Shown here: piece after piece, positions 1 through 64,000 of the stretch
How positions within the stretch are numbered: the first letter of the stretch is position 1
How the letters are laid out: each line of letters opens with the position of its first letter
Source: an uncultured Gemmatimonadota bacterium
Lineage (GTDB): Bacteria; JAAXHH01
Length of the DNA stretch: 64,000 bases
Assembly (NCBI GenBank): GCA_951812955.1
Contig: OX638340.1
Coordinates: 3,488,001-3,552,000 of the forward strand
Direction of reading: 5' to 3'
Translations under genes and position numbers: made by a program
Notes under the pieces: model-generated
Told to the model about the DNA's origin: nothing
Databases searched by the model: none
The model's input: the letters and a program-made list of their open reading frames with translations, nothing else

Positions 1-2
1 AC

Positions 3-1259
3 GCGGCGCACATCGAGACGGGCTCGCTTTCGGTGTCCCCCGTGCCGGTGGATCTGGCCGCCATGCTGGATCAGGCGAGGAACATGTTCATCGGCGTAGG
101 GCACAGGAATCCCGTCCTGATCGATATGCCCGCCGATCTGCCCAGGGTGCGGGCGGACCAGCAGCGCATCGTACAGGTCATCAGCAACCTGCTGTCCAAC
201 GCCGCGCGGCATTCGCCCGAAACATCCACCATTCGGGTGGAGGCGGCGCTGAAGGAACATCTTGTGGAGGTATCGGTCGTGGACGAGGGGTCCGGCATAC
301 CGACCGAGCGCCTGCCCCACCTGTTCAGGAAGTATGCCCGGAGCGACCGCGACGACCGTAGGGTCGGCCCCGGCCTGGGCCTGGCCATCTGCAAGGGCCT
401 GGTGGAGGCCCATGGCGGCCGCATCTGGGCCGAAAGCGTGGAAGCTGGCCCGGGTACGCGGTTCACCTTTTCGATTCCTGTGGCCGAGGAGGTCGAGCCC
501 GCGGCGGCGGACTATGGTTGGAGTCAGGCCTCCTCGCCCGGACGCTCCGGCCAAAGGAAACCAGCCATCCTCGTAGTGGACGACGATCCCCAGGCATTGG
601 TATACACGCGGAGCGTACTGGAGAACGCGGGGTACCACGCACTTGTGACCGGCGATCCGGAAAAGGTCCAGAACCTCATCGAGGCTCGCCAGCCCGATCT
701 CGTCCTGCTTGATCTGGTGCTGCCCGGTACAGATGGAATCAAGATGATGCAGAGCATGTCGGCCCTGTCTGAACGGCCGGTCATCTTCCTTTCCGCATAC
801 GGAAGAGACGAGACCATCGCCAGGGCTTTGGAAATCGGAGCGGCGGATTACGTGGTCAAGCCGTTCTCGCCCACCGAACTGATCGCAAGGATCCGCGCTG
901 CCCTGCGCAAGGACGCCGGGCCGCCCGAACCGTTCAAACTTGGCGAACTGGCCATAAACTACGACGAAAGGCGCGTGGTGTTCAAAGGTAGCCCGGTAAA
1001 AATGACGGCCACCGAGTACGACGTGCTCCGGGTCCTTACCGCCAACGCCGGCAAGGCGGTAACCTATGACCAGTTGCTGAGAAACGTCTGGCAGTCGCGC
1101 AATACCGGTGATGCCAGGGTGGTTCGCGCCGTCGTGAAGAAACTACGCAGCAAACTGGGCGACGAGGTGAAAAATCCCCGGTACATCTTTACGGAATCCC
1201 GTGTGGGTTACCGCATGGCCAAACCCGATGGAGCCCCTGATCCTGAAGACGCTCTGTAG
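3..1259 (+). CDS. Sensor histidine kinase C-terminal half (HATPase_c) fused in one polypeptide to an OmpR/KdpE-type response regulator (REC + winged-helix). The 5' end lies outside the window
   Basis: The frame is open from nt 3 (..AAHIETGSLSV..), so the Met at 33 is internal. ATP-lid motifs are present: NLLSNAARHS, VVDEGSGIP, GPGLGLAICKGLVEAHGG. A receiver follows (ILVVDDDP ... DLVLLDLVLPGTDG ... KPF), then a wHTH (MTATEYDVLRVL ... RVGYRM). TAG stop at 1257-1259. Confidence 0.9.
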   Translation, partial: AAHIETGSLSVSPVPVDLAAMLDQARNMFIGVGHRNPVLIDMPADLPRVRADQQRIVQVISNLLSNAARHSPETSTIRVEAALKEHLVEVSVVDEGSGIPTERLPHLFRKYARSDRDDRRVGPGLGLAICKGLVEAHGGRIWAESVEAGPGTRFTFSIPVAEEVEPAAADYGWSQASSPGRSGQRKPAILVVDDDPQALVYTRSVLENAGYHALVTGDPEKVQNLIEARQPDLVLLDLVLPGTDGIKMMQSMSALSERPVIFLSAYGRDETIARALEIGAADYVVKPFSPTELIARIRAALRKDAGPPEPFKLGELAINYDERRVVFKGSPVKMTATEYDVLRVLTANAGKAVTYDQLLRNVWQSRNTGDARVVRAVVKKLRSKLGDEVKNPRYIFTESRVGYRMAKPDGAPDPEDAL

Positions 1260-1313
1260 TCCAGTGTGGCGGAGTAGACCAATGTTGCGGAGTAGCCCAG
1301 CGTTGCGGACATG
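1248..1313 (+). repeat. 18-nt tandem repeat (about 3.5 copies) straddling the stop codon of the HK-RR gene
   Basis: Units are gacgctctgtagtccagt / gtggcggagtagaccaat / gttgcggagtagcccagc / gttgcggacatg. They place three in-frame TAGs at 1257, 1275 and 1293. Confidence 0.7.
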
Positions 1314-1342
1314 TTAACTTCGACGAGCAGACCGCCAGGCCC

Positions 1343-1475
1343 ACGCGCATTCTTCAGGCATATTCTTCAGGCATATTCCTCACGCACATTCCTCGTACGC
1401 ATCCCACACGCGCATCCCTTACGCGTATCCCTCTCCCGCGTGTTTCTTACGCGCAATCCCTCCCGCACATCCCTT
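1343..1475. repeat. Degenerate short-period (about 11-15 nt) tandem array between convergent genes
   Basis: Read by eye: gcgcattcttcag gcatattcttcag gcatattcctcac gcacattcctcgtac gcatcccacac gcgcatcccttac gcgtatccctctccc gcgtgtttcttac gcgcaatccctccc gcacatccctta. Confidence 0.6.
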
Positions 1476-2205
1476 AGAAATTCAATACGTTCGAACGGTA
1501 TCGCAATGGATCGTGTTCTATATATCCACCCGATAATGTGTGTTCGCCTAACGTAACATCACCGACCATTCTGTAGAGTCCGGACTCGGTCGGCGTGTAT
1601 ACGCATAGCCGGTTATCGTTGCGCACCGTTCCAGGTATGGTCGTCCAGCCGAATTCGTCCTGACGTTGCCACCTTGAATGGTGAAACTGGTATTGTACCC
1701 TCTCGTAAACAGATTGAGGATCGACTTCAATACAGGAACCGGAACCCTGCGCGGACAATTCAAAGAACTCCACGCTATCTGTAGTGACGATCAGCCTGGG
1801 CAATATGTGATAGCTTTCGTCATCGTCGGGATGGGCTGGAGCGTTTACCGTTACGGCAATGGTGATCGTGGCACTGTTCCCGCCGGGGTCGGAGGCATTG
1901 ACGGAAGCCGTAGCGCTTCCCTCGGCCAATGGCGTGATCGTCAGGACCGAACCGGACATGGCGACCGAAAGGACCGATGTATCGCTCGATTCCGCCGAGT
2001 ATCTCAGGGACCGCTCCTCGGGATCCTTGAAGGCCGTCGCGAAATCAATCATCAAACGCTCTTGCTCGGCAGTCAGCGTCTGCGCTTCAAAGGTCTCGAC
2101 AACCGTGGGCGGGAAATCCTGTGGGGGTCTTGGCTCTACGCTTTTCTCGCCGCCGCATCCCATGGCCAGGGAAACCAGCAGCATAGACATCGTAATGAAT
2201 TTCAT
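1474..2205 (-). CDS. Secreted lipoprotein with a bacterial Ig-like/cadherin-like domain, function unknown
   Basis: 243-aa ORF with lipobox MKFITMSMLLVSLAMGCGGE and an AAGGAGGGAG SD just upstream. The stretch YSAESSDTSVLSVAMSGSVLTITPLAEGSATASVNASDPGGNSATITIAVTV is Ig-like-repeat-like. Confidence 0.75.
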   Translation of the reverse strand: MKFITMSMLLVSLAMGCGGEKSVEPRPPQDFPPTVVETFEAQTLTAEQERLMIDFATAFKDPEERSLRYSAESSDTSVLSVAMSGSVLTITPLAEGSATASVNASDPGGNSATITIAVTVNAPAHPDDDESYHILPRLIVTTDSVEFFELSAQGSGSCIEVDPQSVYERVQYQFHHSRWQRQDEFGWTTIPGTVRNDNRLCVYTPTESGLYRMVGDVTLGEHTLSGGYIEHDPLRYRSNVLNF

Positions 2206-2221
2206 GGGTTTCTCCCTCCTT

Positions 2222-2330
2222 ATCGAAATGCCCGATCTTTCACGAATCCCGCTTCACTAACGTCTGAATGACCTGGTACCTCCCCAAGTAAGACTGACCG
2301 TGTCCCATACGGCCGATTTCCATTTTATCA
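2222..2330 (-). pseudogene. Short relic homologous to the IS5-like transposase remnant at 36061-36433. It is part of a duplicated upstream block
   Basis: About 110 nt align at roughly 70-85% identity by eye with 36341-36440, for example tcgaaatgcccgatctttcacgaatcccgcttcactaacgtc versus tcgaaagcccggatctgccacgaatcccgctttactaccgtc. No intact ORF. Confidence 0.3.
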
Positions 2331-2536
2331 CATATAATACCAATAATATCACATAAAGATCATATATAACGGGTTTGGGATCCGGATAATTGTCGTGTCG
2401 GGTAAGTTTTCCGTTGTTATTCATTATTATGATTCATAATTATGTATATATCAATTCCTAAAATTACGGCTCGTTCTTTAGTGAACATACGTGGCGGCAT
2501 TTACTTCGCCATGTTTCATCCAAGGAGCGTACTTCG

Positions 2537-5500
2537 ATGTTTTTCGAGTCCCGACGGACTTTTAGGCGGTTCGGACGCGCCCGCGTCCAGTTGCTCGTTT
2601 CCCTGTCCTTAATCCTTGCCCTATCCTTGCTCGTCACGTGCGCCAGGGACAACCCCACGCAGTCCCGGTCCGCGGTCACGGCCCGGGTCGTGGTCACGCC
2701 CGAGACCACGGACCTGGCATCGGCAGGACAGTCCGTGCTTCTCAGCGCCCAGGCGCTTGACGACGCCGGCCTGGAAGTCTCGGAGACTCCTGTCACCTGG
2801 CGCAGCAGCGACCCGTCCGTTGCAAGTGTGAGCAAGAACGGCGTGGTCATCGCTACCGGCGAAGGCAGCGTGGTCATAACGGCCATGGCCGGCCAGAAGA
2901 CGGGAAGCGCGCGGGTGACGGTGTCGGATCCGGTGAGGCGGGCCCTGGTCGCCCTGTACAGGGCCACGGGCGGCGAGAACTGGAAGAACAGCGCGAACTG
3001 GCTCAGCGATGAACCCGTTCAGAGATGGCATGGGGTGACAACCGCTGCCGCGGGTAGCGCGTCGGGAACGCGTCCGCGCGCCGATGCGGCTGGCGCGGCG
3101 CTGAATCTGCCCGACAACGGCCTGTCTGGTACGATCCCGCCGGAACTGGGCGACCTGGTCCATCTGCGCGAACTGGACCTGTCCAACAACGGGTTGACGG
3201 GATCGATTCCACCGGAACTGGGCAACCTGTTCCGGCTCGAATTGCTGGATCTCTCCGGTAACCGGTTGTCCGGACCTGTCCCTGCGGAACTGGGCAATTT
3301 GTTTGTCCTGAAGTCTCTGCAACTACAGGACAACGCCGGATTATCCGGTCCCCTTCCTGTTTCTTTCTCCGGCCTGACGGGTCTGGAGACCATGGACCTG
3401 TCGGGCACGGGATTGTGCGCGCCGGCGAACGCGGGGCTTCAGAGGTGGCTCGGAGGAGTGACGACAAGACGGGGCGTCGCGAACTGCGGAGCCGTTGCCG
3501 AACAGGACCGGAAGGCGCTGATCGCGCTGTACGAGACCACGGACGGCCCGAACTGGACGAACAAGACGAACTGGCTGAGCGGGGCCGCTCTCGACCGTTG
3601 GTACGGAGTCTCCACCAACGCGGAAGGGCGTGTAACCGCCCTGCGTCTTTCCGGCAACCGGCTGTCCGGACTCATTCCGACGGCGCTGGGCAACCTAGCC
3701 GCGCTGGTTTCCCTGGACCTCGGGAGCAATGAGCTTTCCGGTACCATACCCGGGGTGTTGGGCAACCTGTCCGCGCTGGTTTCTCTGGACCTGTCCGACA
3801 ACCGGCTGTCGGGACCGATCCCGACAGTCCTGCTCACCCTACATAATCTGCAGACGCTGGACCTGTCCGGCAACCTGTTCGATCTTGAGGAGTCCACGGA
3901 CCGCGACGCCCTGGTCGCCCTGTACAACGCCACAGACGGTCCGAACTGGGTGCGAAAAGACAACTGGCTGAGCGACAGGCCGCTGGGCGAATGGTACGGG
4001 GTGACTACAGACTCTACGGGGAGGGTGACGGAACTTAATCTATGGACTCTAGATGAAGATAACAGATCCGCTAGCAATGGGTTGGCAGGTAGTATCCCGC
4101 CAGAGTTGGGCAACCTGACTAAACTGACACAGCTGGATCTTCGTCGCAATAGGTTATCGGGTAGTATACCACCGGAATTGGGCAACCTGACCAAACTGAA
4201 AACTCTGAGCCTTTCCATCAACGAGTTGTCAGGCCGCATCCCACCGGAACTGGGCAACCTGACCAACCTGATCTGGTTGTGGCTCGACCGTAATCAGTTG
4301 TCAGGCCGCATCCCACCCGAACTAGGTAGCCTGATCAAGTTGGATCAACTGTGGTTACAAGGAAATCAGTTGTCAGGCAGTATTCCATCGGAACTGGGCA
4401 ACTTGAGTAGCCTGAGGCAGCTAGCTCTTATGTCCAGCGGTTTGTCGGGCAGTATACCAGCGGAACTGGGCCGCCTGACCAACCTGATCTGGTTGTGGCT
4501 CGAAGATAATCAACTGTCAGGCCGCATCCCTTCAGAGTTGGGCAATCTGACCCGCCTGGAATCCCTGAGTCTTAACGGAAATGAGTTATCGGGCAGTCTC
4601 CCTTCGGAGTTGGGCAACCTGAGCAACCTGAAACGCCTGTATCTTTTTGACAATACCAATCTGTCGGGTCCGCTGCCCGATTCATTCACTCATCTCAATA
4701 TCGCCAGCCTGTTTCTACGTGGCACGGGGTTGTGTGTGCCGACGGACGCCGCGTTCCAGGCGTGGCTGCAGGGAATCAGGAATAAGGATGGTGTGGTGAA
4801 CTGCACGCTCGCGACGGATGATCGCGACGCCCTGGTCGCCCTGTACAACGCCACCGACGGGCCGAACTGGCGGAACGGCAGGAACTGGCTGAGTGACAGG
4901 CCGCTCGAAGAGTGGTACGGGGTCTCCACCAACGCGGAAGGACGCGTGGACAGCCTGAAGCTATTAGGAAATCGGCTATCGGGCAGCATTTCATCGGAAT
5001 TGGGTAACCTGAGCAACCTGCAAGTCCTGGATCTTCAACGCAATACTGGTTTGTCAGGCAGCATCCCGCCGGAGTTGGGCAATCTGACCAACCTGGAAGT
5101 GCTTGAATTTGATAGAGTTCCTTTGTCAGGCAGCATCCCGCCGGAGTTGGGCAAATTGAGGAACCTGCGTTATCTGGGTCTTTCCCGTAACCAGTTGTCA
5201 GGCCAGGTCCCATCAGAGTTGGGAAACCTGACCAATCTGGAAGTTCTGTGGCTTCACTTCAACGCCAATCTGTCCGGTTCTCTGCCCGCGTCACTCACTG
5301 ATCTCGATAAACTCCGAATCGTGAATCTACGAGGAACCGGGTTGTGCGCGCCGACGGACGCTGCGTTCCAGGCATGGCTGCAGGGCATAGGGAGCAAGAG
5401 TGGTGTGGTGAACTGCGACCCGGTGGGCCCTGTCCCGGGGGACGACCGCGCCGTCCTGGTCGCCCTGTACAACGCCACGGACGGGCCGAACTGGCGGAAC

Positions 5501-8500
5501 GGCACGAACTGGCTGAGTGACAGGCCGCTGAACGAGTGGTATGGGGTCGAGACCAACGCGGCGGGAAGGGTGACGGAACTGAGTCTTTTCGAAGTCGATG
5601 CAAACAACAGGCTAGTTCCCTACGGATTGTCGGGAAGCATTCCGCCGGAACTGGGCAACCTGAGCGAGTTGCAGGCACTGTATCTTCACGGCAACGAGTT
5701 GTCAGGCCGTATCCCGCCGCAACTGGGAAATCTGAGTAAACTTGTAGCCCTGGGCCTTTCCGAAAACGACTTGTCTGGCCGCATTCCGCCGGAACTGGGC
5801 AGTTTGAGTGAGCTAACACACCTGTGGCTTTATGGAAACCAGTTAACGGGCGGTGTCCCTTCGTCCCTGGGCAACCTGAGCAAACTGGAACGCCTGTATC
5901 TACATGCCAACAGCGGGCTTACCGGTCCCTTGCCTGATTCGTTCACCCAACTCAAACAACTGTTTCTACTGAGGCAGGACGGCACGGGCTTGTGCGTTCC
6001 GACAGACACCGCATTCCAGGAGTGGCTTGCTGGAATTCAAGTCAAGACAGGGGTGGTGAACTGCTCGACTCCCGACTCGGACGACCGTGCTGCCCTGATT
6101 GCGCTTTACAACGCCACCGACGGGCCGAACTGGCTTTTCAGCACGAACTGGCTGAGCGACAGGCCGCTCGAAGCGTGGTACGGGGTTACGACCGATGCGA
6201 CGGGTCGCGTTGTTCGGCTGAGTCTACCCGACAACCAGTTATCGGGTTCTATCCCCGCGCAACTGGGCAACCTGAGCAAGTTGAGAGATCTGACCTTGCG
6301 CAGCAACCCTTTATCGGGCCGTATCCCGCCTGAGTTGGGCAACCTGAACAACCTCGAACTGGTTGATTTTCAAGGCATCAGGTTTACGGGAAGTATCCCT
6401 CCGGAACTGGGTAACCTGACCAACCTGGAACATCTGTACATTACCTTCAGCCCGTTGTCAGGGAGTATCCCTCCAGAGTTGGGTAACATGACCAATCTGA
6501 AATCGCTCAACCTTTGGGGCAATCAGTTGTCAGGGCGTATTCCTTCTGAACTGGGCAACCTGACCAACCTGACATGGCTGGCTCTCAGCAACAATCAGTT
6601 GTCGGGCAGCATCCCTTCGGCCCTTGGCAACCTGAGCAATCTGCAAGGGTTGCTTCTTGACGGCAACTCCGCTCTGTCGGGTCCGCTTCCCGCTTCTTTC
6701 ACCGGTCTCGACCGGGTCGGGCGACTGGATCTTCTTGGTACGGGGCTGTGCGTGCCAACGGACGCAGCACTCCAGGCATGGCTCCAGGGGATCGGAACCA
6801 AGAGCGGTGTCGAGAACTGCACGCCCTCCGACTCGGACGACCGCGCCGCCCTGGTCGCCCTGTATAACGCGACCGACGGACCGAACTGGACGAGAAACGA
6901 CAACTGGCTGAGCGACCGGCCGCTGGGAGAGTGGTACGGGGTGACCACCGACTCTGAGGGTAGAGTGACACAGCTGCGGTTCGTAGGTGCAGATGGTTTA
7001 AGTGGCAACGGATTGTCGGGTTCGATCCCCCCGGAACTGGGAAGCCTGAGCGACCTGACATGGCTGAGCCTTCAGCATAACCAGTTGTCGGGCAGCATCC
7101 CTTCTACACTGGGAGACCTGAATAACCTGAGATGGCTGCAACTTTACAATAACCAGTTGTCAGGCAGCATCCCATCTGCACTGGGTAACCTGAGCAATCT
7201 GCAAGAGCTGACCCTTTACCGTAACCAGTTGTCGGGCAGCATCCCATCTGCGCTGGGCAACCTGGGCAACCTGCAAACCCTGGCTCTTAGAAACAACCAG
7301 TTGTCGGGCAGCATTCCATCTGCGCTGGGCAACCTGAGCAACCTGCAAACCCTGGATCTTCAAGTAAACACGGGCCTGACCGGTCCTCTGCCAGCCTCCC
7401 TCACAAATCTCGATGAACTGAATTACCTGTCTCTAAACGGCACAGGGTTGTGTGCACCGACGGAAGCGGCGTTCCAGTCATGGCTCGACGGGATACCAAA
7501 CAAGAGCGTTGTGGTGAACTGCTTCGTGGAGCAGGAAGACCGTGACGCCCTGGTCGCACTGTACAACGCCACGGATGGACCGAACTGGATGAACAACACG
7601 AACTGGCTGAGCGACGACCCGATTGGCAATTGGTACGGGGTGACCACCAACGCCGAAGGGAGGGTAACACGTCTTGGCCTGTACACTATAGTCAACAATA
7701 CATTTACCAGCAACGGTTTGTCCGGTCGCATCCCGCCGGAACTGGGCCGGCTGAGTAAGCTGGAAGTCCTTCGGCTTAGTCCAAACGAGTTGTCCGGTTC
7801 GATCCCGTCGGAGCTGAGCAACCTGAGCAACTTGACACGGCTTGAACTTGGCGGTAATGAGTTGTCGGGCAGCATTCCGCCGGAGTTGGGCAACCTGAGC
7901 AAACTGACAAGTCTGGGTCTTGCCGTCAATGAGTTGTCAGGTAGCATCCCGCCCGAGTTGGGTAATCTGACCAACCTGGAAGAATTGTATCTTCGCAACA
8001 ACACCGGCCTGTCGGGTCCTCTGCCCCATTCGTTCACTCATCTCGAAGATCTCAACGAACTGCTTATGGATGGAACGGGACTGTGCGTGCCGGCGGACGC
8101 CGAGTTTCAGGCGTGGCTAGACGGTATTCAAGGCAGGAAATGGGGGGTGGTGAATTGCGTCTCGCCTTCACCGGACCGTGACGCCCTGGTCGCACTGTAC
8201 AACGCCACGGATGGACCGAACTGGATGAACAACACGAACTGGCTGAGCGACAGGCCGATCGGAGAGTGGTACGGCGTGAGCGTAGACGCCGAAGGGAGCG
8301 TAACAAGCCTTCGCCTGTTCACTGATTCAACATCCAGCAACGCGTTTACCGGCAACGGGTTGTCGGGCAGCATCCCGCCGGAACTGGGTAACCTGGGCAG
8401 CTTACAATCGCTGGATCTTCGCTTCAACAGGTTGTCGGGGAGCATCCCTTCGGCCCTGGGCAACCTGGGGAACTTACAATCGCTGGATCTTCGCTTCAAT

Positions 8501-9769
8501 GTGTTGTCGGGCAGCATCCCTTCGGCCCTGGGCAACCTGGGCAACCTGACACACCTGTATCTCGAAAACAACCAGTTATCGGGCAGCATCCCGCCGGAAC
8601 TGGGCAACCTGGGCAACCTGACACTCCTGTCCCTGTTCTATAATGAGTTGTCGGGCAGTATCCCTTCGGCCCTGGGCAACCTGGGCAACCTGACACACCT
8701 GTATCTTGACGACAACCAGTTGTCGGGCAGCATCCCTTCGGCCCTGGGCAACCTGGGGAACCTGACGCGCCTGATACTTGACAACAACCAGTTGTCGGGG
8801 AGCATCCCGGGGAATCTGGCCCGTCTGCTCGACCTGGAATACCTGTGGCTTGACGGCAACGCGGATCTTACCGGGAGCCTGCCTGTATTTTTCGCCGATC
8901 TTTTAGATAACCTTCGTTCCCTTCGTCTGGAAGGCACGGGACTTTGCGCGCCAGGGACCGCCGATTTCCAGCGTTGGCTCCGCGGGATTGAAGAAAAGAA
9001 CGGTGTGGTGAACTGCGCCGCACAAGATCGGTCCGCCCTGGTCGCCCTGTACAACGCGACCAACGGCCCGAATTGGGAGCGCGACGACAACTGGCTGAGC
9101 AATAGACCCCTTGGAGAGTGGTACGGTGTCAGAACCGACGGAATCGGACGCGTGAGCAGTCTGAATCTCAGAGGCAACCAGTTATCGGGCAGCATCCCGT
9201 CGGAGTTGGGCAGCCTGAACAACCTGGAATCTCTGTGGCTTTCCGGTGGTTTGTCGGGTAGCATTCCATCATCCCTGGGCAACCTGAGCAATCTGGAGCT
9301 CCTGTATCTTGTCAGCCCGTCCAGCGGCGGGTTGTCAGGCAGTATTCCATCATCCCTGGGCAACCTGGGCAACCTGGAACTCCTGGTGCTTGCCGGCCGC
9401 CAGTTTGGCAGCATCCCTTCGTGGATGGGCAACCTGGGCGACCTGGAGCAATTGGTGTTACACGGTGTATCGGGCAGTATCCCGTCAGCACTGGGCAACC
9501 TGAGCAACTTGAAATCACTAAATCTTGCTTACAACGACGGGTTGATCGGCAGCATCCCACCGGCACTGGGCAACCTGGGCAACCTGACATCTATGAATCT
9601 TTTCGACAGCTCCAACCTGTCCGGTCCCCTTCCTACCTCGCTTACCCGTCTTGATCTTCTTGATACCCTGGACATTCGATTTACAGGCTTATGTGCGCCT
9701 CGGATCGCCTCGTTCCAGGCGTGGCTCCGGGGGATTGACGACAAACGGGGTGTGGTGAACTGCCAATAA
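2537..9769 (+). CDS. Giant surface lipoprotein (2410 aa): signal/lipobox, one Big_2 Ig domain, then ten concatenated LRR solenoid modules (nine with a two-Cys C-terminal cap)
   Basis: AAGGAG SD before the ATG and lipobox LLVTCARDNPTQS. Big_2-like stretch VVVTPETTDLASAGQSVLLSAQALDDAG...ITAMAGQKTGSARVTV. There are ten N-cap motifs (ALVALYNATDGPNW..NWLSDRPLGEWYGVTTD..GRVTEL). They are followed by 24-residue units L..L..L.L..N.LSG.IP.ELGNL and caps GTGLCAP.DAAFQAWLQGI....GVVNC. Confidence 0.92.
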   Translation: MFFESRRTFRRFGRARVQLLVSLSLILALSLLVTCARDNPTQSRSAVTARVVVTPETTDLASAGQSVLLSAQALDDAGLEVSETPVTWRSSDPSVASVSKNGVVIATGEGSVVITAMAGQKTGSARVTVSDPVRRALVALYRATGGENWKNSANWLSDEPVQRWHGVTTAAAGSASGTRPRADAAGAALNLPDNGLSGTIPPELGDLVHLRELDLSNNGLTGSIPPELGNLFRLELLDLSGNRLSGPVPAELGNLFVLKSLQLQDNAGLSGPLPVSFSGLTGLETMDLSGTGLCAPANAGLQRWLGGVTTRRGVANCGAVAEQDRKALIALYETTDGPNWTNKTNWLSGAALDRWYGVSTNAEGRVTALRLSGNRLSGLIPTALGNLAALVSLDLGSNELSGTIPGVLGNLSALVSLDLSDNRLSGPIPTVLLTLHNLQTLDLSGNLFDLEESTDRDALVALYNATDGPNWVRKDNWLSDRPLGEWYGVTTDSTGRVTELNLWTLDEDNRSASNGLAGSIPPELGNLTKLTQLDLRRNRLSGSIPPELGNLTKLKTLSLSINELSGRIPPELGNLTNLIWLWLDRNQLSGRIPPELGSLIKLDQLWLQGNQLSGSIPSELGNLSSLRQLALMSSGLSGSIPAELGRLTNLIWLWLEDNQLSGRIPSELGNLTRLESLSLNGNELSGSLPSELGNLSNLKRLYLFDNTNLSGPLPDSFTHLNIASLFLRGTGLCVPTDAAFQAWLQGIRNKDGVVNCTLATDDRDALVALYNATDGPNWRNGRNWLSDRPLEEWYGVSTNAEGRVDSLKLLGNRLSGSISSELGNLSNLQVLDLQRNTGLSGSIPPELGNLTNLEVLEFDRVPLSGSIPPELGKLRNLRYLGLSRNQLSGQVPSELGNLTNLEVLWLHFNANLSGSLPASLTDLDKLRIVNLRGTGLCAPTDAAFQAWLQGIGSKSGVVNCDPVGPVPGDDRAVLVALYNATDGPNWRNGTNWLSDRPLNEWYGVETNAAGRVTELSLFEVDANNRLVPYGLSGSIPPELGNLSELQALYLHGNELSGRIPPQLGNLSKLVALGLSENDLSGRIPPELGSLSELTHLWLYGNQLTGGVPSSLGNLSKLERLYLHANSGLTGPLPDSFTQLKQLFLLRQDGTGLCVPTDTAFQEWLAGIQVKTGVVNCSTPDSDDRAALIALYNATDGPNWLFSTNWLSDRPLEAWYGVTTDATGRVVRLSLPDNQLSGSIPAQLGNLSKLRDLTLRSNPLSGRIPPELGNLNNLELVDFQGIRFTGSIPPELGNLTNLEHLYITFSPLSGSIPPELGNMTNLKSLNLWGNQLSGRIPSELGNLTNLTWLALSNNQLSGSIPSALGNLSNLQGLLLDGNSALSGPLPASFTGLDRVGRLDLLGTGLCVPTDAALQAWLQGIGTKSGVENCTPSDSDDRAALVALYNATDGPNWTRNDNWLSDRPLGEWYGVTTDSEGRVTQLRFVGADGLSGNGLSGSIPPELGSLSDLTWLSLQHNQLSGSIPSTLGDLNNLRWLQLYNNQLSGSIPSALGNLSNLQELTLYRNQLSGSIPSALGNLGNLQTLALRNNQLSGSIPSALGNLSNLQTLDLQVNTGLTGPLPASLTNLDELNYLSLNGTGLCAPTEAAFQSWLDGIPNKSVVVNCFVEQEDRDALVALYNATDGPNWMNNTNWLSDDPIGNWYGVTTNAEGRVTRLGLYTIVNNTFTSNGLSGRIPPELGRLSKLEVLRLSPNELSGSIPSELSNLSNLTRLELGGNELSGSIPPELGNLSKLTSLGLAVNELSGSIPPELGNLTNLEELYLRNNTGLSGPLPHSFTHLEDLNELLMDGTGLCVPADAEFQAWLDGIQGRKWGVVNCVSPSPDRDALVALYNATDGPNWMNNTNWLSDRPIGEWYGVSVDAEGSVTSLRLFTDSTSSNAFTGNGLSGSIPPELGNLGSLQSLDLRFNRLSGSIPSALGNLGNLQSLDLRFNVLSGSIPSALGNLGNLTHLYLENNQLSGSIPPELGNLGNLTLLSLFYNELSGSIPSALGNLGNLTHLYLDDNQLSGSIPSALGNLGNLTRLILDNNQLSGSIPGNLARLLDLEYLWLDGNADLTGSLPVFFADLLDNLRSLRLEGTGLCAPGTADFQRWLRGIEEKNGVVNCAAQDRSALVALYNATNGPNWERDDNWLSNRPLGEWYGVRTDGIGRVSSLNLRGNQLSGSIPSELGSLNNLESLWLSGGLSGSIPSSLGNLSNLELLYLVSPSSGGLSGSIPSSLGNLGNLELLVLAGRQFGSIPSWMGNLGDLEQLVLHGVSGSIPSALGNLSNLKSLNLAYNDGLIGSIPPALGNLGNLTSMNLFDSSNLSGPLPTSLTRLDLLDTLDIRFTGLCAPRIASFQAWLRGIDDKRGVVNCQ

Positions 9770-9798
9770 ATACCGTGTAAGAGATTCCCGGGAGTAAC

Positions 9799-11454
9799 AT
9801 GCTCAGAATGAACCAACGAATTCTGCTGATATTCATTGGTCTGTCGTTGTTTACATTGACTTCCTGTGGCAAGGACAGTCCGACCGAACCCGAGCTGCCT
9901 GAATCACCACCTCCCCCACCCATACCCTCCCGGATCGTGATTACCCCTTCGTCGGTGACGCTCGATGCCATAGGACAGACTGGTCAGTTGACAGCTCAGG
10001 TATTCGATCAGAACAACGCGCTCATGAGCAGCGCGGTAGTCACCTGGACCGGCAGCGATGACGCCGTAGCGACAGTCAGCACTGCCGGATTGGTGACGGG
10101 GGTCGGAAATGGAAGCGCCAGCATCACGGCCAGGTCGGGCGGCTCTTCCGCGAGCGTAAACGTAACGGTCATGCAAACTGCCCACGGTATAGCCATCGAA
10201 CCGCAGACGGCGACGCTCACGGCAATCGGCGAGACCATGCAGTTGACCGCGACCGTACTGGACCGGAACGAACAGCCCGTGGCTGGCGTTGCCGTCTCAT
10301 GGACCAGTAGCGACACAGGCGTTGCGACGGTCGACGATGAGGGACTGGTGACGGCGCTCAGTAGCGGCGAGGTCCGGATCACTGCGTCGCACGGCGGCAT
10401 ATCTGACACTGTCCAGATCAAAGTAGATATCGCCAGTCCCGACAGAGGTACATTGATTACGCTCTACAACGCCCTTGACGGACCGAACTGGACGCACAGT
10501 GCCAACTGGCTATCCAACCGGCTTCTGGGTACATGGCACGGTGTGGAGACCGACGATAATGGAAGAGTCACTAGTCTGAGTCTTTCAGACAACAACCTCA
10601 GCGGCAGTATTCCGCCGGAGTTAGGGAACCTGACCAACCTACAAGAGCTGGATCTTCACGAAAACGCGCAGTTGTCTTGTAGCATTCCGCCGGAGTTGGG
10701 GAACCTGACCAACCTGCGACGACTAAGTTTATTTTCCACTCCGTTTTTACCGGCGATCTTCCCGCCAAGTTGGGATCCTGTACCCAACCCGTTGTGCAGC
10801 ATCCCTGCGGAGTTGGGGAACCTGACCAACCTGCAGGAACTGCGTCTTGGCCTCCACGATTTATCTGGTGGCATCCCTCCGGAGTTGGGGAACCTGACCA
10901 ACCTGCAAAGGTTGGACCTCAGCTTCAACGCATTGTCTGGTAGTATTCCATCGGAGTTGGGGAACCTGGCCAACCTGTATTGGTTGGACCTCAGCATCAA
11001 CGCATTGTCTGGTAGCATTCCGTCGAAGTTGGGGAACCTGGCCAACCTGCAAATACTAAATCTTAACCTCAACGGTTTATTTGGTGGCATCCCTCCTGAG
11101 TTGGGAAACTTGTCCAACCTGCAAGCGTTGGAGCTTGGTTTCAACCGGCTATCTGGTGGCATCCCTCCTGAGTTGGGGAACTTGGCCAACCTGAAAGCGT
11201 TGGAGCTTGGTTTCAACAGATTGTCCGGGAGCGTTCCACCGGAATTGGGAAACCTCTCCGAACTCACGCATCTGTCATTGAGTTACAATGAGGACCTGAC
11301 GGGTCCTCTGCCCGACACATTCACCAGCCTCGACAACCTCCAGTGGCTGATTCTGGATTCTACCGGTTTGTGCGTGCCGTCGGACGCCGCGTTCCAGACG
11401 TGGTTAGAGCATATTCTGGTTGCCCCTGAAGAGGTGTACTGCGAAGCGATGTAG
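9799..11454 (+). CDS. Lipoprotein with two Big_2 domains and one capped LRR module (551 aa)
   Basis: Starts 30 nt after the previous stop. Lipobox LFTLTSCGKDSPTEP. Two Big_2-like repeats (IVITPSSVTLDAIGQTGQLTAQVFDQNN..., IAIEPQTATLTAIGETMQLTATVLDRNE...). N-cap LITLYNALDGPNWTHSANWLSNRLLGTWHGVETDDNGRVTSL, then LRRs, then cap STGLCVPSDAAFQTWLEHILVAPEEVYC. Confidence 0.9.
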   Translation: MLRMNQRILLIFIGLSLFTLTSCGKDSPTEPELPESPPPPPIPSRIVITPSSVTLDAIGQTGQLTAQVFDQNNALMSSAVVTWTGSDDAVATVSTAGLVTGVGNGSASITARSGGSSASVNVTVMQTAHGIAIEPQTATLTAIGETMQLTATVLDRNEQPVAGVAVSWTSSDTGVATVDDEGLVTALSSGEVRITASHGGISDTVQIKVDIASPDRGTLITLYNALDGPNWTHSANWLSNRLLGTWHGVETDDNGRVTSLSLSDNNLSGSIPPELGNLTNLQELDLHENAQLSCSIPPELGNLTNLRRLSLFSTPFLPAIFPPSWDPVPNPLCSIPAELGNLTNLQELRLGLHDLSGGIPPELGNLTNLQRLDLSFNALSGSIPSELGNLANLYWLDLSINALSGSIPSKLGNLANLQILNLNLNGLFGGIPPELGNLSNLQALELGFNRLSGGIPPELGNLANLKALELGFNRLSGSVPPELGNLSELTHLSLSYNEDLTGPLPDTFTSLDNLQWLILDSTGLCVPSDAAFQTWLEHILVAPEEVYCEAM

Positions 11455-12002
11455 GGCAGCGTGATGCCTTGATCTCCCTTCGCAACGTCATCGACGCCCT
11501 CGCCCGACACCGCTTTATACGCTGTCTTGGTTGCACCTCCAGCGCGATGGACATGGCCGGTGATGACCGTCGCCGCGTGCGTCTCGCCGCGCGGATCGGT
11601 TCCACTCCCGATACGACTCGAACACGGGAAGGCCTCTGCAGGATTCGGAGAAACTTGACCGAAAACTGCAGGCGCCTTTTGTTTAGAGATTTTTAGAATA
11701 TCCGCAAGCAGCGGTCCGGAACCCTGCATCGATGGTTTTCTAGGGTAGAAATGAAACCGGAACTATACGTCTTGCGTTTCAATATCTAGTAGCGGTACTT
11801 TGACGTAACCATCCTGTCCTGCATACCATCGTGTGAAGCCGTCATTTCCTGCGTAATGACGGTCGTCCCAACAGGCGATCCGGATCCAGGCTCAGTTGAG
11901 ACCCTGCGACGGCGCCCGTCCTTAACCAGCGCCAAACCATCCGAAACCAGGATGAACATGGCCGAATCAGGTAGTTCCAACTGCCATGACAGGAGAACGG
12001 AA

Positions 12003-12449
12003 ATGAAAAAGACACTGATCGCAGGAATGATCGTGACGGTTGCCGCGATCCTGACGGGATGCATGGCCTCGCAGCACAGAAGGGCCGTGCAGGATGATTC
12101 CGCCGACCGGGTGACCGTAGGGACGGTACAGCAATCGATCCGGGTGGGCATGAGCGGCGCCGAGGTCGCGGGCGTGCTCGGATCGCCCAACATCGTGTCG
12201 ACCGATGAAGAGCGTCGCGAAGTCTGGATCTATGACAAGATTTCGACGGAGTCCGTGCGTTCGTCCAGCGAAGGCGGGGTCCTGTCGCTCATTTTCGTGG
12301 ATCTGGCCGATGTATTCACCGGTGGGGCGGGCGGGCTTTCCGGATCGTCCGGCGCCGAGTCCACGTCCCAGCGGACGCTCACGGTGATTATAAAGTTCGA
12401 TGAAGAAAAACTGGTGAGAGACTTCGCGTACCACACGTCGCGATTCTGA
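12003..12449 (+). CDS. Small lipoprotein, BamE/SmpA-OmlA-like fold suspected
   Basis: ATG at 12003 preceded by AGGAGA. Lipobox MKKTLIAGMIVTVAAILTGCMAS. The pattern IRVGMSGAEVAGVLGSPN...EVWIYDK resembles the SmpA_OmlA pattern. The upstream part of the track ORF (from 11856) has no signal peptide or SD. Confidence 0.65.
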   Translation: MKKTLIAGMIVTVAAILTGCMASQHRRAVQDDSADRVTVGTVQQSIRVGMSGAEVAGVLGSPNIVSTDEERREVWIYDKISTESVRSSSEGGVLSLIFVDLADVFTGGAGGLSGSSGAESTSQRTLTVIIKFDEEKLVRDFAYHTSRF

Positions 12450-12606
12450 GTTGGACGTTTTCGTTCCACAATGGCGCGAAATAAAACCGTGCTACCCACG
12501 GCGAGTATTCAGAACATGTTCAGGTCGGTGTAGTCCCTTCTCCCTCGAAGTATTGTTCAACAGCGAATCCAATTCCTTTGGCGATGTTTCTAAGGGGGTA
12601 TCCAAC

Positions 12607-13164
12607 ATGGGTTGGAAAGCTATCTGCCAACTTACGGGACCAATCCTGGCTGTCCTGGTCTTGACCGGTTGTTTGAGCGGCGAATCCGGAAATCCGTTTG
12701 AACTGACTCCAGAACATCTGCAAAAGAGGGAGATGCGGACCAGGATGTATGAAGGGATATCCGAGGTGGGTATGTTGTCCGCGTGTGCCGGAGTGCTGCA
12801 GGACCTGGGTTTCACCATCGACGAGAGCGAGTCAAAACTCGGTGTGATTGTCGGGTCGAAGAGAAGTGACGCGACGGAGGCGGGGCAGGAGGCCTGGTGG
12901 CTGGTAAAGGCGTTGTTGACTTACGGGTTGGCGGCACTTACGGACGAGACGGATGACTACCAGAGATTCCGGGCGTCTGTAGTCGTCCGTCCGGCTTCGA
13001 CGATTACATCAGAAAACCACTACGTAAGCGTGACCTTCCAGCGGACCGTCTGGGATACAGACGACAAAGTATCGAAACAGGAAACCCTGGAAGTGCCCGA
13101 AATCCACGGGGATTTCTTCGATCGGCTTTCGAAATCGGTTTTTTTGGAAGCCCAGGGTATCTAA
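12607..13164 (+). CDS. Lipoprotein, intact member of a local three-paralog family, function unknown
   Basis: ATG at 12607 after AAGGGGG. Lipobox ILAVLVLTGCLSGE. Shares the motifs ..AGVLQDLGF.IDE...LGVI.. and ..FF..LSKS.FLEAQ with the two downstream decayed copies. Confidence 0.7.
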   Translation: MGWKAICQLTGPILAVLVLTGCLSGESGNPFELTPEHLQKREMRTRMYEGISEVGMLSACAGVLQDLGFTIDESESKLGVIVGSKRSDATEAGQEAWWLVKALLTYGLAALTDETDDYQRFRASVVVRPASTITSENHYVSVTFQRTVWDTDDKVSKQETLEVPEIHGDFFDRLSKSVFLEAQGI

Positions 13165-13259
13165 TGCGCCGGATTTCGGTGACGTCGGTCGCCAACCGGT
13201 TTCTTCATCTTTCGGCCGTGTAGTTTGCGGTCCTAATGATCACATGCTCCGAGGCTGAT

Positions 13260-13600
13260 ATGATCAGTAAGGAAGGACGGAAACTCAACCGGTTCCAACG
13301 TGGCCAATGTTTGATTCTTTTTCTGGCGTTTATGATCATGGCCGGATGCGGGGGCGGTGCATCGTTGGAAGCTTTCGTTCCGACGGAGGAAACGCTGCGG
13401 AAAAGGGTGCTGACCACCAGGCAGTTCGATGGTATTGCGGAAGCAGACCTTTTGTCGGCGTCTGCGGGTGTGCTTCAGGACCTGGGTTTTAACGTCGATG
13501 AGAAGCCATTCATTCAAAAAGCGTAGACGATCCGGAACTGTACGGCGAGTTCTTTGAACTGCTTTCGAAATCGGTATTTCTGGAAGGACAGAAACTATGA
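13260..13600 (+). pseudogene. Truncated paralog of 12607-13164 (internal deletion plus frameshift)
   Basis: The N-terminal part, MISKEGRK...IMAGCGGG...SAGVLQDLGFNVDEK, stops at 13524-13526. The family C-terminal tail DDPELYGEFFELLSKSVFLEGQKL* continues in another frame to 13600. The central ~90 aa of the family are missing. Confidence 0.7.
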
Positions 13601-14025
13601 AATTTGCCAGCACATTGACGCTTGTAGTCGCCGTCGGATTTGCGGCCAGCCTTGCGGGATGTGGCACGTCGAGCCGTCAGTTGACGGAAATGGAAGACAG
13701 TCAGGTCAATTTGCGGACCGTTCAGTCCCGTGCGTTCGACAGTACGGACAAGAACCGGATGCTAAGGACGGTGATCGCCACGCTGTAGGATTTCGGCTAC
13801 GTAATGGACAAAGCGGATGAAGAGCTTGGTGTGATTACAGCGACGAGACTGGACGGGGGAACGCAGAGAATAACGGTGACCGTTCGACCGAGAGGAGAGA
13901 CCCAACTGCTGGTTCGCGCTAACATGCTCCGTGGGCGGAGGGCTGTAACAGACCTCCTGGCCTATCAGAATTTTTTCACGTCGCTGTCCAAATCGATCTT
14001 TCTGGACGCGCACCTTGTCGAGTAG
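13597..14025 (+). pseudogene. Paralog of 12607-13164 interrupted by a single in-frame TAG
   Basis: ORFs 13597-13788 and 13804-14025 are in the same frame. The TAG at 13786-13788 sits where paralogs have Gln (VLQDLGF versus ATL*DFGY). Lipobox AASLAGCGTS and family tail FFTSLSKSIFLDAHLVE. The ATG overlaps the previous relic stop (ATGA). Confidence 0.75.
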
Positions 14026-14061
14026 CGAAGTTGGTTAAGTGCATGTGCGGCATCTTTCGAT

Positions 14062-14676
14062 TCAAGGTACTTTCCAGGCACAGAAGTGCCCCGTGGTAAC
14101 CGACAGGTCCAGCCCACTGCCACTACCGCTGCGCCAACTTCCGGCAAAGCCGTCCTCGTCGGATTGTCTTACCCTCAACACCGTGTAAGCGCCATCGTAG
14201 CGCACCACGTCCCTCCTGTTTGCATTCGAGCCCAGACGTAACGTGATGACGCGCCGTCCGTACTCTTCTCTTTCAAGCACGAGCACGCCGGGTGCTGATG
14301 GATCCCTGCTTCCCGGATCTCCGACGCGATGCGCGCCGACCGCTTCGAGATCGATGTCCGTGAACCCATAGAGTGGGGTCGAGGGATCGCTCGTCGAGTC
14401 TGATTCCTGCGTCGGGTCTGATTCCTGCATCTGTAGACGCAGGGTGAGCAGACCGGAAACGACGCGATGGTCTGTGCCGGTGGAATCCGGTACAAGCATG
14501 ATCCGATAACGTCCGGCTCGATCCGACAGCGTCGCATCGGCGCTTAGGCTTTGTTCAGAAGGTTCGCACCTGAATTCCCGTGAAATCGTGGTTGTGGGAT
14601 CGTCGGTTACAGCAGTCTGCCCTGGAAAAGCGCAGGCGGCTGAAAGAATAAAGAAGTGAATCATCAGGTGAGCCAT
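14062..14676 (-). CDS. Hypothetical secreted protein
   Basis: ORF with a probable start at MAHLMIHFFILSAACAFPG (signal-like). No recognisable motifs. The start is uncertain, since the track ORF extends to 14733. Confidence 0.5.
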   Translation of the reverse strand: MAHLMIHFFILSAACAFPGQTAVTDDPTTTISREFRCEPSEQSLSADATLSDRAGRYRIMLVPDSTGTDHRVVSGLLTLRLQMQESDPTQESDSTSDPSTPLYGFTDIDLEAVGAHRVGDPGSRDPSAPGVLVLEREEYGRRVITLRLGSNANRRDVVRYDGAYTVLRVRQSDEDGFAGSWRSGSGSGLDLSVTTGHFCAWKVP

Positions 14677-14814
14677 CGAAATCAAAAACCCCGCATCAAG
14701 GAGTAAATACACCTCACTAAGGAGAAAACTCAACGGACACGATGGCAGGCATCCACTGGGTGACTGGTTCTTCGGTCAACGAGTGACCGTATCGAGCGAA
14801 TCGAGCGTCAAGCG

Positions 14815-24101: not shown

Positions 24102-25250
24102 ATGATCAGACCGGGTAACAGGCTGCTGGTTTGGTTTCTGGTCTGCAGCTTCGTGTTTTTCGTTGTGGCAGTGATCGTGGAGGAGTTCGCGTTGTTCGAT
24201 TCCGAAGAGGAAATGCAGCGTGACGACGCATCTGGAGGCGTTTTTCAGCAAGAGGGCGCCGCGGATGGTCCGGTATCTGCAACCGCTTCGCGGATGGCGC
24301 GCGGTGACCATCCCGCGCTGACGAGCCGGCAATTGCGGCTGGTGTCGACGACGTGGCCGCCTTTCATCGACGCGCCTGGTAAACCACGGTTCGCCCTCGA
24401 ACTGGTCGACGCGGCCCTGGAACGCATGGGAATCGGCGCCCAGGCGATCGTTCTGGACGAGGGCGAGTTGTCGTCCGCGTTGCTGAACGGGGCGTTCGAC
24501 GGAAGCGCGGCGGTCTGGAAGGACGAAGCGCGCGAGGGTTCGATGCTTTACTCAAAGCCGTATCTCGAGAACCGATTGATACTCGTCGGCCGAGGAGGCA
24601 GTGACGTGTCCGCCACCTCGCTGTCCGGACTCGCAGGAATCAGGATCGCCCTGGCCGACGGGCACGCGTACGCCGAAATGGCAGAACAAACAGACGGGCC
24701 GGTTTTCATCCGCTCGGACAGCGATGAGGACAGCGTCGCCAAACTGCTCGACGGCGAGGTGGATTACGCGCTGATGGATGACCTGGTCGTCCAGTACCTC
24801 ATCAGCAAACACGGAGAAGAAGCGCGATCTCGGCTGGTGTTCGGTACGGCGCCTCTGCTCAACCGTTCGCTTCACCTCGCCGTCCGCCGGTCGCTTCCTG
24901 ACGCCGATTCGATCATCTCGCGATTCGACGCCGAGGTGCGTGCCATGATGGCCGACCGGACCTATCACCGCCTGCTCCTGCTCGACTGGATTCGAACGGA
25001 CGTCGATGGCGACGGTCTCGTGGAGAACCTGCCGCACGCTAATCGGACCGGTCCGGATCCGCCGGAGCACATCTACGAACTCTTCCTTTCGGGCGGTCCC
25101 TCCATGGAACCGGGTATGGCGCAGCGATTCTACCTGGACGGAGATATCTACGAAGATTGGTCGGCCGTGCCAGTACAGTACAAGACCTTGGACTCCGGCG
25201 GACCCGACCCCGATCCACGCACCGTCAACACATTCAGCTTCGTGTGGTAG
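24102..25250 (+). CDS. Membrane-anchored periplasmic solute-binding-like protein (SBP_bac_3-like) with a C-terminal extension
   Basis: GAGGAG SD and N-terminal TM LLVWFLVCSFVFFVVAVIV. The core LRLVSTTWPPFID...ALELVDAALERMGI...LLNGAFDGSAAVWKDEAREGSMLYSKPYLENRLILVGR...LLDGEVDYALMDD fits the family-3 binding-protein pattern. Confidence 0.6.
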   Translation: MIRPGNRLLVWFLVCSFVFFVVAVIVEEFALFDSEEEMQRDDASGGVFQQEGAADGPVSATASRMARGDHPALTSRQLRLVSTTWPPFIDAPGKPRFALELVDAALERMGIGAQAIVLDEGELSSALLNGAFDGSAAVWKDEAREGSMLYSKPYLENRLILVGRGGSDVSATSLSGLAGIRIALADGHAYAEMAEQTDGPVFIRSDSDEDSVAKLLDGEVDYALMDDLVVQYLISKHGEEARSRLVFGTAPLLNRSLHLAVRRSLPDADSIISRFDAEVRAMMADRTYHRLLLLDWIRTDVDGDGLVENLPHANRTGPDPPEHIYELFLSGGPSMEPGMAQRFYLDGDIYEDWSAVPVQYKTLDSGGPDPDPRTVNTFSFVW

Positions 25251-25296
25251 GCATGTGGATTCACCGCGCCCGCATCGCACGATTCCGAGGTGAATT

Positions 25297-26220
25297 ATGA
25301 AAGGAACTTCCCTGCTCGACCATATAATTGTGCGGCTCGTGGTCCACTATTTCGCTACATTCCTGTTTTTCGGGGGCCTGTTGGAGCTGCTGCCGGGGGT
25401 CTTTCTCGAACTGCAAGTGGCCGAGCGAATCGAGTCGAGCTCGCTCTCAGCCATGAATTTCGAACAAGCCGAGCCCGATACGGGACTGACCCAGGTGTTT
25501 ATACCAGTGACGATGTCGTTGTTGTTCTCCTTTCTTTTTACCCTGCCGGTGGTCTGGGTCTATCGCTGGACGCGGACCCGCAAGAAATACGACCAGGCCT
25601 TTGCCCAGACCCTCCTCGTCGTCCCCATTGCCATCGCGCTCGTCGTATTTCTCGTTAAGGACAGCATCGCCCTCGCCTTCAGTATCGCGGGCATAGTCGC
25701 CGCGGTACGCTTCCGCACGTCGTTGAACGAAACCATGGACGCCATCTATATGTTCATCGTAATCGGCATCGGGTTGGCCGCCGGGATCCAATACGGTTCA
25801 GTGGCCGTCCTGGCATCGGTGACTTTCAATGCCGTTGTGCTTGTCGTCTGGCGCATGAACTGGGGCGCGGAGCCCGTGGTCCTGGACGGATTCAGGCTGG
25901 TGCATTCGGACAATGGGCGTTCGATGATTGGTGCCGGCGATCCACGGACGGATAAGAAACCCAAGCCCTTTAACGCGAGGCTCAGGGTATTCACTTCGCG
26001 CGTCGGTTCGGCACAGCATGCCACCGAAGCAAACCTGCCGACCTATGCATCACGCTGGCAGCTCGCGCGAGTCGTGGAACGGGAAGGCGACGCTTCGATT
26101 GTGGAATTTGACGTTCGGCTCAAGAAAAAGGCGGATCCGGATGCCTTTACCGCGGCACTTGAAAGCATCACCATGGGACATATCCAGAAAGTGGAACTGG
26201 AAGAGCTACCCAGGTCCTGA
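25297..26220 (+). CDS. DUF4956-family membrane protein with a C-terminal soluble extension
   Basis: GAGGTG SD. Hallmark DUF4956-like stretch VVWVYRWTR...AFSIAGIVAAVRFRTSLNETMDAIYMFIVIGIGLAAGI with flanking TM helices. Confidence 0.75.
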   Translation: MKGTSLLDHIIVRLVVHYFATFLFFGGLLELLPGVFLELQVAERIESSSLSAMNFEQAEPDTGLTQVFIPVTMSLLFSFLFTLPVVWVYRWTRTRKKYDQAFAQTLLVVPIAIALVVFLVKDSIALAFSIAGIVAAVRFRTSLNETMDAIYMFIVIGIGLAAGIQYGSVAVLASVTFNAVVLVVWRMNWGAEPVVLDGFRLVHSDNGRSMIGAGDPRTDKKPKPFNARLRVFTSRVGSAQHATEANLPTYASRWQLARVVEREGDASIVEFDVRLKKKADPDAFTAALESITMGHIQKVELEELPRS

Positions 26221-26308
26221 GGAGATGCTGATTTTGAGCGCCGGAGATGCTGATTTTGAGCGCGGGAGATTTGGCCTATGAACGCCGGAGATATGGTCTA
26301 TGAGCGCC
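26221..26308 (+). repeat. 22-bp tandem repeat x4 spanning the intergenic spacer, SD and start codon of the next gene
   Basis: ggagatgctgattttgagcgcc / ggagatgctgattttgagcgcg / ggagatttggcctatgaacgcc / ggagatatggtctatgagcgcc. The ATG at 26300 lies in copy 4. Copy 3 carries an out-of-frame ATG at 26278. Confidence 0.9.
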
Positions 26309-27445
26309 ACGGGTAACAGACTGCTGTTGTCGTTTCTGATCTTCAGCATGTTGTTTTTTGCTGTGGCGCTGCTTGTGCGGAATGATCCGGAGCCTGATTC
26401 AGGAGTGGAAGAGCGCCAGGACGCACATCAGGACGTAGGTCAGGACGTGCGTCAGGTATCATCAGTCGTTGAGCCTGCGACGCAGGTCGCTGCCGTCGAT
26501 CCGCGGATTGGCGCCGAAGCCGGCTCCGTGATCCCTTCAGCGATTGATTCCGAAGCCGGCTCCGTGATCCCTTCCGCGATTGACTCCGAGGCCGAAGCCA
26601 CGGCCACGTCGGCATCCGCATACGCTTCCTCGACGGTGCGTAGGGACCGTCCCGTGGACCATTCTATCCTCGGAAGCTTCGATTTCGAAGAGCCGGCTAG
26701 ACATTTTAAGCTGCCGAAGCGGATACGGGAGATTTCCGGTCTGGCCATGCTCGCGGGGGATCGGCTTCTGGCCCACGACGACGAAAAAGGCGTGGTAGTA
26801 GAAATCGATCATCGCGACGGTTCGATCGTAAAGGATTTCAAACTCGGCGGTCCGCGTGGCCTGGTCGCCGACGACCTCGAAGGCATCGCCGCCGCCGATG
26901 GCAGCCTGTACCTTGTCTCGAGTTCGGGCCGGCTGTACGAGTTCGGCGAAGGCGCCGACGGAGCGACCGTTTTCTACAATCGGTACGAGACTGGCATTGG
27001 CCGATTTTACGAAATCGAGGGACTTGCATACGATCCGGATCAGCGTATGCTGTTGCTCGTCAGCAAGAACCCGAAAAACTCCGGGCAGGCGGACTTGATC
27101 GCGCTATACCGCTGGTCGCTTGATACCCGTCGGCTCGTCGAAGACGGACATACCTTCATTGAGACCTCCGCGCTCGCGCACCGTATCGGCCGCAAGAAGT
27201 TTCAGCCTTCCGGCATCGAACGGCATCCGGTATCGGGAAACTACATTGTCGTAGCGGCCCGCCAGCGCGCCGTTGCCGAGATTACCCCCCAGGGAACGGT
27301 CCTTGCCGTACGTGAGCTGAAGGCCGGCCGGCATCGGCAGGCCGAGGGCATCTCATTTGCTTCCGATCATACCATGGTCATAGCGGATGAAGGGGCGGGG
27401 AAGCGCGCGACCCTGAGTTTCTACCCCGTAGTAAAGGAAAGATAA
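26300..27445 (+). CDS. Secreted/anchored beta-propeller protein, SdiA-regulated (YjiK-like) family suspected
   Basis: N-terminal TM LLLSFLIFSMLFFAVALLV. In-frame 36-nt duplication (EAGSVIPSAIDS x2). The core ISGLAMLAGDRLLAHDDEKGVVVEIDHRDGSIVKDFKL...DLEGIAAADGSLYLVSSSGRLYEF resembles PF06977-type repeats. Confidence 0.5.
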   Translation: MSATGNRLLLSFLIFSMLFFAVALLVRNDPEPDSGVEERQDAHQDVGQDVRQVSSVVEPATQVAAVDPRIGAEAGSVIPSAIDSEAGSVIPSAIDSEAEATATSASAYASSTVRRDRPVDHSILGSFDFEEPARHFKLPKRIREISGLAMLAGDRLLAHDDEKGVVVEIDHRDGSIVKDFKLGGPRGLVADDLEGIAAADGSLYLVSSSGRLYEFGEGADGATVFYNRYETGIGRFYEIEGLAYDPDQRMLLLVSKNPKNSGQADLIALYRWSLDTRRLVEDGHTFIETSALAHRIGRKKFQPSGIERHPVSGNYIVVAARQRAVAEITPQGTVLAVRELKAGRHRQAEGISFASDHTMVIADEGAGKRATLSFYPVVKER

Positions 27446-28756
27446 TTGCGAGTTTCGGAAGGCGCGCGGCAGGATATTCGTCCGTCGATCGGGATTCCGC
27501 GGCTGTGCCGGCGTCGTACCGTAATACGAGAAAACAGTCCGGTCCGGCTGCAGGTCTCACGGCGCGTACCGGGATCGTGGCTCGTGCCGGGATCGTGGTT
27601 CTTGCCGGGATCGTGGTTCTTGCCGCTCGTTGTGCTGGCCGTGGTCCTTGCGGGTTGCCGGTCAGGTCGGCTGCTGGGGGAAAACTACGACGCCAGCGGG
27701 GACCCGTTTATCCTCAGGGCCGCCTCCGCGGAAGCCATAGCCGTTGGTCCGGCCGACACGTCCGGTGTCGCATATCGCGTCATCCTGGTCGGCGACACAG
27801 GGGAACCTGTCGAGGAGGATCCCACCCTTGCCGCGATCGGACGCTGGGCGGTTCCGCGCGACCGTGCCGCCGTCGTGTTGCTGGGCGACAATATCTATCC
27901 GTCGGGGCTGGAAGCACATGACAGGGTATGGGGCGAATCCATACTGAGGCAGCAACTCGAGACTACCTCGGCGCTTAGGGTTTTCGTGCCGGGCAATCAC
28001 GATTGGGGTTCCTCTCCGGGAGACTGGTCGGAAGATCGCGTCATTGCGCAACAAGAATTCGTACTGGCCTGGTCCGAGGGCGAAGTGGCCTTTCTACCCC
28101 GCGACGGATGTGCAGGTCCGGCGGTACGCGAACTGCTCCGTCCCGGGGACGGGATGGAACGGGGGATCGCGGTCGTCGCCATCGACTGGATGCCATGGTT
28201 TACTACGGCCGCGGACACGAGCGGATGCCCGCCGGGGGATTTCGGGAAACGGATAGACGACGCCTTCGCGGCGCTGACGAATCATTTCGTAATCGTGGCG
28301 AGTCATTACCCGCTACGATCGGGTGGCGCCCACGCCGGATTGGGCCGCGGACTGCTCATCGACACCCTCGTTAACATTTATCACCTGGTGCGGCCACGAT
28401 CGATCCTCAGGCTGTACCATCCGCGGTATGCGGAATTGGCAAGGCAGGTGAAAGACGCGCTCGAAAGACATCGTCCTCTCGTCTATGCCGCGGGCCACGA
28501 TCACAACTTGCAACTTTTCGAAGGGGATGAAACCGCCCTGATGCACGTCGTGAGCGGATCGGGATCCGCCGGGAAAGTGGAACGTGTGACCGCCGTGCCC
28601 GGGACGATTTTCGCGCACGCGGTTTCCGGATTCGTAGTGCTCGATTTCGTCACCCGCAACGGGATCGGCACCCCCGTAGTACGCGTCGTAAGAACGGAGC
28701 GGGAAACGCCCGTGTTCCAGATGCGCGTTCCGCTGCAGGACGACCGGGACCGGTAA
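27446..28756 (+). CDS. Calcineurin-like metallophosphoesterase, probable lipoprotein
   Basis: Motifs ILVGDTGEP, VVLLGDNIYPSGL, VPGNHDW, ASHYPLRSGGAHA and AAGHDHNLQLF. Lipobox LAVVLAGCRSG. The start is uncertain: TTG at 27446 directly after the previous stop, with alternative GTG/TTG codons inside the PGSW(L/F)(V/L) x3 repeat. Confidence 0.8.
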   Translation: MRVSEGARQDIRPSIGIPRLCRRRTVIRENSPVRLQVSRRVPGSWLVPGSWFLPGSWFLPLVVLAVVLAGCRSGRLLGENYDASGDPFILRAASAEAIAVGPADTSGVAYRVILVGDTGEPVEEDPTLAAIGRWAVPRDRAAVVLLGDNIYPSGLEAHDRVWGESILRQQLETTSALRVFVPGNHDWGSSPGDWSEDRVIAQQEFVLAWSEGEVAFLPRDGCAGPAVRELLRPGDGMERGIAVVAIDWMPWFTTAADTSGCPPGDFGKRIDDAFAALTNHFVIVASHYPLRSGGAHAGLGRGLLIDTLVNIYHLVRPRSILRLYHPRYAELARQVKDALERHRPLVYAAGHDHNLQLFEGDETALMHVVSGSGSAGKVERVTAVPGTIFAHAVSGFVVLDFVTRNGIGTPVVRVVRTERETPVFQMRVPLQDDRDR

Positions 28757-28829
28757 CCTGCCCATCCTTGTACGCCGCAACCACTGCTATCATGTGACGA
28801 AGCCCGTTGGGCAGACCACCCGCCCGCAT

Positions 28830-31580
28830 CTAGAACATGAACCCGACGAACAGATACTGGCCGATCTTGTCCTTGCCTTGCATCATCGCCACGCTCAACG
28901 TCGCACGCCGCTCGGCAAAGGAAACCCAGAGCCCGCCGCCCCTGGCGAAATGCCAGTCATCGGCCTCCCGGGGGTCGTCCGCAAAGAATACCCGTCCCGC
29001 GTCGACGGCGGCGAACACGCCGAGTTCACCGGGAACCAGGAACTTGATTCGAGTCAGCCGAAACCGGAACTCGCCGTTCCCGAATACCGCGGAATCCCCC
29101 GCAAATCGATACTTGAGGAATCCCCGCAGGTTGCCGGATCCCCCAATCGCGGCCGCTTCGTGGAAAGGGTACGCTCCAAGGACGGTTATGCCGCCCACGC
29201 GCAGGGCGAGGGTGGGGGAAGCGGGTACGTCAACTGACAGGTAGGTGGACGCCTCGCCGGCAACGTGGCCGAATACCGACTCCACGTCCCAAAGCGCAGG
29301 GTAGAGTTCGCCCGCGAGCCTTAACCGTACGCCCCGCATTGCATGGCCCGGATTGTCGCGGGTATCAAAATCGAGTTCTCCACGAACGCCGATCTGCCCG
29401 AAGCTTCCCGTCCCGTACAGTGGTGTTTCATAGGTGTTGATAAATTTGCCCTCGTTATTGTCCAACAAGGAGTTGGTTATCTTGACGATCGGTCCCCCCG
29501 CCAGATTCCACTTCCCATGAGTCGCCACGGAACCGGAGAAGGATAGCGCGGGCGCGAGAAAAAACTGCGCCTGATCCATCTCGTAGAACGGTTCGTCCTG
29601 CGCGAGGTCCACACCGTTGCCGAAGCCGTTGAAGCGAACCATGTTGATGCCGGAGTATCCCATGTCCAACTGACCGTCCAGGTTACGCAGCAAATGGCGG
29701 AACGTACCGGAATAGGAAACGAAGGGCTTTACTCCTCCCCGGGAGGCGATTCCGATGTCAATAGCATGCCGCGAGGCATACGGATCCTTTCGATAGCCAT
29801 AGTTTAACCGGTTGTAGCGCAGCCCCGTGTAAATCCCGGTATCAGAGGTATAGTTGACGATCGGCTTCGTGCCCGATACGGAGCCCCAGTCGAGTTTGTA
29901 CACGTCCTGCGAAATCGCGCTCTCGTTTCTTGGACGCCTGTACCGGCGCTCGTTGATATGCGCCCTGTTATCGTCGAAGCGGTTCTGCCCGCGCGCGTCG
30001 TAAAACCGCGTCATCCGCCGTCCGGACCGGGACCGGTTCGCGTAGGTGTCGTCACCGCCTCCACCGTCCACGTGAATCCTGATCCCGGCCCGCTCTCCGA
30101 TGACGGCGATCCGATCGTCCCCTCCATGCATGTAGATCCTGACTTCCTTTGTCTCGCGGGGATACAGGATACGGTGGAAGTAGGGGGCATTCTCCGTACC
30201 GGCCAGGCTGATACGAACTTCGAGCGCGCCGTCCTCCCGGTGTTCCAACTCGAGGTGTTCGTCCTCGTCCGTTCCCCTGATCTCGACCTTCCTGCTGATC
30301 AAGCCGTAGTACCGCGCCGCGAACTCGCCGAGTCGATCCCGGCGTACCTTCAACGTCCGGGTAAGGAAGTCCCCCACCTGCCGGTAGTACGGGTCCGGTA
30401 GCCGCCGGACGGCATCCTCGATCACCGGGTTCGACAATTCGGACTGGACCGTGGCGACCACCGCGTCCCACGCGCTCCACTCCAGTTCCGCCAGCAGCCT
30501 GCGGTCCAGTTCCCAGCCCGTGCGGGAGAGTCCCAGATGGTTTGGAAACTTCACCTGAAAGCGGACGAACTTGGGTTCGATACGGCGCACCAGTTTCATC
30601 AATTGGCCATCCAGATCGATAAACGCCTTGTCTCTGTCTTCGGGGACGGGCAACCACGTGTAGCAGTCCCCGACCGGAAACTGCGCCCAGCGCCATTGTC
30701 CCCGGTGCCGGTCCGAATCGCCGATGAGAAAATCGATGAGCCGCGCCTTGAGATAGGCCCGCGCGTCCACGCTTTCGCAGGGCGTCTCCTCGAGGCGTTC
30801 GTACAGTCTCTCCGAGCCGCTCACCCTGCGGGACCCGGCAAACCCCGGCTCGTTACCGGCGGCCTCGGACGGATGTTCCTGCAGGGTACCTATCAGTCCG
30901 GCATATTCCTCGCGAAACGATCCCAGCCTGGGATCATCGGGTATCACCAATAGCTTGTGCGGCGCGTGCAGAATGCCCGTTGCCTCCATCAGAGCATCCA
31001 CCACAAGGCCCGCCGCCGGCAGATGGGCGCTCACGAGATCCTGGATCACGTCCTCGACGACGGTGTCCTTGAGCTCCTCCAACAGCCGCTTGGACGGATC
31101 CTTGTCGATGGAGCGCACCGTGTAACGGCGGCCGTCATTGCCAATAAAGTGCAATGAAATGGACTGGCCGGCGCCGCCCGGCCGCATGGGCGACAATCCG
31201 CCGCCAACTTCATCGAGATCGAGGACCGGAAGCTCGACCGGTGTCGTCCAAAGCTGCCGGTAGTTTTTGCCATAAACCCACTGTCCGTAACTACTTGCCC
31301 TGAATCTTCCTCCCGGTACGGCCGTATGCGTCGAGTCGCCCATCTCGGGGATTGAACGGTGAATCAACTGACCAGCCCGGTTCGCCTCGCTTGCTTGGCC
31401 TTCTTGACCTGCCTGGCCTGGCTGATCTGCTTGATCTGTCTGGCCTGTCTGACCTGCCTGCCCTTCCTGGCCTGCCTGCGCCGCTGCCGAATCAGTACCC
31501 GCAAAAGACAGAACGATTACAGGGAGAGCAATGATCCACCAAAACTTGCAGGGATGGAACAAGCGCACGTTGAGGTTCAT
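28830..31580 (-). CDS. Omp85/BamA-TamA-family outer-membrane protein with an atypical N-terminal region
   Basis: ATG at 31580 after AGGAGA. Signal MNLNVRLFHPCKFWWIIALPVIVLSFAGTDSAAAQ, then a GQ-rich low-complexity tract (AGQEGQAGQTGQTDQADQPGQAGQEGQ). The C-terminal ~350 aa are beta-barrel-like and end ...YLFVGFMF (aromatic terminus). Confidence 0.7.
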   Translation of the reverse strand: MNLNVRLFHPCKFWWIIALPVIVLSFAGTDSAAAQAGQEGQAGQTGQTDQADQPGQAGQEGQASEANRAGQLIHRSIPEMGDSTHTAVPGGRFRASSYGQWVYGKNYRQLWTTPVELPVLDLDEVGGGLSPMRPGGAGQSISLHFIGNDGRRYTVRSIDKDPSKRLLEELKDTVVEDVIQDLVSAHLPAAGLVVDALMEATGILHAPHKLLVIPDDPRLGSFREEYAGLIGTLQEHPSEAAGNEPGFAGSRRVSGSERLYERLEETPCESVDARAYLKARLIDFLIGDSDRHRGQWRWAQFPVGDCYTWLPVPEDRDKAFIDLDGQLMKLVRRIEPKFVRFQVKFPNHLGLSRTGWELDRRLLAELEWSAWDAVVATVQSELSNPVIEDAVRRLPDPYYRQVGDFLTRTLKVRRDRLGEFAARYYGLISRKVEIRGTDEDEHLELEHREDGALEVRISLAGTENAPYFHRILYPRETKEVRIYMHGGDDRIAVIGERAGIRIHVDGGGGDDTYANRSRSGRRMTRFYDARGQNRFDDNRAHINERRYRRPRNESAISQDVYKLDWGSVSGTKPIVNYTSDTGIYTGLRYNRLNYGYRKDPYASRHAIDIGIASRGGVKPFVSYSGTFRHLLRNLDGQLDMGYSGINMVRFNGFGNGVDLAQDEPFYEMDQAQFFLAPALSFSGSVATHGKWNLAGGPIVKITNSLLDNNEGKFINTYETPLYGTGSFGQIGVRGELDFDTRDNPGHAMRGVRLRLAGELYPALWDVESVFGHVAGEASTYLSVDVPASPTLALRVGGITVLGAYPFHEAAAIGGSGNLRGFLKYRFAGDSAVFGNGEFRFRLTRIKFLVPGELGVFAAVDAGRVFFADDPREADDWHFARGGGLWVSFAERRATLSVAMMQGKDKIGQYLFVGFMF

Positions 31581-31811
31581 TTCAGTCTCCTGGTCTATAC
31601 CTTCAAATAGGCTGGATCCAGTTAACATGAATGATCTATGATTCTTGTAGCGTTACGTCCTTACAGTAGTTTAACGTCGACAGGCAACACAGGGAAGTGT
31701 TACTTACAAGCGTACCACAAACACAACATTTTATGAAGACCGGATGAGGTTTGTCGCGCCGATGAGCGGTCTCATGCCCACCTGGCCGCAGGATACGGTG
31801 AAACTTGACCG

Positions 31812-31834
31812 GGCGTCGCAGACGCCTTTTCTTT
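31812..31834 (+). terminator. Weak terminator/attenuator-like hairpin upstream of the RidA-like gene
   Basis: ggcgtc-gca-gacgcc followed by ttttcttt. Only a 6-bp stem, and no upstream plus-strand gene is evident. Confidence 0.2.
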
Positions 31835-31909
31835 GAATACACACCGTTTTCGAACCATCCCGGTGATTTCATGGACAGTCACCGCCAACACCAACACCTG
31901 GAGCGAAAG

Positions 31910-32524
31910 ATGATCGGAAAACTACGCCATGTCGTTTCGCAGTTGATGATGACCTCCATGCCGATACGTATGATCTCCGTGCCACTGCTGCTAACCGGGT
32001 TTATGATGTGGTCGGTTGTTGGCTGCGCGGAGACTGCGCAGGACGCATCGTCGGATCCGCAGGAGGCTCCTCAGCCGCCCGCGATGTCCGCGGTGCCGGA
32101 TGTGCCTGAGGCGGCATCGCCACCGGCCATGCCTTCGCACGAGCCGGTCTACCTCACCTCGGAGGCCACGGAGAGCATGAACCTGCCCTTTTCGGATGCC
32201 GTGCGCACGGGGCACCTGCTGTTCCTCTCCGGCCAGATCGGAATGGTACCCGAAACGAAGGAACTGGCGCCGGGGGGCATACAGGCAGAGGCCCGTCAGA
32301 CCATGGAAAACATAAAGACGGTGCTCGAGGCCAACGGATCCTCCATGGACCGGGTGATCAAGGCGACGGTCATGCTCGCGGACATCTCCGAGTGGCCGGC
32401 ATTCAACGAGGTGTACGTCACGTACTTTCCCGGCCACAAGCCGGCCCGCAGCGCCTTCGCCGGCAGCGGACTGGCCTTCGGCGCGCGGTGCGAAGTCGAG
32501 GTGATCGCCACGGTGGGAGAGTAG
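31910..32524 (+). CDS. RidA/YjgF-family protein with an N-terminal export (lipoprotein-like) signal
   Basis: ATG at 31910 after GGAG. ISVPLLLTGFMMWSVVGCAE is lipobox-like. The core DAVRTGHLLFLSGQIG...GGIQAEARQTMENIKTVLEANGSSMDRVIKATVMLADI...FNEVY..YF....PARSAF is classic RidA. In-frame starts at 31805 and 31871 are also possible. Confidence 0.8.
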   Translation: MIGKLRHVVSQLMMTSMPIRMISVPLLLTGFMMWSVVGCAETAQDASSDPQEAPQPPAMSAVPDVPEAASPPAMPSHEPVYLTSEATESMNLPFSDAVRTGHLLFLSGQIGMVPETKELAPGGIQAEARQTMENIKTVLEANGSSMDRVIKATVMLADISEWPAFNEVYVTYFPGHKPARSAFAGSGLAFGARCEVEVIATVGE

Positions 32525-32525
32525 G

Positions 32526-32555
32526 AAAGATCAATAGCCATGGCCAAAGGAAAGT
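32526..32555 (+). repeat. Left copy of a perfect 30-bp direct repeat
   Basis: aaagatcaatagccatggccaaaggaaagt, identical to 32941-32970. It contains an orphan copy of the ykgJ-like start (ATGGCCAAAGGAAAG) that reads into a 15-codon ORF. Confidence 0.95.
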
Positions 32556-32715
32556 GTGGATGTTTGCCACCTCTCTGTGATTATTGATTCAGTTAAATGA
32601 TCGTTGAGTGATTCGAGAAAACCACCAATGCGCCGACTAATCATAAACACACATCACTCGTTTCCGGATGGCAATTGGCTAAGCCATATCCAATCTCATC
32701 ACCGGGCTCGGCGAA

Positions 32716-32952
32716 TTGGAACTGATCGAATTCCTATCATCGTTTTTAAATATCGTGAAAGATGCCGTTCAGGCTGGAAAGGCGGTGTATGATATGTCAA
32801 AATCAGGAAAGAAATCCGCACCCAACGAATCGGAACTCGACCGGGAATACAAGTCACTGATGGACGACCATAGGCGGGTACTGCGCAAGATCGAACGCAT
32901 CGTCGACGCGAAGGCGAAAGAGCAAGGTATCTCTTTCAATAAAGATCAATAG
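32716..32952 (+). CDS. Small ORF (78 aa from TTG, or 52 aa from an internal ATG) inside the low-GC insertion. May be non-coding relic sequence
   Basis: Open frame only, with no convincing SD. The N-terminal part (LELIEFLSSFLNIVKD) could be a decayed IS1595-like transposase tail. Confidence 0.25.
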   Translation: MELIEFLSSFLNIVKDAVQAGKAVYDMSKSGKKSAPNESELDREYKSLMDDHRRVLRKIERIVDAKAKEQGISFNKDQ

Positions 32953-32970
32953 CCATGGCCAAAGGAAAGT
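32941..32970 (+). repeat. Right copy of the perfect 30-bp direct repeat
   Basis: aaagatcaatagccatggccaaaggaaagt. It contains the functional start of 32955-33419. Confidence 0.95.
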
Positions 32971-33419
32971 ACTGGCACGACGGATTGCAGTTCTCCTGTC
33001 AGGGATGCGGCCACTGCTGCACCTTCCCGGGTGGATTCGTATACGGCAGCGAGAAGGAGTTCCGGCGCATTGCCGAGTACCTGGACCTGCCGTTCGAGAC
33101 CTTCCTGGAACGGTACACGGAAGAAATCGACGGCCATGTCTCCCTGGTGTCCCCGGATAACGGTCCCTGCGTCTTCTATGACGGGGAATGTACCATCTAT
33201 CCGGTGCGTCCGTCCCAGTGCAGCAGCTATCCCTTCTGGCAGGATATCCTGAAGTCGAAACGCCGGTGGGAACGGGAAGCGGAGACGTGCAGGGGCATGG
33301 AAAAGGGGAAGCGCTGGACGCGCAAGGAGATCGAGGTGGAAGCGGCAAGCCGGACGGAGAACCTGATGGCGGCGAAGAAGCGGCCGCAGTCCGAACCGAG
33401 GGAGGACGTACATGGATGA
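32955..33419 (+). CDS. YkgJ-family cysteine-cluster protein (CxxCxxCC)
   Basis: FSCQGCGHCCTFPGG ... GPCVFYDGECTIYPVRPSQCSSYPFW fits the family pattern. Confidence 0.8.
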   Translation: MAKGKYWHDGLQFSCQGCGHCCTFPGGFVYGSEKEFRRIAEYLDLPFETFLERYTEEIDGHVSLVSPDNGPCVFYDGECTIYPVRPSQCSSYPFWQDILKSKRRWEREAETCRGMEKGKRWTRKEIEVEAASRTENLMAAKKRPQSEPREDVHG

Positions 33420-34791
33420 GCGCATCACGGTTGGAAATGATCGCATCGACACGGTCGAAAATGATCGATTCGACGAAGAAACCGGTTCACGGCGGTTTAA
33501 TCGGCGTGGCTTTCTGAAGATCGGCGCCCTGGCCGGGGTCGCGGGCGTGGCTGCTGCGAATTGTAGCGGCCTGGACGGGTCAGGGAGTGATGCGGGAGGT
33601 GATGAAAGCGCCGCGACCGGCGTTTCTTCGGACCCGGAAGCCGTGGCGGCCGATTTGCAGCAAAATGTCTATACACGAATGCTCGGCGTACGGCCCCACA
33701 TCGGCGCGCACTCGCACCTGTCCAGCATGGGAGGTTCCCGCATGCCGCCGGAAGTCATGGAGGCGATGACCGAGGCCAACCGTTTCTTTGTGGATATGGA
33801 AGACCTGCACGTAGCCGCCGGGCGCCGTCTCGCGGAAATCGCGGGCGCCGAGGATGCCCTCGTATCATCCGGCGCCTTCGCCGCGTTGCTTGTAGGCGCG
33901 GCCGGGGTCCTTACCGGGACCGACGAGGAACGCATGGCGGTCCTGCCCCGTCCGACCTGGCCGAAGGTCGAATGCCTTTTTCAAACGCCGCACCGGTTTT
34001 TCTACGACAAGGTCTTTCAATACGCGGGCATGACCCTGGTGGAAGCAGATACCAGGCAGGCGTACGAAGAGGCCATCACGGACCGAACGGCCCTGCTCGT
34101 GGGACTGTCCTTCATCGAGCATCAGAACACGGGGCGGCCGCCGTTTCCCGCGAAGTACCGCCAGCCCACGCCGCCGGAAACGCTCATGCCGGAGGAGATC
34201 ATCGAAATCGGAAAGCGGAAGGGCGTGCCGGTCATGATCGACATGGCTTCCGACGTGCGTCCCATCAGAAACCTGAAGCGCTATATCGAGATGGGGGCCG
34301 ACCTGGTCATCGTCAGCGGCGGCAAGGCGTTGCGGGGCCCCAATTCGTCGGGCATACTGGCAGGCCGCGGAGATCTGATCGAAGCCGCGCGGATGCAGAA
34401 TGCGCCGAACAACGGCATCGGGCGGGGACTCAAGGTCGGCAAGGAGGAGATCATCGGTCTCATCGCCGCGGTGGAGCGGTTCGTCGAGATCGACGAAGAC
34501 GCAATGATCGCAGGTTGGAACCAGAAGGCCCAGTGGCTGGCGGACCAGCTCCAGGATATCTCCGGACTCGAAGCCAGTTACGAGATCAATACGGCCGGGT
34601 ATGCCGACGTGGAACTGATCTGGGACCAGGAGGTCATTCCCCTTTCCCGGGAAGACGTCGACAGCGCGCTTAAGGATGGGACTCCGAGCATCATCTACTA
34701 CGGGGAAGGTATCTGCACCAAGCAGTTCGAAGACGGCGAGGAGGTCCTCGTCGCCAATCGCCTACGGGAACTCTTTACGCAGGGTAGCTGA
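33412..34791 (+). CDS. Tat-exported PLP-dependent enzyme, SelA-like/aminotransferase fold
   Basis: Twin-arginine motif SRRFNRRGFLKIGALAGVAGVAA. VSGGKALRGPNSSGILAGR is similar to the SelA-type lysine region. GAGGGAGG SD, and the start overlaps the previous stop (ATGGATGA). Confidence 0.55.
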   Translation: MDERITVGNDRIDTVENDRFDEETGSRRFNRRGFLKIGALAGVAGVAAANCSGLDGSGSDAGGDESAATGVSSDPEAVAADLQQNVYTRMLGVRPHIGAHSHLSSMGGSRMPPEVMEAMTEANRFFVDMEDLHVAAGRRLAEIAGAEDALVSSGAFAALLVGAAGVLTGTDEERMAVLPRPTWPKVECLFQTPHRFFYDKVFQYAGMTLVEADTRQAYEEAITDRTALLVGLSFIEHQNTGRPPFPAKYRQPTPPETLMPEEIIEIGKRKGVPVMIDMASDVRPIRNLKRYIEMGADLVIVSGGKALRGPNSSGILAGRGDLIEAARMQNAPNNGIGRGLKVGKEEIIGLIAAVERFVEIDEDAMIAGWNQKAQWLADQLQDISGLEASYEINTAGYADVELIWDQEVIPLSREDVDSALKDGTPSIIYYGEGICTKQFEDGEEVLVANRLRELFTQGS

Positions 34792-34805
34792 CGGAAAGGG
34801 CGTAA

Positions 34806-36014
34806 ATGGCTGATGATCGACCTGACAGTGCAGGATCCGACTTCGACGGCTCCGGCGGCGAACGCCTGACTTATGAAAGTTCCGGTGTGGATTACGACCG
34901 GATAGATCCGCTGAAGGTCCTCGCCCAGCGCGCGGCGCGGGACACGGGGGCCAACCTCGACGGCGCGGGCGCCCGCGAGGTGGCGGCCAGCCGTGGGGAG
35001 TCGGCGTACGTGGTGGACATCGGCGACGCCTATCTCGCCTCCATCACCGAATGCCTGGGTACCAAGGCCCTGGTGGCGGACGCGATGTGTGAGGCGTCGA
35101 GTGTATTGAGGGCGTCAGAGGAGTCGGAGGAGTCAAAGGCGTCGGAGGCGTCGCGAAGGACCTGGTACGACCACATCGCACAGGACACCATCGCCACGGC
35201 CGTCAACGACATTGTCACCGTGGGCGCCCGGCCCCTGAGCATCCACGCCTACTGGGCGGCCGGTTCGTCGGACTGGTTCGACGACGTGGAACGCATGAAC
35301 GACCTGGTCGAGGGATGGAAGGCGGCCTGCGACGTCCTGGGCGTGGCCTGGGGCGGCGGCGAGACGCCGTGCCTGACGGGCGTGGTGGAGGAAGGCGCCA
35401 TCGACCTGGCCGCGTCCTGCGTGGGCATCATCCGGCCTAAATCACGCCTCACCCTGGGCGAAGACCTCAGCGCCGGGGACGCGATCATTCTCCTGGAAAG
35501 CAGTGGCATTCACGCCAACGGCCTCACCCTCGCGCGCAAGCTGTCCGAACGGCTGCCGGAGGGCTATGCCACCCTCCTGCCCGGCGGCCGGACGTACGGC
35601 GTGGCGCTGCTCGACCCGACCGTGCTCTACCCTCCCGTTACCGAAGCGGCCTTCGCGGCCGGTATCGACCTGCGCTACATCGCCAACATCACCGGCCACG
35701 GATGGCGCAAGATCATGCGACACCCCGGCAGGTTTACCTACCGCATTACCGAAGTGCCCCCCGTTCCCGAGGTGCTGAAGTTCATGGTGGATGAGACCCA
35801 ACAGACCGCGGAAGAAGCCTATGGCAGCCTCAACATGGGCGCCGGCTTCGCCCTCTTCGTCCGCCCGGAAGACGGGGACGCGGCCGTGGCGTGCGCCGAG
35901 ACCGAAGGCATCCGCGCTTGGGTCGCCGGCGTGGTGGAAGATGGCCCCCGCCAGGTGGTCATCGAGCCGCTGGGCGTTACGCTCGCCGGGGAAAGCCTCG
36001 CCCTGCGGGACTGA
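34806..36014 (+). CDS. AIR-synthase-related (PurM-like) protein
   Basis: The pattern SGVDYDRIDP..., DTIATAVNDIVTVGARPL, GGGETP, ESSGIHANGLTLARKL and ITGHGWRKI parallels PurM-family motifs. It may not be canonical purM. Confidence 0.55.
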   Translation: MADDRPDSAGSDFDGSGGERLTYESSGVDYDRIDPLKVLAQRAARDTGANLDGAGAREVAASRGESAYVVDIGDAYLASITECLGTKALVADAMCEASSVLRASEESEESKASEASRRTWYDHIAQDTIATAVNDIVTVGARPLSIHAYWAAGSSDWFDDVERMNDLVEGWKAACDVLGVAWGGGETPCLTGVVEEGAIDLAASCVGIIRPKSRLTLGEDLSAGDAIILLESSGIHANGLTLARKLSERLPEGYATLLPGGRTYGVALLDPTVLYPPVTEAAFAAGIDLRYIANITGHGWRKIMRHPGRFTYRITEVPPVPEVLKFMVDETQQTAEEAYGSLNMGAGFALFVRPEDGDAAVACAETEGIRAWVAGVVEDGPRQVVIEPLGVTLAGESLALRD

Positions 36015-36054
36015 GCCGCGGGCTGACTTCTCTGGTCGAATCCTCTATTCTCTA
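36001..36054 (+). repeat. Left copy of a ~40-55 bp direct repeat that brackets a 14.2 kb block
   Basis: ccctgcgggactgag [ccgcgggctgacttc] tctggtcgaatcctctattctct. Compare 50244-50296. Confidence 0.6.
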
Positions 36055-36060
36055 CGATTC

Positions 36061-36433
36061 TATAATCCAGCGTAACTCAGTGCTTTTAACCATACGGAAC
36101 CGCTGATCGACTCGGTTGTTCGGTCGAGAGGTATCGTTTGAGTCCGTTGAACGTACGATCACGTTGAAAATGGTGTCGCTCTGGATGCTTACGAGACTGT
36201 TTTCGACCTTGAACGAGTCTGGAACGAGCCGCTTTGCCCTTCGTCCGCATAGGCCTTGTCACCGTAGATCGCCTTCCCTGGACGGTCAGTTTTATTGACG
36301 CGGACTTCGCGGGGCATTGACACCTGCCTGGGTTGACCTTGTCGAAAGCCCGGATCTGCCACGAATCCCGCTTTACTACCGTCAGTAAGACTTAGTACCC
36401 CCTCCCCTAATATACTGTACGCGCCCTATCCGT
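36061..36433 (-). pseudogene. Decayed IS5-like (DDE_Tnp_1-type) transposase relic
   Basis: The minus-strand reading GAYSILGEGVLSLTDGSKAGFVADPGFRQGQPRQVSMPREVRVNKTDRPGKAIYGDKAYADE contains an AIYGDKAY DDE-like motif. After frameshifts and stops it continues ..NNRVDQRFRMVKSTELRW (R.VE..F...K tail-like). Confidence 0.45.
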
Positions 36434-36643
36434 TTGTTTACAATATAATCATATTTAATTCTTATAATTTCACATTTAAGCCACGAGTTATTGATCTTAG
36501 ATTTGATAAGTTAAGACTCCAGCGTTAGTATTATGTTGAAAAATCCAGTTTGATTCACATATTGAATTTATCAATCTCTGAAACAACTGACCCGTTCGTT
36601 TGTGAATACAGGGGCAGCATTTTCTTCCAAAGAATGTACCTCG

Positions 36644-38980
36644 ATGACTTTCGAGTTCCGACTTACGTCACGGCGTTTGGGACGCTTCCTCGTCCTGCTG
36701 CTCGCCTGCCTTGCCCTTCCTTTGCTCGTCACGTGCGGCAGGGACACTCCCACGCAGTCACGGACCGCGGTCCCGGCGCGGGTAGTGGTCACGCCTGTGG
36801 CCACGGATCTGGCATCGGCAGGACAGACTGTGCGACTCAACGCCCGGGCGCTTGACGACGCCGGCCAAGAAGTCTCGGAGGCTCCTGTTGCCTGGCGCAG
36901 CACCGACGCGTCGGTGGCGCGCGTGAGCGCGGACGGCGTGGTCACCGCCGTGGGGGAAGGCAGCGCCCTCATAACGGCCATGGCCGGCCAGAAGACGGCT
37001 CAAGCGAAGGTGACGGTGGCGGACCCGGTGCGCGCGGCGCTGCGGGCGCTGTACGAGGCGACGGGCGGGGCGAACTGGAAGAACAGCGACAACTGGCTGA
37101 GCGCCCGGCCCGTTGGCGATTGGTACGGGGTAATCGGCGAGCCATCCGGACCGAGCGGGATTTCGCAACGGAGAACCAGCGCCGGCGGACTGACGCGCCT
37201 GGACCTGTCCGGCAACGGATTGACGGGCGAGATCCCTCCCGTGCTGGGCAGCCTGGCCGGTCTTCGTTATCTGGACCTTTCCGACAACGCGCTGTCCGGC
37301 GCGATCCCTCCTGCGCTGGGCAACCTGTCGTCCCTCGAGACGCTGAAGCTGCACGATAACCGGTTGTCGGGCGAGATCCCTTCGGAACTGGGCAACCTGG
37401 AAAGTCTCCGGGAGCTGTCTCTGCACGGCAACGGGCAACTGACCGGTGCGTTGCCCCTTTCGCTCGCCAACCTGGACCGTCTGGAAACGTTATCCCTTTC
37501 GGGTACGCAGTTGTGCGCGCCGACCGATGCCGCGTTTCAGAACTGGCTGCAAGGAATCGCGAACAGGACCGGCATCTTCAATTGCGGCAACGATACGGAC
37601 GGCGACCGGAACGTGCTGCTCGCCCTGTACAACGCGACGGACGGTCCCAACTGGACGACCCGTACGAACTGGCTGAGCACCCGTCCCCTGTCGTCCTGGC
37701 ACGGGGTGGGCGTGAACGCCGCAGGGCGCGTCGACAGCCTGATCCTCGAAGACAACGCGCTGGCCGGACCGATCCCCGCCAGCCTGGGCAGTCTCGCCGG
37801 CCTCGTGGCGCTGGACGCGAGTGGCAACCAGTTGTCCGGCAGCATCCCGGAGGAGCTGGGCGATCTCTCCGGTCTGGTTACGCTTGATCTCAGCAACAAC
37901 GCGTTGACCGGACCGATCCCGCCGGCGTTGTTCAGCCTGCCCAATCTCGTTACGCTGGAGCTCTCCGGCAATCGGTTTACGGATATCCCGGATACAGACA
38001 TCCCGGATACAGGCACCCCGGTCCTGACGGATCGGGATGTGCTGGTTGCGCTCTACAACGCCACGGACGGCGAGAACTGGACGAACAACACCAACTGGCT
38101 GAGCGACAGGCCGCTAGGGGAATGGCACGGGGTTCGCGTCAATGCGGAGGGGCGCGTCGAAGGACTGGACCTTAGCGCTAACCAGCTATCGGGCCCGATC
38201 CCGACCGAACTCGCAAGCCTCACCAAGTTGACACATCTGTATCTTTACGATAACCAGCTATCGGGCCCGATCCCGGCAGAAATCGCAAGCCTCACCAATT
38301 TGACAGAGCTGGACCTTAGCGAGAACCAGCTATCTGGCCCGATCCCGTCCGAACTCGGCAGCCTCACCAAGTTGGAAGATCTGTGGCTTTTCGGTAATCA
38401 GCTATCGGGTCCCCTGCCCGGAACGTTCACCGGTCTGACAAACTTGGAAAGACTGTCCATCGAAGGAACCGGGTTGTGCGCGCCGACGGACGCGGCCTTC
38501 CAGGCGTGGTTGAGGGGAGTCGATGACAAATCTGGAGTGGTCAACTGTGCCGGCTCAAGCCCAGACCTGATCGTCGCATCGCCATCGGTAAGCGACGACA
38601 CCCTGACGACGGGGCAGTCTTTCACGCTGAGCGCGTCGGTGCGCAACCAGGGCACGGGGCGGTCAGCCTCGACGATCCTGCGCTATTACCGGTCTTCGAA
38701 TTCGACCATCTCATCGTCCGATACGCAGGTCGGCACGGACGCCGTGAGCGCACTGGCCGCATCGGGAACGAGCGCTGAATCGATCAGCCTGTCCGCGCCT
38801 TCGAGCGTCGGGACGTACTACTACGGCGCGTGCGTGGACGAGGTAAGCGGCGAGAGCGATACGGGCAACAACTGCTCTACGGGCGTGCGCGTCACGGTGA
38901 TGGTCGAGGATGACCACGGCGATACTCGGTCTGGAGCGACATCCCCTCGCGCTGAGCGGTTCGGTCTCGGGACGGATTGA
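36644..38980 (+). CDS. Lipoprotein: Big_2, three LRR modules and one CARDB domain. Reading frame broken by a 1-nt frameshift near 38943-38946
   Basis: The ATG at 36644 aligns with the start of paralog 2537. Lipobox LPLLVTCGRDTPTQS. About 65-70% aa identity by eye to 2537-9769 over the first ~200 aa. CARDB-like stretch PDLIVASPSVSDDTLTTGQSFTLSASVRNQG...GTYYYGACVDEVSGESDTGNNCS. The tail after DDHGDTRSGATS is out of frame. Confidence 0.85.
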   Translation: MTFEFRLTSRRLGRFLVLLLACLALPLLVTCGRDTPTQSRTAVPARVVVTPVATDLASAGQTVRLNARALDDAGQEVSEAPVAWRSTDASVARVSADGVVTAVGEGSALITAMAGQKTAQAKVTVADPVRAALRALYEATGGANWKNSDNWLSARPVGDWYGVIGEPSGPSGISQRRTSAGGLTRLDLSGNGLTGEIPPVLGSLAGLRYLDLSDNALSGAIPPALGNLSSLETLKLHDNRLSGEIPSELGNLESLRELSLHGNGQLTGALPLSLANLDRLETLSLSGTQLCAPTDAAFQNWLQGIANRTGIFNCGNDTDGDRNVLLALYNATDGPNWTTRTNWLSTRPLSSWHGVGVNAAGRVDSLILEDNALAGPIPASLGSLAGLVALDASGNQLSGSIPEELGDLSGLVTLDLSNNALTGPIPPALFSLPNLVTLELSGNRFTDIPDTDIPDTGTPVLTDRDVLVALYNATDGENWTNNTNWLSDRPLGEWHGVRVNAEGRVEGLDLSANQLSGPIPTELASLTKLTHLYLYDNQLSGPIPAEIASLTNLTELDLSENQLSGPIPSELGSLTKLEDLWLFGNQLSGPLPGTFTGLTNLERLSIEGTGLCAPTDAAFQAWLRGVDDKSGVVNCAGSSPDLIVASPSVSDDTLTTGQSFTLSASVRNQGTGRSASTILRYYRSSNSTISSSDTQVGTDAVSALAASGTSAESISLSAPSSVGTYYYGACVDEVSGESDTGNNCSTGVRVTVMVEDDHGDTRSGATSPRAERFGLGTD

Positions 38981-39482
38981 TCCCGGCACTGACGTCGATT
39001 ACTTCGAGATGGAAGTCACCGAATCGGGAACATTGACGGTCAATACGACCGGCAGCCTCGACACAACGGGCGAACTCGAGGACAATTCAGGCTCCCGCTT
39101 GGCGCGTAATGACGATGGCGGCAGCGGATCTAACTTCAGAATCAGCCATTCGGTGAGTGCGGGAACGTATTACGTCAAAGTGGAAAGCTTTAGCTCGAAC
39201 ACCGGGAGCTACACGATCCACGCGAGTCTGGCGAGCGGCGGCGGTGGCGGCGGTGGTGGCGACGGTGCCTGCGTAGCCGGATTGGTCGTGAATCCCGGTG
39301 AGAGTTGTACGTACAAGGGCTATGACTTTTCCGTTAGTTCCACAGGCAGAGGGAGCATTGCCTTTTTCTCCGCGGGAACCGGTATAGATGCAAGGGGTAG
39401 CACGATCAACGGCGTGCGTTGGAACTTCCATGCCACCCGAAACAGTGGTAGTAACAGTTGGACCATCCATACTGCTGATTGA
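38910..39482 (+). CDS. Frameshifted continuation of 36644-38980: PPC (bacterial pre-peptidase C-terminal) domain and a C-terminal domain
   Basis: LALSGSVSGRIDPGTDVDYFEMEVTESGTLTVNTTGSLDTTGELEDNSGSRLARNDDGGSGSNFRISHSVSAGTYYVKVESFSSNTGSYTIHASL is PPC-like. It has no SD or signal of its own. Confidence 0.7.
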   Translation: MTTAILGLERHPLALSGSVSGRIDPGTDVDYFEMEVTESGTLTVNTTGSLDTTGELEDNSGSRLARNDDGGSGSNFRISHSVSAGTYYVKVESFSSNTGSYTIHASLASGGGGGGGGDGACVAGLVVNPGESCTYKGYDFSVSSTGRGSIAFFSAGTGIDARGSTINGVRWNFHATRNSGSNSWTIHTAD

Positions 39483-39784
39483 ACGGTTTCACCAGGTACG
39501 CTTCATCTCAATGGTCTTCATCTTCAGATAGTGTCAACCAGATCTGCGTACGAAACACGGCTATCGAAAACCTGGCTGGCATGGAGGAATTGTCATGTTC
39601 GGTAACTGGATTTCGAGAAGCGTCAGACTTTCGGGAACGTGACCATTGTAAGTCCGGCTGAGAAGAGCTTCAGATGCAGTGGGTCTTCTTGAGGCGGTGA
39701 CCTCATTGACACGCGTTCCGTTCAGGATTGACGGTCCATCCTTCCGGACACGTGTAACCGAGCCTGCTCGGCAGGAGGTATGAA

Positions 39785-40336
39785 ATGCGTATTTTACTTA
39801 TGATGATCGTCCTGGTCGCATTGGCCTGTGGCGATGACGATATGCCGACGGCCCCAACTCCCACACCGGAACCGGATCCTGCCGAGAAGCTGATCGGCAC
39901 GTGGAAATACACGGGGAACGATTTCGATACCAAACTGGCCGCCAACGTGCGGAATTACCTGATCGGCGAGGGCCATACTGCGAGCGAGGTCGACAAGGCG
40001 GTATCTGGCGCCCTTGGTGAACTCGACTTGGCGTTAGCCCGTACCTTTAACTTTAGGTCAGACGGAACGGTGATTGTCGACAGCGAACCTCCTTACCGGT
40101 ACCAGGTGTCCGGCAATCGAATAATCATCACGACTTCGGATGGTGAGACTCTTTTCTTGGGGGGTGGTGAGACTCTTTCCGGGGAATACGCCGTTACGGA
40201 CACCGCGCTTACCCTGCATTTTCCAGTAGCCCCGCTGCTGGCGACTGTTGTACCGGAGGACGAAGAGGAAGCGGAACTGATGAGGACCATATATATGGGG
40301 ATAGAGGTCTTGACTATGTATTTCTCGAGGCAGTGA
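39785..40336 (+). CDS. Hypothetical lipoprotein
   Basis: AGGAGG SD and lipobox MRILLMMIVLVALACGDDD. No recognisable motifs. Confidence 0.7.
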   Translation: MRILLMMIVLVALACGDDDMPTAPTPTPEPDPAEKLIGTWKYTGNDFDTKLAANVRNYLIGEGHTASEVDKAVSGALGELDLALARTFNFRSDGTVIVDSEPPYRYQVSGNRIIITTSDGETLFLGGGETLSGEYAVTDTALTLHFPVAPLLATVVPEDEEEAELMRTIYMGIEVLTMYFSRQ

Positions 40337-40686
40337 TTTCTTGTTGAACTGATCACCGTAAATCAGGCGCTTTACTTGATTTCCATGTGGACTGCGCCGC
40401 TCACCAGCATTTAGTATTTTCGCCGACCGCCCTCTGTCGGACTGCGCCTCCCGCCCGTTTTGAAACTGCGCCGCCTGACCGGGACGCATCTGTATTGAGT
40501 ATCTTCTGAGCAAGGAACGTATACGAATCTCTTGAGTGAAGCCAGAGTCCGCACCGGCTGCCTTATTGAAGAGTTCTGCAATCTTAAGGCACCTCTGATC
40601 AACCTGGTTGTTCGATCAAGTGGTATGATCCGAGTCCGTTCAGAGATCGATCACGGTGATAATGATGTCGTTATGGGTAATTGCCT

Positions 40687-40922
40687 TTGGATTCTTGCCA
40701 AGGTGTTTTCATCCTCGGTCGGGTCCGGGAACAGCTTGGCCTGCCCGGGGTTTCGCCTGATCTAGGCGCACATTCAAATAGGAGGCCATCTACCTCAACT
40801 CCTATGACACCGTGTTGGAACTGATCGGTAGGCTAAATCCCTGTTTCTCGTTCTACAGCCATGAAAGGCAGAATCCGTCGCTGGGTTATCTCGCTCCGGC
40901 CGAGGTACACTTTGAACCGTAG
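40687..40922 (+). pseudogene. Decayed integrase-core (rve; IS3/IS481-like) transposase relic
   Basis: 40782-40922 reads EAIYLNSYDTVLELIGRLNPCFSFYSHERQNPSLGYLAPAEVHFEP*, which resembles the ..YN..RPH.sLGY.tPae tail. Out-of-frame upstream, LDSCQGVFILGRVREQLGLPGVSP (40687-40758) resembles the DNG.EF...v...L...G region. Stops lie between them. Confidence 0.55.
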
Positions 40923-41082
40923 TTTTACGTAGAGGATCCACCTTAAGTCTTACAACCTGTGGTCCATACTTGGTGATAAGTTTGCCATTTTAACATTCTT
41001 TAAACACAAACGTGCTACACGCGAGGAAAACAGTTCGACCTGCGGTGTAAAAACACCGAGCCGTTTGTCGTAACTGCCGATC

Positions 41083-44000
41083 ATGCCAATATCATACAGG
41101 CTGAGTACAATTTTCAATTTTCATTTCTTTTATAGCGTCGTCGCGGTGCTGTCATTCTTCGTACTGGTTACCTGTGGCAAGGACAGTCCGACCCAACCCA
41201 GGCCGCCAAGTCAACCGCCGGTCCAACCACCCACGCCGGTCCAGCCACCTCCTGCTCCGCAACCCTCTCGCATCACCATCACGCCATCCTTGGTGAATCT
41301 CATGGCGATCGGTCAGACGACGCAGCTCACGGCCTCGGTCCTTGATCAGAACGGGCAGCCAGTTCCCGGCGCGGTCGTTGCATGGTCCAGCAGCGATGAG
41401 GATGTCGCCACCGTGAGCGGCCAGGGGTTGGTAACCGCGGTCAGCAACGGTACGGCCACGATCACCGCCATGGCGGGAAGCGTGTCGGCGACCGCCAGCG
41501 TGCGGGTCTCCCAGACCGCTGGCAGCGTCAAGATCGATCCGGACATGGCCACCCTGATGGCCATTGGGGAAACAGCGCAGCTCACGGCCGTGGTACTCGA
41601 CCAGAACGGGCAGCCAGTTCCCGGCGCGGTCGTTGCATGGTCCAGCAGCGATGAGGATGTCGCCACCGTGAGCGGCCAGGGGTTGGTAACCGCGCTCAGC
41701 AACGGTACGGCCACGATCACCGCCATGGCGGGAAGCGTGTCGGATTCTGCTTTGGTCACGGTCCTCGTTCCCAGAACGGACCGGGATGTTCTGATTGCCT
41801 TCTACGAGAGCACTGGTGGTGAGCAATGGACGGTCAGGTCAAACTGGCTTAGCGTACATCCTCTTGAAACGTGGCTTGGCGTGACCGTCAACTCGGAAGG
41901 CCTGGTAACGGAGATCGACTTGCCGAACAACAATTTGCGCGGACCGCTCACGTCCGAGTTAGGTTATCTGGAAGAGCTCGCGACGCTCCGTCTGAACCAT
42001 AACCAGTTAACGGGTCACATTCCTCCGGAACTCGGCCGACTGGCGAAACTGCGTCACCTGGTGTTGTCCAGCAACCAATTGACCGGAGTGATTCCGACGG
42101 GACTCGGTCAATTAACCGGATTAGAGGAACTGTTGCTGTCCTTCAACCGTCTTTCAGGATCCATACCGGGGGAACTGGGTGACCTGAAGGGACTCAAGAG
42201 GCTGTCGCTTTCAGTCAATGAACTGGATGGACCGGTCCCGGCAGAATTGGGACGACTAAAACAACTGACATCGTTGCGGCTGGACCAGAATCGGTTGTCC
42301 GGGTCAATCCCGCTACACCTTGGCGGGATGACGGTTTTGCGGTCAATGGTACTCGCCGACAATCAGTTAACAGGTGCAATACCAGCCCACCTGTCCTCGT
42401 TGGATAATCTCGAAGAACTGGTGCTGGATCACAACAGACTGGAGGGCGGCATACCCTCACAGTTGTACCGACTTGCCAATCTGAAACGGCTTGGACTCGC
42501 CGGCAACCGGTTATCCGGCGGCGTGCCGGCGTTCTTGGGCAGACTCACCAACCTTACGCACCTGCATCTGTTCTCGAATCGCGGTCTTTCCGGTGTCCTG
42601 CCGCGTTCATTCACCGGTCTTCAACTGGAAGAACTGTTGCTTGAAGGCACGCAGCTTTGCGTACCGCCGGATGACGATTACGAGGCATGGTTGGACCAGA
42701 TTCCAGTGAAGACGGTAACGACCTGCTCCAACCTGGAGTCCAGCGTGTTGGCAACGCTGTACAACGCAACGAATGGAATAAACTGGGCGGATAACACGAA
42801 TTGGCTGAGCGACCGGCCATTGGGTACATGGTATGGCGTGACCACGGACGCCGATGGCTACGTGACGGGTATCGATCTTACGAACAACAATCTGAACGGG
42901 TCCGTACCGGGTGAACTGGCTGGCCTTTCGAAGCTCAAATCGCTGAATCTCAGTACCAACGGTTTTTTGAGAGGGCAGTTACCCCGGGAACTCATCAATC
43001 TTGAACTTCGGGAACTGCTGCTGGAAGACACCCGGTTGTGCGCGCCGCCGGACGCCGAATTCCAGGACTGGCTTCAGACCATTCCGGCAAGAAGCGTATC
43101 CACATGTGATGATCTTGATCTCAATTCGCTTAAGGCCCTGTTCGCGCTCTTCAACGACACGAACGGTCCGGGCTGGCATGACCGGACAAACTGGAACAGT
43201 GATGCGCCGCTGGAGGAATGGTACGGCATCACGGTAGACGAGGACGGCAGGATAACCGAACTGAATCTTGCCGGCAACAATCTCAGCGGCTCGCTCCCCG
43301 CTGACCTGGCAGCACTAACGGAACTGGAACGGCTCGATTTCAGCGACAACGAAGGGCTGACGGGCCCGCTACCGCACGAATGGACAGCACTGACCCTCGA
43401 GTATCTGCGGGTGGAAGGAACGCAGTTGTGCGCTCCACCGGATACCGGGTTTCAGGCCTGGTTGAACGAAATCCCCGAGTACGGCATACCGGAATGTACC
43501 GATACCAGGCCGGACTGGGCTGATACCAATCCTGAATGGGATGTCCTCGAACTCTTGTATAATAGTACGAACGGGAAGGACTGGACGAACAATGAGAACT
43601 GGTTAAGCGAAGCGCCCTTGGATCAGTGGTACGGCATAAAGACGGACGAGGAAGGAAGAGTGACTGAACTTAATCTGGAAGACAACAACCTGTCTGGCGA
43701 ACTACCCCCAAGACTGGGAGATCTAATCGGACTCACGTCGCTGGAACTTTCGTTTAATAAACTTTCGGGTTCAATTCCCGCTGAACTCGGACAGTTGACA
43801 GCCCTTGAAACTTTGTTTCTGGACGATAACGCCCTTTCGGGTCCGATACCCGCCGAACTCGGACAATTTTCCGGCCTGCGAAGATTGGATCTGGGCTGGA
43901 ACGATCTCTCTGGCGTGATTCCCGCTGAACTCAGGCAGTTGACGGGCCTTACCTCGCTCGGTCTGCGCTTCAACAACCTTTCGGGCGTGATTCCCGCTTT

Positions 44001-46005
44001 CCTCGGACAGTTGACCGGCCTTGAAACTTTGTATCTGGACGGTAACGCCCTTTCGGGTCCGATACCCGCCGAACTCGGACAGTTGACCGGCCTGCAATGG
44101 TTGCTTTTGGACGACAACAACCTTTCGGGCGTGATTCCTGCTGAACTCGGACAGTTGACCGGCCTGCAATGGTTGCTTTTGGACGACAACAACCTTTCGG
44201 GCGTGATTCCTGCTGAACTCGGACAGTTGACCGGCCTGCGAAGATTGGGGCTGGGCAATAACAATTTTTCGGGGGTGATACCTGCCGAACTCGGACAGTT
44301 GACCGACCTGGGAAGATTGAGGGTGGACAATAACAATCTCTCTGGCTCGATCCCTCGCGAATTAGGTCAGTTGACAAGCCTCAGAACGCTGGATCTTGGC
44401 TCGAATCCCCTTCTGTCAGGCGCGTTGCCCGAATCTATTACGACGCTGCGACTGGAGACGCTTCTACTGGGTAATACGGCACTCTGCATGCCAATGACAA
44501 CCACATTTCGGACCTGGTTGCAGAGTATTCAGAACCACAGGGTGGCTTCTTGTCTCGAGTACACCGGCGCAACCGCGTACATGACGCAGGCCGCACAATC
44601 ACTGGCCCATCCCGTGCCGCTGGTAGCCGGTGAGGCTGCGTTGCTGCGCGTGTTCATAACAGCCGATTCGGACGTAGGAGCGAGCATGCCTCCCGTTCAG
44701 GCAGTCTTCTTCAACGGGAACCAGATCGTCCACTCTGTGGAGATCCCGGAACAGGATACGGCTGTTCCGGAGCGGTTTGAAGAGGGCGCGCTGATGTATT
44801 CAGCAAATGCGGAAGTGCCCGGAACGGTGGTGATGCCTGGTCTGGAGATGGTAATAAATATCGATACGATGGGATCACCAGGCGATGAATCGAACGTAGT
44901 CTTGCGAATACCTGAAACGGGTCGGCAGCCACTGGACGTGAGAACGGTCCCTCCGTTCAATCTGACCCTTGTACCCTTCCTGTGGATGGAAAGCCCCGAT
45001 ATTGGCGTGTTGGCGGAAACGGACGGCTTGACTGCCAACGATGACCTTTTCTGGCAAACGCGCAATCTGCTTCCTATCGCGGATTTCGAGGTAGCAGTAC
45101 GGGAGCCCGTCTGGACTGCGACGGATCCTCTCTATTCATATGAAATATTGCAGGAAACCAAGGCGTTACGGGTGCTGGACGGTTCTGACAGTTACTACAT
45201 GGGCATCCTCCGGGCAGGCGGCGGACAGGCCGAACTGCCCGGTACCTCAAGCGTGTCTGTCCTCGATGCAGAGGTTATCGCACATGAAATCGGGCACAAC
45301 ATCAATCTCTATCATTCCCCGTGTGGTGGCGCTGGTGGACCAGATCCGCTCTACCCCTATGACGACGGCTCGATCGGTTCCTGGGGTTACGATTTCCGTG
45401 ATGGCACCCTCGTCGCTCCCGGGACAGCGGATCTGATGAGTTACTGCAATCCGCAATGGATCAGCGAATATGGGTTCACCCGGGCTATGAATCACCGGGG
45501 CACAGCGCCGCGGCTGATGGCTGCCATCGCCCGATTCAGTTCGAAGGGACTGCTGGTTTGGGGAGGGGTAAATGAGGAAGGTGAATTGGAACTGGAGCCA
45601 AGTTTTGCGGTCAATTCCGGCCCATCAGTCCCCTTGCTGTCCGGACCTTACCGACTCACGGGTCAAGCCGCGGATGGCATCGTTTTATTCTCCGTAGACT
45701 TCGGAATGGCCGAACTGGGAGACGGACCGGGTAATGCCTTTGCTTTCGTACTACCAGTACAACCCGGCCGGGCGGAAAGGCTTTACACCATTACATTGTC
45801 CGGTCCCGAAGGCGTCGCAACCTTAGACAGGGACGGCGATCGCAGCGCTGCGCTGCTGTTGGATCGGGACACGGGAACAGTCCGCGGTATATTGCGTGAC
45901 TGGCTGGATCCTTCAAGCATATCACCCAGCGCACGGCCCACGCTTCCGGAGCCGGGTCTGGAGATCGTCGTAAGCCCCGGCGTTCCCGAACCGGATTCCT
46001 GGTAG
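41083..46005 (+). CDS. Giant lipoprotein (1640 aa): Pro-rich linker, two Big_2 domains, four capped LRR modules, C-terminal metzincin-type protease domain
   Basis: Lipobox FFVLVTCGKDSPTQP. Two near-identical Big_2 units (QLTA.VLDQNGQPVPGAVVAWSSSDEDVATVSGQGLVTA.SNGTATITAMAGSVS). Four N-cap/cap pairs. The C-terminal domain runs from ~44556 with HEIGHNINLYH and DLMSYC. Confidence 0.92.
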   Translation: MPISYRLSTIFNFHFFYSVVAVLSFFVLVTCGKDSPTQPRPPSQPPVQPPTPVQPPPAPQPSRITITPSLVNLMAIGQTTQLTASVLDQNGQPVPGAVVAWSSSDEDVATVSGQGLVTAVSNGTATITAMAGSVSATASVRVSQTAGSVKIDPDMATLMAIGETAQLTAVVLDQNGQPVPGAVVAWSSSDEDVATVSGQGLVTALSNGTATITAMAGSVSDSALVTVLVPRTDRDVLIAFYESTGGEQWTVRSNWLSVHPLETWLGVTVNSEGLVTEIDLPNNNLRGPLTSELGYLEELATLRLNHNQLTGHIPPELGRLAKLRHLVLSSNQLTGVIPTGLGQLTGLEELLLSFNRLSGSIPGELGDLKGLKRLSLSVNELDGPVPAELGRLKQLTSLRLDQNRLSGSIPLHLGGMTVLRSMVLADNQLTGAIPAHLSSLDNLEELVLDHNRLEGGIPSQLYRLANLKRLGLAGNRLSGGVPAFLGRLTNLTHLHLFSNRGLSGVLPRSFTGLQLEELLLEGTQLCVPPDDDYEAWLDQIPVKTVTTCSNLESSVLATLYNATNGINWADNTNWLSDRPLGTWYGVTTDADGYVTGIDLTNNNLNGSVPGELAGLSKLKSLNLSTNGFLRGQLPRELINLELRELLLEDTRLCAPPDAEFQDWLQTIPARSVSTCDDLDLNSLKALFALFNDTNGPGWHDRTNWNSDAPLEEWYGITVDEDGRITELNLAGNNLSGSLPADLAALTELERLDFSDNEGLTGPLPHEWTALTLEYLRVEGTQLCAPPDTGFQAWLNEIPEYGIPECTDTRPDWADTNPEWDVLELLYNSTNGKDWTNNENWLSEAPLDQWYGIKTDEEGRVTELNLEDNNLSGELPPRLGDLIGLTSLELSFNKLSGSIPAELGQLTALETLFLDDNALSGPIPAELGQFSGLRRLDLGWNDLSGVIPAELRQLTGLTSLGLRFNNLSGVIPAFLGQLTGLETLYLDGNALSGPIPAELGQLTGLQWLLLDDNNLSGVIPAELGQLTGLQWLLLDDNNLSGVIPAELGQLTGLRRLGLGNNNFSGVIPAELGQLTDLGRLRVDNNNLSGSIPRELGQLTSLRTLDLGSNPLLSGALPESITTLRLETLLLGNTALCMPMTTTFRTWLQSIQNHRVASCLEYTGATAYMTQAAQSLAHPVPLVAGEAALLRVFITADSDVGASMPPVQAVFFNGNQIVHSVEIPEQDTAVPERFEEGALMYSANAEVPGTVVMPGLEMVINIDTMGSPGDESNVVLRIPETGRQPLDVRTVPPFNLTLVPFLWMESPDIGVLAETDGLTANDDLFWQTRNLLPIADFEVAVREPVWTATDPLYSYEILQETKALRVLDGSDSYYMGILRAGGGQAELPGTSSVSVLDAEVIAHEIGHNINLYHSPCGGAGGPDPLYPYDDGSIGSWGYDFRDGTLVAPGTADLMSYCNPQWISEYGFTRAMNHRGTAPRLMAAIARFSSKGLLVWGGVNEEGELELEPSFAVNSGPSVPLLSGPYRLTGQAADGIVLFSVDFGMAELGDGPGNAFAFVLPVQPGRAERLYTITLSGPEGVATLDRDGDRSAALLLDRDTGTVRGILRDWLDPSSISPSARPTLPEPGLEIVVSPGVPEPDSW
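44071..44238 (+). repeat. Exact 72-nt (one LRR unit) tandem duplication inside the gene
   Basis: Period-72 self-identity without mismatch across this span. It encodes LSGVIPAELGQLTGLQWLLLDDNN twice. Confidence 0.9.
45283..45315 (+). other. Zinc-binding motif HEIGHNINLYH
   Basis: cat gaa atc ggg cac aac atc aat ctc tat cat, in frame with 41083-46005. Confidence 0.8.
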
Positions 46006-46063
46006 GATCGTTCGACGAGGACGGACGACCAGTCTTGTTGAATTCAATTCAGGATAGCGCTCT

Positions 46064-49000
46064 ATGATTCGACATACAAGACTCACATCGATGACGGTCA
46101 TCATGTTGCTGGCGCTGCCGATCCTGGTCAGGTGCGGCAGGGACAGCCCGACTAAGCCACAGCCGCCGACACCTGCGAGGATCACGGTCACGCCGCAGTC
46201 GCCGACCCCGACGGCTGCAGAACAGATTTCAACACGCGATGACTTGGTTAAGGACGAAAGCGGCGCGGAGATCGCCGATGCAGTTTCGGACAGGGCGGCG
46301 CTGATCGCACTGTATAACGCCACGAACGGTCAGCACTGGACGAACAATAGGAACTGGCTGAGCGAGGCGCCTTTAGGGCAATGGCATGGCGTGACGACCG
46401 ACGAGAATGGGCGGGTACAGCGGTTGAAACTGTTTCAAAACAACCTTTATGGACCTGTTCCAGCCGAGTTGGGAAGTTTGGAAAAGCTCGTTCAGATAGA
46501 TTTTGGGGCAAACAGGCTAAATGGCGTCATACCACCCGAACTGGGAAGTTTAAGCAAACTTGGAGATCTGGGGCTGGGTTATAATAACCTTTCGGGCGCC
46601 ATACCACCCGAACTGGGCAAATTGAGTAACCTTAGTTGGCTGTATCTGGCTGCCAATAACCTTTCGGGCGCCATCCCCGACGAACTGGGCAATCTGGTTA
46701 TAATGCGGTATATGAGTTTTAATAACAACCCCGGCCTGTACGGAACGCTGCCGCTGACTTTCACCAACCTTACTTCTCTGGAATCTCTGTACATAGGTGG
46801 CACGAAGATCTGCGCCCCGCCGACGCCCGAGATGGAGGCGTGGATAGCCACTGTTCCAGATCATGATGTCGCCACCACCTGCGCCGACCTGGATATCGAA
46901 GCGTTGACGGGGTTGTTTAACTCGACTGGCGGGTCGGACTGGACAAACAAAGAGAACTGGCTGAGCGATGCGCCTTTGAGCGACTGGTACGGCATAACGA
47001 CGAATGAAATCGGGCGAGTCAAGGGGCTTAGTCTACCAAATAACAACATGCGCGGGGTGTTGCCTCCGGAGATCGTGGATCTGGCCGCCCTGAGGAATCT
47101 GAACCTGTCTCTCAACGAGGGATTGGCCGGATCATTGCCCTTGAGATTCACCACGCTGAGTCTGGAGTCACTGCGTCTCGAAGGGACGCACGTTTGCGCA
47201 TCCCGGGACGCAAGCTTCCAGGATTGGTTAAATGGCATTCCGAATCGGTCCGTCGCAGACTGTGCCGAACTGGATACGGACGCGCTGGTTGCCCTGATCG
47301 GATTGTACGCGTCCACGGGCGGCAAGAACTGGACGAACAACGAGAACTGGCTGAGCCAGTCTCCCCTGTCCTGGTGGTACGGGGTGACCGTTGATGCCAA
47401 CGGCCGGGTAACTGAGCTGGACTTGTCCGATAACAATCTGAGCGGTGCTCTGCCCGCAAGTATGGGCAAACTGGTGGATTTGAAACTAATCGACCTGGGG
47501 GGCAATACCGGGCTCGTTGGACCACTGCCGGAATCGCTTACCGGGCTTCCAATTGAATCACTTAATCTTGAGGGCACCGGACTGTGCGCGCCTGCCGATT
47601 CAGGCTTCCGGTCCTGGCTAAACGGTATTGGTGGCACGTCCGGTGTCGACGACTGTGCGGAAGATCTTCCGGATTGGCAAGCGCTGGTTACTTTTTACAA
47701 TGAAACAAATGGATCGAACTGGGAGGACAATACCAACTGGCTGAGCGCCGAACCGCTGGATGAATGGTTTGGCGTGTCCACGGACGCTAGCGGACGGGTG
47801 ACTGCTCTGGAGCTTGCCTGGAACAACCTTTTGGGGCCGTTACCTGCCGCCCTGAGTCGTCTGGACAAGCTTGAACGCCTGAATTTAGGAGCAAACGAAC
47901 TGTCCGGCCCTATCCCACCCGATCTGGGCAAGCTGGAAAACCTTCGAGTACTGAATCTGTTCTTTTGTTGGATTTCGGGAACGATACCGCCCGAACTGGG
48001 GAGGTTGACCAATCTTGAAATACTTGATCTCAGTGCGAATGGCAGGACGCTAACCGGCACGCTGCCCGTGGAGCTTGGGAAGCTGGCCAAACTCAAAGTC
48101 CTGGATCTCGGTGGTAACGGTCTGTACGGGCCCATACCGGAAGAGTTGAGCCGTTTGGCGGAGCTCGAGGTCCTGGATCTGCGATGGAACGGTTTTTCTG
48201 GGTCAATTCCCAGAGTATTTGGAAAACTGGCCAATCTCACAGTGTTGCGTCTCAACGGAAACAAGGTGTCGGGCGGGATACCGAGGGAGTTGGGGCTGTT
48301 GTCCGAAATTGAAATTTTGGATATGGGCCGTAATGGCCTGGCGGGGCCGGTACCCGGGGAGTTCGAAAATCTGACCAATCTGAGTGGCTTAAACTTAAGT
48401 AGAAACAATCTGTCCGGCTCGATCCCCGCTGAATTGAGTCATATGAACGCACTGGAGACATTGGATCTTTCATACAATAAACTAACTGCTTCGGTACCTG
48501 GTGGACTGGGTAGGTTGGCCAATTTAAGAGAACTGGTATTGGCCGGAAACACCGGAATGGCCGGACCGTTGCCGGCTGAATTCGTAGAGCTGAATCTCGA
48601 AACGCTCATGTTGGGTGATACCGGGCTCTGCGCGCCACGGGACGCCGAATTTCAGAGCTGGCTTCGTTTCGTTCAGAACAGCCGGGTGACTCCGTGTGCC
48701 GTCCCGGTGGAGGCAACGGCCTACCTGACCCAGGCGAGTCAGTCCCTGGACCATCCCGTCCCCCTGGTCGCGGGCGAAGACGCGCTGTTGCGGGTTTTCC
48801 TGAAGGCCGACGGGGAAACCGACATCCCCATCCCTCCGGTCCGGGCTTCGTTCTATCAAGGCGGCGGGGTTGTCTATATTGCTGATGCACCGGGCGAGGC
48901 TTCGGACGTACCGGCTTCCTTCGAGGAAGAGACACTGACCGCCACGGCCAACGTACGCGTACCGGGTTCTGTAGTGATACCGGGTGTCGAGTTGGTGGTC

Positions 49001-50176
49001 GAGATCGATCCCGACAGGACGTTGGACTCCGCGCTCGGTATCGCCGGCCGCATCCCCGAGACGGGAAGGATTACGCCGGATGTGCGAGAGCTTCCGACCT
49101 TCGATCTGACGCTGATCCCTTTTTTATGGACAGAAGGTCCCGATCATTCCGTGTTGTCCGCAATCGAAGGGCTCACGCCGGAATCCGATCTGATGCGGCC
49201 GACCCGAGATCTGCTGCCGGTGAGCGACTTCCAGTTGTCGGTGCACGCGCCGGTATGGACTTCAGTGGATCCCGTATCCGATAACGTAGGCGATCTCGGA
49301 CCCGAATTGGAGGCCATCTATGCCCTTGAAGGAGAAACAGGCTACTATATGGGCATCTTCAGACTGGCCGGACCGCAGGGCGGACTACTGGGGATAGCTC
49401 AGGATATACCCAGCTACTTGAGTTTCTCCATCCTCGATCCTTACGTCATTGCACATGAACTGGGGCACAACCTGAATCTCTATCATGCGCCATGCGGCGG
49501 TGCTCGCGGCCCCGATCCGTTCTACCCATATGGGGATGGTTCCATTGGGGTTTCCGGATACGATATGATGAATGAATCCCTGGTGAGTCCGCAAACCTGG
49601 GACCTGATGAGTTATTGCGAACCGATGTGGATCAGCGACTATTCCTTTTCCAGGGCGTTGAGCCATCGAATCGCGCTGGGCGCTACGATCCCGCCGGCTT
49701 TTGCGGCCGTCACGAGAGGCCTGCTGGTCTGGGGGGGTCTGGACGAAGCCGGGGAACTCACCCTCGAGCCCGCCTTTGTAGTTGACGCGCCGCTTAAGCT
49801 GCCGGAATCCGATGGTCCGTATACCATCAGGGGAGAGCGCGAAGACGGCAGCAATCTGTTCTCACTTTCCTTTGCCATATCGGAATACGCCGATACCGAG
49901 GGAGGATCCTTCGCTTTCATTGTCCCCGTGCGGGAGACCTGGCCCGGAAACCTGCACCGTATAACGCTTTCCGGTCCCGGGGGGTTTGCCGAGATCGACG
50001 GAGACGGGGACCGTTACATGGCGCTCATGCGGGACAGCGTAACCGGCGAGGTCAGAGGCATTCTCAGAGACTGGCCTGATCCATCGGATACCTCGGCAGC
50101 GGGCCGGCGTATCCCGCCCGAACCCGGGATGGAAATAACAGTCAGCGGTGGTGTTCCCGATCGGGATTCGTGGTAG
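46064..50176 (+). CDS. Giant lipoprotein (1370 aa): four capped LRR modules and a C-terminal metzincin-type protease domain
   Basis: Lipobox LALPILVRCGRDSPTKP. N-caps are ALIALYNATNGQHWTNNRNWLSEAPLGQWHGVTTDENGRV and three more, and each module is capped (for example GTGLCAPADSGFRSWLNGIGGTSGVDDC). The C-terminal domain runs from ~48700 with HELGHNLNLYH and DLMSYC. Confidence 0.92.
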   Translation: MIRHTRLTSMTVIMLLALPILVRCGRDSPTKPQPPTPARITVTPQSPTPTAAEQISTRDDLVKDESGAEIADAVSDRAALIALYNATNGQHWTNNRNWLSEAPLGQWHGVTTDENGRVQRLKLFQNNLYGPVPAELGSLEKLVQIDFGANRLNGVIPPELGSLSKLGDLGLGYNNLSGAIPPELGKLSNLSWLYLAANNLSGAIPDELGNLVIMRYMSFNNNPGLYGTLPLTFTNLTSLESLYIGGTKICAPPTPEMEAWIATVPDHDVATTCADLDIEALTGLFNSTGGSDWTNKENWLSDAPLSDWYGITTNEIGRVKGLSLPNNNMRGVLPPEIVDLAALRNLNLSLNEGLAGSLPLRFTTLSLESLRLEGTHVCASRDASFQDWLNGIPNRSVADCAELDTDALVALIGLYASTGGKNWTNNENWLSQSPLSWWYGVTVDANGRVTELDLSDNNLSGALPASMGKLVDLKLIDLGGNTGLVGPLPESLTGLPIESLNLEGTGLCAPADSGFRSWLNGIGGTSGVDDCAEDLPDWQALVTFYNETNGSNWEDNTNWLSAEPLDEWFGVSTDASGRVTALELAWNNLLGPLPAALSRLDKLERLNLGANELSGPIPPDLGKLENLRVLNLFFCWISGTIPPELGRLTNLEILDLSANGRTLTGTLPVELGKLAKLKVLDLGGNGLYGPIPEELSRLAELEVLDLRWNGFSGSIPRVFGKLANLTVLRLNGNKVSGGIPRELGLLSEIEILDMGRNGLAGPVPGEFENLTNLSGLNLSRNNLSGSIPAELSHMNALETLDLSYNKLTASVPGGLGRLANLRELVLAGNTGMAGPLPAEFVELNLETLMLGDTGLCAPRDAEFQSWLRFVQNSRVTPCAVPVEATAYLTQASQSLDHPVPLVAGEDALLRVFLKADGETDIPIPPVRASFYQGGGVVYIADAPGEASDVPASFEEETLTATANVRVPGSVVIPGVELVVEIDPDRTLDSALGIAGRIPETGRITPDVRELPTFDLTLIPFLWTEGPDHSVLSAIEGLTPESDLMRPTRDLLPVSDFQLSVHAPVWTSVDPVSDNVGDLGPELEAIYALEGETGYYMGIFRLAGPQGGLLGIAQDIPSYLSFSILDPYVIAHELGHNLNLYHAPCGGARGPDPFYPYGDGSIGVSGYDMMNESLVSPQTWDLMSYCEPMWISDYSFSRALSHRIALGATIPPAFAAVTRGLLVWGGLDEAGELTLEPAFVVDAPLKLPESDGPYTIRGEREDGSNLFSLSFAISEYADTEGGSFAFIVPVRETWPGNLHRITLSGPGGFAEIDGDGDRYMALMRDSVTGEVRGILRDWPDPSDTSAAGRRIPPEPGMEITVSGGVPDRDSW
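49454..49486 (+). other. Zinc-binding motif HELGHNLNLYH
   Basis: cat gaa ctg ggg cac aac ctg aat ctc tat cat, in frame with 46064-50176. Confidence 0.8.
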
Positions 50177-50243
50177 TATCAGCGCTTCGGCTAACTGAGT
50201 CTGCACACGTCAGAAGCCACGCACCCGGCCTTCGAACCCGCCA

Positions 50244-50296
50244 CCCTGCGGGACTGAGTCTGGGTTGAATCCTATTGTATCTCCCCGGCTGACTCC
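50244..50296 (+). repeat. Right copy of the direct repeat bracketing the 14.2 kb block
   Basis: ccctgcgggactgag tctgggttgaatcctattgtatct ccccggctgactcc. The 15-mer is identical to 36001-36015. The next 24 nt match 36031-36053 with a few mismatches. The ggctgact segment is permuted relative to the left copy. Confidence 0.6.
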
Positions 50297-50327
50297 TGCT
50301 GTTTTATTACTCCCTCCTCACTTTTAT

Positions 50328-50501
50328 TTAAAAAAGCAACGAGATCTGCACGAAGATCTCCGACTAATACATTGTAACGGTCAGGCTTCTTTCTTGCAGA
50401 TGCTGAAGAGGTCTAGAGCGATACCGCCGGCAATACATTATGTAAACGAGTTCGCCGGACGTTTCAATGACCGAGACAAGGAACGACCCTGTGTCAGATA
50501 G
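50328..50501 (+). pseudogene. IS1595-family (ISXO2-like) transposase C-terminal relic
   Basis: Reads ..LRLIHCNGQASFLQMLKRSRAIPPAIHYVNEFAGRFNDRDKERP..*. Compare the family hallmark ..HTN.IE.FW..LKR....Y..EFAGR.N.R. It is short and internally deleted, with no intact ORF or ends. Confidence 0.55.
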
Positions 50502-50576
50502 AGAACATGGTTACGGGTATAGGCGGTATACGATTACATTGTACCGAATGACACCAGTCTGGAGAGGAGCCAGACG

Positions 50577-50828
50577 ATGACCGTAATGTCCCGCGAAAAC
50601 TGGGCCTTTGGAGCGCAGATCGTGTCAGCTATTGGCATCCTCGTTATCGCGATTGTCACCTTCAGCGATCAATCCAACAAGGAATTCCGGGATGAGATTC
50701 GGACCGAATTGACCGGGTTGCGCACGGACATGCGATCCGAATTTGCCTTGATTCGTTCCGAAATTCATGATCTGAACACACGCCTCGGTCGGGTCGAAGG
50801 TTACTTTCGCGTGTCTGGTAACGAGTAG
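50577..50828 (+). CDS. Small membrane protein: N-terminal TM helix plus a C-terminal 11-residue-periodic coiled-coil-like tail (paralog 1 of 3)
   Basis: GGAGAGGAG SD. TM AQIVSAIGILVIAIVTF, then FRDEIRTELTGLRTDMRSEFALIRSEIHDLNTRLGRVEGYF. Confidence 0.55.
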   Translation: MTVMSRENWAFGAQIVSAIGILVIAIVTFSDQSNKEFRDEIRTELTGLRTDMRSEFALIRSEIHDLNTRLGRVEGYFRVSGNE

Positions 50829-50953
50829 AGATGATTCCTGCATTCAACGTCTACCGAAGAGCGAGATGAATAGCGATCATTGATGAGTAGCGAAATCTGA
50901 TGAATGGCGAAATCTGATGAAGATCAGTGCGATTAGATACTGAGGAGTCAGTA

Positions 50954-51166
50954 ATGGGTGAAAACGGGATGAGAGATTGGTCGTGGACTCCGATTCTTAC
51001 CATGGCCGGTATGCAGGTTATGATGACCGGTATAATTGTTACAATCATGCTCTACTTAAACAGTGATCTAAGTAATAGGATGCTATCGGTGGAAGAGAAA
51101 TTGAGAGACTTGAATGAAGATGTATCAGGACTGGAGACCAGGCTCGATGAGAGAAAGCAAGAATAG
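50954..51166 (+). CDS. Small membrane protein, TM plus coiled-coil-like tail (paralog 2 of 3)
   Basis: ATG at 50954 after GAGGAG. TM ILTMAGMQVMMTGIIVTIMLYL, then LSNRMLSVEEKLRDLNEDVSGLETRLDERKQE. Confidence 0.5.
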   Translation: MGENGMRDWSWTPILTMAGMQVMMTGIIVTIMLYLNSDLSNRMLSVEEKLRDLNEDVSGLETRLDERKQE

Positions 51167-51208
51167 TCAAAGTAGAAACTTGATCTGATCTCAAGGACGC
51201 AGGGTACT

Positions 51209-51502
51209 ATGGAAATCGCTCAACTGGTCGTATCGCCGGCTATCTTGCTGGGAGCATTCATCTTCTTCTGGAAGGAATCCAAAGCGGGAAGAATGGAGCT
51301 GGAAACCCGGCTGGTAAAGCGCATGGATCGCATAGAGGACAGGCTGGATGCACGCATCGTCTCCCTGGAGGACAAGATGGATGCGCGCTTTATCGCTCTG
51401 GAGGACAAGATGGATGCGCGTTTTATCTCTCTGGAGGACAAGATGGATACGCGCATTGGCCGGCTGGAAGGGGTGCTCATCACACAACAGAAGGTGTCCT
51501 GA
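51209..51502 (+). CDS. Small membrane protein, TM plus hendecad-repeat tail (paralog 3 of 3)
   Basis: TM LVVSPAILLGAFIFFW. The tail contains a 33-nt tandem repeat encoding LEDKMDARFI(A/S) x3, then RIGRLEGV, which matches the RLGRVEG end of paralog 1. Confidence 0.6.
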   Translation: MEIAQLVVSPAILLGAFIFFWKESKAGRMELETRLVKRMDRIEDRLDARIVSLEDKMDARFIALEDKMDARFISLEDKMDTRIGRLEGVLITQQKVS

Positions 51503-51516
51503 TCAACGAGTGGAAA

Positions 51517-51951
51517 CTACCTCTCGGATCGCACCACCAGCGTCCGCGCGATGAGATCGTGAAAGGCCTGTCTGTGCTGCGTGAAGACCGCGGCGAGGTA
51601 GCCCGGCCAGAGGACGGGGAGGCACTTGGGAATGGCTCTGAGTGCGGCGCGGCCGAAGGTGGGGGTATATCCCTCGGCGTCGGCCACCCGGATGCCGAGG
51701 ATCATCTTGCCGATCGTGGCGCCGCGCGGTGAACTCTCCATGGCCGCGTAGTAGAACCAGGGCATGAACAACTGGAATGCGCTCATCAGGGGGAGGGTTA
51801 CGGGGTCGGAGTCGGCGCCCAAATATTCGACCGCCAGCGCAATCACCGCGGAGGCCGCGGTGAGGATCGCCAGGTCGATGGCAAAAGCGCCGATCCGCTG
51901 CAGGTGGCCGGCATAGTCTTCGGACAGGGAGTAGCCGGAAATGAAGGTCAC
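51517..51951 (-). CDS. RDD-family membrane protein
   Basis: RIGAFAIDLAILTAASAVIA ... GATIGKMILGIRV....G.....GRAALR ... FHDLIARTLVV. The likely GTG start at 51951 forms a GTGA overlap with the upstream stop. The track start at 51993 would overlap the upstream gene by 46 nt. Confidence 0.75.
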   Translation of the reverse strand: MTFISGYSLSEDYAGHLQRIGAFAIDLAILTAASAVIALAVEYLGADSDPVTLPLMSAFQLFMPWFYYAAMESSPRGATIGKMILGIRVADAEGYTPTFGRAALRAIPKCLPVLWPGYLAAVFTQHRQAFHDLIARTLVVRSER

Positions 51952-53147
51952 GGCCTGGCGGGACCTCCGTCGGGCGTGCGGGCCTGGGTCCAATTGATGA
52001 TTTCGTCCTCGCAGGGATACCGCGCTGCAAGCTTCTCGTCCACGTCGATGCCCAGGCCGGGAAGGTCGTTGGGATACATGTAGCCGCCGCGTACTTCGGG
52101 CGTGCCGGGGAAGATCTCGTATACCAGTTCATTGAAGCGGCACCACTCCTGGATGCCGAAATTCGGCGCCCACAGATCGAGGTGCAGGTTGGCGGCGTGG
52201 CCCACGGGGGAGACGTCGCCCGGTCCGTGCCACGCCGTGCGGATGCCGTACATGGCCGCCATGGCCGCGACGTTGCGGGCCGGCGTGATTCCGCCCATCT
52301 GGCTGATGTGCATGCGCAGGAAGTCGATGAGCCGTCCTTCGATCAGGGGTAGCCATTCCGCGGGATTGTTGAACAGTTCCCCCATGGCGATGGGCGTAGT
52401 GGAGGTCTGCCGCATGCGGCGGAACCACTCGTTGTCTTCGGGCGCCAGGGCATCTTCGAGGAAGAACAGGTTGTAGGGTTCGAGTTGCTTCGCGAAGACG
52501 ATGGCGTCGGCGGGCGTGAGCCGTTCGTGCACGTCATGGAGCAGTTCCACCTCGTCGCCCACGGCTGCGCGCAGGTGCTCGAACATCTTGACCGTGCGGC
52601 GCATGTAGCTTCGCGGATCGAAATAGTCGCCGGATTTCGCGCCCTCGGGCGGCGTGATCCGCGGCTTCCTTCCCCCGTATCCGCCGATCTGGCAGCGAAC
52701 GTGCCGATAGTCCTGCGCCATGTACCGCTGCACGTTTTCCGCCACTTCTGCAGGCGATGCGCCGTCGGCGTGGACATAGGTGGCCGCCGCCTCGCGGCAC
52801 TTTCCGCCGAGGAGCTGGTACACGGGCATGCCGGCCTGTTTGCCCTTGATGTCCCACAGCGCCTGGTCCATGCCGGATATGGCGTTGTTCAGTACTGGTC
52901 CGTTGCGCCAGTAGCCGTTCACCATGGCCGTCTGCCACAAGTCTTCGATGGCGTCCACTTCCTTTCCGATGAGAAAGGGCTTCAGGTGGCGTTCGATGGC
53001 TGCGTGGACGGCGTGGAACCGCTGGGTGAAGGTGGCGCAACCCAGGCCGTACAGGCCGGGTTCCGAGGTCAGGATCTTCACGACGATCAGGCGCGACCCG
53101 GCGGGCTGGGTCAGTATGGTTATCACGTCGATAATGGTCACGGGCAT
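51948..53147 (-). CDS. Enolase-superfamily dehydratase, ManD/RspA-like (D-mannonate/D-galactonate dehydratase family)
   Basis: The N-terminus MPVTIIDV..ILTQPAGSRLIVVKILTSEPGLYGLGCATFTQR...ISGMDQALWDIKGKQAGMPVYQLLGGK is typical of this subgroup, and the length is 399 aa. Confidence 0.8.
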   Translation of the reverse strand: MPVTIIDVITILTQPAGSRLIVVKILTSEPGLYGLGCATFTQRFHAVHAAIERHLKPFLIGKEVDAIEDLWQTAMVNGYWRNGPVLNNAISGMDQALWDIKGKQAGMPVYQLLGGKCREAAATYVHADGASPAEVAENVQRYMAQDYRHVRCQIGGYGGRKPRITPPEGAKSGDYFDPRSYMRRTVKMFEHLRAAVGDEVELLHDVHERLTPADAIVFAKQLEPYNLFFLEDALAPEDNEWFRRMRQTSTTPIAMGELFNNPAEWLPLIEGRLIDFLRMHISQMGGITPARNVAAMAAMYGIRTAWHGPGDVSPVGHAANLHLDLWAPNFGIQEWCRFNELVYEIFPGTPEVRGGYMYPNDLPGLGIDVDEKLAARYPCEDEIINWTQARTPDGGPARP

Positions 53148-53158
53148 GGTTGTTTAGC

Positions 53159-55798
53159 CTAAAAGGCGCCTCCGAAGAAGACTGCGTTCAGGAAAAGGCC
53201 GTTCGTGCCGTACCAGAAGGCTCTGAAATTGGGATTGTCCGCGAAGAGTATGACTGCGCCGTCGCCCAGCCGGCGGGCGATAAGCGCGGCCGTGCCGGCC
53301 AGTTCGTCGTGACGCTTCGGCGAGATGTAGCCGCTGAGCAGGGGCGAGGATGCGTACCGCGCCACCGTAGCGCCGGGTGTCCCGGACGGTTCAAAAAAGA
53401 TCTCGTGGTTGCGGAACAGGGCCGTCTGGTCGCCATAGCCGAAAGCCAGCGGGTGGGTAGTGTCCAGCGCGGCTGCGAATATGGCCCCGCCGATGCGCTG
53501 CGCGCCACGCGTGGAAGGCACCAGTTCATAGGACAGGTCGGTCGTGTCGGGCGGGCTGGCCCGGAGCCTTTCGTCGATCAATTCCTTGCCGATGAGCCAG
53601 CGAACGGCGCTCTTCCAGGCGATGAGCGTGCCGCCCTCGCGCACCCACCACTTCAGGCGATTCACGTCTTCGGTGTCCAGACCATAACTGCCCGTCACCA
53701 TGACCAGGGTCGTGTAGCGATCCAGGTCCAGGTCCGAAAAACCGTCGGCATCGACCAGGGAGACCGGGATGCCGAACCGCTCGTTGAGCAGGTGCCAGGC
53801 CTCGCCGACCTCGTATGCCCGGGTGCCGGGACCCGATAGCACCGCGATCTGCGGTTTGACCAGCACGGGGGAGGTGGGGCCGCCGAGATCACCGCCCGAT
53901 GGCGTGAGCCCCGTGTCCGCGCGATGGATGACGACATGGTCCTCCGCGACGACGCGGTCGATCAGCGCCCGGACCTGTTCGGCCGTCACCGTAGATGCCG
54001 CGTCCCGCTGGACGACGGGGATGATGATCGTACCCCGGTTGAAGGTCTGTTCCGCGTTACCCGGTCCGCCTGATCCACCCGCGCCGCCCGGGCCGCCGGT
54101 GGCCAGCGTAAAGGGCTTGCGGGCCAGCCGCGGCCGGATGCCCGCGTCCAGGATCCGGTACAGCGCGCGGGGGGCGTAGTACCGGTCCCATTCCATCAGG
54201 TAGGCGTAGGACCCGTGGCCGCCGATCAGCTGGCCGCCGTCGAAATCCGCCGCCGTGATTTCATCCCCGGCCATATCATCGGAATACCTGCGCAGTTCGC
54301 CGCTCGCGACGCCCATGGCCAGGGGCAGGGTCCAGGCCGACACGTCGTAGAAGAGGGAGTCCTCGAAAGTCGTGACCCGCTCCATGGCGGCCTTGATCAG
54401 CCGCGTCTGGGGTTGGTCCAGGGGAATGACGACCGTCCCGCCGGCCCGGAACGACCGGCCGCCGGTTCCCTCTGCCCGTCCGGTCGGCATGGCCTGCACG
54501 GTCCGTGCGAGTTCGTACACACGGACGCGATGGCGGAGCAGCATCTCCACGAGGGCCTGGGTGCGCGTGCGCGAATCGCCCAGGTCGAGGACATAGGCCT
54601 TGACGGGGTCCTGCCGGGCCGCTTCCGGCGCCGAGGCGTAGAAATCGCGCTGGTTGGAGAGCAACTCCGTCCGCAGGGCCAGGCTGCCGGCCAGCGTCGA
54701 CATGGAGGTGGTGAACTGGTTGCGGATGGTGAAGGGGAAGGTCAGCACCCCGTCGTTGGTCATCCGCTCCAGCGATCGGGCCGAGGCCTGCTCGAAGAGG
54801 ATGCCGATGGCACCGTTCACGTCCGGAAATGTGGACCCCTTCCCGTAAAAGAAGTCGTCGAAGGTCTCTTCCGAGTAATACAGCGTACCCTGGCGGTCGT
54901 GCCACTCGGCGTGGTGTTCGGCGAGCGCCGCCGTCAGCTCGAAGGTCCGCTCCGGCGTGTTTGGGTTGTTGCGGCTCGGGATCCCCGGCTGGAAGAAATA
55001 GGTGGCGTTGCTGCCCATCTCGTGAAAATCGGTCAGCACCTGGGCGCGCCAGTGGTGGAACAGGGCCACCCGGCCCTGTGACTCGGGATGCTGCGCCACG
55101 AGCCAGTCCCGGTTCAGATCGAACCAGTAATGGTTGGTCCGCCCGCCCGGCCACGGCTCCACGTGCTCCCGGTCCTGTCCGTCCCGCGTGGCCACCCGGC
55201 CCCGGTTGGCATTGACCCAGTTGACGAAGCGGTCCCGCCCATCCGGGTTGTAGTTGGGATCCAGGATGATCACGGCGCGGTCCAGCAGGGCGTCCACAGC
55301 CGGTCCGCTGCCCGCGGCCAGGTGATAGAGCACCAGCATGGCCGCCTCGGAACTGCTGCCCTCATTGCCGTGCACGCCGTAACCCATGTGGACGACGACG
55401 GGCATGGCCTCGATCATGGCGTCGGACACCGCGTCCGGCGCGTCGGACAGCCGGTGGTTGGCCAACCGGATTTCCTCCAGGCGGCCGTGGTTGGCCGGCG
55501 ACGTCACCACGGCATGGAGCAGGTGGCGCCCCTCGTAGGAGGCGCCGTGGCGGCTCACCACGACGCGGTCCGATGCCGCGGCCACCTCGCGGTAATAGGC
55601 GGCGACCAGGTGGGAACGCGTATGCGTGGCGCCCACCACGTGGCCGGTGACCGATTCGGGCCGGGGGATGGCCGGGTCGTAGGATGCGACGCCGGGTACG
55701 CGGACGTCCATGACGAAGGGCAGGTCCTGGGCCCGGGCGTTCCCGGCAACGAGGACCAGCGCGGCAATGAGCAGGGACAGCGGGCGGACTCGGAACAT
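53159..55798 (-). CDS. Secreted M14-family zinc carboxypeptidase with a large C-terminal extension
   Basis: ATG at 55798 with signal MFRVRPLSLLIAALVLVAGNARAQ. Motifs HGNEGSS, DPNYNPDGRDRF, LNRDW and DFHEMG. The upstream 106 codons of the track ORF lack coding features. Confidence 0.8.
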   Translation of the reverse strand: MFRVRPLSLLIAALVLVAGNARAQDLPFVMDVRVPGVASYDPAIPRPESVTGHVVGATHTRSHLVAAYYREVAAASDRVVVSRHGASYEGRHLLHAVVTSPANHGRLEEIRLANHRLSDAPDAVSDAMIEAMPVVVHMGYGVHGNEGSSSEAAMLVLYHLAAGSGPAVDALLDRAVIILDPNYNPDGRDRFVNWVNANRGRVATRDGQDREHVEPWPGGRTNHYWFDLNRDWLVAQHPESQGRVALFHHWRAQVLTDFHEMGSNATYFFQPGIPSRNNPNTPERTFELTAALAEHHAEWHDRQGTLYYSEETFDDFFYGKGSTFPDVNGAIGILFEQASARSLERMTNDGVLTFPFTIRNQFTTSMSTLAGSLALRTELLSNQRDFYASAPEAARQDPVKAYVLDLGDSRTRTQALVEMLLRHRVRVYELARTVQAMPTGRAEGTGGRSFRAGGTVVIPLDQPQTRLIKAAMERVTTFEDSLFYDVSAWTLPLAMGVASGELRRYSDDMAGDEITAADFDGGQLIGGHGSYAYLMEWDRYYAPRALYRILDAGIRPRLARKPFTLATGGPGGAGGSGGPGNAEQTFNRGTIIIPVVQRDAASTVTAEQVRALIDRVVAEDHVVIHRADTGLTPSGGDLGGPTSPVLVKPQIAVLSGPGTRAYEVGEAWHLLNERFGIPVSLVDADGFSDLDLDRYTTLVMVTGSYGLDTEDVNRLKWWVREGGTLIAWKSAVRWLIGKELIDERLRASPPDTTDLSYELVPSTRGAQRIGGAIFAAALDTTHPLAFGYGDQTALFRNHEIFFEPSGTPGATVARYASSPLLSGYISPKRHDELAGTAALIARRLGDGAVILFADNPNFRAFWYGTNGLFLNAVFFGGAF

Positions 55799-55920
55799 GG
55801 CCTTTTCCTGACTTGTAGACGGATTTTGGTCGAGCGGTTTGTGGGTAAATGTAACCGCCAAGATAAAGATCGGGGATAGCCGGAGCAAGGGATATGAGGA
55901 CGTCGAAGCGCAGGGGTGAA

Positions 55921-55966
55921 CCGTCCGCCGCCGGGGAACGCAACCGTCCGCCGCCGGGGAACGCAA
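55921..55966. repeat. 23-bp perfect tandem repeat x2 (plus degenerate partial copies) in a divergent promoter region
   Basis: ccgtccgccgccggggaacgcaa appears twice, followed by related ccgggcgatgccggcgaacgcaa... Lies between the M14 gene (minus) and the saccharopine dehydrogenase gene (plus). Confidence 0.85.
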
Positions 55967-56165
55967 CCGGGCGATGCCGGCGAACGCAAAAAGGTTCCGC
56001 CGGGGATCGCGACCGGGCGATTGCGGTCCGTTCCATTCCCGCGATCTACATGCCAGTTTGCCCTTGACGCGGTACCCGTCGACCGCGCTAATTGAAAGTC
56101 CGGCTTCCGGTTTCAATCACCTGTACATTCCATTCCGACGGGATCTGTGTCATACGGAGGTATCC

Positions 56166-57335
56166 GTGCGTATTCTGGTGATCGGCAGCGGCCTGATGGG
56201 ACCCGCGGCTGCCTACAACGCCATGGTGGACGATGCGGTGGAGCGCGTTACGGTCTGCGACCTCAGCGACGACCAGCTCGCGGCCTGCCGCGACAGGTTG
56301 AGGGACATGCCGGGAGCGGACAAAGTCGCGTACCGCAGGCTGGACATGAGCGACCGGGACGAGTCCATCGCCGTGATGAAGGACCACGGCGCAGGCGTGG
56401 CGGCCCTGCCGCGCGCGGCGAGCATGATGGCCATTCCGCTGTCGCTCGAGGCAGGCATGCCGTATATGGACCTGACCCGCGTGGCGGACGAGGAACTGGC
56501 AGGCTGGACGTCCGAGTTCGCCGGATCCGACGGGTTCGTGATCCTGGGCTGCGGGCTGGAACCGGGACTGACCGAGATCATGGCGCGCCACCTGGCCGAA
56601 TTGCTCGACCGGACCGACGAACTGCACATAGTCTGCGGCGGCATACCGGATCGGCCGGCCCCGCCCCTGGGGTACAAGATCGTATTCGGCGGCCGGCGCT
56701 TGCCCCTACGCGCGTCCACGGCCCGTGCCGTCGTCGACGGGCGCCTCGTGGACGTCCCGCGCTACTCGGATCCTGAACCGGCGGTCTTCGAAGGCGTCGG
56801 GGAATGCGAAGCCTGGCACGAGGGCTTCATGCCCTGGCTCCTGGAGTTGGAAGCCCTGAAGGGCCTTCGAGCCGGGACGCAGAAGACCGTGCGCTGGCCG
56901 GGATATGCACACAAAGTTACCGTGCTGCGCGAACTCGGCCTGCTCGGCGAGGACCCGGTGGACGTGGACGGCGTACCTGTTATACCGAAGCACGTGGTGG
57001 ACGCCGTGCTCTATCCCTCCGTGAAGATGACCCCGGAGGACCGGGACATCACGGCCTACCGCGTCACGGTGATCGGCGAAAAGGACGGGCGGCCCGCCGC
57101 GAGAACGGCAGAGATGATCGACCGCTACGACGAAGGGACGGGGTTTACCTCCATGGCGCGGACCACGGCCTTCACCGCGGCCATCGCAGCGCGCATGGCG
57201 GCCCGGGGCGACCTCGCCCATCCGGGCAGTCCTTTCGTGACCCCCGAACAGGCGATTTACGGGGACCGGTATCATATGATGATCGACGAACTCGAGCGGA
57301 TGGACGTGCGGTTCAGGATCAGCGGTACTGATTAG
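56166..57335 (+). CDS. Saccharopine dehydrogenase-family NAD(P)-binding oxidoreductase
   Basis: GTG at 56166 after GGAGG. Rossmann motif VRILVIGSGLMGPAAAY. The length and the C-terminal domain are consistent with the Sacchrp_dh family. Confidence 0.7.
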   Translation: MRILVIGSGLMGPAAAYNAMVDDAVERVTVCDLSDDQLAACRDRLRDMPGADKVAYRRLDMSDRDESIAVMKDHGAGVAALPRAASMMAIPLSLEAGMPYMDLTRVADEELAGWTSEFAGSDGFVILGCGLEPGLTEIMARHLAELLDRTDELHIVCGGIPDRPAPPLGYKIVFGGRRLPLRASTARAVVDGRLVDVPRYSDPEPAVFEGVGECEAWHEGFMPWLLELEALKGLRAGTQKTVRWPGYAHKVTVLRELGLLGEDPVDVDGVPVIPKHVVDAVLYPSVKMTPEDRDITAYRVTVIGEKDGRPAARTAEMIDRYDEGTGFTSMARTTAFTAAIAARMAARGDLAHPGSPFVTPEQAIYGDRYHMMIDELERMDVRFRISGTD

Positions 57336-57430
57336 ACCGGGGCCGGTTACGATACTATAACGAATTAGCGCCAGAGCCGGGCCGGATTCGCGGTGAACCA
57401 AGTGATGAGCAGATCGCGGGAGGAACACGC

Positions 57431-58267
57431 GTGAAGAATTCTGACGAAAAGCAACCGGCGGCCACCGGTAAGAAAAAGAAGAAGAAGAATAAGCTGAGCC
57501 GCGAGGCCTACGAGGCGGAGTTGGCCCGCCTGCAGGTCGAGTTGTCCAAACTGCAGGAATGGGTGGTCGGCCAGGGCAAAAAAGTGGTGGTCATCTTCGA
57601 GGGTCGCGACGCGGCCGGCAAGGGGGGCACCATCTCCCGCATCACCGCGCGGCTGAATCACCGCGTCTGCCGCGTGGCCGCGCTGGCCAAGCCGACGGAC
57701 CGGGAACAGTCGCAGTGGTACTTCCAACGTTACGTGGCCCAACTGCCCTCGGCGGGCGAGATCGTGCTCTTCGACCGGAGCTGGTACAACCGGGCCGGCG
57801 TCGACCGGGTGATGGGGTTCTGCACCGAGGAGGAGTACCGGGAATTCCTCCGGACCTGTCCCCAGTTCGAGCGCATGCTCGTGCGTTCCGGCATCAAGTT
57901 AATCAAGTACTGGTTCTCGGTGAGCGCGAAGGAGCAGGAACGGCGGTTCAAGAACCGGATCAAGGATCCCCTCAAGAGCTGGAAGTTCAGCGACATGGAC
58001 CGGCAGTCCTACATGAAGTGGGACGAATATTCGCTCGCCAAGGACGAAATGATGAACTACACGGACATCAATCAGGCGCCCTGGTACGTCGTGCCGTCGG
58101 ACAGCAAGCGCCGCGCCCGGCTGAACTGCATCACCCACCTGCTCAGCCTCTTCCCCTACGACGAGAATCCCCCAACGTCGGGCATCGAACTGCCGGACCG
58201 CGATACAGACTCCGGCTATGTCCGTCCCCCCATGGACGATCAGCGATTCATTCCTGAATTTTACTGA
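57431..58267 (+). CDS. ppk2: Polyphosphate kinase 2
   Basis: VVIFEGRDAAGKGGTISRI (Walker A), QWYFQRY, LFDRSWYNRAGVDRVMGF, KYWFSVSAKEQERRF, KSWKFSDMD and WYVVPSDSKRRARLN are hallmark PPK2 motifs. Confidence 0.92.
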   Translation: MKNSDEKQPAATGKKKKKKNKLSREAYEAELARLQVELSKLQEWVVGQGKKVVVIFEGRDAAGKGGTISRITARLNHRVCRVAALAKPTDREQSQWYFQRYVAQLPSAGEIVLFDRSWYNRAGVDRVMGFCTEEEYREFLRTCPQFERMLVRSGIKLIKYWFSVSAKEQERRFKNRIKDPLKSWKFSDMDRQSYMKWDEYSLAKDEMMNYTDINQAPWYVVPSDSKRRARLNCITHLLSLFPYDENPPTSGIELPDRDTDSGYVRPPMDDQRFIPEFY

Positions 58268-58367
58268 GTGCAGTGTGGAACTTGATTCGAGCGGCCTGGC
58301 GGACCTGAATGAACCTGTGCCGCCGGGTTCCGGTCCGCCGCCGAGCCTGGCGGCTCCCGCTCCGGGC

Positions 58368-64000: not shown

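What the first reader, a model, noticed from the sequence alone, without database searches (positions are those of the whole stretch)
2537..9769. Ten complete, individually capped LRR solenoids strung in one 2410-aa lipoprotein, with a conserved two-cysteine C-terminal cap
Each module has three parts:
- An N-cap, DR.AL(V/I)ALYNATDGPNW....NWLSD.PL.EWYGVTTD..GRVT.L. It looks like the plant LRRNT_2 cap with its Cys pair replaced.
- Several 24-residue units L..L..L.L..N.LSG.IP.ELGNL, the plant-specific LRR consensus.
- An irregular last repeat followed by GTGLC(A/V)P.D..FQ.WL.GI....GVVNC.
The two invariant Cys per cap suggest an extracytoplasmic disulfide. Module 2 lacks the cap in this gene, and the same is true of its paralog 36644. 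The N-cap and LRR type are common in bacterial LRR proteins. The concatenation of up to ten closed solenoids and this particular Cys cap may not be described.
Basis: partly seen in the sequence, partly recalled or inferred. Interest (0 to 1): 0.6.

Follow-up and report, generated by a model that had tools for sequence, protein, structure and literature searches.

The report
Bacterial string of ten capped LRR domains
One 2410-residue probable surface lipoprotein strings together ten small plant-receptor-like leucine-rich-repeat domains, nine closed by a two-cysteine end-cap absent from the curated family libraries; the same cap and beads-on-a-string layout recur in many uncultured marine bacteria, so it is an unannotated domain family rather than a one-off.

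Summary
ORF 2537-9769(+) encodes 2410 aa: a signal peptide ending in Cys35, one Big_2 Ig domain, then ten N-cap + 24-residue plant-type LRR modules. All 19 Cys are the leader Cys plus the 18 cap Cys.

In 581 cap instances from 141 diverse database proteins, 580 have the second Cys (mostly +22 to +24). This supports a structural disulfide, but I could not measure the distance.

The cap aligns without gaps to the first half of the animal LRRCT of Nogo receptor, but only weakly (hhalign probability 17-27%).

The architecture is not unique: other metagenome proteins carry up to 11 caps, in MAGs of at least five phyla, some from sponge metagenomes.

Concave-face positions are hypervariable and the scaffold is near-invariant. 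This fits a multivalent surface binding array. Paralogs fuse the same modules to an M66-like metalloprotease.

Verdict: new variant of a known kind, moderate interest.

The parts
2537..9769 (+). Whole gene: 2410-aa probable surface lipoprotein made of a signal peptide, a Big_2 domain and ten LRR modules.
   Evidence: ORF list and translation. Pfam hits LRR_14/LRR_1/LRR_4/LRR_8 and Big_2.
2537..2641 (+). Signal peptide. It has a positively charged n-region and the hydrophobic core LLVSLSLILALSLLV, and ends in the lipobox-like L-V-T-C35. The sequence after the Cys is ARDNPT.
   Evidence: Read from the sequence. Six of the seven paralogs in the window share Cys followed by [GA]-[KR]-D-[SNT]-P-T, as do 23 of 150 database relatives. 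No signal-peptide predictor was available.
2675..2926 (+). Bacterial Ig-like (Big_2) domain between the lipid anchor and the first LRR module. It probably acts as a stalk.
   Evidence: Pfam Big_2 E 7.5e-06 over aa 82-129, and Big-like.
2930..3502 (+). Module 1 (aa 132-322): N-cap, a Gly/Ala-rich insertion replacing the first strand, four G.IP repeats, and a C-cap (nt 3413-3487, Cys294/Cys317).
   Evidence: It is 60% identical to the head of the paralog at 36644.
3503..3895 (+). Module 2 (aa 323-453): N-cap and about four LRRs with no C-cap. It ends ...LDLSGNLFDLEES and runs straight into the N-cap of module 3.
   Evidence: The same uncapped module 2 is present in paralog E and in E's ortholog L017.
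3896..4816 (+). Module 3 (aa 454-760), the longest module, with nine G.IP repeats. C-cap at nt 4730-4804 (Cys733/Cys756).
4817..5440 (+). Module 4 (aa 761-968), the module that was modelled. C-cap at nt 5342-5416 (Cys937/Cys960).
5441..6079 (+). Module 5 (aa 969-1181). C-cap at nt 5990-6064 (Cys1153/Cys1176).
   Evidence: The two-module model of modules 4+5 keeps both solenoids; the linker has low confidence and pTM is 0.54.
6080..6835 (+). Module 6 (aa 1182-1433). C-cap at nt 6746-6820 (Cys1405/Cys1428).
6836..7534 (+). Module 7 (aa 1434-1666). C-cap at nt 7448-7522 (Cys1639/Cys1662).
7535..8170 (+). Module 8 (aa 1667-1878). C-cap at nt 8081-8158 (Cys1850/Cys1874; one extra residue in the loop).
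8171..9022 (+). Module 9 (aa 1879-2162). C-cap at nt 8942-9016 (Cys2137/Cys2160).
9023..9766 (+). Module 10 (aa 2163-2410), with several irregular repeats. C-cap at nt 9689-9763 (Cys2386/Cys2409). The protein ends one residue after Cys2.
9799..11454 (+). Paralog B: lipoprotein leader, two Big_2 domains and one long capped LRR module.
20382..22145 (-). Paralog D: leader, Big_2, PKD/Big_9 and one capped LRR module. This holds the 21st cap of the window.
36644..38980 (+). Paralog E: its head is 60% identical to A aa 1-448. Module 1 is capped, module 2 is uncapped and module 3 is capped, followed by a CARDB domain.
41083..46005 (+). Paralog F: leader, two Big_2 domains, four capped LRR modules (two of only 124 aa), then a ~480-aa HExxH domain that is weakly M66-like.
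46064..50176 (+). Paralog G: leader, four capped LRR modules, then the same HExxH (M66-like) domain.

Best explanation
The gene encodes an extracytoplasmic protein that is probably lipid-anchored at the cell surface. It is a flexible chain of ten independently folded LRR solenoids, each the size of a plant receptor ectodomain.

Each module begins with a Cys-free version of the plant-type N-cap helix. Nine of the ten end with a C-cap of about 28 residues. In that cap the last LRR strand carries Cys1, an amphipathic helix (xFQxWLxxI) lies over the exposed hydrophobic core, and a short return strand brings Cys2 back. Cys2 sits about one repeat period (22-24 residues) after Cys1, so the two can form a disulfide that staples the cap shut. 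This is the same design as the first half of the animal LRRCT cap. It may be convergent or very distantly related.

The scaffold and caps are under strong constraint, while the concave beta-face positions differ from repeat to repeat and between orthologs. Each bead is therefore most likely a separate ligand-binding surface, and the whole protein a multivalent, multi-specific binder or adhesin.

Paralogs in the same window fuse one to four of the same capped modules to an M66-like zinc metalloprotease. There the modules plausibly serve as targeting domains. The protease-less ten-module protein would act by binding alone.

The likely targets are extracellular proteins or glycoproteins of a eukaryotic host or partner. 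The family is found in MAGs of phyla typical of marine sponge microbiomes.

Shown: the anatomy, the fold class, the Cys co-conservation, the variability pattern and the distribution.
Inferred: the disulfide itself, surface exposure, ligand binding and the host link.
For: Anatomy.

Fold:
- The single-module AF2 model has pLDDT 96.6 and pTM 0.91.

Independent beads:
- Linkers between modules are 3-10 residues long.
- The two-module model keeps both solenoids, but pTM drops to 0.54 and the linker has low pLDDT.

Disulfide:
- The protein has 19 Cys, which are 18 cap Cys plus the leader Cys.
- In 581 caps from 141 representatives that are at most 50% identical to each other, 580 have the second Cys, with modal spacing 22-24.
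- The leader indicates export.

LRRCT-like logic: hhalign places Cys1 on NgR C264, FQxWL on WAWL and Cys2 on C287 without gaps. The NgR sequence was verified against 1ozn.

Binding face:
- Entropy is 2.7-3.4 bits at the x positions of LxxLxLxx, against 0.5 bits or less at scaffold positions, across 35 repeats.
- Between E and its ortholog L017, concave positions are 38% identical, scaffold 92% and caps about 80%.

Protease fusions: F, G and C carry HE.GHN..L.H with weak M66 hits, and 48 of 142 relatives carry that motif.

Distribution:
- 39,897 representative proteins score E<=1e-3. This is an upper bound, because the profile includes LRR columns.
- 44 loci lie in MAGs of Latescibacterota, Dehalococcoidia, Gemmatimonadota, Acidimicrobiales, Gammaproteobacteria and others.
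- SB066x bins come from the sample series that yielded sponge-associated Entoporibacteria.
Against: - No coordinates were available, so the Cys-Cys distance was not measured. By my register the two Cys sit at repeat positions 12 and 10, not identical positions.
- The lipobox is non-canonical (Thr at -1; Arg at -1 in paralog G), and no signal-peptide or lipoprotein predictor was run.
- The pTM drop in the two-module model may partly reflect the shallow 7-sequence alignment.
- No ligand, expression or localisation data exist.
- The source organism of the window is unidentified. Its closest relatives are labelled only 'MAG: bacterium', so the sponge link rests on the labels of related MAGs.
- The ortholog variability comparison rests on only 8 repeats.
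- LRRCT similarity is below significance (probability 17-27%). Neither the Pfam LRRCT model nor a PDB hmmsearch detects the cap.
Confidence: 0.6

Rival explanations
1. Passive structural surface coat or spacer. On this reading the chain of solenoids is a rigid or semi-rigid fibre that forms a protective or S-layer-like coat, or keeps other surface proteins away from the membrane. It would have no specific ligands, and the concave-face variability would be neutral drift.
For: - The protein is very long and repetitive, has no catalytic domain, and has a Big_2 stalk next to the lipid anchor.
- The scaffold and caps are highly conserved.
Against: - Variability is concentrated exactly at the canonical LRR ligand-binding positions and is enriched in W, Y and H there.
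- The same modules are fused to proteases in paralogs, which is typical of targeting domains.
- Module number and length vary freely between relatives, which is unlike a lattice-forming protein.
Confidence: 0.15
2. Recent horizontal acquisition of plant or algal LRR receptor ectodomains. On this reading the modules are captured eukaryotic SERK-like ectodomains that mimic host receptors or co-receptors and sequester host peptide ligands (molecular mimicry).
For: - Repeats are 30-40% identical to plant LRR-RLK ectodomains, and the best structural matches are SERK co-receptors of the same size.
Against: - Neither cap is the plant cap. The N-cap lacks the plant Cys pair and does not hit Pfam LRRNT_2.
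- The C-cap has a helix and a 22-24-residue Cys spacing instead of the short plant C-terminal Cys pair.
- The family is deep and diverse within bacteria across several phyla, with bacterial partner domains (Big_2, CARDB, HExxH).
- The MAG hosts named include sponge and other marine bins, not plant-associated genomes, but the habitats of most were not looked up.
Confidence: 0.07
3. The cap Cys pair is not a disulfide. It could instead be a metal-binding or redox-sensing pair, or the protein may stay in a reducing compartment where the Cys are free.
For: - No distance measurement was possible.
- Several host lineages, for example Dehalococcoidia, have an atypical cell envelope (from general knowledge, not tested here).
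Against: - Two Cys alone are a poor metal site, and there is no conserved His, Asp or further Cys nearby.
- All paralogs have export leaders.
- The spacing equals one solenoid turn, which places the two Cys on adjacent turns.
- Every other Cys is excluded from 2410 residues, as expected for an oxidising compartment.
Confidence: 0.08

Closest known systems
Animal LRRCT C-terminal cap (Pfam PF01463 / SMART SM00082; e.g. Nogo receptor 1OZN, GPIb-alpha, Slit)
   Same: - It closes the last LRR with an alpha-helix whose Trp/Leu face covers the hydrophobic core, and it is stapled by a disulfide from a Cys just after the last strand.
- The cap aligns without gaps to NgR [25 protein letters not shown]. 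Cys1 falls on the first LRRCT Cys, WL on WL, and Cys2 on the third LRRCT Cys, 23 residues on.
- LRRCT is described as a helix covering the core, with normally four Cys and two disulfides, and as apparently exclusive to animals (PMC2637281).
   Different: - It has two Cys instead of four, so one disulfide instead of two.
- It lacks the NPWxCxC start and the second half of LRRCT, and is only about 28 residues long.
- It is not detected by the Pfam LRRCT model at E<=10.
- The hhalign probability is only 17-27%.
- It is found in bacteria.
- The C1-C3 disulfide connectivity of NgR is taken from my own knowledge, not from a tool.
Slit proteins (four tandem LRR domains D1-D4, each with its own Cys-rich N- and C-caps)
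   Different: - There are ten modules instead of four.
- The repeat class is plant-specific 24-residue, not 'typical'.
- The N-cap has no Cys and the C-cap is different.
- It is a bacterial lipoprotein context with no EGF or laminin-G domains.
Plant SERK/BAK1-type LRR co-receptor ectodomains and PGIP
   Same: - Same repeat class and consensus (LxxLxLxxNxLSGxIPxxLGxL).
- Same overall size: about 5 LRRs in about 200 residues.
- Same N-cap fold: a helix, then W...W.GV.
   Different: - The plant N-cap Cys pair is replaced (by my own reading of the motifs, ...PL.EWYGVTTD against the plant ...C.W.GV.C).
- The plant C-terminal cap is a short Cys pair without the FQxWL helix.
- There is no transmembrane helix or kinase, and the modules are concatenated.
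Bacterial LRR proteins with the same N-cap (Pfam LRR_10 PF18805-like; e.g. Bacteroides BACEGG_03329, PDB 4ECO)
   Same: - The N-cap motif ALxALYxxTxGxxWxxxxNW....W.GV and the plant-type repeats are widespread in bacterial secreted LRR proteins.
- The weak LRR_10 hit covers exactly the N-cap.
   Different: The LRR_10 score (18.8 bits) is below the gathering threshold (30). Whether those proteins carry the two-Cys C-cap or occur in long capped tandem arrays was not examined here.
Eukaryotic-like proteins (ELPs) of sponge symbionts
   Same: LRR-containing proteins are listed among the ELPs of sponge-associated Latescibacterota and other symbiont phyla (PMC12993501). Relatives of this gene lie in MAGs of those phyla, some from sponge metagenome bins.
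   Different: ELP surveys count Pfam/CDD LRR hits. The ELP paper I read (PMC12993501) and the abstracts listed do not mention the cap, the module structure or the protease fusions. The habitat of this window itself is unknown.

Membership tests
Plant-specific (PS) LRR class | 24-residue repeat with consensus LxxLxLxxNxLSGxIPxxLGxLxx | tested here: met
   35 canonical repeats give the consensus GSIPPELGNLxxLxxLxLxxNxLS. The profile hits plant LRR-RLK ectodomains at E 2e-230.
Plant-specific (PS) LRR class | beta-beta-3(10) structural unit per repeat (PMC5976695) | tested here: met
   DSSP on the AF2 model shows two short strands plus a 5-residue helix in every repeat. This is a model, not an experimental structure.
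LRRNT_2 (Pfam PF08263, plant N-terminal cap) | Match to the Pfam model at or above the gathering score | tested here: not met
   No LRRNT_2 hit at E<=0.01 on the full protein or at E<=10 on the isolated N-cap. The only hit is LRR_10 at 18.8 bits against a cutoff of 30.
LRRNT_2 (Pfam PF08263, plant N-terminal cap) | Conserved Cys pair in the C.W.GV.C motif | tested here: not met
   None of the ten N-caps contains Cys. The motif reads PL.EWYGVTTD.
LRRNT_2 (Pfam PF08263, plant N-terminal cap) | Same fold: N-terminal helix packing on the first LRR | tested here: met
LRRCT (Pfam PF01463 / SMART SM00082) | Four Cys forming two disulfides (PMC2637281) | tested here: not met
   There are exactly two Cys per cap.
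LRRCT (Pfam PF01463 / SMART SM00082) | NPWxCxCx3Wx3W start motif | tested here: not met
   The cap starts GTGLC(A/V)P..D..FQ.WL. It has one Cys and one invariant Trp.
LRRCT (Pfam PF01463 / SMART SM00082) | Alpha-helix with Trp on its inner face covering the core of the last LRR | tested here: inconclusive
   The model has helix 185-192 (AAFQAWLQ), with F/W/L invariant or nearly so. Orientation could not be inspected without coordinates.
LRRCT (Pfam PF01463 / SMART SM00082) | Detectable sequence homology to the family | tested here: inconclusive
   Pfam hmmscan of 20 caps at E<=10 gives no LRRCT hit. hhalign against the NgR LRRCT gives a gapless 21-25 column alignment in the right register, but probability is only 17-27%.
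Slit-like tandem capped LRR architecture | Several LRR domains in one chain, each with its own N- and C-cap, joined by short linkers | tested here: met
   N and C caps alternate along the chain with 3-10-residue linkers. This is architectural resemblance only; the caps are not the Slit caps.
Bacterial lipoprotein | Signal peptide ending in the lipobox [LVI][ASTVI][GAS]-C | tested here: inconclusive
   The n- and h-regions are present and there is an invariant Cys at the end of the h-region in all seven paralogs. The -1 residue, however, is T (A, C, E, F), S (B, D) or R (G). No predictor was available.
Sponge-symbiont eukaryotic-like proteins | Encoded by, and enriched in, sponge-associated symbiont genomes | tested here: inconclusive
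   Relatives lie in MAGs of Latescibacterota, Dehalococcoidia, Gemmatimonadota and others, some from sponge bins. No enrichment test was done and the window's source is unknown.

The most novel reading that the evidence does not exclude
The two-Cys cap may be a bacterial counterpart of the animal LRRCT, a cap type so far regarded as exclusive to animals. It may mark a large, unannotated family of modular surface receptors. In that family, uncultured marine (probably sponge-associated) bacteria of several phyla would shuffle and diversify small capped LRR 'cassettes' on their concave faces to recognise host or partner molecules. Functionally this would be a bacterial analogue of diversified LRR recognition repertoires such as plant receptor-like proteins or lamprey VLRs. 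The cassettes would sometimes be coupled to a novel M66-like protease as the effector.
Probability: 0.3. Interest if true: 0.65.

Novelty: new variant of a known kind. Interest (0 to 1): 0.4.

Why it matters
Disulfide-stapled caps decide whether an LRR solenoid folds and stays soluble. They are also used as annotation landmarks, as the LRRCE paper argues for SLRPs (PMC2637281). Here a compact cap of about 28 residues defines domain boundaries in thousands of large bacterial proteins that public sources leave unnamed.

A profile for the cap would do three things:
- It would let these giant proteins be parsed into units of 120-300 residues that can be expressed.
- It would give protein engineers a minimal bacterial C-cap for plant-type repeats.
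- It would flag a family that is a good candidate for host recognition in sponge and other marine symbioses. There, LRR 'eukaryotic-like proteins' are counted, but none of the ELP literature I looked at analyses them at the level of caps, modules or partner domains.

The resemblance to the first half of the animal LRRCT raises a question that can be tested: is that cap design convergent, or older than animals?

Tried and rejected
- The search for homologous proteins with the cap alignment returned only 7 short fragments out of 299 candidates. It confirmed that the cap exists elsewhere but was useless for distribution. No named homolog was obtained.
It was repeated with 7 close caps.
- The metagenome-contig scan with the narrow pattern GT[GQ]LC[AV]PT[DE] gave a single locus.
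- Exact look-ups of three window proteins found nothing, so the source organism stays unidentified. The nearest relatives are labelled only 'MAG: bacterium'.
- The afdb50 fold library was unavailable.
Structure prediction returns no coordinates, and /data holds none.
- A faint Pfam Fasciclin hit on the cap (aa 732-749) was treated as chance resemblance to the fasciclin 'xPTxxAF' motif. It appeared for 1 of 20 caps at E 0.24.
- An assembly or collapsed-repeat artefact was rejected. Modules are only 60-82% identical at the DNA level. The odd uncapped module 2 is conserved in a paralog and in that paralog's ortholog from another genome.
- The HExxH domain of the paralogs has no PDB or NCBIfam match. 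Only weak Pfam M66/Reprolysin_3 hits were found.
- Literature searches found no description of this cap or architecture. The library lacks most subscription journals, so this is 'not found', not 'absent'.
Full report

Yes. The window has an ATG-initiated ORF at 2537-9769 (+) of 2410 codons. A motif parse finds ten N-caps, with the LVALY core at aa 137, 328, 459, 766, 974, 1187, 1439, 1672, 1884 and 2168. It finds nine C-caps of the form GTGLC(A/V)P.D..FQ.WL.GI....GVVNC. Module 2 (aa 323-453) ends ...LDLSGNLFDLEES and runs straight into the next N-cap with no cap of its own.

The protein has 19 Cys. One is Cys35 at the end of the signal peptide and 18 are the cap pairs, spaced 23-24 residues apart. 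No other Cys occurs in 2410 residues.

The repeat unit is 24 residues. Thirty-five canonical copies give G-S-I-P-P-E-L-G-N-L-x-x-L-x-x-L-x-L-x-x-N-x-L-S. By my parse the modules have about 4 to 10 LRR turns each.

A six-frame scan of the whole window finds exactly 21 C-caps and 23 N-caps in six genes:
- A, 2537-9769
- B, 9799-11454
- D, 20382-22145 (minus strand)
- E, 36644-38980
- F, 41083-46005
- G, 46064-50176

At the DNA level the modules are only 60-82% identical. The array is therefore old and diverged, not a collapsed-repeat assembly artefact.

**2. What each part is**

Leader. The N-terminus has a basic n-region and a hydrophobic core, and ends at L-V-T-C35. Thr at -1 is not the canonical lipobox residue. 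In the paralogs the -1 residue is T, S or even R. Even so, all seven leader-bearing genes of the cluster have a Cys at the end of the h-region. Six of them continue C-[GA]-[KR]-D-[SNT]-P-T, and the same motif is present in 23 of 150 database relatives. I read this as a probable lipoprotein with a lineage-specific post-Cys signal. No predictor was available to confirm it.

Stalk. A Big_2 Ig-like domain follows the leader.

LRR portion. A profile of the modules hits plant LRR receptor-kinase ectodomains in the PDB (GSO1, MIK2, FLS2, PEPR1, BRI1) at E down to 2e-230. No hit extends past profile position ~178 of 198, so none reaches into the cap.

N-cap. By sequence the N-cap has no Cys and does not match Pfam LRRNT_2. 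The only hit is a sub-threshold LRR_10 match (E 1.4e-3, 18.8 bits against a cutoff of 30).

**3. The C-cap**

In the model the last LRR strand (178-181, G-L-C-A) carries Cys1. In my register it sits where ordinary repeats have the Ser of 'NxLSG'. Helix 185-192 (AAFQAWLQ) follows, then a short strand (196-198), a beta-bridge at residue 202, and Cys2 at 203.

Across the 20 caps of alignment A1, the invariant residues are G, L, P, L, T, C, W and C.

No existing library covers the cap:
- Pfam-A gives nothing on an isolated cap at E<=10.
- Pfam-A gives nothing but LRR_1/4/8 on the flanking repeats of all 20 caps.
- NCBIfam has nothing.
- phmmer and hmmsearch against PDB sequences find nothing.

By the criteria available here, the cap is not an existing annotated family.

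**4. Is the Cys pair a disulfide?**

I could not measure the distance, because coordinates are not exposed. The indirect evidence is strong.

A cap HMM run over the 150 best representatives from the exhaustive search (clusters at 50% identity or less) found 581 instances with Cys1. Of these, 580 have a second Cys 19-37 residues downstream, with modes at 22, 23 and 24. The single exception is a disrupted or truncated C-terminus.

The spacing equals one repeat period. That places the two Cys on adjacent turns of the solenoid (inference). All genes have export leaders, and non-cap Cys are excluded from this protein.

**5. Relation to known caps**

The animal LRRCT is described as a helix covering the core of the last LRR. 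It normally has four Cys and two disulfides, starts NPWxCxCx3Wx3W, and is 'apparently exclusive to animal proteins' (PMC2637281).

I verified the Nogo-receptor LRRCT sequence against 1ozn and compared it with the cap profile by hhalign.
- Cys1 falls on the first LRRCT Cys.
- FQxWL falls on WAWL.
- In the longer alignment, Cys2 falls on the third LRRCT Cys, 23 residues on.

The probability is only 17% and 27%. From my own knowledge, not a tool, the first and third LRRCT Cys are disulfide-bonded (C264-C287 in NgR).

So the bacterial cap works like the first half of an LRRCT. It fails the family's defining tests: two Cys rather than four, no NPWxCxC, and no HMM match. Homology is undecided.

**6. 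Are the modules independent beads?**

Linkers from Cys2 to the next N-cap helix are 3-10 residues long and rich in Pro, Ser and Asp.

A two-module model (aa 758-1181) keeps both solenoids with the same secondary structure. The linker has low confidence and pTM drops to 0.54. This is consistent with flexible beads, but the alignment had only 7 sequences, so the evidence is weak.

**7. How common is it?**

The exhaustive profile search over 1.84 billion representatives gave 39,897 proteins at E<=1e-3, 12,804 at E<=1e-10 and 1,281 at E<=1e-30. The first numbers are upper bounds, because the 60-column profile includes LRR columns.

Of the top 150, 142 contain at least one cap. Counts reach 11 (P0009), 10 (P0013) and 9 (P0008, P0016), with regular N-C alternation. 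The ten-module chain is therefore near the top of the range but not unique.

None of the eight large relatives I looked up carries a name in any source.

A pattern scan of one genome per species found 44 loci. They lie in MAGs of Latescibacterota, Dehalococcoidia, Gemmatimonadota (Longimicrobiales, Ca. Palauibacter), Acidimicrobiales, Opitutia, Gammaproteobacteria and Cyclobacteriaceae, most with several caps within 6 kb.

Some of those bins (SB066x) belong to a sample series that also yielded sponge-associated Entoporibacteria (PMC7883664). Palauibacterales reach their highest abundance in sponges and marine sediments (PMC10469786). LRR proteins are listed among the 'eukaryotic-like proteins' of sponge Latescibacterota (PMC12993501).

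The window's own organism is not identified. Its closest relatives among the loci are two MAGs labelled only 'bacterium': L017, at 82% identity on the N-terminus of A, and L028, at 68-73% on the protease domain.

**8. What it probably does**

Across the 35 canonical repeats, Shannon entropy is 2.7-3.4 bits at the x positions of LxxLxLxx, the concave beta-face. W, Y and H are frequent there. Entropy is 0.5 bits or less at scaffold positions, and the convex GSIPPELGNL segment is almost invariant.

Between paralog E and its ortholog in L017 (75% identical overall), concave positions are 38% identical, scaffold positions 92% and caps about 80% (only 8 repeats). This is the pattern expected of LRR proteins whose concave face binds ligands and diversifies.

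In the same window, F and G fuse four capped modules to a ~480-residue HExxH domain (HE[IL]GHN.NLYH ... DLMSYC; weak Pfam M66 hits). ORF C fuses eight CARDB domains to the same domain. Of 142 relatives, 48 carry the HE.GHN..L.H motif.

The most economical reading has two parts. The capped modules are portable recognition units. The ten-module protein is a multivalent, multi-specific binder on the cell surface. The host or partner target is inferred, not shown.

**9. Rivals**

Four alternatives were considered: a purely structural coat, recent capture of plant ectodomains, a non-disulfide role for the Cys pair, and an assembly artefact. Each is less well supported, for the reasons given in the rival and rejected sections.

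**10. Verdict**

The finding is real and accurately described. The cap is a previously unannotated LRR C-terminal capping motif, stapled by two Cys and LRRCT-like in design. The beads-on-a-string layout is a recurrent architecture in uncultured marine bacteria, not a singularity of this gene.

It is a new variant of a known kind (capped extracellular LRR domains in tandem). Interest is moderate. It would rise if the LRRCT relationship or a host-recognition role were demonstrated.

Noticed in passing
window 2639-2662, 9865-9888, 20221-20244 (-), 36734-36757, 41173-41196, 46133-46156: Six of the seven leader-bearing paralogs continue after the lipobox Cys with the near-identical motif C-[GA]-[KR]-D-[SNT]-P-T. 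The same motif follows the leader Cys in 23 of 150 diverse database relatives. It looks like a lineage-specific lipoprotein sorting or surface-export signal. That reading is a lead only.
   Followed up: partly
window 44554-46002 (+), 48698-50173 (+), 14815-16314 (-): A ~480-490-residue C-terminal domain with HE.GHN..L.H and a DLMSYC Met-turn-like motif is shared by ORFs F, G and C. It gives only weak Pfam M66/Reprolysin_3 hits and no PDB or NCBIfam match. It is probably an undescribed metzincin-like family, and 48 of 142 cap-bearing relatives carry the motif.
   Followed up: partly
window 14815-20364 (-): An 1849-aa lipoprotein has the same leader and the same C-terminal protease domain, but carries eight CARDB repeats plus Big_9/cadherin-like domains in place of LRR modules. 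Each CARDB repeat has its own conserved Cys pair (YYYGACVD...NNCS). The cluster seems to swap binding modules on a common chassis.
   Followed up: no
window 22001-24000: GC content drops to 0.47 here, against 0.55-0.65 elsewhere. ORF 22272-22979 (-) in this stretch has no Pfam hit. It may be foreign or intergenic DNA next to the paralog cluster.
   Followed up: no
P0004, P0007 (database fragments): In two metagenome fragments the cap is followed directly by dockerin/EF-hand-like repeats (DANNNGTIEKAEVIEAINDYLFG). This suggests the capped module is also used in cohesin-dockerin-type assemblies.
   Followed up: no
L017:1-3441 (OY762445.1): The ortholog of paralog E in another MAG keeps the capped / uncapped / capped order of modules 1-3. 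It adds, by eye, a pre-peptidase-C-terminal-like domain before the CARDB domain. The missing cap of module 2 is therefore an inherited feature, which raises the question of whether the next N-cap helix closes module 2.
   Followed up: partly
window 28830-31628 (-): A 932-aa protein has a weak Omp85-superfamily hit (E 1.3e-6). It lies between the two groups of lipoprotein paralogs. This indicates a diderm envelope, and it is a conceivable partner for surface lipoprotein export.
   Followed up: no
window 42736-43107 and 43126-43497 (+), 47282-47656 (+): These are minimal capped modules of only 124-125 residues: N-cap, two to three LRRs and C-cap. They are the smallest natural versions of the unit and good targets for expression or structure work.
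   Followed up: no

What the first reader, a model, noticed from the sequence alone, without database searches (positions are those of the whole stretch)
2627..2665. Family-specific mature N-terminus C-G-(K/R)-D-(S/T)-P-T after the lipobox: possible surface-lipoprotein export signal
The seven giants begin as follows:
- LLVTCARDNPTQS (Cys codon 2639)
- LTSCGKDSPTEP (9865)
- LFTCGKDSPTNS (20244c)
- LVSCGGGGSTTP (22082c)
- LLVTCGRDTPTQS (36734)
- LVTCGKDSPTQP (41173)
- LVRCGRDSPTKP (46133)
The other lipoproteins in the window do not share this tail (GCGGEKS, GCMASQ, GCLSGE, ACGDDD, GCRSGR). A Lys at +3 and an acidic residue at +4 resemble the C-x-K-(D/E)-type lipoprotein export signal reported for surface-exposed lipoproteins of Bacteroidota. 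Conservation at this position across otherwise diverged paralogs suggests a sorting function rather than simple ancestry.
Basis: partly seen in the sequence, partly recalled or inferred. Interest (0 to 1): 0.5.

Follow-up and report, generated by a model that had tools for sequence, protein, structure and literature searches.

The report
Conserved lipoprotein N-terminal tag C-G-K-D-S-P-T
Six giant adhesin-like lipoproteins of an uncultured sponge-associated bacterium all start their mature chain with the same seven residues, which selection has kept fixed; this looks like a lineage-specific address or processing tag, but it is not the Bacteroidota surface-export signal it was compared with.

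Summary
Six of the seven large lipoprotein ORFs carry C-[GA]-[KR]-D-[STN]-P-T directly after a lipobox Cys (6 DNA matches, 0 in 100 shuffles). None of the eight other lipoproteins in the window does. The window is 86-90% identical to a MAG labelled Gemmatimonadetes, from a lineage whose MAG names point to sponge and coral hosts.

The heptapeptide belongs to one inherited N-terminal module: signal peptide, CGKDSPT, Pro-rich linker, Big_2 domain. In related genome tiles, 55 of 62 motif proteins have Big_2 starting 14-46 residues after the Cys. None of 26 lipoproteins without a Big_2 domain has the motif. Ser+5 is always an AGY codon (65/65, background 33%), so the motif has a single origin.

It is also under strong amino-acid selection. 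Among the window paralogs identity is 78% in the motif, 24% in the signal peptide and 20% in the linker. About half of the identical motif codons differ synonymously, so recent duplication is excluded.

It fails the defining feature of the Bacteroidota LES. All 62 copies have one acidic residue and net charge 0, and 'KD' alone was non-functional experimentally.

A lineage-specific sorting tag for surface or vesicle display is the most likely function, but this is untested.

The parts
2639..2659 (+). g1 mature N-terminus C-A-R-D-N-P-T (relaxed copy); lipobox L-V-T at 2630-2638
9865..9885 (+). g2 mature N-terminus C-G-K-D-S-P-T; lipobox L-T-S
20224..20244 (-). g3 mature N-terminus C-G-K-D-S-P-T; lipobox L-F-T
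36734..36754 (+). g5 mature N-terminus C-G-R-D-T-P-T; lipobox L-V-T
41173..41193 (+). g6 mature N-terminus C-G-K-D-S-P-T; lipobox L-V-T
46133..46153 (+). g7 mature N-terminus C-G-R-D-S-P-T; non-canonical Arg at -1 (46130-46132), also Arg in two orthologs
22062..22082 (-). g4 tail C-G-G-G-G-S-T. This Big_2+LRR lipoprotein lacks the motif, and five syntenic orthologs keep the same G-rich tail
2537..9769 (+). g1, 2410 aa: signal peptide, motif, Big_2, long LRR array
9799..11454 (+). g2, 551 aa: signal peptide, motif, Pro linker, 2 Big_2, LRR
14815..20364 (-). g3, about 1830-1849 aa: signal peptide, motif, Big_2, CARDB repeats, M66-like peptidase region
20382..22145 (-). g4, 587 aa: Big_2, PKD/Big_9 and LRR lipoprotein without the motif
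36602..38980 (+). g5, 792 aa from GTG 36602 (ATG at 36644 gives a typical n-region): motif, Big_2, LRR, CARDB
41083..46005 (+). g6, 1640 aa: motif, long Pro linker, 2 Big_2, LRR, M66-like C-terminus
46064..50176 (+). g7, 1370 aa: motif, vestigial first Big_2 strand (ARITVTP), LRR, M66-like C-terminus
12003..12449 (+). Comparator: small lipoprotein TGC|MASQH with a weak BamE-domain hit; no motif
39785..40336 (+). Comparator: small lipoprotein LAC|GDDDMPTAPTP. It has an acidic tail that meets the Bacteroidota 'two or more acidic' rule; no motif
1474..2205 (-). Comparator: lipoprotein MGC|GGEKSVEP (Big_9-like); no motif
27446..28756 (+). Comparator: metallophosphoesterase lipoprotein LAGC|RSGRLL; no motif
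31958..32524 (+). Comparator: Rid-family lipoprotein VGC|AETAQD; no motif
12607..13164 (+). Comparator: lipoprotein TGC|LSGESG; no motif
13260..13526 (+). Comparator: small lipoprotein AGC|GGGASLE; no motif

Best explanation
C-G-[KR]-D-[ST]-P-T is the start of the mature chain of one expanded family of lipoproteins. The family belongs to an uncultured lineage whose MAG names point to sponge and coral hosts, and whose MAGs are variously labelled Gemmatimonadota or Latescibacterota. Every member shares an inherited N-terminal module: signal peptide with an L-x-[TSA] lipobox, the heptapeptide, a Pro-rich stalk and a Big_2 domain. Different C-terminal payloads follow (LRR arrays, CARDB repeats, M66-like peptidase).

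Shown: the motif has a single origin and is old. Amino-acid-level purifying selection has held it almost invariant while the signal peptide, the linker and the Big_2 domain diverged.

Inferred: after Sec export and lipidation of the Cys, the six residues next to the lipid anchor are read by an envelope factor. They most likely act as a lineage-specific sorting tag. This tag would send the adhesin-like, host-interaction proteins to the outer face of the outer membrane, and possibly into vesicles. The Pro-rich stalk would hold the binding domains away from the cell. Other lipoproteins of the same genome lack the tag and would stay periplasm-facing. By this reading it works like a lipoprotein export signal, but it is not a member of the acidic Bacteroidota LES family, and the factor that reads it is unknown.
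For: The motif is present and non-random: 6 matches against 0 expected.

It is family-specific in the window: 6 of 7 giants carry it and 0 of 8 other lipoproteins do.

Conservation peaks at the motif. Among window paralogs identity is 78% in the motif, 24% in the signal peptide and 20% in the linker. Information content peaks at +1 to +4 in 73 non-redundant homolog N-termini.

The pattern is all-or-none. In an unbiased Big_2-only HMMER search, 89 lipoprotein-like N-termini show 0-1 mismatch to GKDSPT in 13 cases and 4 or more mismatches in 74, with only 2 in between.

It is not recent duplication. 48% of identical motif codons differ synonymously, and Gly, Lys, Pro and Thr third positions match background codon usage.

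There are many copies per genome.

The carriers are typical surface or host-interaction proteins: Big_2, LRR, CARDB, M66-like peptidase, behind Pro-rich linkers.

A BamE-like lipoprotein in the window, a type that faces the periplasm in Proteobacteria, lacks the tag.

There is precedent that residues +2 to +6 after the lipidated Cys decide surface exposure and vesicle loading (PMC5080379; PMC6222051).

Sponge-symbiont repeat proteins are thought to reach the host, yet most lineages lack classical secretion systems (PMC8163846).
Against: There is no localisation data of any kind, and the organism is uncultured.

The motif never occurs apart from the Big_2-led module. Its association with 'surface-type' proteins therefore cannot be separated from shared descent.

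g4 and its five orthologs are also Big_2+LRR lipoproteins but keep CGGGGS instead. Either the tag is not needed for this class, or g4 goes to a different location.

The motif has net charge 0 and one acidic residue, unlike every experimentally validated export signal.

Lys +3 has also been proposed as an inner-membrane retention cue.

No candidate translocon was identified. The neighbouring OMP_b-brl and Omp85-family genes are only circumstantial.

Asp and Ser codons (GAC, AGT) are more conserved than protein-level selection requires. This hints that something else may also be constrained.
Confidence: 0.4

Rival explanations
1. Maturation context, not sorting. The heptapeptide is kept because this family uses an unusual lipobox (Thr, or even Arg, at -1). 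It would need a specific +2 to +7 context for efficient recognition by Lgt, signal peptidase II or the N-acyltransferase, or by a dedicated paralog of one of them. Under this view the tag decides whether and how the protein is lipidated and cleaved, not where it goes.
For: The conserved block spans the cleavage site, as L-x-[TSA]|C-G-K-D-S-P-T. Residue -1 is Thr 26, Ala 25, Ser 13 and Gly 6 in homologs. Non-motif lipoproteins in the window use Gly or Ala, except g4 which uses Ser. Arg at -1 is kept in three orthologs that also keep the tag. The usual lipobox definition allows only G, A or S at -1 (from my own knowledge of PROSITE PS51257 and DOLOP).
Against: Copies with canonical Ala or Ser at -1 keep the tag just as strictly. 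Lipoprotein-processing enzymes are not known to read as far as +7. No second Lsp or Lgt gene was looked for, because only 8-kb tiles were available.
Confidence: 0.2
2. Modification or release site. D-S-P-T next to the anchor is a sequon for O-glycosylation or phosphorylation, or a cleavage site. Cleavage would let a protease shed the Big_2/LRR ectodomain from its lipid anchor into the sponge matrix.
For: Ser and Thr are invariant and flanked by Pro. Shedding would explain how LRR proteins reach host cells without secretion systems, an open question noted in PMC8163846. An M66-like peptidase domain is present in g3, g6 and g7.
Against: The motif does not fit the Bacteroidota O-glycosylation sequon D-(S/T)-(A/I/L/V/M/T), because Pro occupies the third position (sequon quoted from my own knowledge). 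No glycosyltransferase or protease is linked to it. A site only 3-6 residues from the membrane surface is poorly accessible.
Confidence: 0.15
3. Inner-membrane retention (Lol avoidance). The tag keeps these proteins in the cytoplasmic membrane, in the way that +2 Asp does in E. coli or +3 Lys with +4 Ser is proposed to do in P. aeruginosa.
For: Lys +3 matches the P. aeruginosa proposal (PMC6469965). Acidic residues near Cys favour retention in several species (same paper).
Against: Gly, not Asp, is at +2, and Asp, not Ser, is at +4. Proteins of 500-2400 aa with LRR, Big_2 and CARDB domains on long Pro-rich stalks are not typical inner-membrane periplasmic proteins. The P. aeruginosa rule is itself weak (5 and 8 of 40 inner-membrane lipoproteins).
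Confidence: 0.1
4. It is a true member of the Bacteroidota LES family, C-X-K-(D/E)2-X, recognised by the same still unidentified flippase.
For: Lys/Arg at +3 and Asp at +4 match the two most conserved positions of the C. canimorsus logo (K +3 72%, D +4 48%). From my own knowledge, Gemmatimonadota and Latescibacterota are placed in the same FCB superphylum as Bacteroidota.
Against: A second acidic residue is absent in 62 of 62 copies and net charge is 0. SiaC carrying AKDAA was not surface exposed, and a net negative charge was required. The B. thetaiotaomicron signal CS(D/E)2 needs both Asp residues.
Confidence: 0.05
5. No function. The identity reflects recent duplication or gene conversion among paralogs, or a DNA- or RNA-level element that happens to lie there.
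For: g2 and g6 have identical motif codons, and g1 and g5 are a close pair. GAC (96% against 60% background) and AGT (80% of AGY against 31%) are over-conserved at synonymous sites.
Against: 48% of identical motif codons differ synonymously. Thr+7 uses all four codons and Gly+2 all four, near background frequencies, across 67 copies from more than 15 genomes. Flanking codons are diverged.
Confidence: 0.05

Closest known systems
Bacteroidota lipoprotein export signal (LES): C. canimorsus C-X-K-(D/E)2-X / QKDDE; B. fragilis SDDDD; F. johnsoniae SDDFE; B. thetaiotaomicron CS(D/E)2 (PMC5080379, PMC6222051)
   Same: It is a short motif at +2 to +6 directly after the lipidated Cys. It has Lys at +3 and Asp at +4, as in the C. 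canimorsus consensus. It is found on large surface-type proteins and absent from other lipoproteins of the same genome. The factor that reads it is unknown in both cases.
   Different: It has only one acidic residue and net charge 0; 'KD' alone was non-functional in the reporter assay. S-P-T replaces the (D/E) run. It is almost invariant rather than a loose compositional bias. It is confined to one homologous N-terminal module rather than spread over unrelated protein families. The organism is not a Bacteroidota.
Lol-avoidance (inner-membrane retention) signals: E. coli +2 Asp; P. aeruginosa +3 Lys / +4 Ser (PMC6469965)
   Same: The position is next to Cys+1. Gly +2 with Lys +3 fits the pattern described for P. 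aeruginosa, whose MexA has Gly at +2.
   Different: Asp, not Ser, is at +4, and there is no Asp at +2. The carriers are giant adhesin-like proteins, not efflux adaptors or secretion-system parts.
Borrelia surface-lipoprotein tether determinants (cited in PMC11784454)
   Same: A disordered N-terminal tether next to the anchor influences surface localisation against periplasmic localisation.
   Different: In Borrelia, surface display is reported to be the default, and no fixed motif is described there. Here a fixed heptapeptide marks a subset of lipoproteins.
Neisseria Slam-dependent surface lipoproteins
   Same: Large host-interaction lipoproteins are displayed on the cell surface.
   Different: From my own knowledge, Slam substrates are recognised through a C-terminal barrel domain, and the Slam (DUF560) gene lies next to them. 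No such domain or gene was seen in the ORFs scanned here.

Membership tests
Bacterial lipoprotein (signal peptidase II substrate) | Positively charged n-region followed by an uncharged hydrophobic h-region that ends at the Cys | tested here: met
   All seven giants meet this, as do 62 motif proteins in related tiles.
Bacterial lipoprotein (signal peptidase II substrate) | Lipobox [LVI]-[ASTVI]-[GAS]-C, with a small G, A or S residue at -1 | tested here: inconclusive
   Residue -3 is Leu and -2 is V, T or F, which fits. Residue -1 is Ser only in g2; it is Thr in g1, g3, g5 and g6 and Arg in g7. Homologs show T 26, A 25, S 13 and G 6. The invariant Cys and the alternation of T, S and A argue for lipidation, but standard rules would reject more than half of the copies.
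Bacterial lipoprotein (signal peptidase II substrate) | Demonstrated acylation of Cys+1 | not testable with these tools
   This needs mass spectrometry or palmitate labelling.
Bacteroidota LES | Motif located at +2 to +6 immediately after Cys+1 | tested here: met
Bacteroidota LES | Lys at +3 (C. canimorsus) or a polar residue at +2 | tested here: met
   K or R is at +3 in all 67 copies counted.
Bacteroidota LES | At least two acidic residues, (D/E)2, and net negative charge within the six residues after Cys | tested here: not met
   All 62 copies have exactly one acidic residue and net charge 0. The criterion comes from PMC5080379, PMC12578637 and PMC6222051.
Bacteroidota LES | Present on surface-exposed lipoproteins and absent from periplasm-facing ones | not testable with these tools
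   No localisation data exist. The only indirect point is that a BamE-like lipoprotein lacks the tag.
Bacteroidota LES | Sufficient to drive a periplasmic reporter lipoprotein to the surface | not testable with these tools
   This requires an experiment.
Bacteroidota LES | Host organism belongs to Bacteroidota | tested here: not met
   The window is 86-90% identical at the nucleotide level to MAG APA_bin_41, labelled Gemmatimonadetes. Related MAGs are labelled Gemmatimonadota or Latescibacterota.
Lol-avoidance signal | Asp at +2 (E. coli type) | tested here: not met
   Residue +2 is Gly, or Ala in g1.
Lol-avoidance signal | Lys +3 together with Ser +4 (P. aeruginosa type) | tested here: inconclusive
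   Lys or Arg at +3 is present, but +4 is Asp and Ser is at +5. The rule itself is weak.
Slam-dependent surface lipoprotein | Adjacent Slam (DUF560) outer-membrane gene | tested here: not met
   No DUF560 hit was found in the 27 window ORFs scanned with Pfam. The neighbouring outer-membrane genes are OMP_b-brl and Omp85 family. Not every ORF was scanned.
Bacteroidota O-glycosylation sequon D-(S/T)-(A/I/L/V/M/T) | Third residue aliphatic or Thr | tested here: not met
   The sequence reads D-S-P. The sequon definition is from my own knowledge and was not checked in a paper here.

The most novel reading that the evidence does not exclude
CGKDSPT, together with its unusual Thr or Arg at -1, is the recognition element of a previously undescribed lipoprotein export or release route outside Bacteroidota. 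A dedicated envelope machine would read a neutral, Pro-containing heptapeptide rather than an acidic patch. It would deliver eukaryote-like LRR and Ig-domain proteins to the surface or vesicles of sponge symbionts. This would answer how such symbionts present repeat proteins to the host without classical secretion systems.
Probability: 0.15. Interest if true: 0.8.

Novelty: new variant of a known kind. Interest (0 to 1): 0.45.

Why it matters
Short signals next to the lipidated Cys decide where diderm lipoproteins end up. Outside Proteobacteria, Spirochaetes and Bacteroidota the rules are essentially unknown, and even in Bacteroidota the flippase has not been identified (PMC12578637, PMC12889592).

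This case offers a nearly invariant, easily searched tag in a lineage related to Gemmatimonadota. Present-or-absent tags of this kind are well suited to phylogenetic profiling for the machinery that reads them.

The finding also shows that the LRR 'eukaryote-like' proteins of this symbiont lineage are predicted lipoproteins. That gives a concrete route to the cell surface or vesicles for proteins whose delivery has been a puzzle (PMC8163846).

If the tag turns out to be only a maturation context, it still documents an unusual Thr or Arg lipobox at -1 that standard predictors would miss.

Tried and rejected
- Exact-protein lookup of a window protein found nothing on record. The source was instead inferred from nucleotide identity to tiles of the genome scan.
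The K-only pattern was used. Copy numbers per genome are therefore lower bounds, and the seeded tiles cannot be used to measure motif conservation. For that I used the window paralogs, the non-seeded flanking genes and a Big_2-only HMMER search.
- NCBIfam holds no N-terminal sorting-signal model that matches the giants' N-termini.
- Full-text search for CGKDSPT, GKDSPT and CGKDS found nothing relevant.
- The genes upstream of g4-g3 were examined as possible translocon partners (OMP_b-brl 23600-23025 and an unknown signal-peptide protein 22979-22272), as was the Omp85-family ORF 28830-31628. They gave only generic hits, so I make no claim about them.
- Recent duplication or gene conversion was rejected on synonymous-site data.
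- Convergent, independent acquisition of the tag by unrelated proteins was rejected. Ser is AGY-only, and the motif is linked exclusively to the Big_2-led module.
- Sporadic CGKD[ST]PT lipoproteins in Bacteroidota, KSB1, Aminicenantes, Kingella and others are single copies. By my rough estimate they are compatible with chance among millions of lipoproteins, so I did not treat them as relatives.
Full report
OBSERVATION. Bases 2627-2665 encode LLVTCARDNPTQS. Six of them read C-[GA]-[KR]-D-[STN]-P-T directly after a positively charged n-region, a hydrophobic h-region and an L-x-x lipobox. The seventh, g4, reads CGGGGSTTP. A degenerate DNA pattern for the heptapeptide hits these six places and nothing else in 64 kb, against 0.00 expected in 100 shuffles. 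A simple lipoprotein screen found the other lipoproteins of the window, and none of them has the tail. Their cleavage regions are MGC|GGEKS, TGC|MASQH, TGC|LSGES, AGC|GGGAS, AGC|RSGRL, VGC|AETAQ and LAC|GDDDM. One addition: the motif proteins have Thr (four), Ser (one) or Arg (one) at lipobox position -1. The other lipoproteins have Gly or Ala, except g4 with Ser.

WHAT THE PROTEINS AND THE ORGANISM ARE. The giants combine Big_2 Ig-like domains with long LRR arrays, CARDB repeats and an M66-like peptidase region. The window also encodes an OMP beta-barrel protein and an Omp85-family protein, so the organism is diderm. Homologs that carry a name are 'MAG Gemmatimonadota/Gemmatimonadetes'. The window is 86-90% identical at the nucleotide level to contigs of MAG APA_bin_41, labelled Gemmatimonadetes. 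It is about 80% identical to several unclassified 3.5-4 Mb MAG chromosomes. MAGs of this group labelled Latescibacterota, Gemmatimonadetes or unclassified share 84-93% identity over kilobases. This is therefore one lineage with inconsistent phylum labels. That the MAGs come from sponges and corals rests on their names (APA, IRC, RHO, SB, Plut) and on the literature on such MAGs (PMC8163846, PMC12993501). I did not verify the sample metadata.

DISTRIBUTION. About 57 tiles belong to this lineage, with at least 5-9 hits per chromosome. In these, the match always follows a signal peptide. The remaining tiles are out-of-frame chance hits or single lipoproteins in unrelated phyla.

THE MOTIF BELONGS TO ONE MODULE. 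I predicted lipoproteins in all tiles from this lineage plus the window. Of 62 motif proteins, 55 have a Big_2 domain starting 14-46 residues after the Cys. One more has its first detected Big_2 at residue 144. The other six had no Big_2 hit. Four are g3 orthologs, which I take to carry a diverged Big_2 (not tested), as window g3 has one at residue 46. The other two are g7 and its ortholog, which retain only the first strand. Ten further Big_2-led lipoproteins that were not seeded by the pattern carry degenerate versions: CGRDNPA, CGQGSPT, CGGDSST, CGKGSST and the CGGG[GE]S of the g4 orthologs. None of the 26 predicted lipoproteins without a Big_2 domain has the motif. The heptapeptide is thus part of one N-terminal module: signal peptide, tag, Pro-rich linker, Big_2.

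ANCESTRY AND SELECTION. Codon usage separates the two questions.
- Single origin. Ser+5 is AGT or AGC in 65 of 65 copies, although TCN makes up 67% of Ser codons in long ORFs of the same tiles (P about 3e-32). The two non-Ser variants, AAC and ACT, are one step from AGY. The copies therefore descend from a single ancestor rather than arising by convergence.
- Old age. The third positions of Gly+2, Lys+3, Pro+6 and Thr+7 are mixed at roughly genomic frequencies. Among the six window paralogs, 48% of the identical motif codons differ synonymously. The copies are old, and recent duplication or gene conversion is excluded.
- Selection on the protein. Among the same paralogs, amino-acid identity is 78% in the motif, 24% in the 20 signal-peptide residues before it and 20% in the 20 linker residues after it. 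In 73 non-redundant homolog N-termini, information content peaks at +1 to +4.
- All-or-none pattern. An exhaustive HMMER search used only the two Big_2 domains as query, so it was not biased towards the motif. It returned 89 lipoprotein-like N-termini. Mismatches to GKDSPT were 0-1 in 13 cases and 4 or more in 74, with only two in between.
Ancestry explains where the tag is found. Purifying selection on the peptide explains why it has not decayed.

COMPARISON WITH THE KNOWN EXPORT SIGNAL. In C. canimorsus the LES consensus is QKDDE at +2 to +6, and the optimum is C-X-K-(D/E)2-X. KDD exports the SiaC reporter, whereas 'only KD' does not, and a net negative charge is needed (PMC5080379). In B. 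thetaiotaomicron the signal is CS(D/E)2, and both Asp residues are essential for surface exposure and vesicle loading (PMC6222051). Current practice calls a LES when two or more of the six residues after Cys are acidic (PMC12578637). All 62 copies of the present tag have exactly one acidic residue and net charge 0. Six of the 36 non-motif lipoproteins do meet the acidic rule, among them window 39785-40336 CGDDDMPT and the flanking CGGDDNP and CGGDDDNP proteins. The tag therefore shares position, Lys+3 and Asp+4 with the C. canimorsus logo but fails the defining feature. It is not a member of that family. Lys+3 has also been proposed as part of an inner-membrane retention signal in P. aeruginosa (PMC6469965). 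Sequence resemblance alone therefore cannot indicate the direction of sorting.

MOST LIKELY FUNCTION. A strictly conserved peptide abutting the lipid anchor is found only on large Ig/LRR/CARDB/peptidase proteins with Pro-rich stalks. It is absent from small lipoproteins of the same genome, including a BamE-like one (a weak hit of 22.7 bits against a cut-off of 23.2). This is best read as a recognition element that acts after lipidation. I consider a lineage-specific sorting tag for outer-surface or vesicle display the most likely reading (about 0.4). The main reasons are what the carriers are, and the fact that sponge symbionts are thought to present repeat proteins to the host while mostly lacking classical secretion systems (PMC8163846).

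The rivals are as follows:
- A maturation context tied to the unusual Thr or Arg lipobox at -1 (0.2). Arg at -1 is kept in three orthologs of g7 that also keep the tag.
- A modification or shedding site (0.15).
- Inner-membrane retention (0.1).
- True Bacteroidota-type LES (0.05).
- No function, or a nucleic-acid element (0.05).

None of these can be settled without localisation data. The main caveat for the sorting reading is that the tag never occurs outside one homologous module. In addition, g4 and its orthologs belong to the same protein class but stably lack the tag.

NOVELTY AND SCORE. I found no paper or curated model describing this motif. It is a new, sharply defined variant of a known kind of feature, namely a lipoprotein N-terminal determinant, in a phylum-level group where nothing is known about lipoprotein sorting. 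Its function is still hypothetical. Interest is 0.45. The most novel reading, a new neutral-tag lipoprotein export or release route that delivers eukaryote-like proteins, has a probability of about 0.15.

Noticed in passing
window 9874-9879, 20230-20235 (minus strand), 41182-41187 and the same codons in L001-L110 tiles: Inside the motif the Asp and Ser codons are over-conserved at synonymous sites. GAC is used in 64 of 67 copies (background 60%). AGT is used in 52 of 65 (background 10% of Ser, 31% of AGY). Neighbouring Gly, Lys, Pro and Thr third positions follow genomic usage. The AGY-only pattern shows a single origin. The excess of AGT and GAC is unexplained; a rare-codon pause or a nucleotide-level constraint are possibilities.
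   Followed up: partly
window 46130-46132 (g7); L045 1-1140 (minus strand); P0271: Arg occupies lipobox position -1 (LVRC|GRDSPT, LARC|GKDSPT, LVRC|GRDSPT) in three orthologs that are 60-76% identical. Thr is the commonest -1 residue in the whole family. Standard lipobox rules, which require G, A or S at -1, would miss more than half of these proteins.
   Followed up: partly
window 20382-22145 (minus strand); L019, L043, L053, L057, L084: g4, a Big_2+LRR lipoprotein encoded immediately upstream of g3 on the same strand, keeps a different tail, C-G-G-G-[GE]-S, in the window and five syntenic orthologs. It is a stable tag-less member of the same protein class and a natural internal control for any localisation experiment.
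   Followed up: partly
window 22272-23600 (minus strand): An 8-strand-type OMP_b-brl protein (23600-23025) and an unknown 235-aa signal-peptide protein (22979-22272) lie directly upstream of g4-g3 on the same strand. Nucleotide similarity to tiles L019, L069 and L110 shows the arrangement recurs. A role as an anchor or partner for the giants is possible but unsupported.
   Followed up: partly
window 14815-15150 (minus strand), 45670-46005, 49840-50176: g3, g6 and g7 share a conserved C-terminal domain of about 100 aa (...ITLSGPEGVA...DGDR...PEPGLEIVVSPGVPD..SW*) after an M66-like peptidase region. It has no Pfam or NCBIfam match of its own and is not a T9SS or other known C-terminal sorting domain.
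   Followed up: no
L002 1328-2036; L045 6277-6645; L069 4754-5056; L095 6417-6836: Two families of small (about 90-120 aa) Cys-rich lipoproteins recur next to the tagged giants in several genomes. Their tails are acidic or Gly/Asn-rich (CGGDDNPV..., CGGDDDNPV..., CNNDNGGG..., CSGDSGV...). They have no Pfam match.
   Followed up: no
L001, L008, L076, L103 (and others): MAGs labelled Latescibacterota, Gemmatimonadota/Gemmatimonadetes, Chloroflexota/Caldilineaceae or just 'bacterium' share 84-93% nucleotide identity over kilobases around the tagged genes. The public phylum labels of this lineage are inconsistent, or some contigs are mis-binned.
   Followed up: partly
window 2537-11454, 20382-22145, 36602-50176: All six LRR 'eukaryote-like' proteins in this window are predicted lipoproteins. 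This suggests the lipoprotein pathway as a delivery route for such proteins in this symbiont lineage. Robbins et al. 2021 note that most sponge symbionts lack classical secretion systems.
   Followed up: partly
window 33412-34791: A SelA-like (PLP-dependent) protein has an N-terminus resembling a twin-arginine signal followed by a Cys (SRRFNRRGFLKIGALAGVAGVAAANC|SGLDG). It may be a Tat-exported lipoprotein.
   Followed up: no

What the first reader, a model, noticed from the sequence alone, without database searches (positions are those of the whole stretch)
24102..31580. Envelope gene cluster of unclear joint function
Four co-directional genes with short or zero spacers run from 24102 to 28756: a TM-anchored SBP-like protein, a DUF4956 membrane protein, an SdiA-regulated-like propeller and a lipoprotein metallophosphoesterase. 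They face a 916-aa Omp85-family protein. Its N-terminal ~550 aa show no obvious POTRA pattern and begin with a GQ-rich tract. Metallophosphoesterase/Omp85 pairs recur in FCB-group genomes. DUF4956 is usually seen with VTC-type polyphosphate enzymes, which are absent here, although PPK2 lies 26 kb away. The combination hints at a phosphate or outer-membrane-lipid related module, but nothing in the sequence proves a functional link.
Basis: inference. Interest (0 to 1): 0.3.

Follow-up and report, generated by a model that had tools for sequence, protein, structure and literature searches.

The report
Outer-membrane kinase module linked to polyphosphate
The gene cluster is real and conserved: it is built around a previously undescribed outer-membrane protein carrying a kinase-like enzyme domain, and in related bacteria the same genes sit in one operon with the enzyme that makes polyphosphate.

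Summary
All five genes are present as described, in a Gemmatimonadota-type genome. In 110 related loci, homologues of B (DUF4956), C (propeller) and D (metallophosphoesterase) lie within 4 kb of the Omp85 gene E 121 times, against twice further away. They occur in more than 20 gene orders. Co-directional neighbouring genes are a median 3.5 nt apart. A (SBP-like) occurs only in the closest relatives.

In at least 20 of 80 metagenomic loci a CYTH–PPK1 polyphosphate kinase sits beside E on the same strand. This looks like the diderm counterpart of the uncharacterised Gram-positive CotH–VTC–DUF4956 cluster.

Best reading: an envelope phosphoryl-transfer module coupled to polyphosphate. The substrate, the phosphoryl donor and the topology are inferred, not shown. 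The window itself has no adjacent PPK1.

The parts
24102..25250 (+). A: membrane-anchored periplasmic SBP_bac_3 (Venus-flytrap) protein. It is a lineage-specific accessory gene.
   Evidence: Pfam SBP_bac_3, E 4e-7. The closest solved relatives are the BvgS sensor VFT domains and amino-acid binding proteins. There is a single N-terminal hydrophobic segment. A homologue lies next to B only in the closest relatives: L002-L008, L011, L022 and L029. No ABC transporter genes are in the cluster.
25297..26220 (+). B: DUF4956 multi-pass inner-membrane protein with a C-terminal soluble alpha/beta (ACT/ferredoxin-like) domain.
   Evidence: Pfam DUF4956, E 3e-14. Hydrophobic segments lie at about aa 6-39, 63-89, 99-137 and 146-187. 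Seventeen diverse homologues keep an 'AAVRFRxxL' motif, with F139 and R140 invariant, and the C-terminal domain. B lies next to E in 42 of 110 loci.
26300..27445 (+). C: membrane-anchored beta-propeller (SdiA-regulated / phytase-like).
   Evidence: Pfam SdiA-regulated, E 1e-7, and Phytase-like, E 4e-6. There is an N-terminal anchor. C lies next to E in 36 loci. Its anchor is homologous to that of A.
27446..28756 (+). D: lipoprotein metallophosphoesterase of the purple-acid-phosphatase type.
   Evidence: Pfam Metallophos. The weak solved-structure matches are all purple acid phosphatases / TRAP. The GDxG, GDxxY, GNHD, H287 and GHxH blocks are invariant in 18 diverse homologues. There is an LAGC lipobox. 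D lies next to E in 42 loci. The true start codon is uncertain, because more distant homologues align only from about aa 61-71 onwards.
28830..31580 (-). E: 916-aa outer-membrane protein made of a signal peptide, a GQ-rich linker, an atypical kinase domain, an all-beta domain and an Omp85 barrel.
   Evidence: A 100 % identical 916-aa database protein exists. The AlphaFold2 model has mean pLDDT 89.5 and pTM 0.86. The family has 2938 cluster representatives at E <= 1e-3. Most of the 150 listed are about 820-970 aa, and roughly a fifth are shorter (268-663 aa).
31371..31580 (-). E, aa 1-70: signal peptide and disordered GQ-rich tract.
   Evidence: A hydrophobic segment covers aa 10-34 and the GQ repeats follow it. 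pLDDT is below 50 for aa 1-60. The tract is absent from most homologues, which are 883 aa and align from about aa 61-73.
30291..31331 (-). E, aa 84-430: atypical protein-kinase-like domain (CotH / PI4K type II / CtkA-like) with a helical extension.
29946..30290 (-). E, aa 431-545: all-beta linker domain with GGDD / GGGGDD motifs. It occupies the position where Omp85 proteins normally carry POTRA domains.
   Evidence: DSSP on the model shows only short strands between aa 431 and 545 and no helices. The conserved motifs are G486 G487 D489 and G506 G507 G509 D511. No POTRA hit was found.
28833..29882 (-). E, aa 567-916: 16-stranded Omp85-type beta-barrel.

Best explanation
B, C, D and E form a conserved envelope phosphoryl-transfer module. 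A is a lineage-specific add-on.

E is an Omp85-type barrel. By analogy with PlpD, it acts as an outer-membrane scaffold that holds a catalytically intact atypical kinase (CotH / PI4K-II / CtkA-like) on the periplasmic face.

B, the DUF4956 inner-membrane protein, is the kinase's constant partner. In Gram-positives the same family sits with a secreted CotH kinase and a VTC-type polyphosphate polymerase. In soil and sediment relatives of this locus it sits in one operon with D, E and a CYTH-PPK1 polyphosphate kinase.

Proposed mechanism:
- Polyphosphate made in the cytoplasm is handed to or through B.
- It then supplies phosphoryl groups, or a polyphosphate substrate, to the E kinase domain in the ATP-free periplasm.
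- The kinase phosphorylates an envelope target (protein, lipid or glycan, not yet known).
- The lipoprotein purple-acid-type phosphatase D and the phytase-like propeller C remove or recycle those phosphates.

Shown here: the gene linkage, the kinase fold with invariant putative catalytic residues, the Omp85 barrel, the intact phosphatase motifs, and the PPK1 co-operon in relatives.

Inferred: the periplasmic orientation, polyphosphate passage through B, polyphosphate as donor, and the substrate.
For: Linkage:
- B/C/D homologues lie within 4 kb of E 121 times and beyond 4 kb twice, over 594 kb and 481 kb of DNA.
- More than 20 distinct gene orders and both orientations occur, with a median gap of 3.5 nt between co-directional neighbouring genes.
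- Among loci with at least 1.5 kb of DNA on each side of E, 23 of 25 genome loci and 26 of 33 metagenome loci carry at least one partner.
- The same neighbours are recovered when starting from B homologues.

Kinase domain:
- The domain model has pLDDT 90.7.
- D288, D290, R291, Q/N295, D315, D317, R156 and K160 are invariant or nearly so in 174 sequences reaching down to about 33 % identity.

Phosphatase: all five purple-acid-phosphatase blocks are invariant.

Polyphosphate link:
- A CYTH+PPK1 protein of about 1060 aa lies 3 nt downstream of E in B-D-E operons.
- PPK1 lies beside E on the same strand in at least 20 of 80 metagenome loci and in L015.
- DUF4956 clusters with CotH and a VTC-like polyphosphate polymerase in Gram-positives (papers 10.1101/768473 and 10.1101/2024.04.20.589940).

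Topology precedent: the enzyme domain of PlpD is periplasmic (PMC11116518).
Against: - The window itself, and all but one (L015) of the 30 genome-collection loci, which are the closest relatives sampled, have no PPK1 or VTC gene next to the module. The PPK2 26 kb away shows no conserved linkage; a PPK2 lay beside E in only one locus (L062). For this genome the polyphosphate link therefore rests on relatives whose E is about 40 % identical and on the general behaviour of DUF4956.
- No member of the E or B families has been studied experimentally.
- No HMM detects CotH, so the kinase relationship is at fold level only.
- The beta-3 position carries an invariant Arg (R156) rather than the usual Lys, so nucleotide binding cannot be assumed.
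- About a fifth of well-flanked metagenomic loci have E with none of the partners (example).
- The orientation of the kinase domain could not be read from model coordinates with these tools.
Confidence: 0.45

Rival explanations
1. The module is a polyphosphate export or envelope turnover system. PPK1 makes polyphosphate and B moves it across the inner membrane. E binds or conducts it at the outer membrane, and its kinase-like domain acts as a polyphosphate-binding or polyphosphate-processing module rather than as a kinase of other targets. D and C trim or recycle the polyphosphate for phosphate storage, metal binding or a surface coat.
For: PPK1 is co-operonic with B, D and E. DUF4956 associates with polyphosphate polymerases. 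Several basic residues are invariant in E: R156, K160, R291, R413 and R414. D is an intact phosphatase of a type that, from general knowledge of purple acid phosphatases, also cleaves phosphoanhydrides.
Against: The strict invariance of a complete kinase-type catalytic loop and of the metal-binding DRD motif argues for phosphotransfer chemistry rather than simple binding. Known Omp85 barrels handle polypeptides or act as anchors and are not known to conduct anionic polymers. The window has no adjacent PPK1.
Confidence: 0.2
2. The module runs an outer-membrane lipid or LPS phosphorylation cycle that does not depend on polyphosphate. E is a PI4K-like lipid or glycolipid kinase acting on the inner leaflet of the outer membrane. 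D and C are the opposing phosphatases. B is a membrane partner or regulator.
Against: This reading explains neither the recurrent PPK1 co-operon nor the source of phosphoryl groups in the periplasm. The fold matches to protein kinases (CotH, CtkA) are equally strong.
Confidence: 0.2
3. E is a type Vd-like autotransporter that displays or releases its kinase domain at the cell surface. There it phosphorylates host (for example sponge) or matrix proteins, as the secreted kinases CtkA, CotH and Fam20 do.
For: The best fold matches include kinases that are secreted or extracytoplasmic from general knowledge: CtkA, CotH and Fam20/Golgi casein kinase. The closest genomes are sponge-type MAGs rich in LRR surface proteins. 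The architecture, an enzyme domain N-terminal to an Omp85 barrel, resembles PlpD.
Against: The PlpD passenger has since been shown to be periplasmic (PMC11116518). The family is abundant in soil and sediment metagenomes that have no host. The partners B, C and D carry inner-membrane-type anchors or a lipobox, which points to the periplasm. E has no POTRA domain.
Confidence: 0.1
4. There is no joint function. The genes are neighbours by chance or shared descent, and E is simply a BamA/TamA paralogue for outer-membrane protein assembly.
For: Sources annotate E homologues as 'BamA/TamA family outer membrane protein'. The flanking genes (RidA-like, CxxCxxCC and others) are syntenic only in close relatives.
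Against: The association survives extensive rearrangement in relatives down to about 40 % identity, with a 121 to 2 near/far contrast. E lacks POTRA and carries a conserved kinase domain instead.
Confidence: 0.03

Closest known systems
Gram-positive CotH - VTC-like polyphosphate polymerase - DUF4956 accessory cluster (next to pel operons in streptococci, clostridia and bifidobacteria)
   Same: It has the same three functional types: an extracytoplasmic atypical kinase of CotH-like fold, a DUF4956 multi-pass membrane protein with a C-terminal ACT-like domain, and a polyphosphate-synthesising enzyme with a CYTH/triphosphate-tunnel domain. Its function is likewise unknown.
   Different: Here the kinase is fused to an Omp85 barrel in a diderm and is not detected by the CotH Pfam model. 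The polyphosphate enzyme in relatives is a CYTH-PPK1 fusion rather than a VTC polymerase, and it is absent from this window. Purple-acid-type phosphatase and propeller genes are added. There is no pel operon.
PlpD / patatin-Omp85 family (formerly 'type Vd secretion')
   Same: An enzyme domain lies N-terminal to a 16-stranded Omp85 barrel. The barrel most likely serves as an outer-membrane scaffold for a periplasmic enzyme (PMC11116518). A PlpD-like gene lies directly beside E in some relatives.
   Different: The enzyme is a kinase-like domain, not a patatin lipase. An all-beta GGDD-rich domain replaces the POTRA domain.
BamA / TamA / Sam50 (core Omp85 assembly factors)
   Different: E has no POTRA domains and no evidence of an assembly role. 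It carries a roughly 500-aa enzymatic N-terminus. It is not among the ten Omp85/TpsB subfamilies catalogued in PMC4104836.
CotH, CtkA and PI4K type II atypical kinases
   Same: The bilobal kinase fold matches. The catalytic loop is D-x-D-R-H-x-x-Q/N, followed by a beta-hairpin and a D-R-D-x-A-F metal-binding motif in the DFG position.
   Different: Sequence identity is 10-14 % and there is no HMM-level relationship. An invariant Arg sits in strand beta-3. The domain is fused to an outer-membrane barrel.
Eukaryotic VTC complex (polyphosphate synthesis coupled to membrane translocation)
   Same: There is a conceptual parallel. A CYTH-tunnel-containing polyphosphate synthase is genetically coupled to a multi-pass membrane protein, which suggests synthesis coupled to transit.
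   Different: No homology between DUF4956 and the VTC transmembrane domain was tested or shown. The catalytic enzyme is PPK1.

Membership tests
Omp85 superfamily | 16-stranded C-terminal beta-barrel | tested here: met
Omp85 superfamily | Conserved loop-6 (V/L)RG(F/Y) motif | tested here: met
   The window sequence reads NLRGF. R819 is present in 166/174 and G820 in 158/174 sequences.
Omp85 superfamily | [quoted passage not shown] | tested here: not met
   No POTRA Pfam hit was found in E or in 52 family members. The segment before the barrel (aa 431-545) is all-beta and lacks the two POTRA helices.
CotH kinase family (PF08757) | Match to the family HMM | tested here: not met
   No CotH hit at E <= 1 in any of 52 members. 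No CotH chain was found by profile search of PDB sequences.
CotH kinase family (PF08757) | CotH-type atypical kinase fold | tested here: met
Protein-kinase-like superfamily | Catalytic-loop Asp and Asn/Gln, plus a metal-binding Asp in the DFG-equivalent position | tested here: met
   D288, D315 and D317 are present in 174/174 sequences, D290 in 173/174, and position 295 is Q in 162 and N in 12. Their positions after helix aa 273-285, and flanking the beta-hairpin aa 296-313, fit the kinase topology.
Protein-kinase-like superfamily | ATP-binding Lys in strand beta-3 paired with an acidic residue of helix C | tested here: inconclusive
   Strand beta-3 (YTVRS) carries an invariant R156, and an invariant K160 follows four residues later. 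No residue-level superposition was available.
DUF4956 (PF16316) | Match above the Pfam gathering score | tested here: met
   53.5 bits against a cut-off of 30.6. All 120 listed homologues carry PF16316.
CotH-VTC-DUF4956 cluster | A polyphosphate polymerase gene in the same cluster | tested here: not met
   None lies in window 24102-31580. Relatives carry CYTH-PPK1 instead.
Purple-acid-phosphatase-type metallophosphoesterase | Five motif blocks: GDxG, GDxxY, GNH(D/E), VxxH, GHxH | tested here: met
   G116-D117-x-G119, G147-D148-x-x-Y151, G183-N184-H185, H287 and G350-H351-x-H353 are invariant in 18 homologues, and D186 is nearly invariant. The weak PDB hits are to purple acid phosphatases.
SdiA-regulated / phytase-like beta-propeller | Match above the Pfam gathering score | tested here: met
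   SdiA-regulated scores 32 bits against a cut-off of 21. Phytase-like scores 27.4 against 27.6, marginally below. No solved relative is detectable by sequence.
ABC-transporter substrate-binding protein (SBP_bac_3) | Adjacent permease and ATPase genes | tested here: not met
   The domain is present, but no ABC genes lie in the cluster. The best solved match is the sensor BvgS VFT domain.
Type Vd autotransporter | Passenger translocated to the cell surface | not testable with these tools
   This needs topology experiments. The prototype PlpD was itself shown to be periplasmic (PMC11116518).

The most novel reading that the evidence does not exclude
The module is a polyphosphate-powered extracytoplasmic phosphorylation system. 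Cytoplasmic PPK1 (or a VTC polymerase in monoderms) feeds polyphosphate through the DUF4956 membrane protein. A CotH-type kinase, anchored in diderms to the outer membrane by an Omp85 barrel, uses the polyphosphate instead of ATP as its phosphoryl donor. This would explain how kinases can work outside the cytoplasm, where there is no ATP, and it would give DUF4956 and bacterial VTC/CotH clusters a function.
Probability: 0.2. Interest if true: 0.85.

Novelty: new variant of a known kind. Interest (0 to 1): 0.62.

Why it matters
- Omp85 proteins are thought of as protein-assembly or secretion machines. A large family (about 2900 clusters at 50 % identity) that fuses the barrel to an intact kinase-like enzyme extends the recent PlpD finding that the barrel can serve as an outer-membrane scaffold for periplasmic enzymes.
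- The conserved pairing with DUF4956, and in many lineages with PPK1, ties together three poorly understood items: DUF4956, the non-sporulation roles of CotH-type kinases, and envelope-associated polyphosphate. It yields directly testable hypotheses about how phosphorylation could be driven in the ATP-free periplasm.
- The lineages involved (Gemmatimonadota, Latescibacterota, KSB1 and sponge symbionts) are mostly uncultured, so this module is unlikely to be found by genetics soon.

Tried and rejected
- Sequence searches of the E N-terminus against PDB, both as a single sequence and as a 70-sequence profile, found nothing outside the barrel. Pfam scans of 52 members also found nothing for the N-terminus. 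Only structure prediction followed by a fold search identified it.
- NCBIfam added nothing useful. Rfam found no RNA element in the window.
- An exact-sequence look-up of the window's own E protein found no record.
- My iterated HMM for A drifted on to C ORFs, because A and C share a homologous membrane anchor. Those 'A' hits were discarded, and A was scored from tblastn only.
- The AFDB50 fold library was unavailable.
- The consensus promoter and terminator scan gave nothing beyond background in the D/E convergent gap.
- One E homologue, P0125, has none of the partner genes, which shows that the linkage is frequent but not obligatory.
- The B homologue search returned only relatives at 47 % identity or more, so the Gram-positive triad could not be reached directly. 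That link rests on two papers.
- I considered that the PPK2 at 57.4 kb belongs to the module and rejected it. A PPK2 lay beside E in only one of 110 loci (L062).

Full report
**1. What is in the window**

Six-frame ORF listing confirms four co-directional genes on the plus strand:
- A, 24102-25250
- B, 25297-26220
- C, 26300-27445
- D, 27446-28756

The spacers are 46, 79 and 0 nt. E lies on the minus strand and converges on D with a 73-nt gap. The mechanical ORF for E is 932 aa (28830-31628).

Pfam supports every domain call above the gathering score: SBP_bac_3 (A), DUF4956 (B), SdiA-regulated with a near-threshold Phytase-like match (C), Metallophos (D) and Omp85 (E). The Omp85 match covers only the last third of E.

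Other features:
- A and C each have one N-terminal membrane anchor.
- B has about five or six hydrophobic segments.
- D has an LAGC lipobox.
- E has a signal peptide followed by a GQ-rich tract.

Named database homologues are from Gemmatimonadota MAGs. The nearest genome loci are sponge-type MAGs labelled Gemmatimonadetes, Latescibacterota or KSB1. GC content is uniform across the cluster, and no Rfam element is present.

**2. Is the linkage conserved?**

I fetched 30 loci from the one-genome-per-species collection, using the N-terminal region of E. I fetched 80 more from metagenomes, using an alignment of that region. In the second set E is only about 36-59 % identical to the query.

tblastn with the window proteins and iterated HMMs over all ORFs give the same picture.
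- The closest relatives keep A-B-C-D converging on E, exactly as in the window.
- Relatives at about 52-55 % identity have E-B-C co-directional with gaps of 0-72 nt, and lack A and D.
- The metagenomic set shows B-D-E, B-C-D-E, C-D-E, D-E, B-E, C-E, E-D, E-C-D and E-B-C-D.
- There are more than 20 arrangements in total. The median gap between co-directional neighbouring genes is 3.5 nt, and 126 of 140 gaps are 100 nt or less.

B/C/D homologues occur 121 times within 4 kb of E (594 kb of DNA) and twice in the remaining 481 kb of the same loci.

Among loci with at least 1.5 kb on both sides of E, 23 of 25 genome loci and 26 of 33 metagenome loci carry at least one partner.

Two look-ups that started from B homologues, with independent gene calls and precomputed Pfam hits, again gave Omp85/DUF4956/SdiA-regulated in one case. 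The other gave DUF4956/SdiA-regulated/Metallophos converging on Omp85.

The flanking genes of the window are syntenic only in the closest relatives. The same holds for A. The conserved module is therefore E plus B, C and D in variable combinations. A is lineage-specific.

**3. What E is**

The N-terminal region has no detectable sequence relative of known structure or family, yet it defines a very large family. There are 2938 cluster representatives at E <= 1e-3. Most of the 150 listed are about 820-970 aa; roughly a fifth are shorter.

AlphaFold2 with a 70-sequence alignment gives a confident full-length model (pLDDT 89.5, pTM 0.86). The N-terminal region modelled alone scores pLDDT 90.7.

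Fold searches of the N-terminal model:
- Foldseek independently ranks CtkA, CotH and PI4K-IIalpha first.

The secondary structure follows the kinase order. Strand beta-1 is followed by the Gly-rich loop (GGAGQS), strands beta-2 and beta-3, helices, the loop D288-S-D290-R-H-R-G-Q295, a beta-hairpin and then D315-R-D317-K-A-F.

Conservation in 174 full-length family members down to about 33 % identity:
- R156, K160, D288, R291, D315, D317, R413 and R414 are invariant.
- D290 is present in 173 of 174.
- Position 295 is always Q or N.

This pattern argues for an active enzyme rather than a pseudokinase. The invariant Arg in strand beta-3, where kinases normally carry Lys, leaves the nature of the phosphoryl donor open.

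Residues 431-545 form an all-beta domain rich in GGDD and GGGGDD motifs. There is no POTRA domain.

The ten-subfamily catalogue of Omp85/TpsB proteins contains no kinase-type member (PMC4104836). No paper in the searchable library mentions Omp85 together with CotH.

**4. The partners**

- **D** carries all five purple-acid-phosphatase blocks, including the GDxxY tyrosine. They are invariant in 18 homologues spanning 19-69 % identity. Its only solved-structure matches are purple acid phosphatases. Its consensus N-terminus has a lipobox.
- **B** matches DUF4956. Its family keeps an AAVRFRxxL loop motif and a C-terminal alpha/beta domain. This fits the published description of the streptococcal homologue as a four-TM protein with a cytoplasmic ACT domain (10.1101/2024.04.20.589940).
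- **C** is a membrane-anchored propeller of the SdiA-regulated / phytase-like type, with no solved relative detectable by sequence.
- **A** resembles Venus-flytrap sensor or binding domains and has no ABC partners.

**5. The polyphosphate connection**

An unbiased clustering of all ORFs within 5 kb of E recovered B, C and D. It also recovered a new recurrent neighbour of about 1060 aa lying 3 nt downstream of E in B-D-E operons. Pfam identifies it as a complete PPK1 (N, middle, C1 and C2 domains, E 1e-28 to 3e-68) with an N-terminal CYTH domain.

A targeted search finds this PPK1 beside E on the same strand in at least 20 of the 80 metagenomic loci. A PPK1 hit whose match begins only at the PPK1 core, on an ORF that runs to the locus end, lies after E-E-B-C in genome locus L015.

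The literature reports DUF4956 in a contiguous accessory set with a CotH-like kinase and a VTC-like polyphosphate polymerase, next to Gram-positive pel operons. No function has been assigned (10.1101/768473 = PMC7112168; 10.1101/2024.04.20.589940).

The locus studied here therefore has the same three ingredients in diderm form:
- a CotH-fold kinase, now tethered to the outer membrane by an Omp85 barrel;
- DUF4956;
- in many relatives, a polyphosphate synthase with a CYTH domain.

The window itself lacks an adjacent PPK1. Its PPK2 at 57431-58267 is not conserved next to the module; a PPK2 lay beside E in one locus only (L062).

**6. Most likely mechanism**

Three observations are taken together. 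A kinase sits in or facing a compartment without ATP. Its constant inner-membrane partner travels, in other bacteria, with polyphosphate polymerases. Two periplasmic phosphoesterases accompany them.

I therefore propose an envelope phosphoryl-transfer cycle coupled to polyphosphate. Polyphosphate made in the cytoplasm is presented to or passed through B. The E kinase domain transfers phosphate to an envelope target. D and C remove or recycle it.

The periplasmic orientation follows from barrel topology and from the experimental finding that the enzyme domain of PlpD is periplasmic (PMC11116518). The orientation, the donor and the substrate are inferences.

Rival readings and the reasons they rank lower:
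- Polyphosphate export or turnover. This does not account for the intact kinase-type catalytic motifs.
- A lipid or LPS kinase/phosphatase cycle. It is supported by the PI4K-II match and by a PlpD-like gene directly upstream of E in Latescibacterota-labelled loci. It does not explain the PPK1 co-operon.
- A surface-displayed host-directed kinase. The family is abundant in soil and sediment metagenomes that have no host.
- Chance synteny, or a role as a BamA paralogue. This is effectively excluded.

**7. Comparison and novelty**

E belongs to the Omp85 superfamily by its barrel and loop-6 motif, but it fails the POTRA criterion. It resembles CotH, CtkA and PI4K-II in fold and probably works like them, but it is not a member of PF08757 by HMM.

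The module parallels the Gram-positive CotH-VTC-DUF4956 cluster and the PlpD scaffold principle. I classify it as a new variant of known kinds. It is an undescribed kinase-Omp85 architecture set in a conserved, polyphosphate-linked operon. Its function has not been tested anywhere.

**8. Caveats**

- All functional statements rest on gene context, predicted structure and motif conservation.
- ORF calls in the fetched loci are mechanical, and some start codons are over-extended.
- The loci were selected through E, so the frequencies describe partners given E, not the reverse.
- The Gram-positive triad was not re-derived here.
- About a fifth of well-flanked loci have E alone.

Noticed in passing
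window 24102-24248 and 26300-26443: A and C share a homologous N-terminal membrane anchor (aa 1-49, 45 % identity, E 6e-6; M..GNRLL..FL..S..FF.VA), although their soluble domains are unrelated. This may be a common docking helix for the same membrane partner.
   Followed up: partly
L014, L016-L019, L023, L025, L027 (for example L019:7557-9839): In Latescibacterota-labelled genomes a patatin-Omp85 (PlpD-like) gene lies 50-63 nt upstream of E on the same strand. In L014, L018, L025 and L027 a further Omp85-like ORF of about 480 aa lies a few kb upstream. In seven of these eight loci a sulfatase gene follows C about 20-75 nt downstream; in L016 it is further away. Several Omp85-scaffold genes are therefore clustered.
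   Followed up: partly
L042, L043, L044, L064, L067 (for example L067:738-3338): Large Ser/Thr protein kinases (Pkinase + TPR, about 880 aa) are transcribed divergently just upstream of the B(-D)-E-PPK1 operons. Adenylate/guanylate-cyclase-domain proteins flank C-E type loci (L072, L087, L096, L107). They may be regulators.
   Followed up: partly
L011:17214-19976 and L029:16188-21529: Some genomes carry a second, diverged E paralogue (about 52 % identity) next to the first. It is co-directional with its own A-B-C set or with the shared one. L015 and L020 have two E genes in tandem.
   Followed up: no
window 57431-60140: A PPK2 polyphosphate kinase (E 6e-105) lies next to a type I phosphodiesterase/nucleotide pyrophosphatase gene on the opposite strand. 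This is a separate phosphate-related pair with no conserved link to the module.
   Followed up: partly
window 31371-31475 (E aa 36-70): The GQ-rich tract (AGQEGQAGQTGQTDQADQPGQAGQEGQ) is absent from most homologues, which are 883 aa, and is modelled as disordered. It is a lineage-specific low-complexity linker after the signal peptide. It gives a weak spurious match to collagen-like SclB.
   Followed up: partly
window 20382-22145 (-), 36602-38980 (+); also 2537-9769, 14815-20364, 41083-46005, 46064-50176: There are several LRR / Big_2 / CARDB surface-type proteins and four giant ORFs (1370-2410 aa). Together with the sponge-MAG provenance of the nearest loci, this suggests a host-associated lifestyle. 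They were not examined.
   Followed up: no
window 23601-24101: A 501-nt intergenic region upstream of A has markedly lower GC (about 0.45-0.49 against about 0.60). It presumably holds the promoter and regulatory region of the A-D operon. No Rfam element was found, and the only sigma-70-like matches are 9/12 matches to the consensus.
   Followed up: partly
window 27446: The stop codon of C abuts the first possible start of D (TTG) with 0 nt between them. More distant D homologues align only from about aa 61-71, just before the lipobox, so the real D start may lie further downstream.
   Followed up: no

What the first reader, a model, noticed from the sequence alone, without database searches (positions are those of the whole stretch)
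32526..32970. 415-bp low-GC insertion flanked by a perfect 30-bp direct repeat that duplicates a gene start
aaagatcaatagccATGgccaaaggaaagt occurs at 32526-32555 and at 32941-32970. The left copy keeps the ancestral context: it lies directly after the RidA-like stop, preceded by GGAGAGTAGGAAAG, but now opens only a 15-codon ORF (MAKGKCGCLPPLCDY*). The right copy starts the real YkgJ-family gene. The intervening DNA is visibly AT-richer. It carries a possible IS1595-like relic core and a doubtful 78-codon ORF. A 30-bp duplication is too long for an ordinary target-site duplication. It looks more like an att-type repeat left by an integrated element that has since been mostly deleted.
Basis: partly seen in the sequence, partly recalled or inferred. 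Interest (0 to 1): 0.5.

Follow-up and report, generated by a model that had tools for sequence, protein, structure and literature searches.

The report
Repeat bounding a duplicated small-gene cassette
The 30-base repeat is real, but it marks the edge of a small native cassette (a promoter-like motif plus a conserved 78-residue protein gene) that related sponge-symbiont bacteria have duplicated, lost and reshuffled between two housekeeping genes; it is not the scar of a decayed mobile element.

Summary
Observation confirmed. A perfect 30-bp direct repeat lies at 32526-32555 and 32941-32970. The left copy follows the RidA-like stop and opens a 15-codon ORF. The right copy starts the CxxCxxCC (YkgJ-like) gene. 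The interior is 46% GC.

Interpretation only partly supported. The interior is not an IS relic or a gutted element. It is a complete 415-bp unit: a promoter-like motif that recurs three times in the window, plus a 78-aa two-helix protein gene under purifying selection (dN/dS 0.24). Homologous units sit at the same ridA-ykgJ spacer in about 20 related sponge-symbiont MAGs, mostly without any repeat.

Close relatives show an allele series: two full units with three repeat copies (L033), a truncated unit plus a full one (L001/L028), one unit with diverged repeats (L032), collapsed single genes (L021/L035) and an empty site (L011). The repeat is therefore the boundary of a copy-number-variable tandem array.

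The repeat ends at a 7-nt homology (GGAAAGT) that also precedes the unit in repeat-free relatives. This points to a short-homology duplication followed by homologous recombination. No recombinase, terminal inverted repeats, or phage or plasmid matches were found.

How the ridA-adjacent copy arose is unresolved, so a small integrative cassette is not excluded. Interest is modest.

The parts
31910..32524 (+). RidA/L-PSP-like gene (204 aa from the ATG at 31910) with a variable Pro/Glu-rich N-terminal part. Its stop TAG (32522-32524) lies 1 nt before the left repeat.
   Evidence: PF01042, E=1e-29. The ridA-ykgJ order is conserved in every related locus long enough to contain both genes.
32526..32555 (+). 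Left copy of the 30-bp repeat: the ykgJ leader (14 nt) plus the first 16 nt of ykgJ. It is the leftmost boundary of the cassette array.
   Evidence: Exact repeat. The equivalent leftmost copies in L033 and L032 have diverged by 3-5 nt. The junction TAGG|AAAGATCAATAGCC is identical to the empty site in L011.
32540..32587 (+). Dead-end 15-codon ORF (MAKGKCGCLPPLCDY*) opened by the duplicated ykgJ start codon.
   Evidence: Translation. Relatives keep the frame, but the differences are mostly nonsynonymous (L032 versus L001: 1 synonymous, 3 nonsynonymous, read). There is no evidence that it is functional.
32549..32562 (+). Duplication join point: GGAAAGT (ykgJ +10..+16) fused to GTGGATG (start of the unit).
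   Evidence: In repeat-free relatives the unit is preceded by GGAA[A/C/T]GT. A profile of those sequences aligns that heptamer to 32549-32555. Only the window clade has GGAAAGT in ykgJ itself; the others have GGCAAGT.
32614..32641 (+). Promoter-like motif CGAGAA-N13-CCGACTAAT inside the unit.
   Evidence: Conserved in all full-length units, including those carrying a different small gene. The degenerate form occurs 3 times in the window against 0.05 expected. Transcription was not measured.
32716..32952 (+). Small gene, 78 aa from TTG (frame open from 32683), predicted to form two helices. Its last four codons and stop (AAAGATCAATAG) lie inside the right repeat. The stop is 2 nt before the ykgJ ATG.
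   Evidence: 17 homologue clusters among 5.8e9 proteins; the nine looked up all lie at or next to this locus. Median dN/dS 0.24 over 77 pairs. AlphaFold2 gives helices 2-30 and 38-69, pLDDT 78. No family above threshold in Pfam, PHROGs or NCBIfam.
32941..32970 (+). Right copy of the 30-bp repeat: the end of the small gene, the leader, and the true start of ykgJ.
32955..33419 (+). YkgJ-like CxxCxxCC zinc/iron-chelating-domain gene (154 aa). It overlaps the start of the next gene (SelA-like/aminotransferase, 33412-34791).
   Evidence: PF03692, E=2.4e-12. ORF list.

Best explanation
The 30-bp repeat is the boundary repeat of a small tandem cassette array native to this clade of sponge-associated bacteria.

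The unit is 415 bp. It holds a short leader region, a promoter-like motif, a 78-aa two-helix protein gene, and then the ykgJ leader plus the first 16 nt of ykgJ.

Inferred origin: the array arose by unequal or illegitimate recombination. GGAAAGT inside ykgJ (+10..+16) was joined to an identical heptamer lying just upstream of the unit. As a result, every unit ends with a copy of the ykgJ translation start.

Shown by comparison: homologous recombination between these boundaries, and between the 80-100% identical unit bodies, has since changed copy number (0, about 1, 2) and unit order among close relatives. It has also kept the boundary copies identical in some strains.

The window carries the one-unit state, with the leftmost boundary stranded next to the ridA stop. 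There it opens a dead-end 15-codon ORF. The real ykgJ start sits 2 nt after the small gene's stop, so it is probably translationally coupled to the small gene (inferred).

Not resolved: how the leftmost boundary came to abut ridA.
For: 1. The interior is resident DNA. Alignment with L004, L006, L017, L007 and L002 shows the same promoter motif and small gene in the same spacer without repeats. The same holds in L021, L022, L035, L061-L065.

2. There is an allele series among relatives whose flanking proteins are 96-99% identical to the window's:
- L033 has three repeat copies bounding two full units of 415 and 436 bp.
- L001 and L028 have a 5'-truncated unit, a repeat, a full unit and a repeat.
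- L032 has one unit with diverged repeats.
- L021, L035 and L036 have a single fused gene and no second repeat.
- L011, a more distant relative, has an empty site.

3. Recombination between units is visible. In L001 the two units are 100/101 identical over their last 101 nt, but only 103/130 identical with a 21-nt indel upstream. Unit order is B-A in L033 and A-B in L001.

4. The array components are old. A-type and B-type units differ by dS of about 0.4. That equals the ykgJ divergence between the window clade and all other cassette-bearing genomes. The leftmost copies in L032 and L033 differ from their right copies by 3 or more nt.

5. The join point lies at a short homology. GGAA[A/C/T]GT precedes the unit in seven repeat-free loci, and the profile aligns it to 32549-32555. 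GGAAAGT occurs in ykgJ only in the clade that has the repeat. Spontaneous bacterial duplications and deletions at short direct repeats are documented (PMC3411829).

6. No mobile-element machinery or signature was found.
Against: A simple tandem duplication predicts that the leftmost boundary is unduplicated sequence. Instead, every array seen has a full copy of the repeat directly after the ridA stop. This needs one more deletion, and no intermediate (ancestral left boundary, then unit, repeat, unit) was found.

The junction TAGG|AAAGATCAATAGCC is identical in the window clade and in the distantly placed empty site L011. Under this model that requires two deletions with the same end points.

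The 7-nt homology could equally be a relic of an old ykgJ fragment.

The A and B units are too diverged to be a recent in-place duplication. They may be alleles of different lineages that were joined by recombination.

Copy-number change within a population was not observed directly, because no reads were available.
Confidence: 0.6

Rival explanations
1. Ancient insertion with a 30-bp target duplication. In this reading ridA and ykgJ were originally tightly linked (TAG-G-AAAGATCAATAGCC-ATG, as in L011). The 385-bp promoter-plus-small-gene module was inserted once at ykgJ +16 by an unknown mechanism that duplicated 30 bp. The left copy is the original junction. Repeat-free relatives later lost or scrambled their left copy. 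Homologous recombination between the two copies then produced arrays and the empty site.
For: - It explains the n units / n+1 copies pattern, and why the leftmost copy always abuts the ridA stop.
- It explains the identical junction in L011 and the window.
- The outgroups L016, L018 and L019 have tight or overlapping ridA-ykgJ junctions.
- The sequence just upstream of the ykgJ ATG (GAYCA(A)TARCC) is kept whatever small gene lies upstream. This suggests it is ykgJ's own leader.
- Repeat-free relatives keep GGAAAGT at the right place.
Against: - Apart from GGAAAGT, the roughly 12 nt after the ridA stop in repeat-free loci show no significant similarity to the ykgJ start or leader. The profile search never hits a true ykgJ start.
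- Those relics read GGA, whereas most ykgJ genes, including the outgroups, read GGC.
- No known bacterial insertion mechanism gives a 30-bp duplication for a 385-bp element that has no recombinase and no terminal repeats.
- The repeat-free boundary type occurs on both sides of the window clade in the trees.
Confidence: 0.2
2. The unit is a tiny non-autonomous integrative cassette. It excises as a circle and re-integrates at the 30-bp site (att-like) through a recombinase encoded elsewhere, and it rebuilds the ykgJ start each time. This would resemble integron cassettes, or elements that target the 5' end of a gene.
For: - Empty site, single, double and permuted arrangements all exist.
- In L013 and L034 a B-type unit with a ykgJ start fragment lies at a second position, upstream of ridA.
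- The cassette type (78-aa, TM-type or none) is patchy among close relatives.
Against: - None of the 20 ORFs of 230 aa or more scanned in the 64-kb window matched a recombinase.
- The 30-mer has an 8-bp palindrome (GCCATGGC), but its 11-nt arms match as inverted repeats at only 3 of 11 positions (by inspection).
- No attC-like hairpin or terminal inverted repeats were found.
- The L013/L034 copy carries 37 nt of ykgJ and is joined to the ridA leader at a different short homology. This points to an independent duplication, not reuse of one site.
- The unit was never found away from this locus. It is absent from the rest of the window, and from viral, phage and plasmid collections. All nine small-protein homologues looked up lie at this locus.
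- Identity between units extends about 100 nt beyond the 30-mer, which fits homologous rather than site-specific exchange.
Confidence: 0.12
3. One reading: att repeats left by a larger integrated element (prophage, island or IS1595-like) whose body has been almost entirely deleted.
For: A long perfect direct repeat, a low-GC interior, and an empty site in one relative.
Against: - The interior has the same length and content in all array-bearing relatives. It consists of a conserved gene under purifying selection and a native promoter-type motif.
- No similarity to transposases, integrases, phages or plasmids.
- The homologous interior is present without repeats in 14 loci.
- No relative carries a larger element at this site. 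The largest spacer is 866 nt and consists of two units.
Confidence: 0.03
4. Assembly artefact: a k-mer-sized (k-1 = 30) false join or a collapsed repeat.
For: 30 nt equals k-1 for k = 31.
Against: - The same structure occurs in hifiasm-style long-read contigs (L030, L033) and in independent short-read assemblies (L001, L028, L032).
- Strain-specific substitutions occur inside the repeats and units.
Confidence: 0.01

Closest known systems
Short-homology tandem duplications in bacteria, followed by recombination-driven expansion and collapse (spontaneous duplications and deletions at short direct repeats in Salmonella, PMC3411829; general duplication-amplification models, from my own knowledge)
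   Same: Head-to-tail units of equal length. A novel join point at a 7-nt direct homology. Copy number differs among close strains. Sequence between copies is homogenised. A truncated gene fragment is left at the join.
   Different: The components are old (dS about 0.4 between the two unit types) rather than transient. The unit is only 415 bp. The leftmost boundary also carries the duplicated segment, which a single duplication does not predict.
[quoted passage not shown]
   Same: The repeated sequence overlaps the 5' end of a conserved gene. After insertion, the gene is still served by a start region adjacent to the inserted DNA.
   Different: SXT is about 100 kb and encodes its own tyrosine recombinase, which acts on attP and attB. 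Here the unit is 415 bp, no recombinase was found, and identity between copies runs well beyond the 30-mer.
Integron gene-cassette arrays
   Same: Small single-gene units in tandem at one chromosomal site. Number and order vary. Each is bounded by a recurring sequence.
   Different: No attC-type imperfect palindrome and no intI or attI. Each unit has its own promoter-like motif. The boundary is a copy of the downstream gene's start.
MITEs and IS-derived miniature elements
   Same: Size of a few hundred bp, AT-richer than the surroundings, flanked by direct repeats.
   Different: No terminal inverted repeats. The 30-bp duplication is far longer than typical target-site duplications. Single locus only. 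Carries a selected protein gene.
Tandem arrays of integrative elements at one att site (for example tandem SGI1 integration, PMC2297512; title and abstract only)
   Same: n elements separated by n+1 copies of the attachment repeat.
   Different: Those arrays are made by an element-encoded integrase. Nothing of that kind was detected here.

Membership tests
IS element / MITE | Terminal inverted repeats at the element ends | tested here: not met
   No inverted repeat pairs the ends at 32556 and 32940.
IS element / MITE | Short target-site duplication (typically 2-15 bp) | tested here: not met
   The duplication is 30 bp.
   No Pfam or NCBIfam hit in any ORF of the insert on either strand.
IS element / MITE | Multiple dispersed copies in the genome | tested here: not met
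   No other copy in the 64-kb window. All small-protein homologues looked up lie at the ridA-ykgJ locus. Whole genomes could not be scanned.
Site-specific integrative element (att-flanked) | Recombinase gene in or next to the element | tested here: not met
   The unit encodes only the 78-aa protein. 20 of the ORFs of 230 aa or more in the window show no integrase, resolvase or transposase domains. The rest of the genome was not available.
Site-specific integrative element (att-flanked) | Identical core repeats flanking the element, and an empty site in relatives | tested here: met
   Perfect 30-mers. Empty site in L011. The same pattern is also expected from homologous recombination between duplication boundaries.
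Site-specific integrative element (att-flanked) | Core site with inverted recombinase-binding arms around a short overlap | tested here: not met
   The central palindrome is GCCATGGC, but the flanking 11-nt arms match as inverted repeats at only 3 of 11 positions (inspection of the sequence).
Site-specific integrative element (att-flanked) | Crossover confined to the core, with the element foreign to the locus | tested here: not met
   Near-identity between adjacent units extends about 100 nt. The unit is orthologous to resident spacer DNA in 14 repeat-free loci.
Integron cassette | attC recombination site (imperfect palindrome) at the cassette end, with intI/attI nearby | tested here: not met
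   No hairpin-forming inverted repeat at the unit ends. No integrase among the ORFs scanned.
Tandem duplication / amplification array | Head-to-tail units of like length sharing one join-point sequence | tested here: met
   L033 has units of 415 and 436 bp, each beginning GTGGATGTTTGCC directly after ...GGAAA(G/A)T. The join is identical in the window, L030, L001, L028 and L032.
Tandem duplication / amplification array | Join point at a short direct homology present in the unduplicated state | tested here: met
   GGAA[A/C/T]GT precedes the unit in L004, L006, L022, L061, L063, L064 (L065 keeps only the first ~10 nt of this boundary). ykgJ +10..+16 reads GGAAAGT in the window clade only.
Tandem duplication / amplification array | Copy-number polymorphism among close relatives | tested here: met
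   0, 1, about 1.5 and 2 units occur in L011, WIN/L030/L032, L001/L028 and L033. Collapsed hybrids occur in L021 and L035.
Tandem duplication / amplification array | The outermost boundary is unduplicated flanking sequence | tested here: not met
   Every array has a full repeat copy directly after the ridA stop. An extra deletion, or a different origin, is needed.

The most novel reading that the evidence does not exclude
The 415-bp unit (promoter, small two-helix protein gene, replacement ykgJ start) could be a minimal integrative gene cassette. It would loop out and re-insert at the translation start of ykgJ, either through a recombinase encoded elsewhere or through host homologous recombination on a 30-100-bp boundary. 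In that case the ridA-ykgJ spacer of these sponge symbionts would act as a dedicated exchange site for small coiled-coil and membrane protein genes that share one promoter type. That would be an integron-like system without attC or intI.
Probability: 0.12. Interest if true: 0.6.

Novelty: new member of a known kind. Interest (0 to 1): 0.3.

Why it matters
The finding shows that a long perfect direct repeat around AT-rich DNA next to a gene start need not be a mobile-element scar. Here it is the join point of a local duplication in a spacer that turns over quickly.

For the organisms, it identifies a hypervariable site between two conserved genes. Uncultured sponge symbionts keep, duplicate, swap and lose tiny coiled-coil or membrane protein genes there. 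These genes sit downstream of a shared, previously undescribed promoter-like motif. Such strain-variable small proteins are candidates for host-, phage- or envelope-related functions, but this is speculation.

The practical value is mainly for annotation. The 78-aa gene is real, the 15-codon ORF is a by-product, and the motif may help to find promoters in this clade.

Tried and rejected
- **Exact-protein look-ups.** Window YkgJ and the 78-aa ORF were not on record.
- **Rfam.** Nothing relevant around the locus at E<=1, and nothing in the whole window at gathering thresholds. No tRNA or tmRNA that could serve as an att target.
- **Promoter/terminator scan.** The sigma-70 and terminator consensus scan found nothing in the unit.
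- **Viral contigs.** The 16-mer GATCAATAGCCATGGC gave 24 hits. All are chance matches (flanks about 25% identical) and none has the small protein.
- **Phage and plasmid collections.** Searching with the whole repeat-unit-repeat gave no match.
- **Is the start of the unit a decayed continuation of ykgJ beyond +16?** Local alignments are not better than shuffles: p = 0.14-1.0 in five lineages.
- **Is the ~12 nt after the ridA stop in repeat-free loci a decayed ykgJ start or leader?** L004 (TAGTGGCTCCGGAA) looks suggestive. However, the profile search finds only the unit's own homologues, never a ykgJ start.
- **Copies of the ridA 3' end or ykgJ start inside spacers.** A systematic search found only the known 16-mers, plus one weak ridA-end match to the small-gene 5' end in L062 (p about 0.007 before correcting for multiple tests). 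An apparent ridA-end copy before ykgJ in L017 did not reach significance.
- **Recent transfer of the unit between the window and L030.** Rejected: identity is equally high in the neighbouring genes.
- **Species tree from concatenated flank proteins.** It turned out to be dominated by a discordant SelA-like gene. I rebuilt the tree on ridA+ykgJ.
- **The second small-gene cluster (50.5-51.5 kb).** It has no gene-start boundary repeats.
- **A 12-nt complement between the promoter motif and the small-gene start.** It is within chance expectation and shows no compensatory change in L022.

Full report
**1.

The 30-mer AAAGATCAATAGCCATGGCCAAAGGAAAGT occurs at 32526-32555 and 32941-32970. The copies are 100% identical and 415 nt apart.

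The left copy begins one base after the TAG stop of a PF01042 RidA/L-PSP protein (31910-32524). The ATG inside the right copy (32955) starts a PF03692 CxxCxxCC, YkgJ-like protein. The ATG of the left copy opens MAKGKCGCLPPLCDY*.

The 385 nt between the copies is 46.5% GC, against 59.1% for the window. Other intergenic stretches of this window are 41-58% GC, so low GC does not mark the insert as foreign.

The structure is not an assembly artefact. The same pair of perfect 30-mers with the same spacing is present in a long-read contig from a related strain (L030, about 95% nucleotide identity over 4.8 kb). It is also present in two further assemblies (L001, L028).

**2. What lies between the copies**

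Nothing in the interior resembles a transposase, an integrase or any IS family, in Pfam or NCBIfam, on either strand. There are no terminal inverted repeats. Rfam finds nothing. Phage, plasmid and viral collections give no match.

The interior has two conserved parts.

- **A promoter-like motif.** It reads CGAGAA-N13-CCGACTAAT (32614-32641). In slightly degenerate form it occurs three times in the window, against 0.05 expected by chance. It also recurs at another orthologous intergenic site in six related genomes.
- **The 78-codon ORF (32716-32952).** It has 17 homologue clusters among 5.8 billion proteins. Its N-terminal (GLGELELIEFLSSFLN..AGKAVYDM) and C-terminal (RVLRKIERIVDAKAKEQGISF) segments are conserved. 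Median dN/dS is 0.24 over 77 pairwise comparisons. AlphaFold2 predicts two helices (2-30 and 38-69, pLDDT 78).

No protein family claims the gene above threshold. Its last four codons and its stop lie inside the right repeat, 2 nt before the ykgJ ATG.

**3. Relatives**

A genome scan with YkgJ returned 20 loci, a metagenome scan returned 9, and protein look-ups returned 13 more. Where the records give an organism name, it is Latescibacterota or 'Gemmatimonadetes', and several isolate names suggest sponge samples. ridA is followed by ykgJ in every locus long enough to show both, but the spacer ranges from an overlap to 866 nt.

- A unit homologous to the window's interior occupies the spacer with no left repeat in L002, L004, L006, L007, L017, L021, L022, L035, L036 and L061-L065.
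- Other genomes hold different small transmembrane/coiled-coil genes behind the same promoter motif. Some of these run into the same ...KDQ* end: L003, L005, L010, L013/L034, L009, L015.
- L008 keeps only a remnant.
- L016, L018 and L019 have tight or overlapping ridA-ykgJ junctions.

**4. The repeat is an array boundary**

The window clade is the set of loci whose flanking proteins are 96-99% identical to the window's. The alleles within it form a series.

| Locus | Arrangement between ridA and ykgJ |
|---|---|
| L033 | repeat - unit B (415 bp) - repeat - unit A (436 bp) - repeat |
| L001, L028 | 5'-truncated A - repeat - full B - repeat |
| L032 | one A unit with diverged repeats |
| Window, L030 | one B unit with perfect repeats |
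| L021, L035, L036 | a single gene; the first 6-7 nt of the leftmost repeat (TAGGGAAGAT) are fused to the small gene's TTG start region |

Every unit begins GTGGATGTTTGCC immediately after ...GGAAA(G/A)T.

Adjacent units recombine. In L001 the two units are 100/101 identical over their last 101 nt, but only 103 of 130 aligned positions match upstream, with a 21-nt indel.

The components are old. A-type units (with a DHRSLVS heptad) and B-type units (without it) differ by dS of about 0.4, as deep as the ykgJ divergence between the window clade and all other cassette-bearing genomes. B-type genes also occur in L062 and L034, and an A-like gene occurs in L022. The leftmost repeat copies in L033 and L032 differ from their right copies by 3 nt (L033) and by several nt (L032) and share GCTAGA, so the left copy is not a recent event. 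The perfect identity seen in the window therefore reflects recent exchange between boundaries, not a young insertion.

**5. The join point**

In repeat-free full-length loci, the unit is preceded by the ridA stop, about 12 variable nucleotides, and then GGAA[A/C/T]GT (L004, L006, L022, L061, L063, L064). A profile built from those sequences aligns that heptamer to 32549-32555, the last 7 nt of the window's left repeat.

Within ykgJ, positions +10..+16 read GGAAAGT only in the window clade. The other ykgJ copies listed read GGCAAGT.

The repeat therefore ends exactly where a 7-nt direct homology would allow an unequal exchange, fusing ykgJ codon 6 to the start of the unit. Short direct repeats of this size are documented join points of spontaneous bacterial duplications and deletions (PMC3411829).

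A second, independent event of the same kind is visible in L013 and L034. There, a B-type unit followed by the leader and 37 nt of ykgJ lies upstream of ridA. It is joined to the ridA leader at a different short homology, GGAC(TGC)AGT.

**6. What does not fit**

A single tandem duplication leaves unduplicated sequence at the outer left boundary. Yet every array has a full repeat copy abutting the ridA stop, and I found no intermediate.

The junction TAGG|AAAGATCAATAGCC is also identical in the window clade and in L011, which pairs with the repeat-free L006 in both trees. Either two deletions hit the same end points, or the ridA-adjacent copy is the original tight ridA-ykgJ junction and the module was once inserted at ykgJ +16 with a 30-bp duplication.

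In favour of that rival: the 10-14 nt before the ykgJ ATG (GAYCA(A)TARCC) are kept whatever gene lies upstream.

Against it:
- The bases after the ridA stop in repeat-free loci show no significant similarity to the ykgJ start or leader beyond the heptamer.
- That heptamer reads GGA where most ykgJ genes, including the outgroups, read GGC.

I therefore put the duplication-plus-recombination account at 0.6, an ancient insertion with target duplication at 0.2, and a recurrently mobile site-specific mini-cassette at 0.12.

**7. Tests against known families**

- **IS/MITE:** fails on terminal inverted repeats, duplication length, transposase and copy number.
- **Att-flanked integrative element:** meets only the repeat and empty-site criteria, which recombination between duplication boundaries also produces. 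It fails on a recombinase (none among 20 large ORFs scanned in the window). It also fails on inverted-arm core architecture, on crossover confined to the core, and on foreign content.
- **Integron cassette:** fails on attC and intI, and each unit carries its own promoter-like motif.
- **Tandem duplication array:** meets four of five criteria and fails on the outer boundary.

**8. Consequences for expression (inferred)**

In tight-junction genomes, ykgJ starts within 0-28 nt of the ridA stop. In the window, that position is occupied by the duplicated start, which leads into a 15-codon dead end. Differences in this short ORF between relatives are mostly nonsynonymous, so there is no sign of selection on it.

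The functional ykgJ start lies 2 nt after the small gene's stop, downstream of the unit's own promoter-like motif. ykgJ is therefore probably co-transcribed with, and translationally coupled to, the small gene.

**9. Verdict**

The feature is real, but it is an ordinary kind of event in an unusual place. It is a copy-number-variable tandem cassette whose boundary repeat contains a gene start, located in a fast-turnover spacer of uncultured sponge-associated bacteria.

The idea that the repeat is a recombination site with an empty counterpart is.

Novelty lies in the uncharacterised small-protein family and the shared promoter-like motif, not in the mechanism. Interest: 0.3.

Noticed in passing
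window 32614-32640, 50340-50367, 60189-60215 (all + strand); also about 3.2 kb downstream of ykgJ in L002, L003, L007, L008, L009, L011: A recurring promoter-like motif, CGAG[AT][AT]-N12-16-C[CT]GACT[AG]A, preceded by an A/T-rich tract. It has 3 matches in the window against 0.05 expected. It may be a clade-specific promoter consensus; its sigma factor is unknown.
   Followed up: partly
window 50577-50828, 50927-51166, 51209-51502 (+): Three consecutive small transmembrane + coiled-coil ORFs (83, 79 and 97 aa) lie about 210 nt downstream of the second copy of the promoter-like motif. The third contains four 33-nt (11-aa, LEDKMDARFI-type) tandem repeats. They resemble in architecture, with weak similarity (30% over 66 aa), the TM-type small genes that fill the ridA-ykgJ spacer in other genomes.
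   Followed up: partly
L013 2360-2560 and L034 2380-2730: A second copy of the small gene (intact in L034, internally deleted in L013), followed by the ykgJ leader and 37 nt of ykgJ, lies upstream of ridA. It is joined to the ridA leader at a short homology, GGAC(TGC)AGT. The ridA-ykgJ spacer in those loci holds two other small genes.
   Followed up: partly
window 33412-34791 and orthologues in the loci: The SelA-like/aminotransferase gene just downstream of ykgJ has a history discordant with ridA and ykgJ. Its dS against L004/L011/L063 is 0.8-0.9, but against L016 it is 0.33. For ridA and ykgJ, dS is 0.25-0.5 against the former group and 1.0-1.6 against L016. This suggests a recombination break or gene replacement between ykgJ and this gene.
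   Followed up: partly
window 31910-32150 (ridA N-terminal part); L021 1600-1900: The RidA-like protein has a hydrophobic N-terminus followed by a Pro/Glu/Ala-rich linker. The linker's length and sequence vary strongly between strains (81-87% identity here against 96-100% in the rest of the locus). In L021 it is expanded by tandem repeats.
   Followed up: no
window 32716-32949: The small gene has GC3 of 0.55, against 0.76-0.81 in ridA, ykgJ and the SelA-like gene. It is nevertheless old and under purifying selection, so its codon usage has not moved towards that of its neighbours.
   Followed up: no
window 32480-32500 versus 32707-32727; L062: The ridA 3' region (GCGAAGTCGAGGTGATCG, encoding EVEVIA) resembles the start of the small gene (GCGAATTGGAACTGATCG, encoding ELELIE) in the same frame. 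The match is 14-15 of 18 nt, with p about 0.007 in one locus before correcting for multiple tests. This could hint that the small gene grew from a duplicated ridA end, or it could be chance.
   Followed up: partly
window 33426-33473: An imperfect 24-nt tandem duplication (83% identity) lies at the very start of the SelA-like gene. It encodes ITVGNDRID/TVENDRFD.
   Followed up: no
window 2537-11454, 20382-22145 (-), 36602-38980; probably also 14815-20364 (-) and 41083-50176: The window is dominated by very large proteins. Those scanned carry leucine-rich-repeat and bacterial Ig-like (Big_2) domains, and 72-nt repeat periodicity is visible in 3-10 kb, 38 kb and 44-46 kb; the 2537-9769, 14815-20364 and 41083-50176 ORFs were not themselves scanned. 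These are eukaryotic-like repeat proteins of the sort often reported in sponge symbionts. No tRNA and no Rfam family occurs in the whole 64 kb.
   Followed up: no
L017 3940-4000: L017 groups with the tight-junction genomes L018 and L019 in the ridA+ykgJ tree, yet it carries a 78-aa-type gene. That gene is followed by 52 extra nt before ykgJ, including CACTGTGGGAGAG, which resembles the ridA 3' end of other species. The match is not statistically significant.
   Followed up: partly
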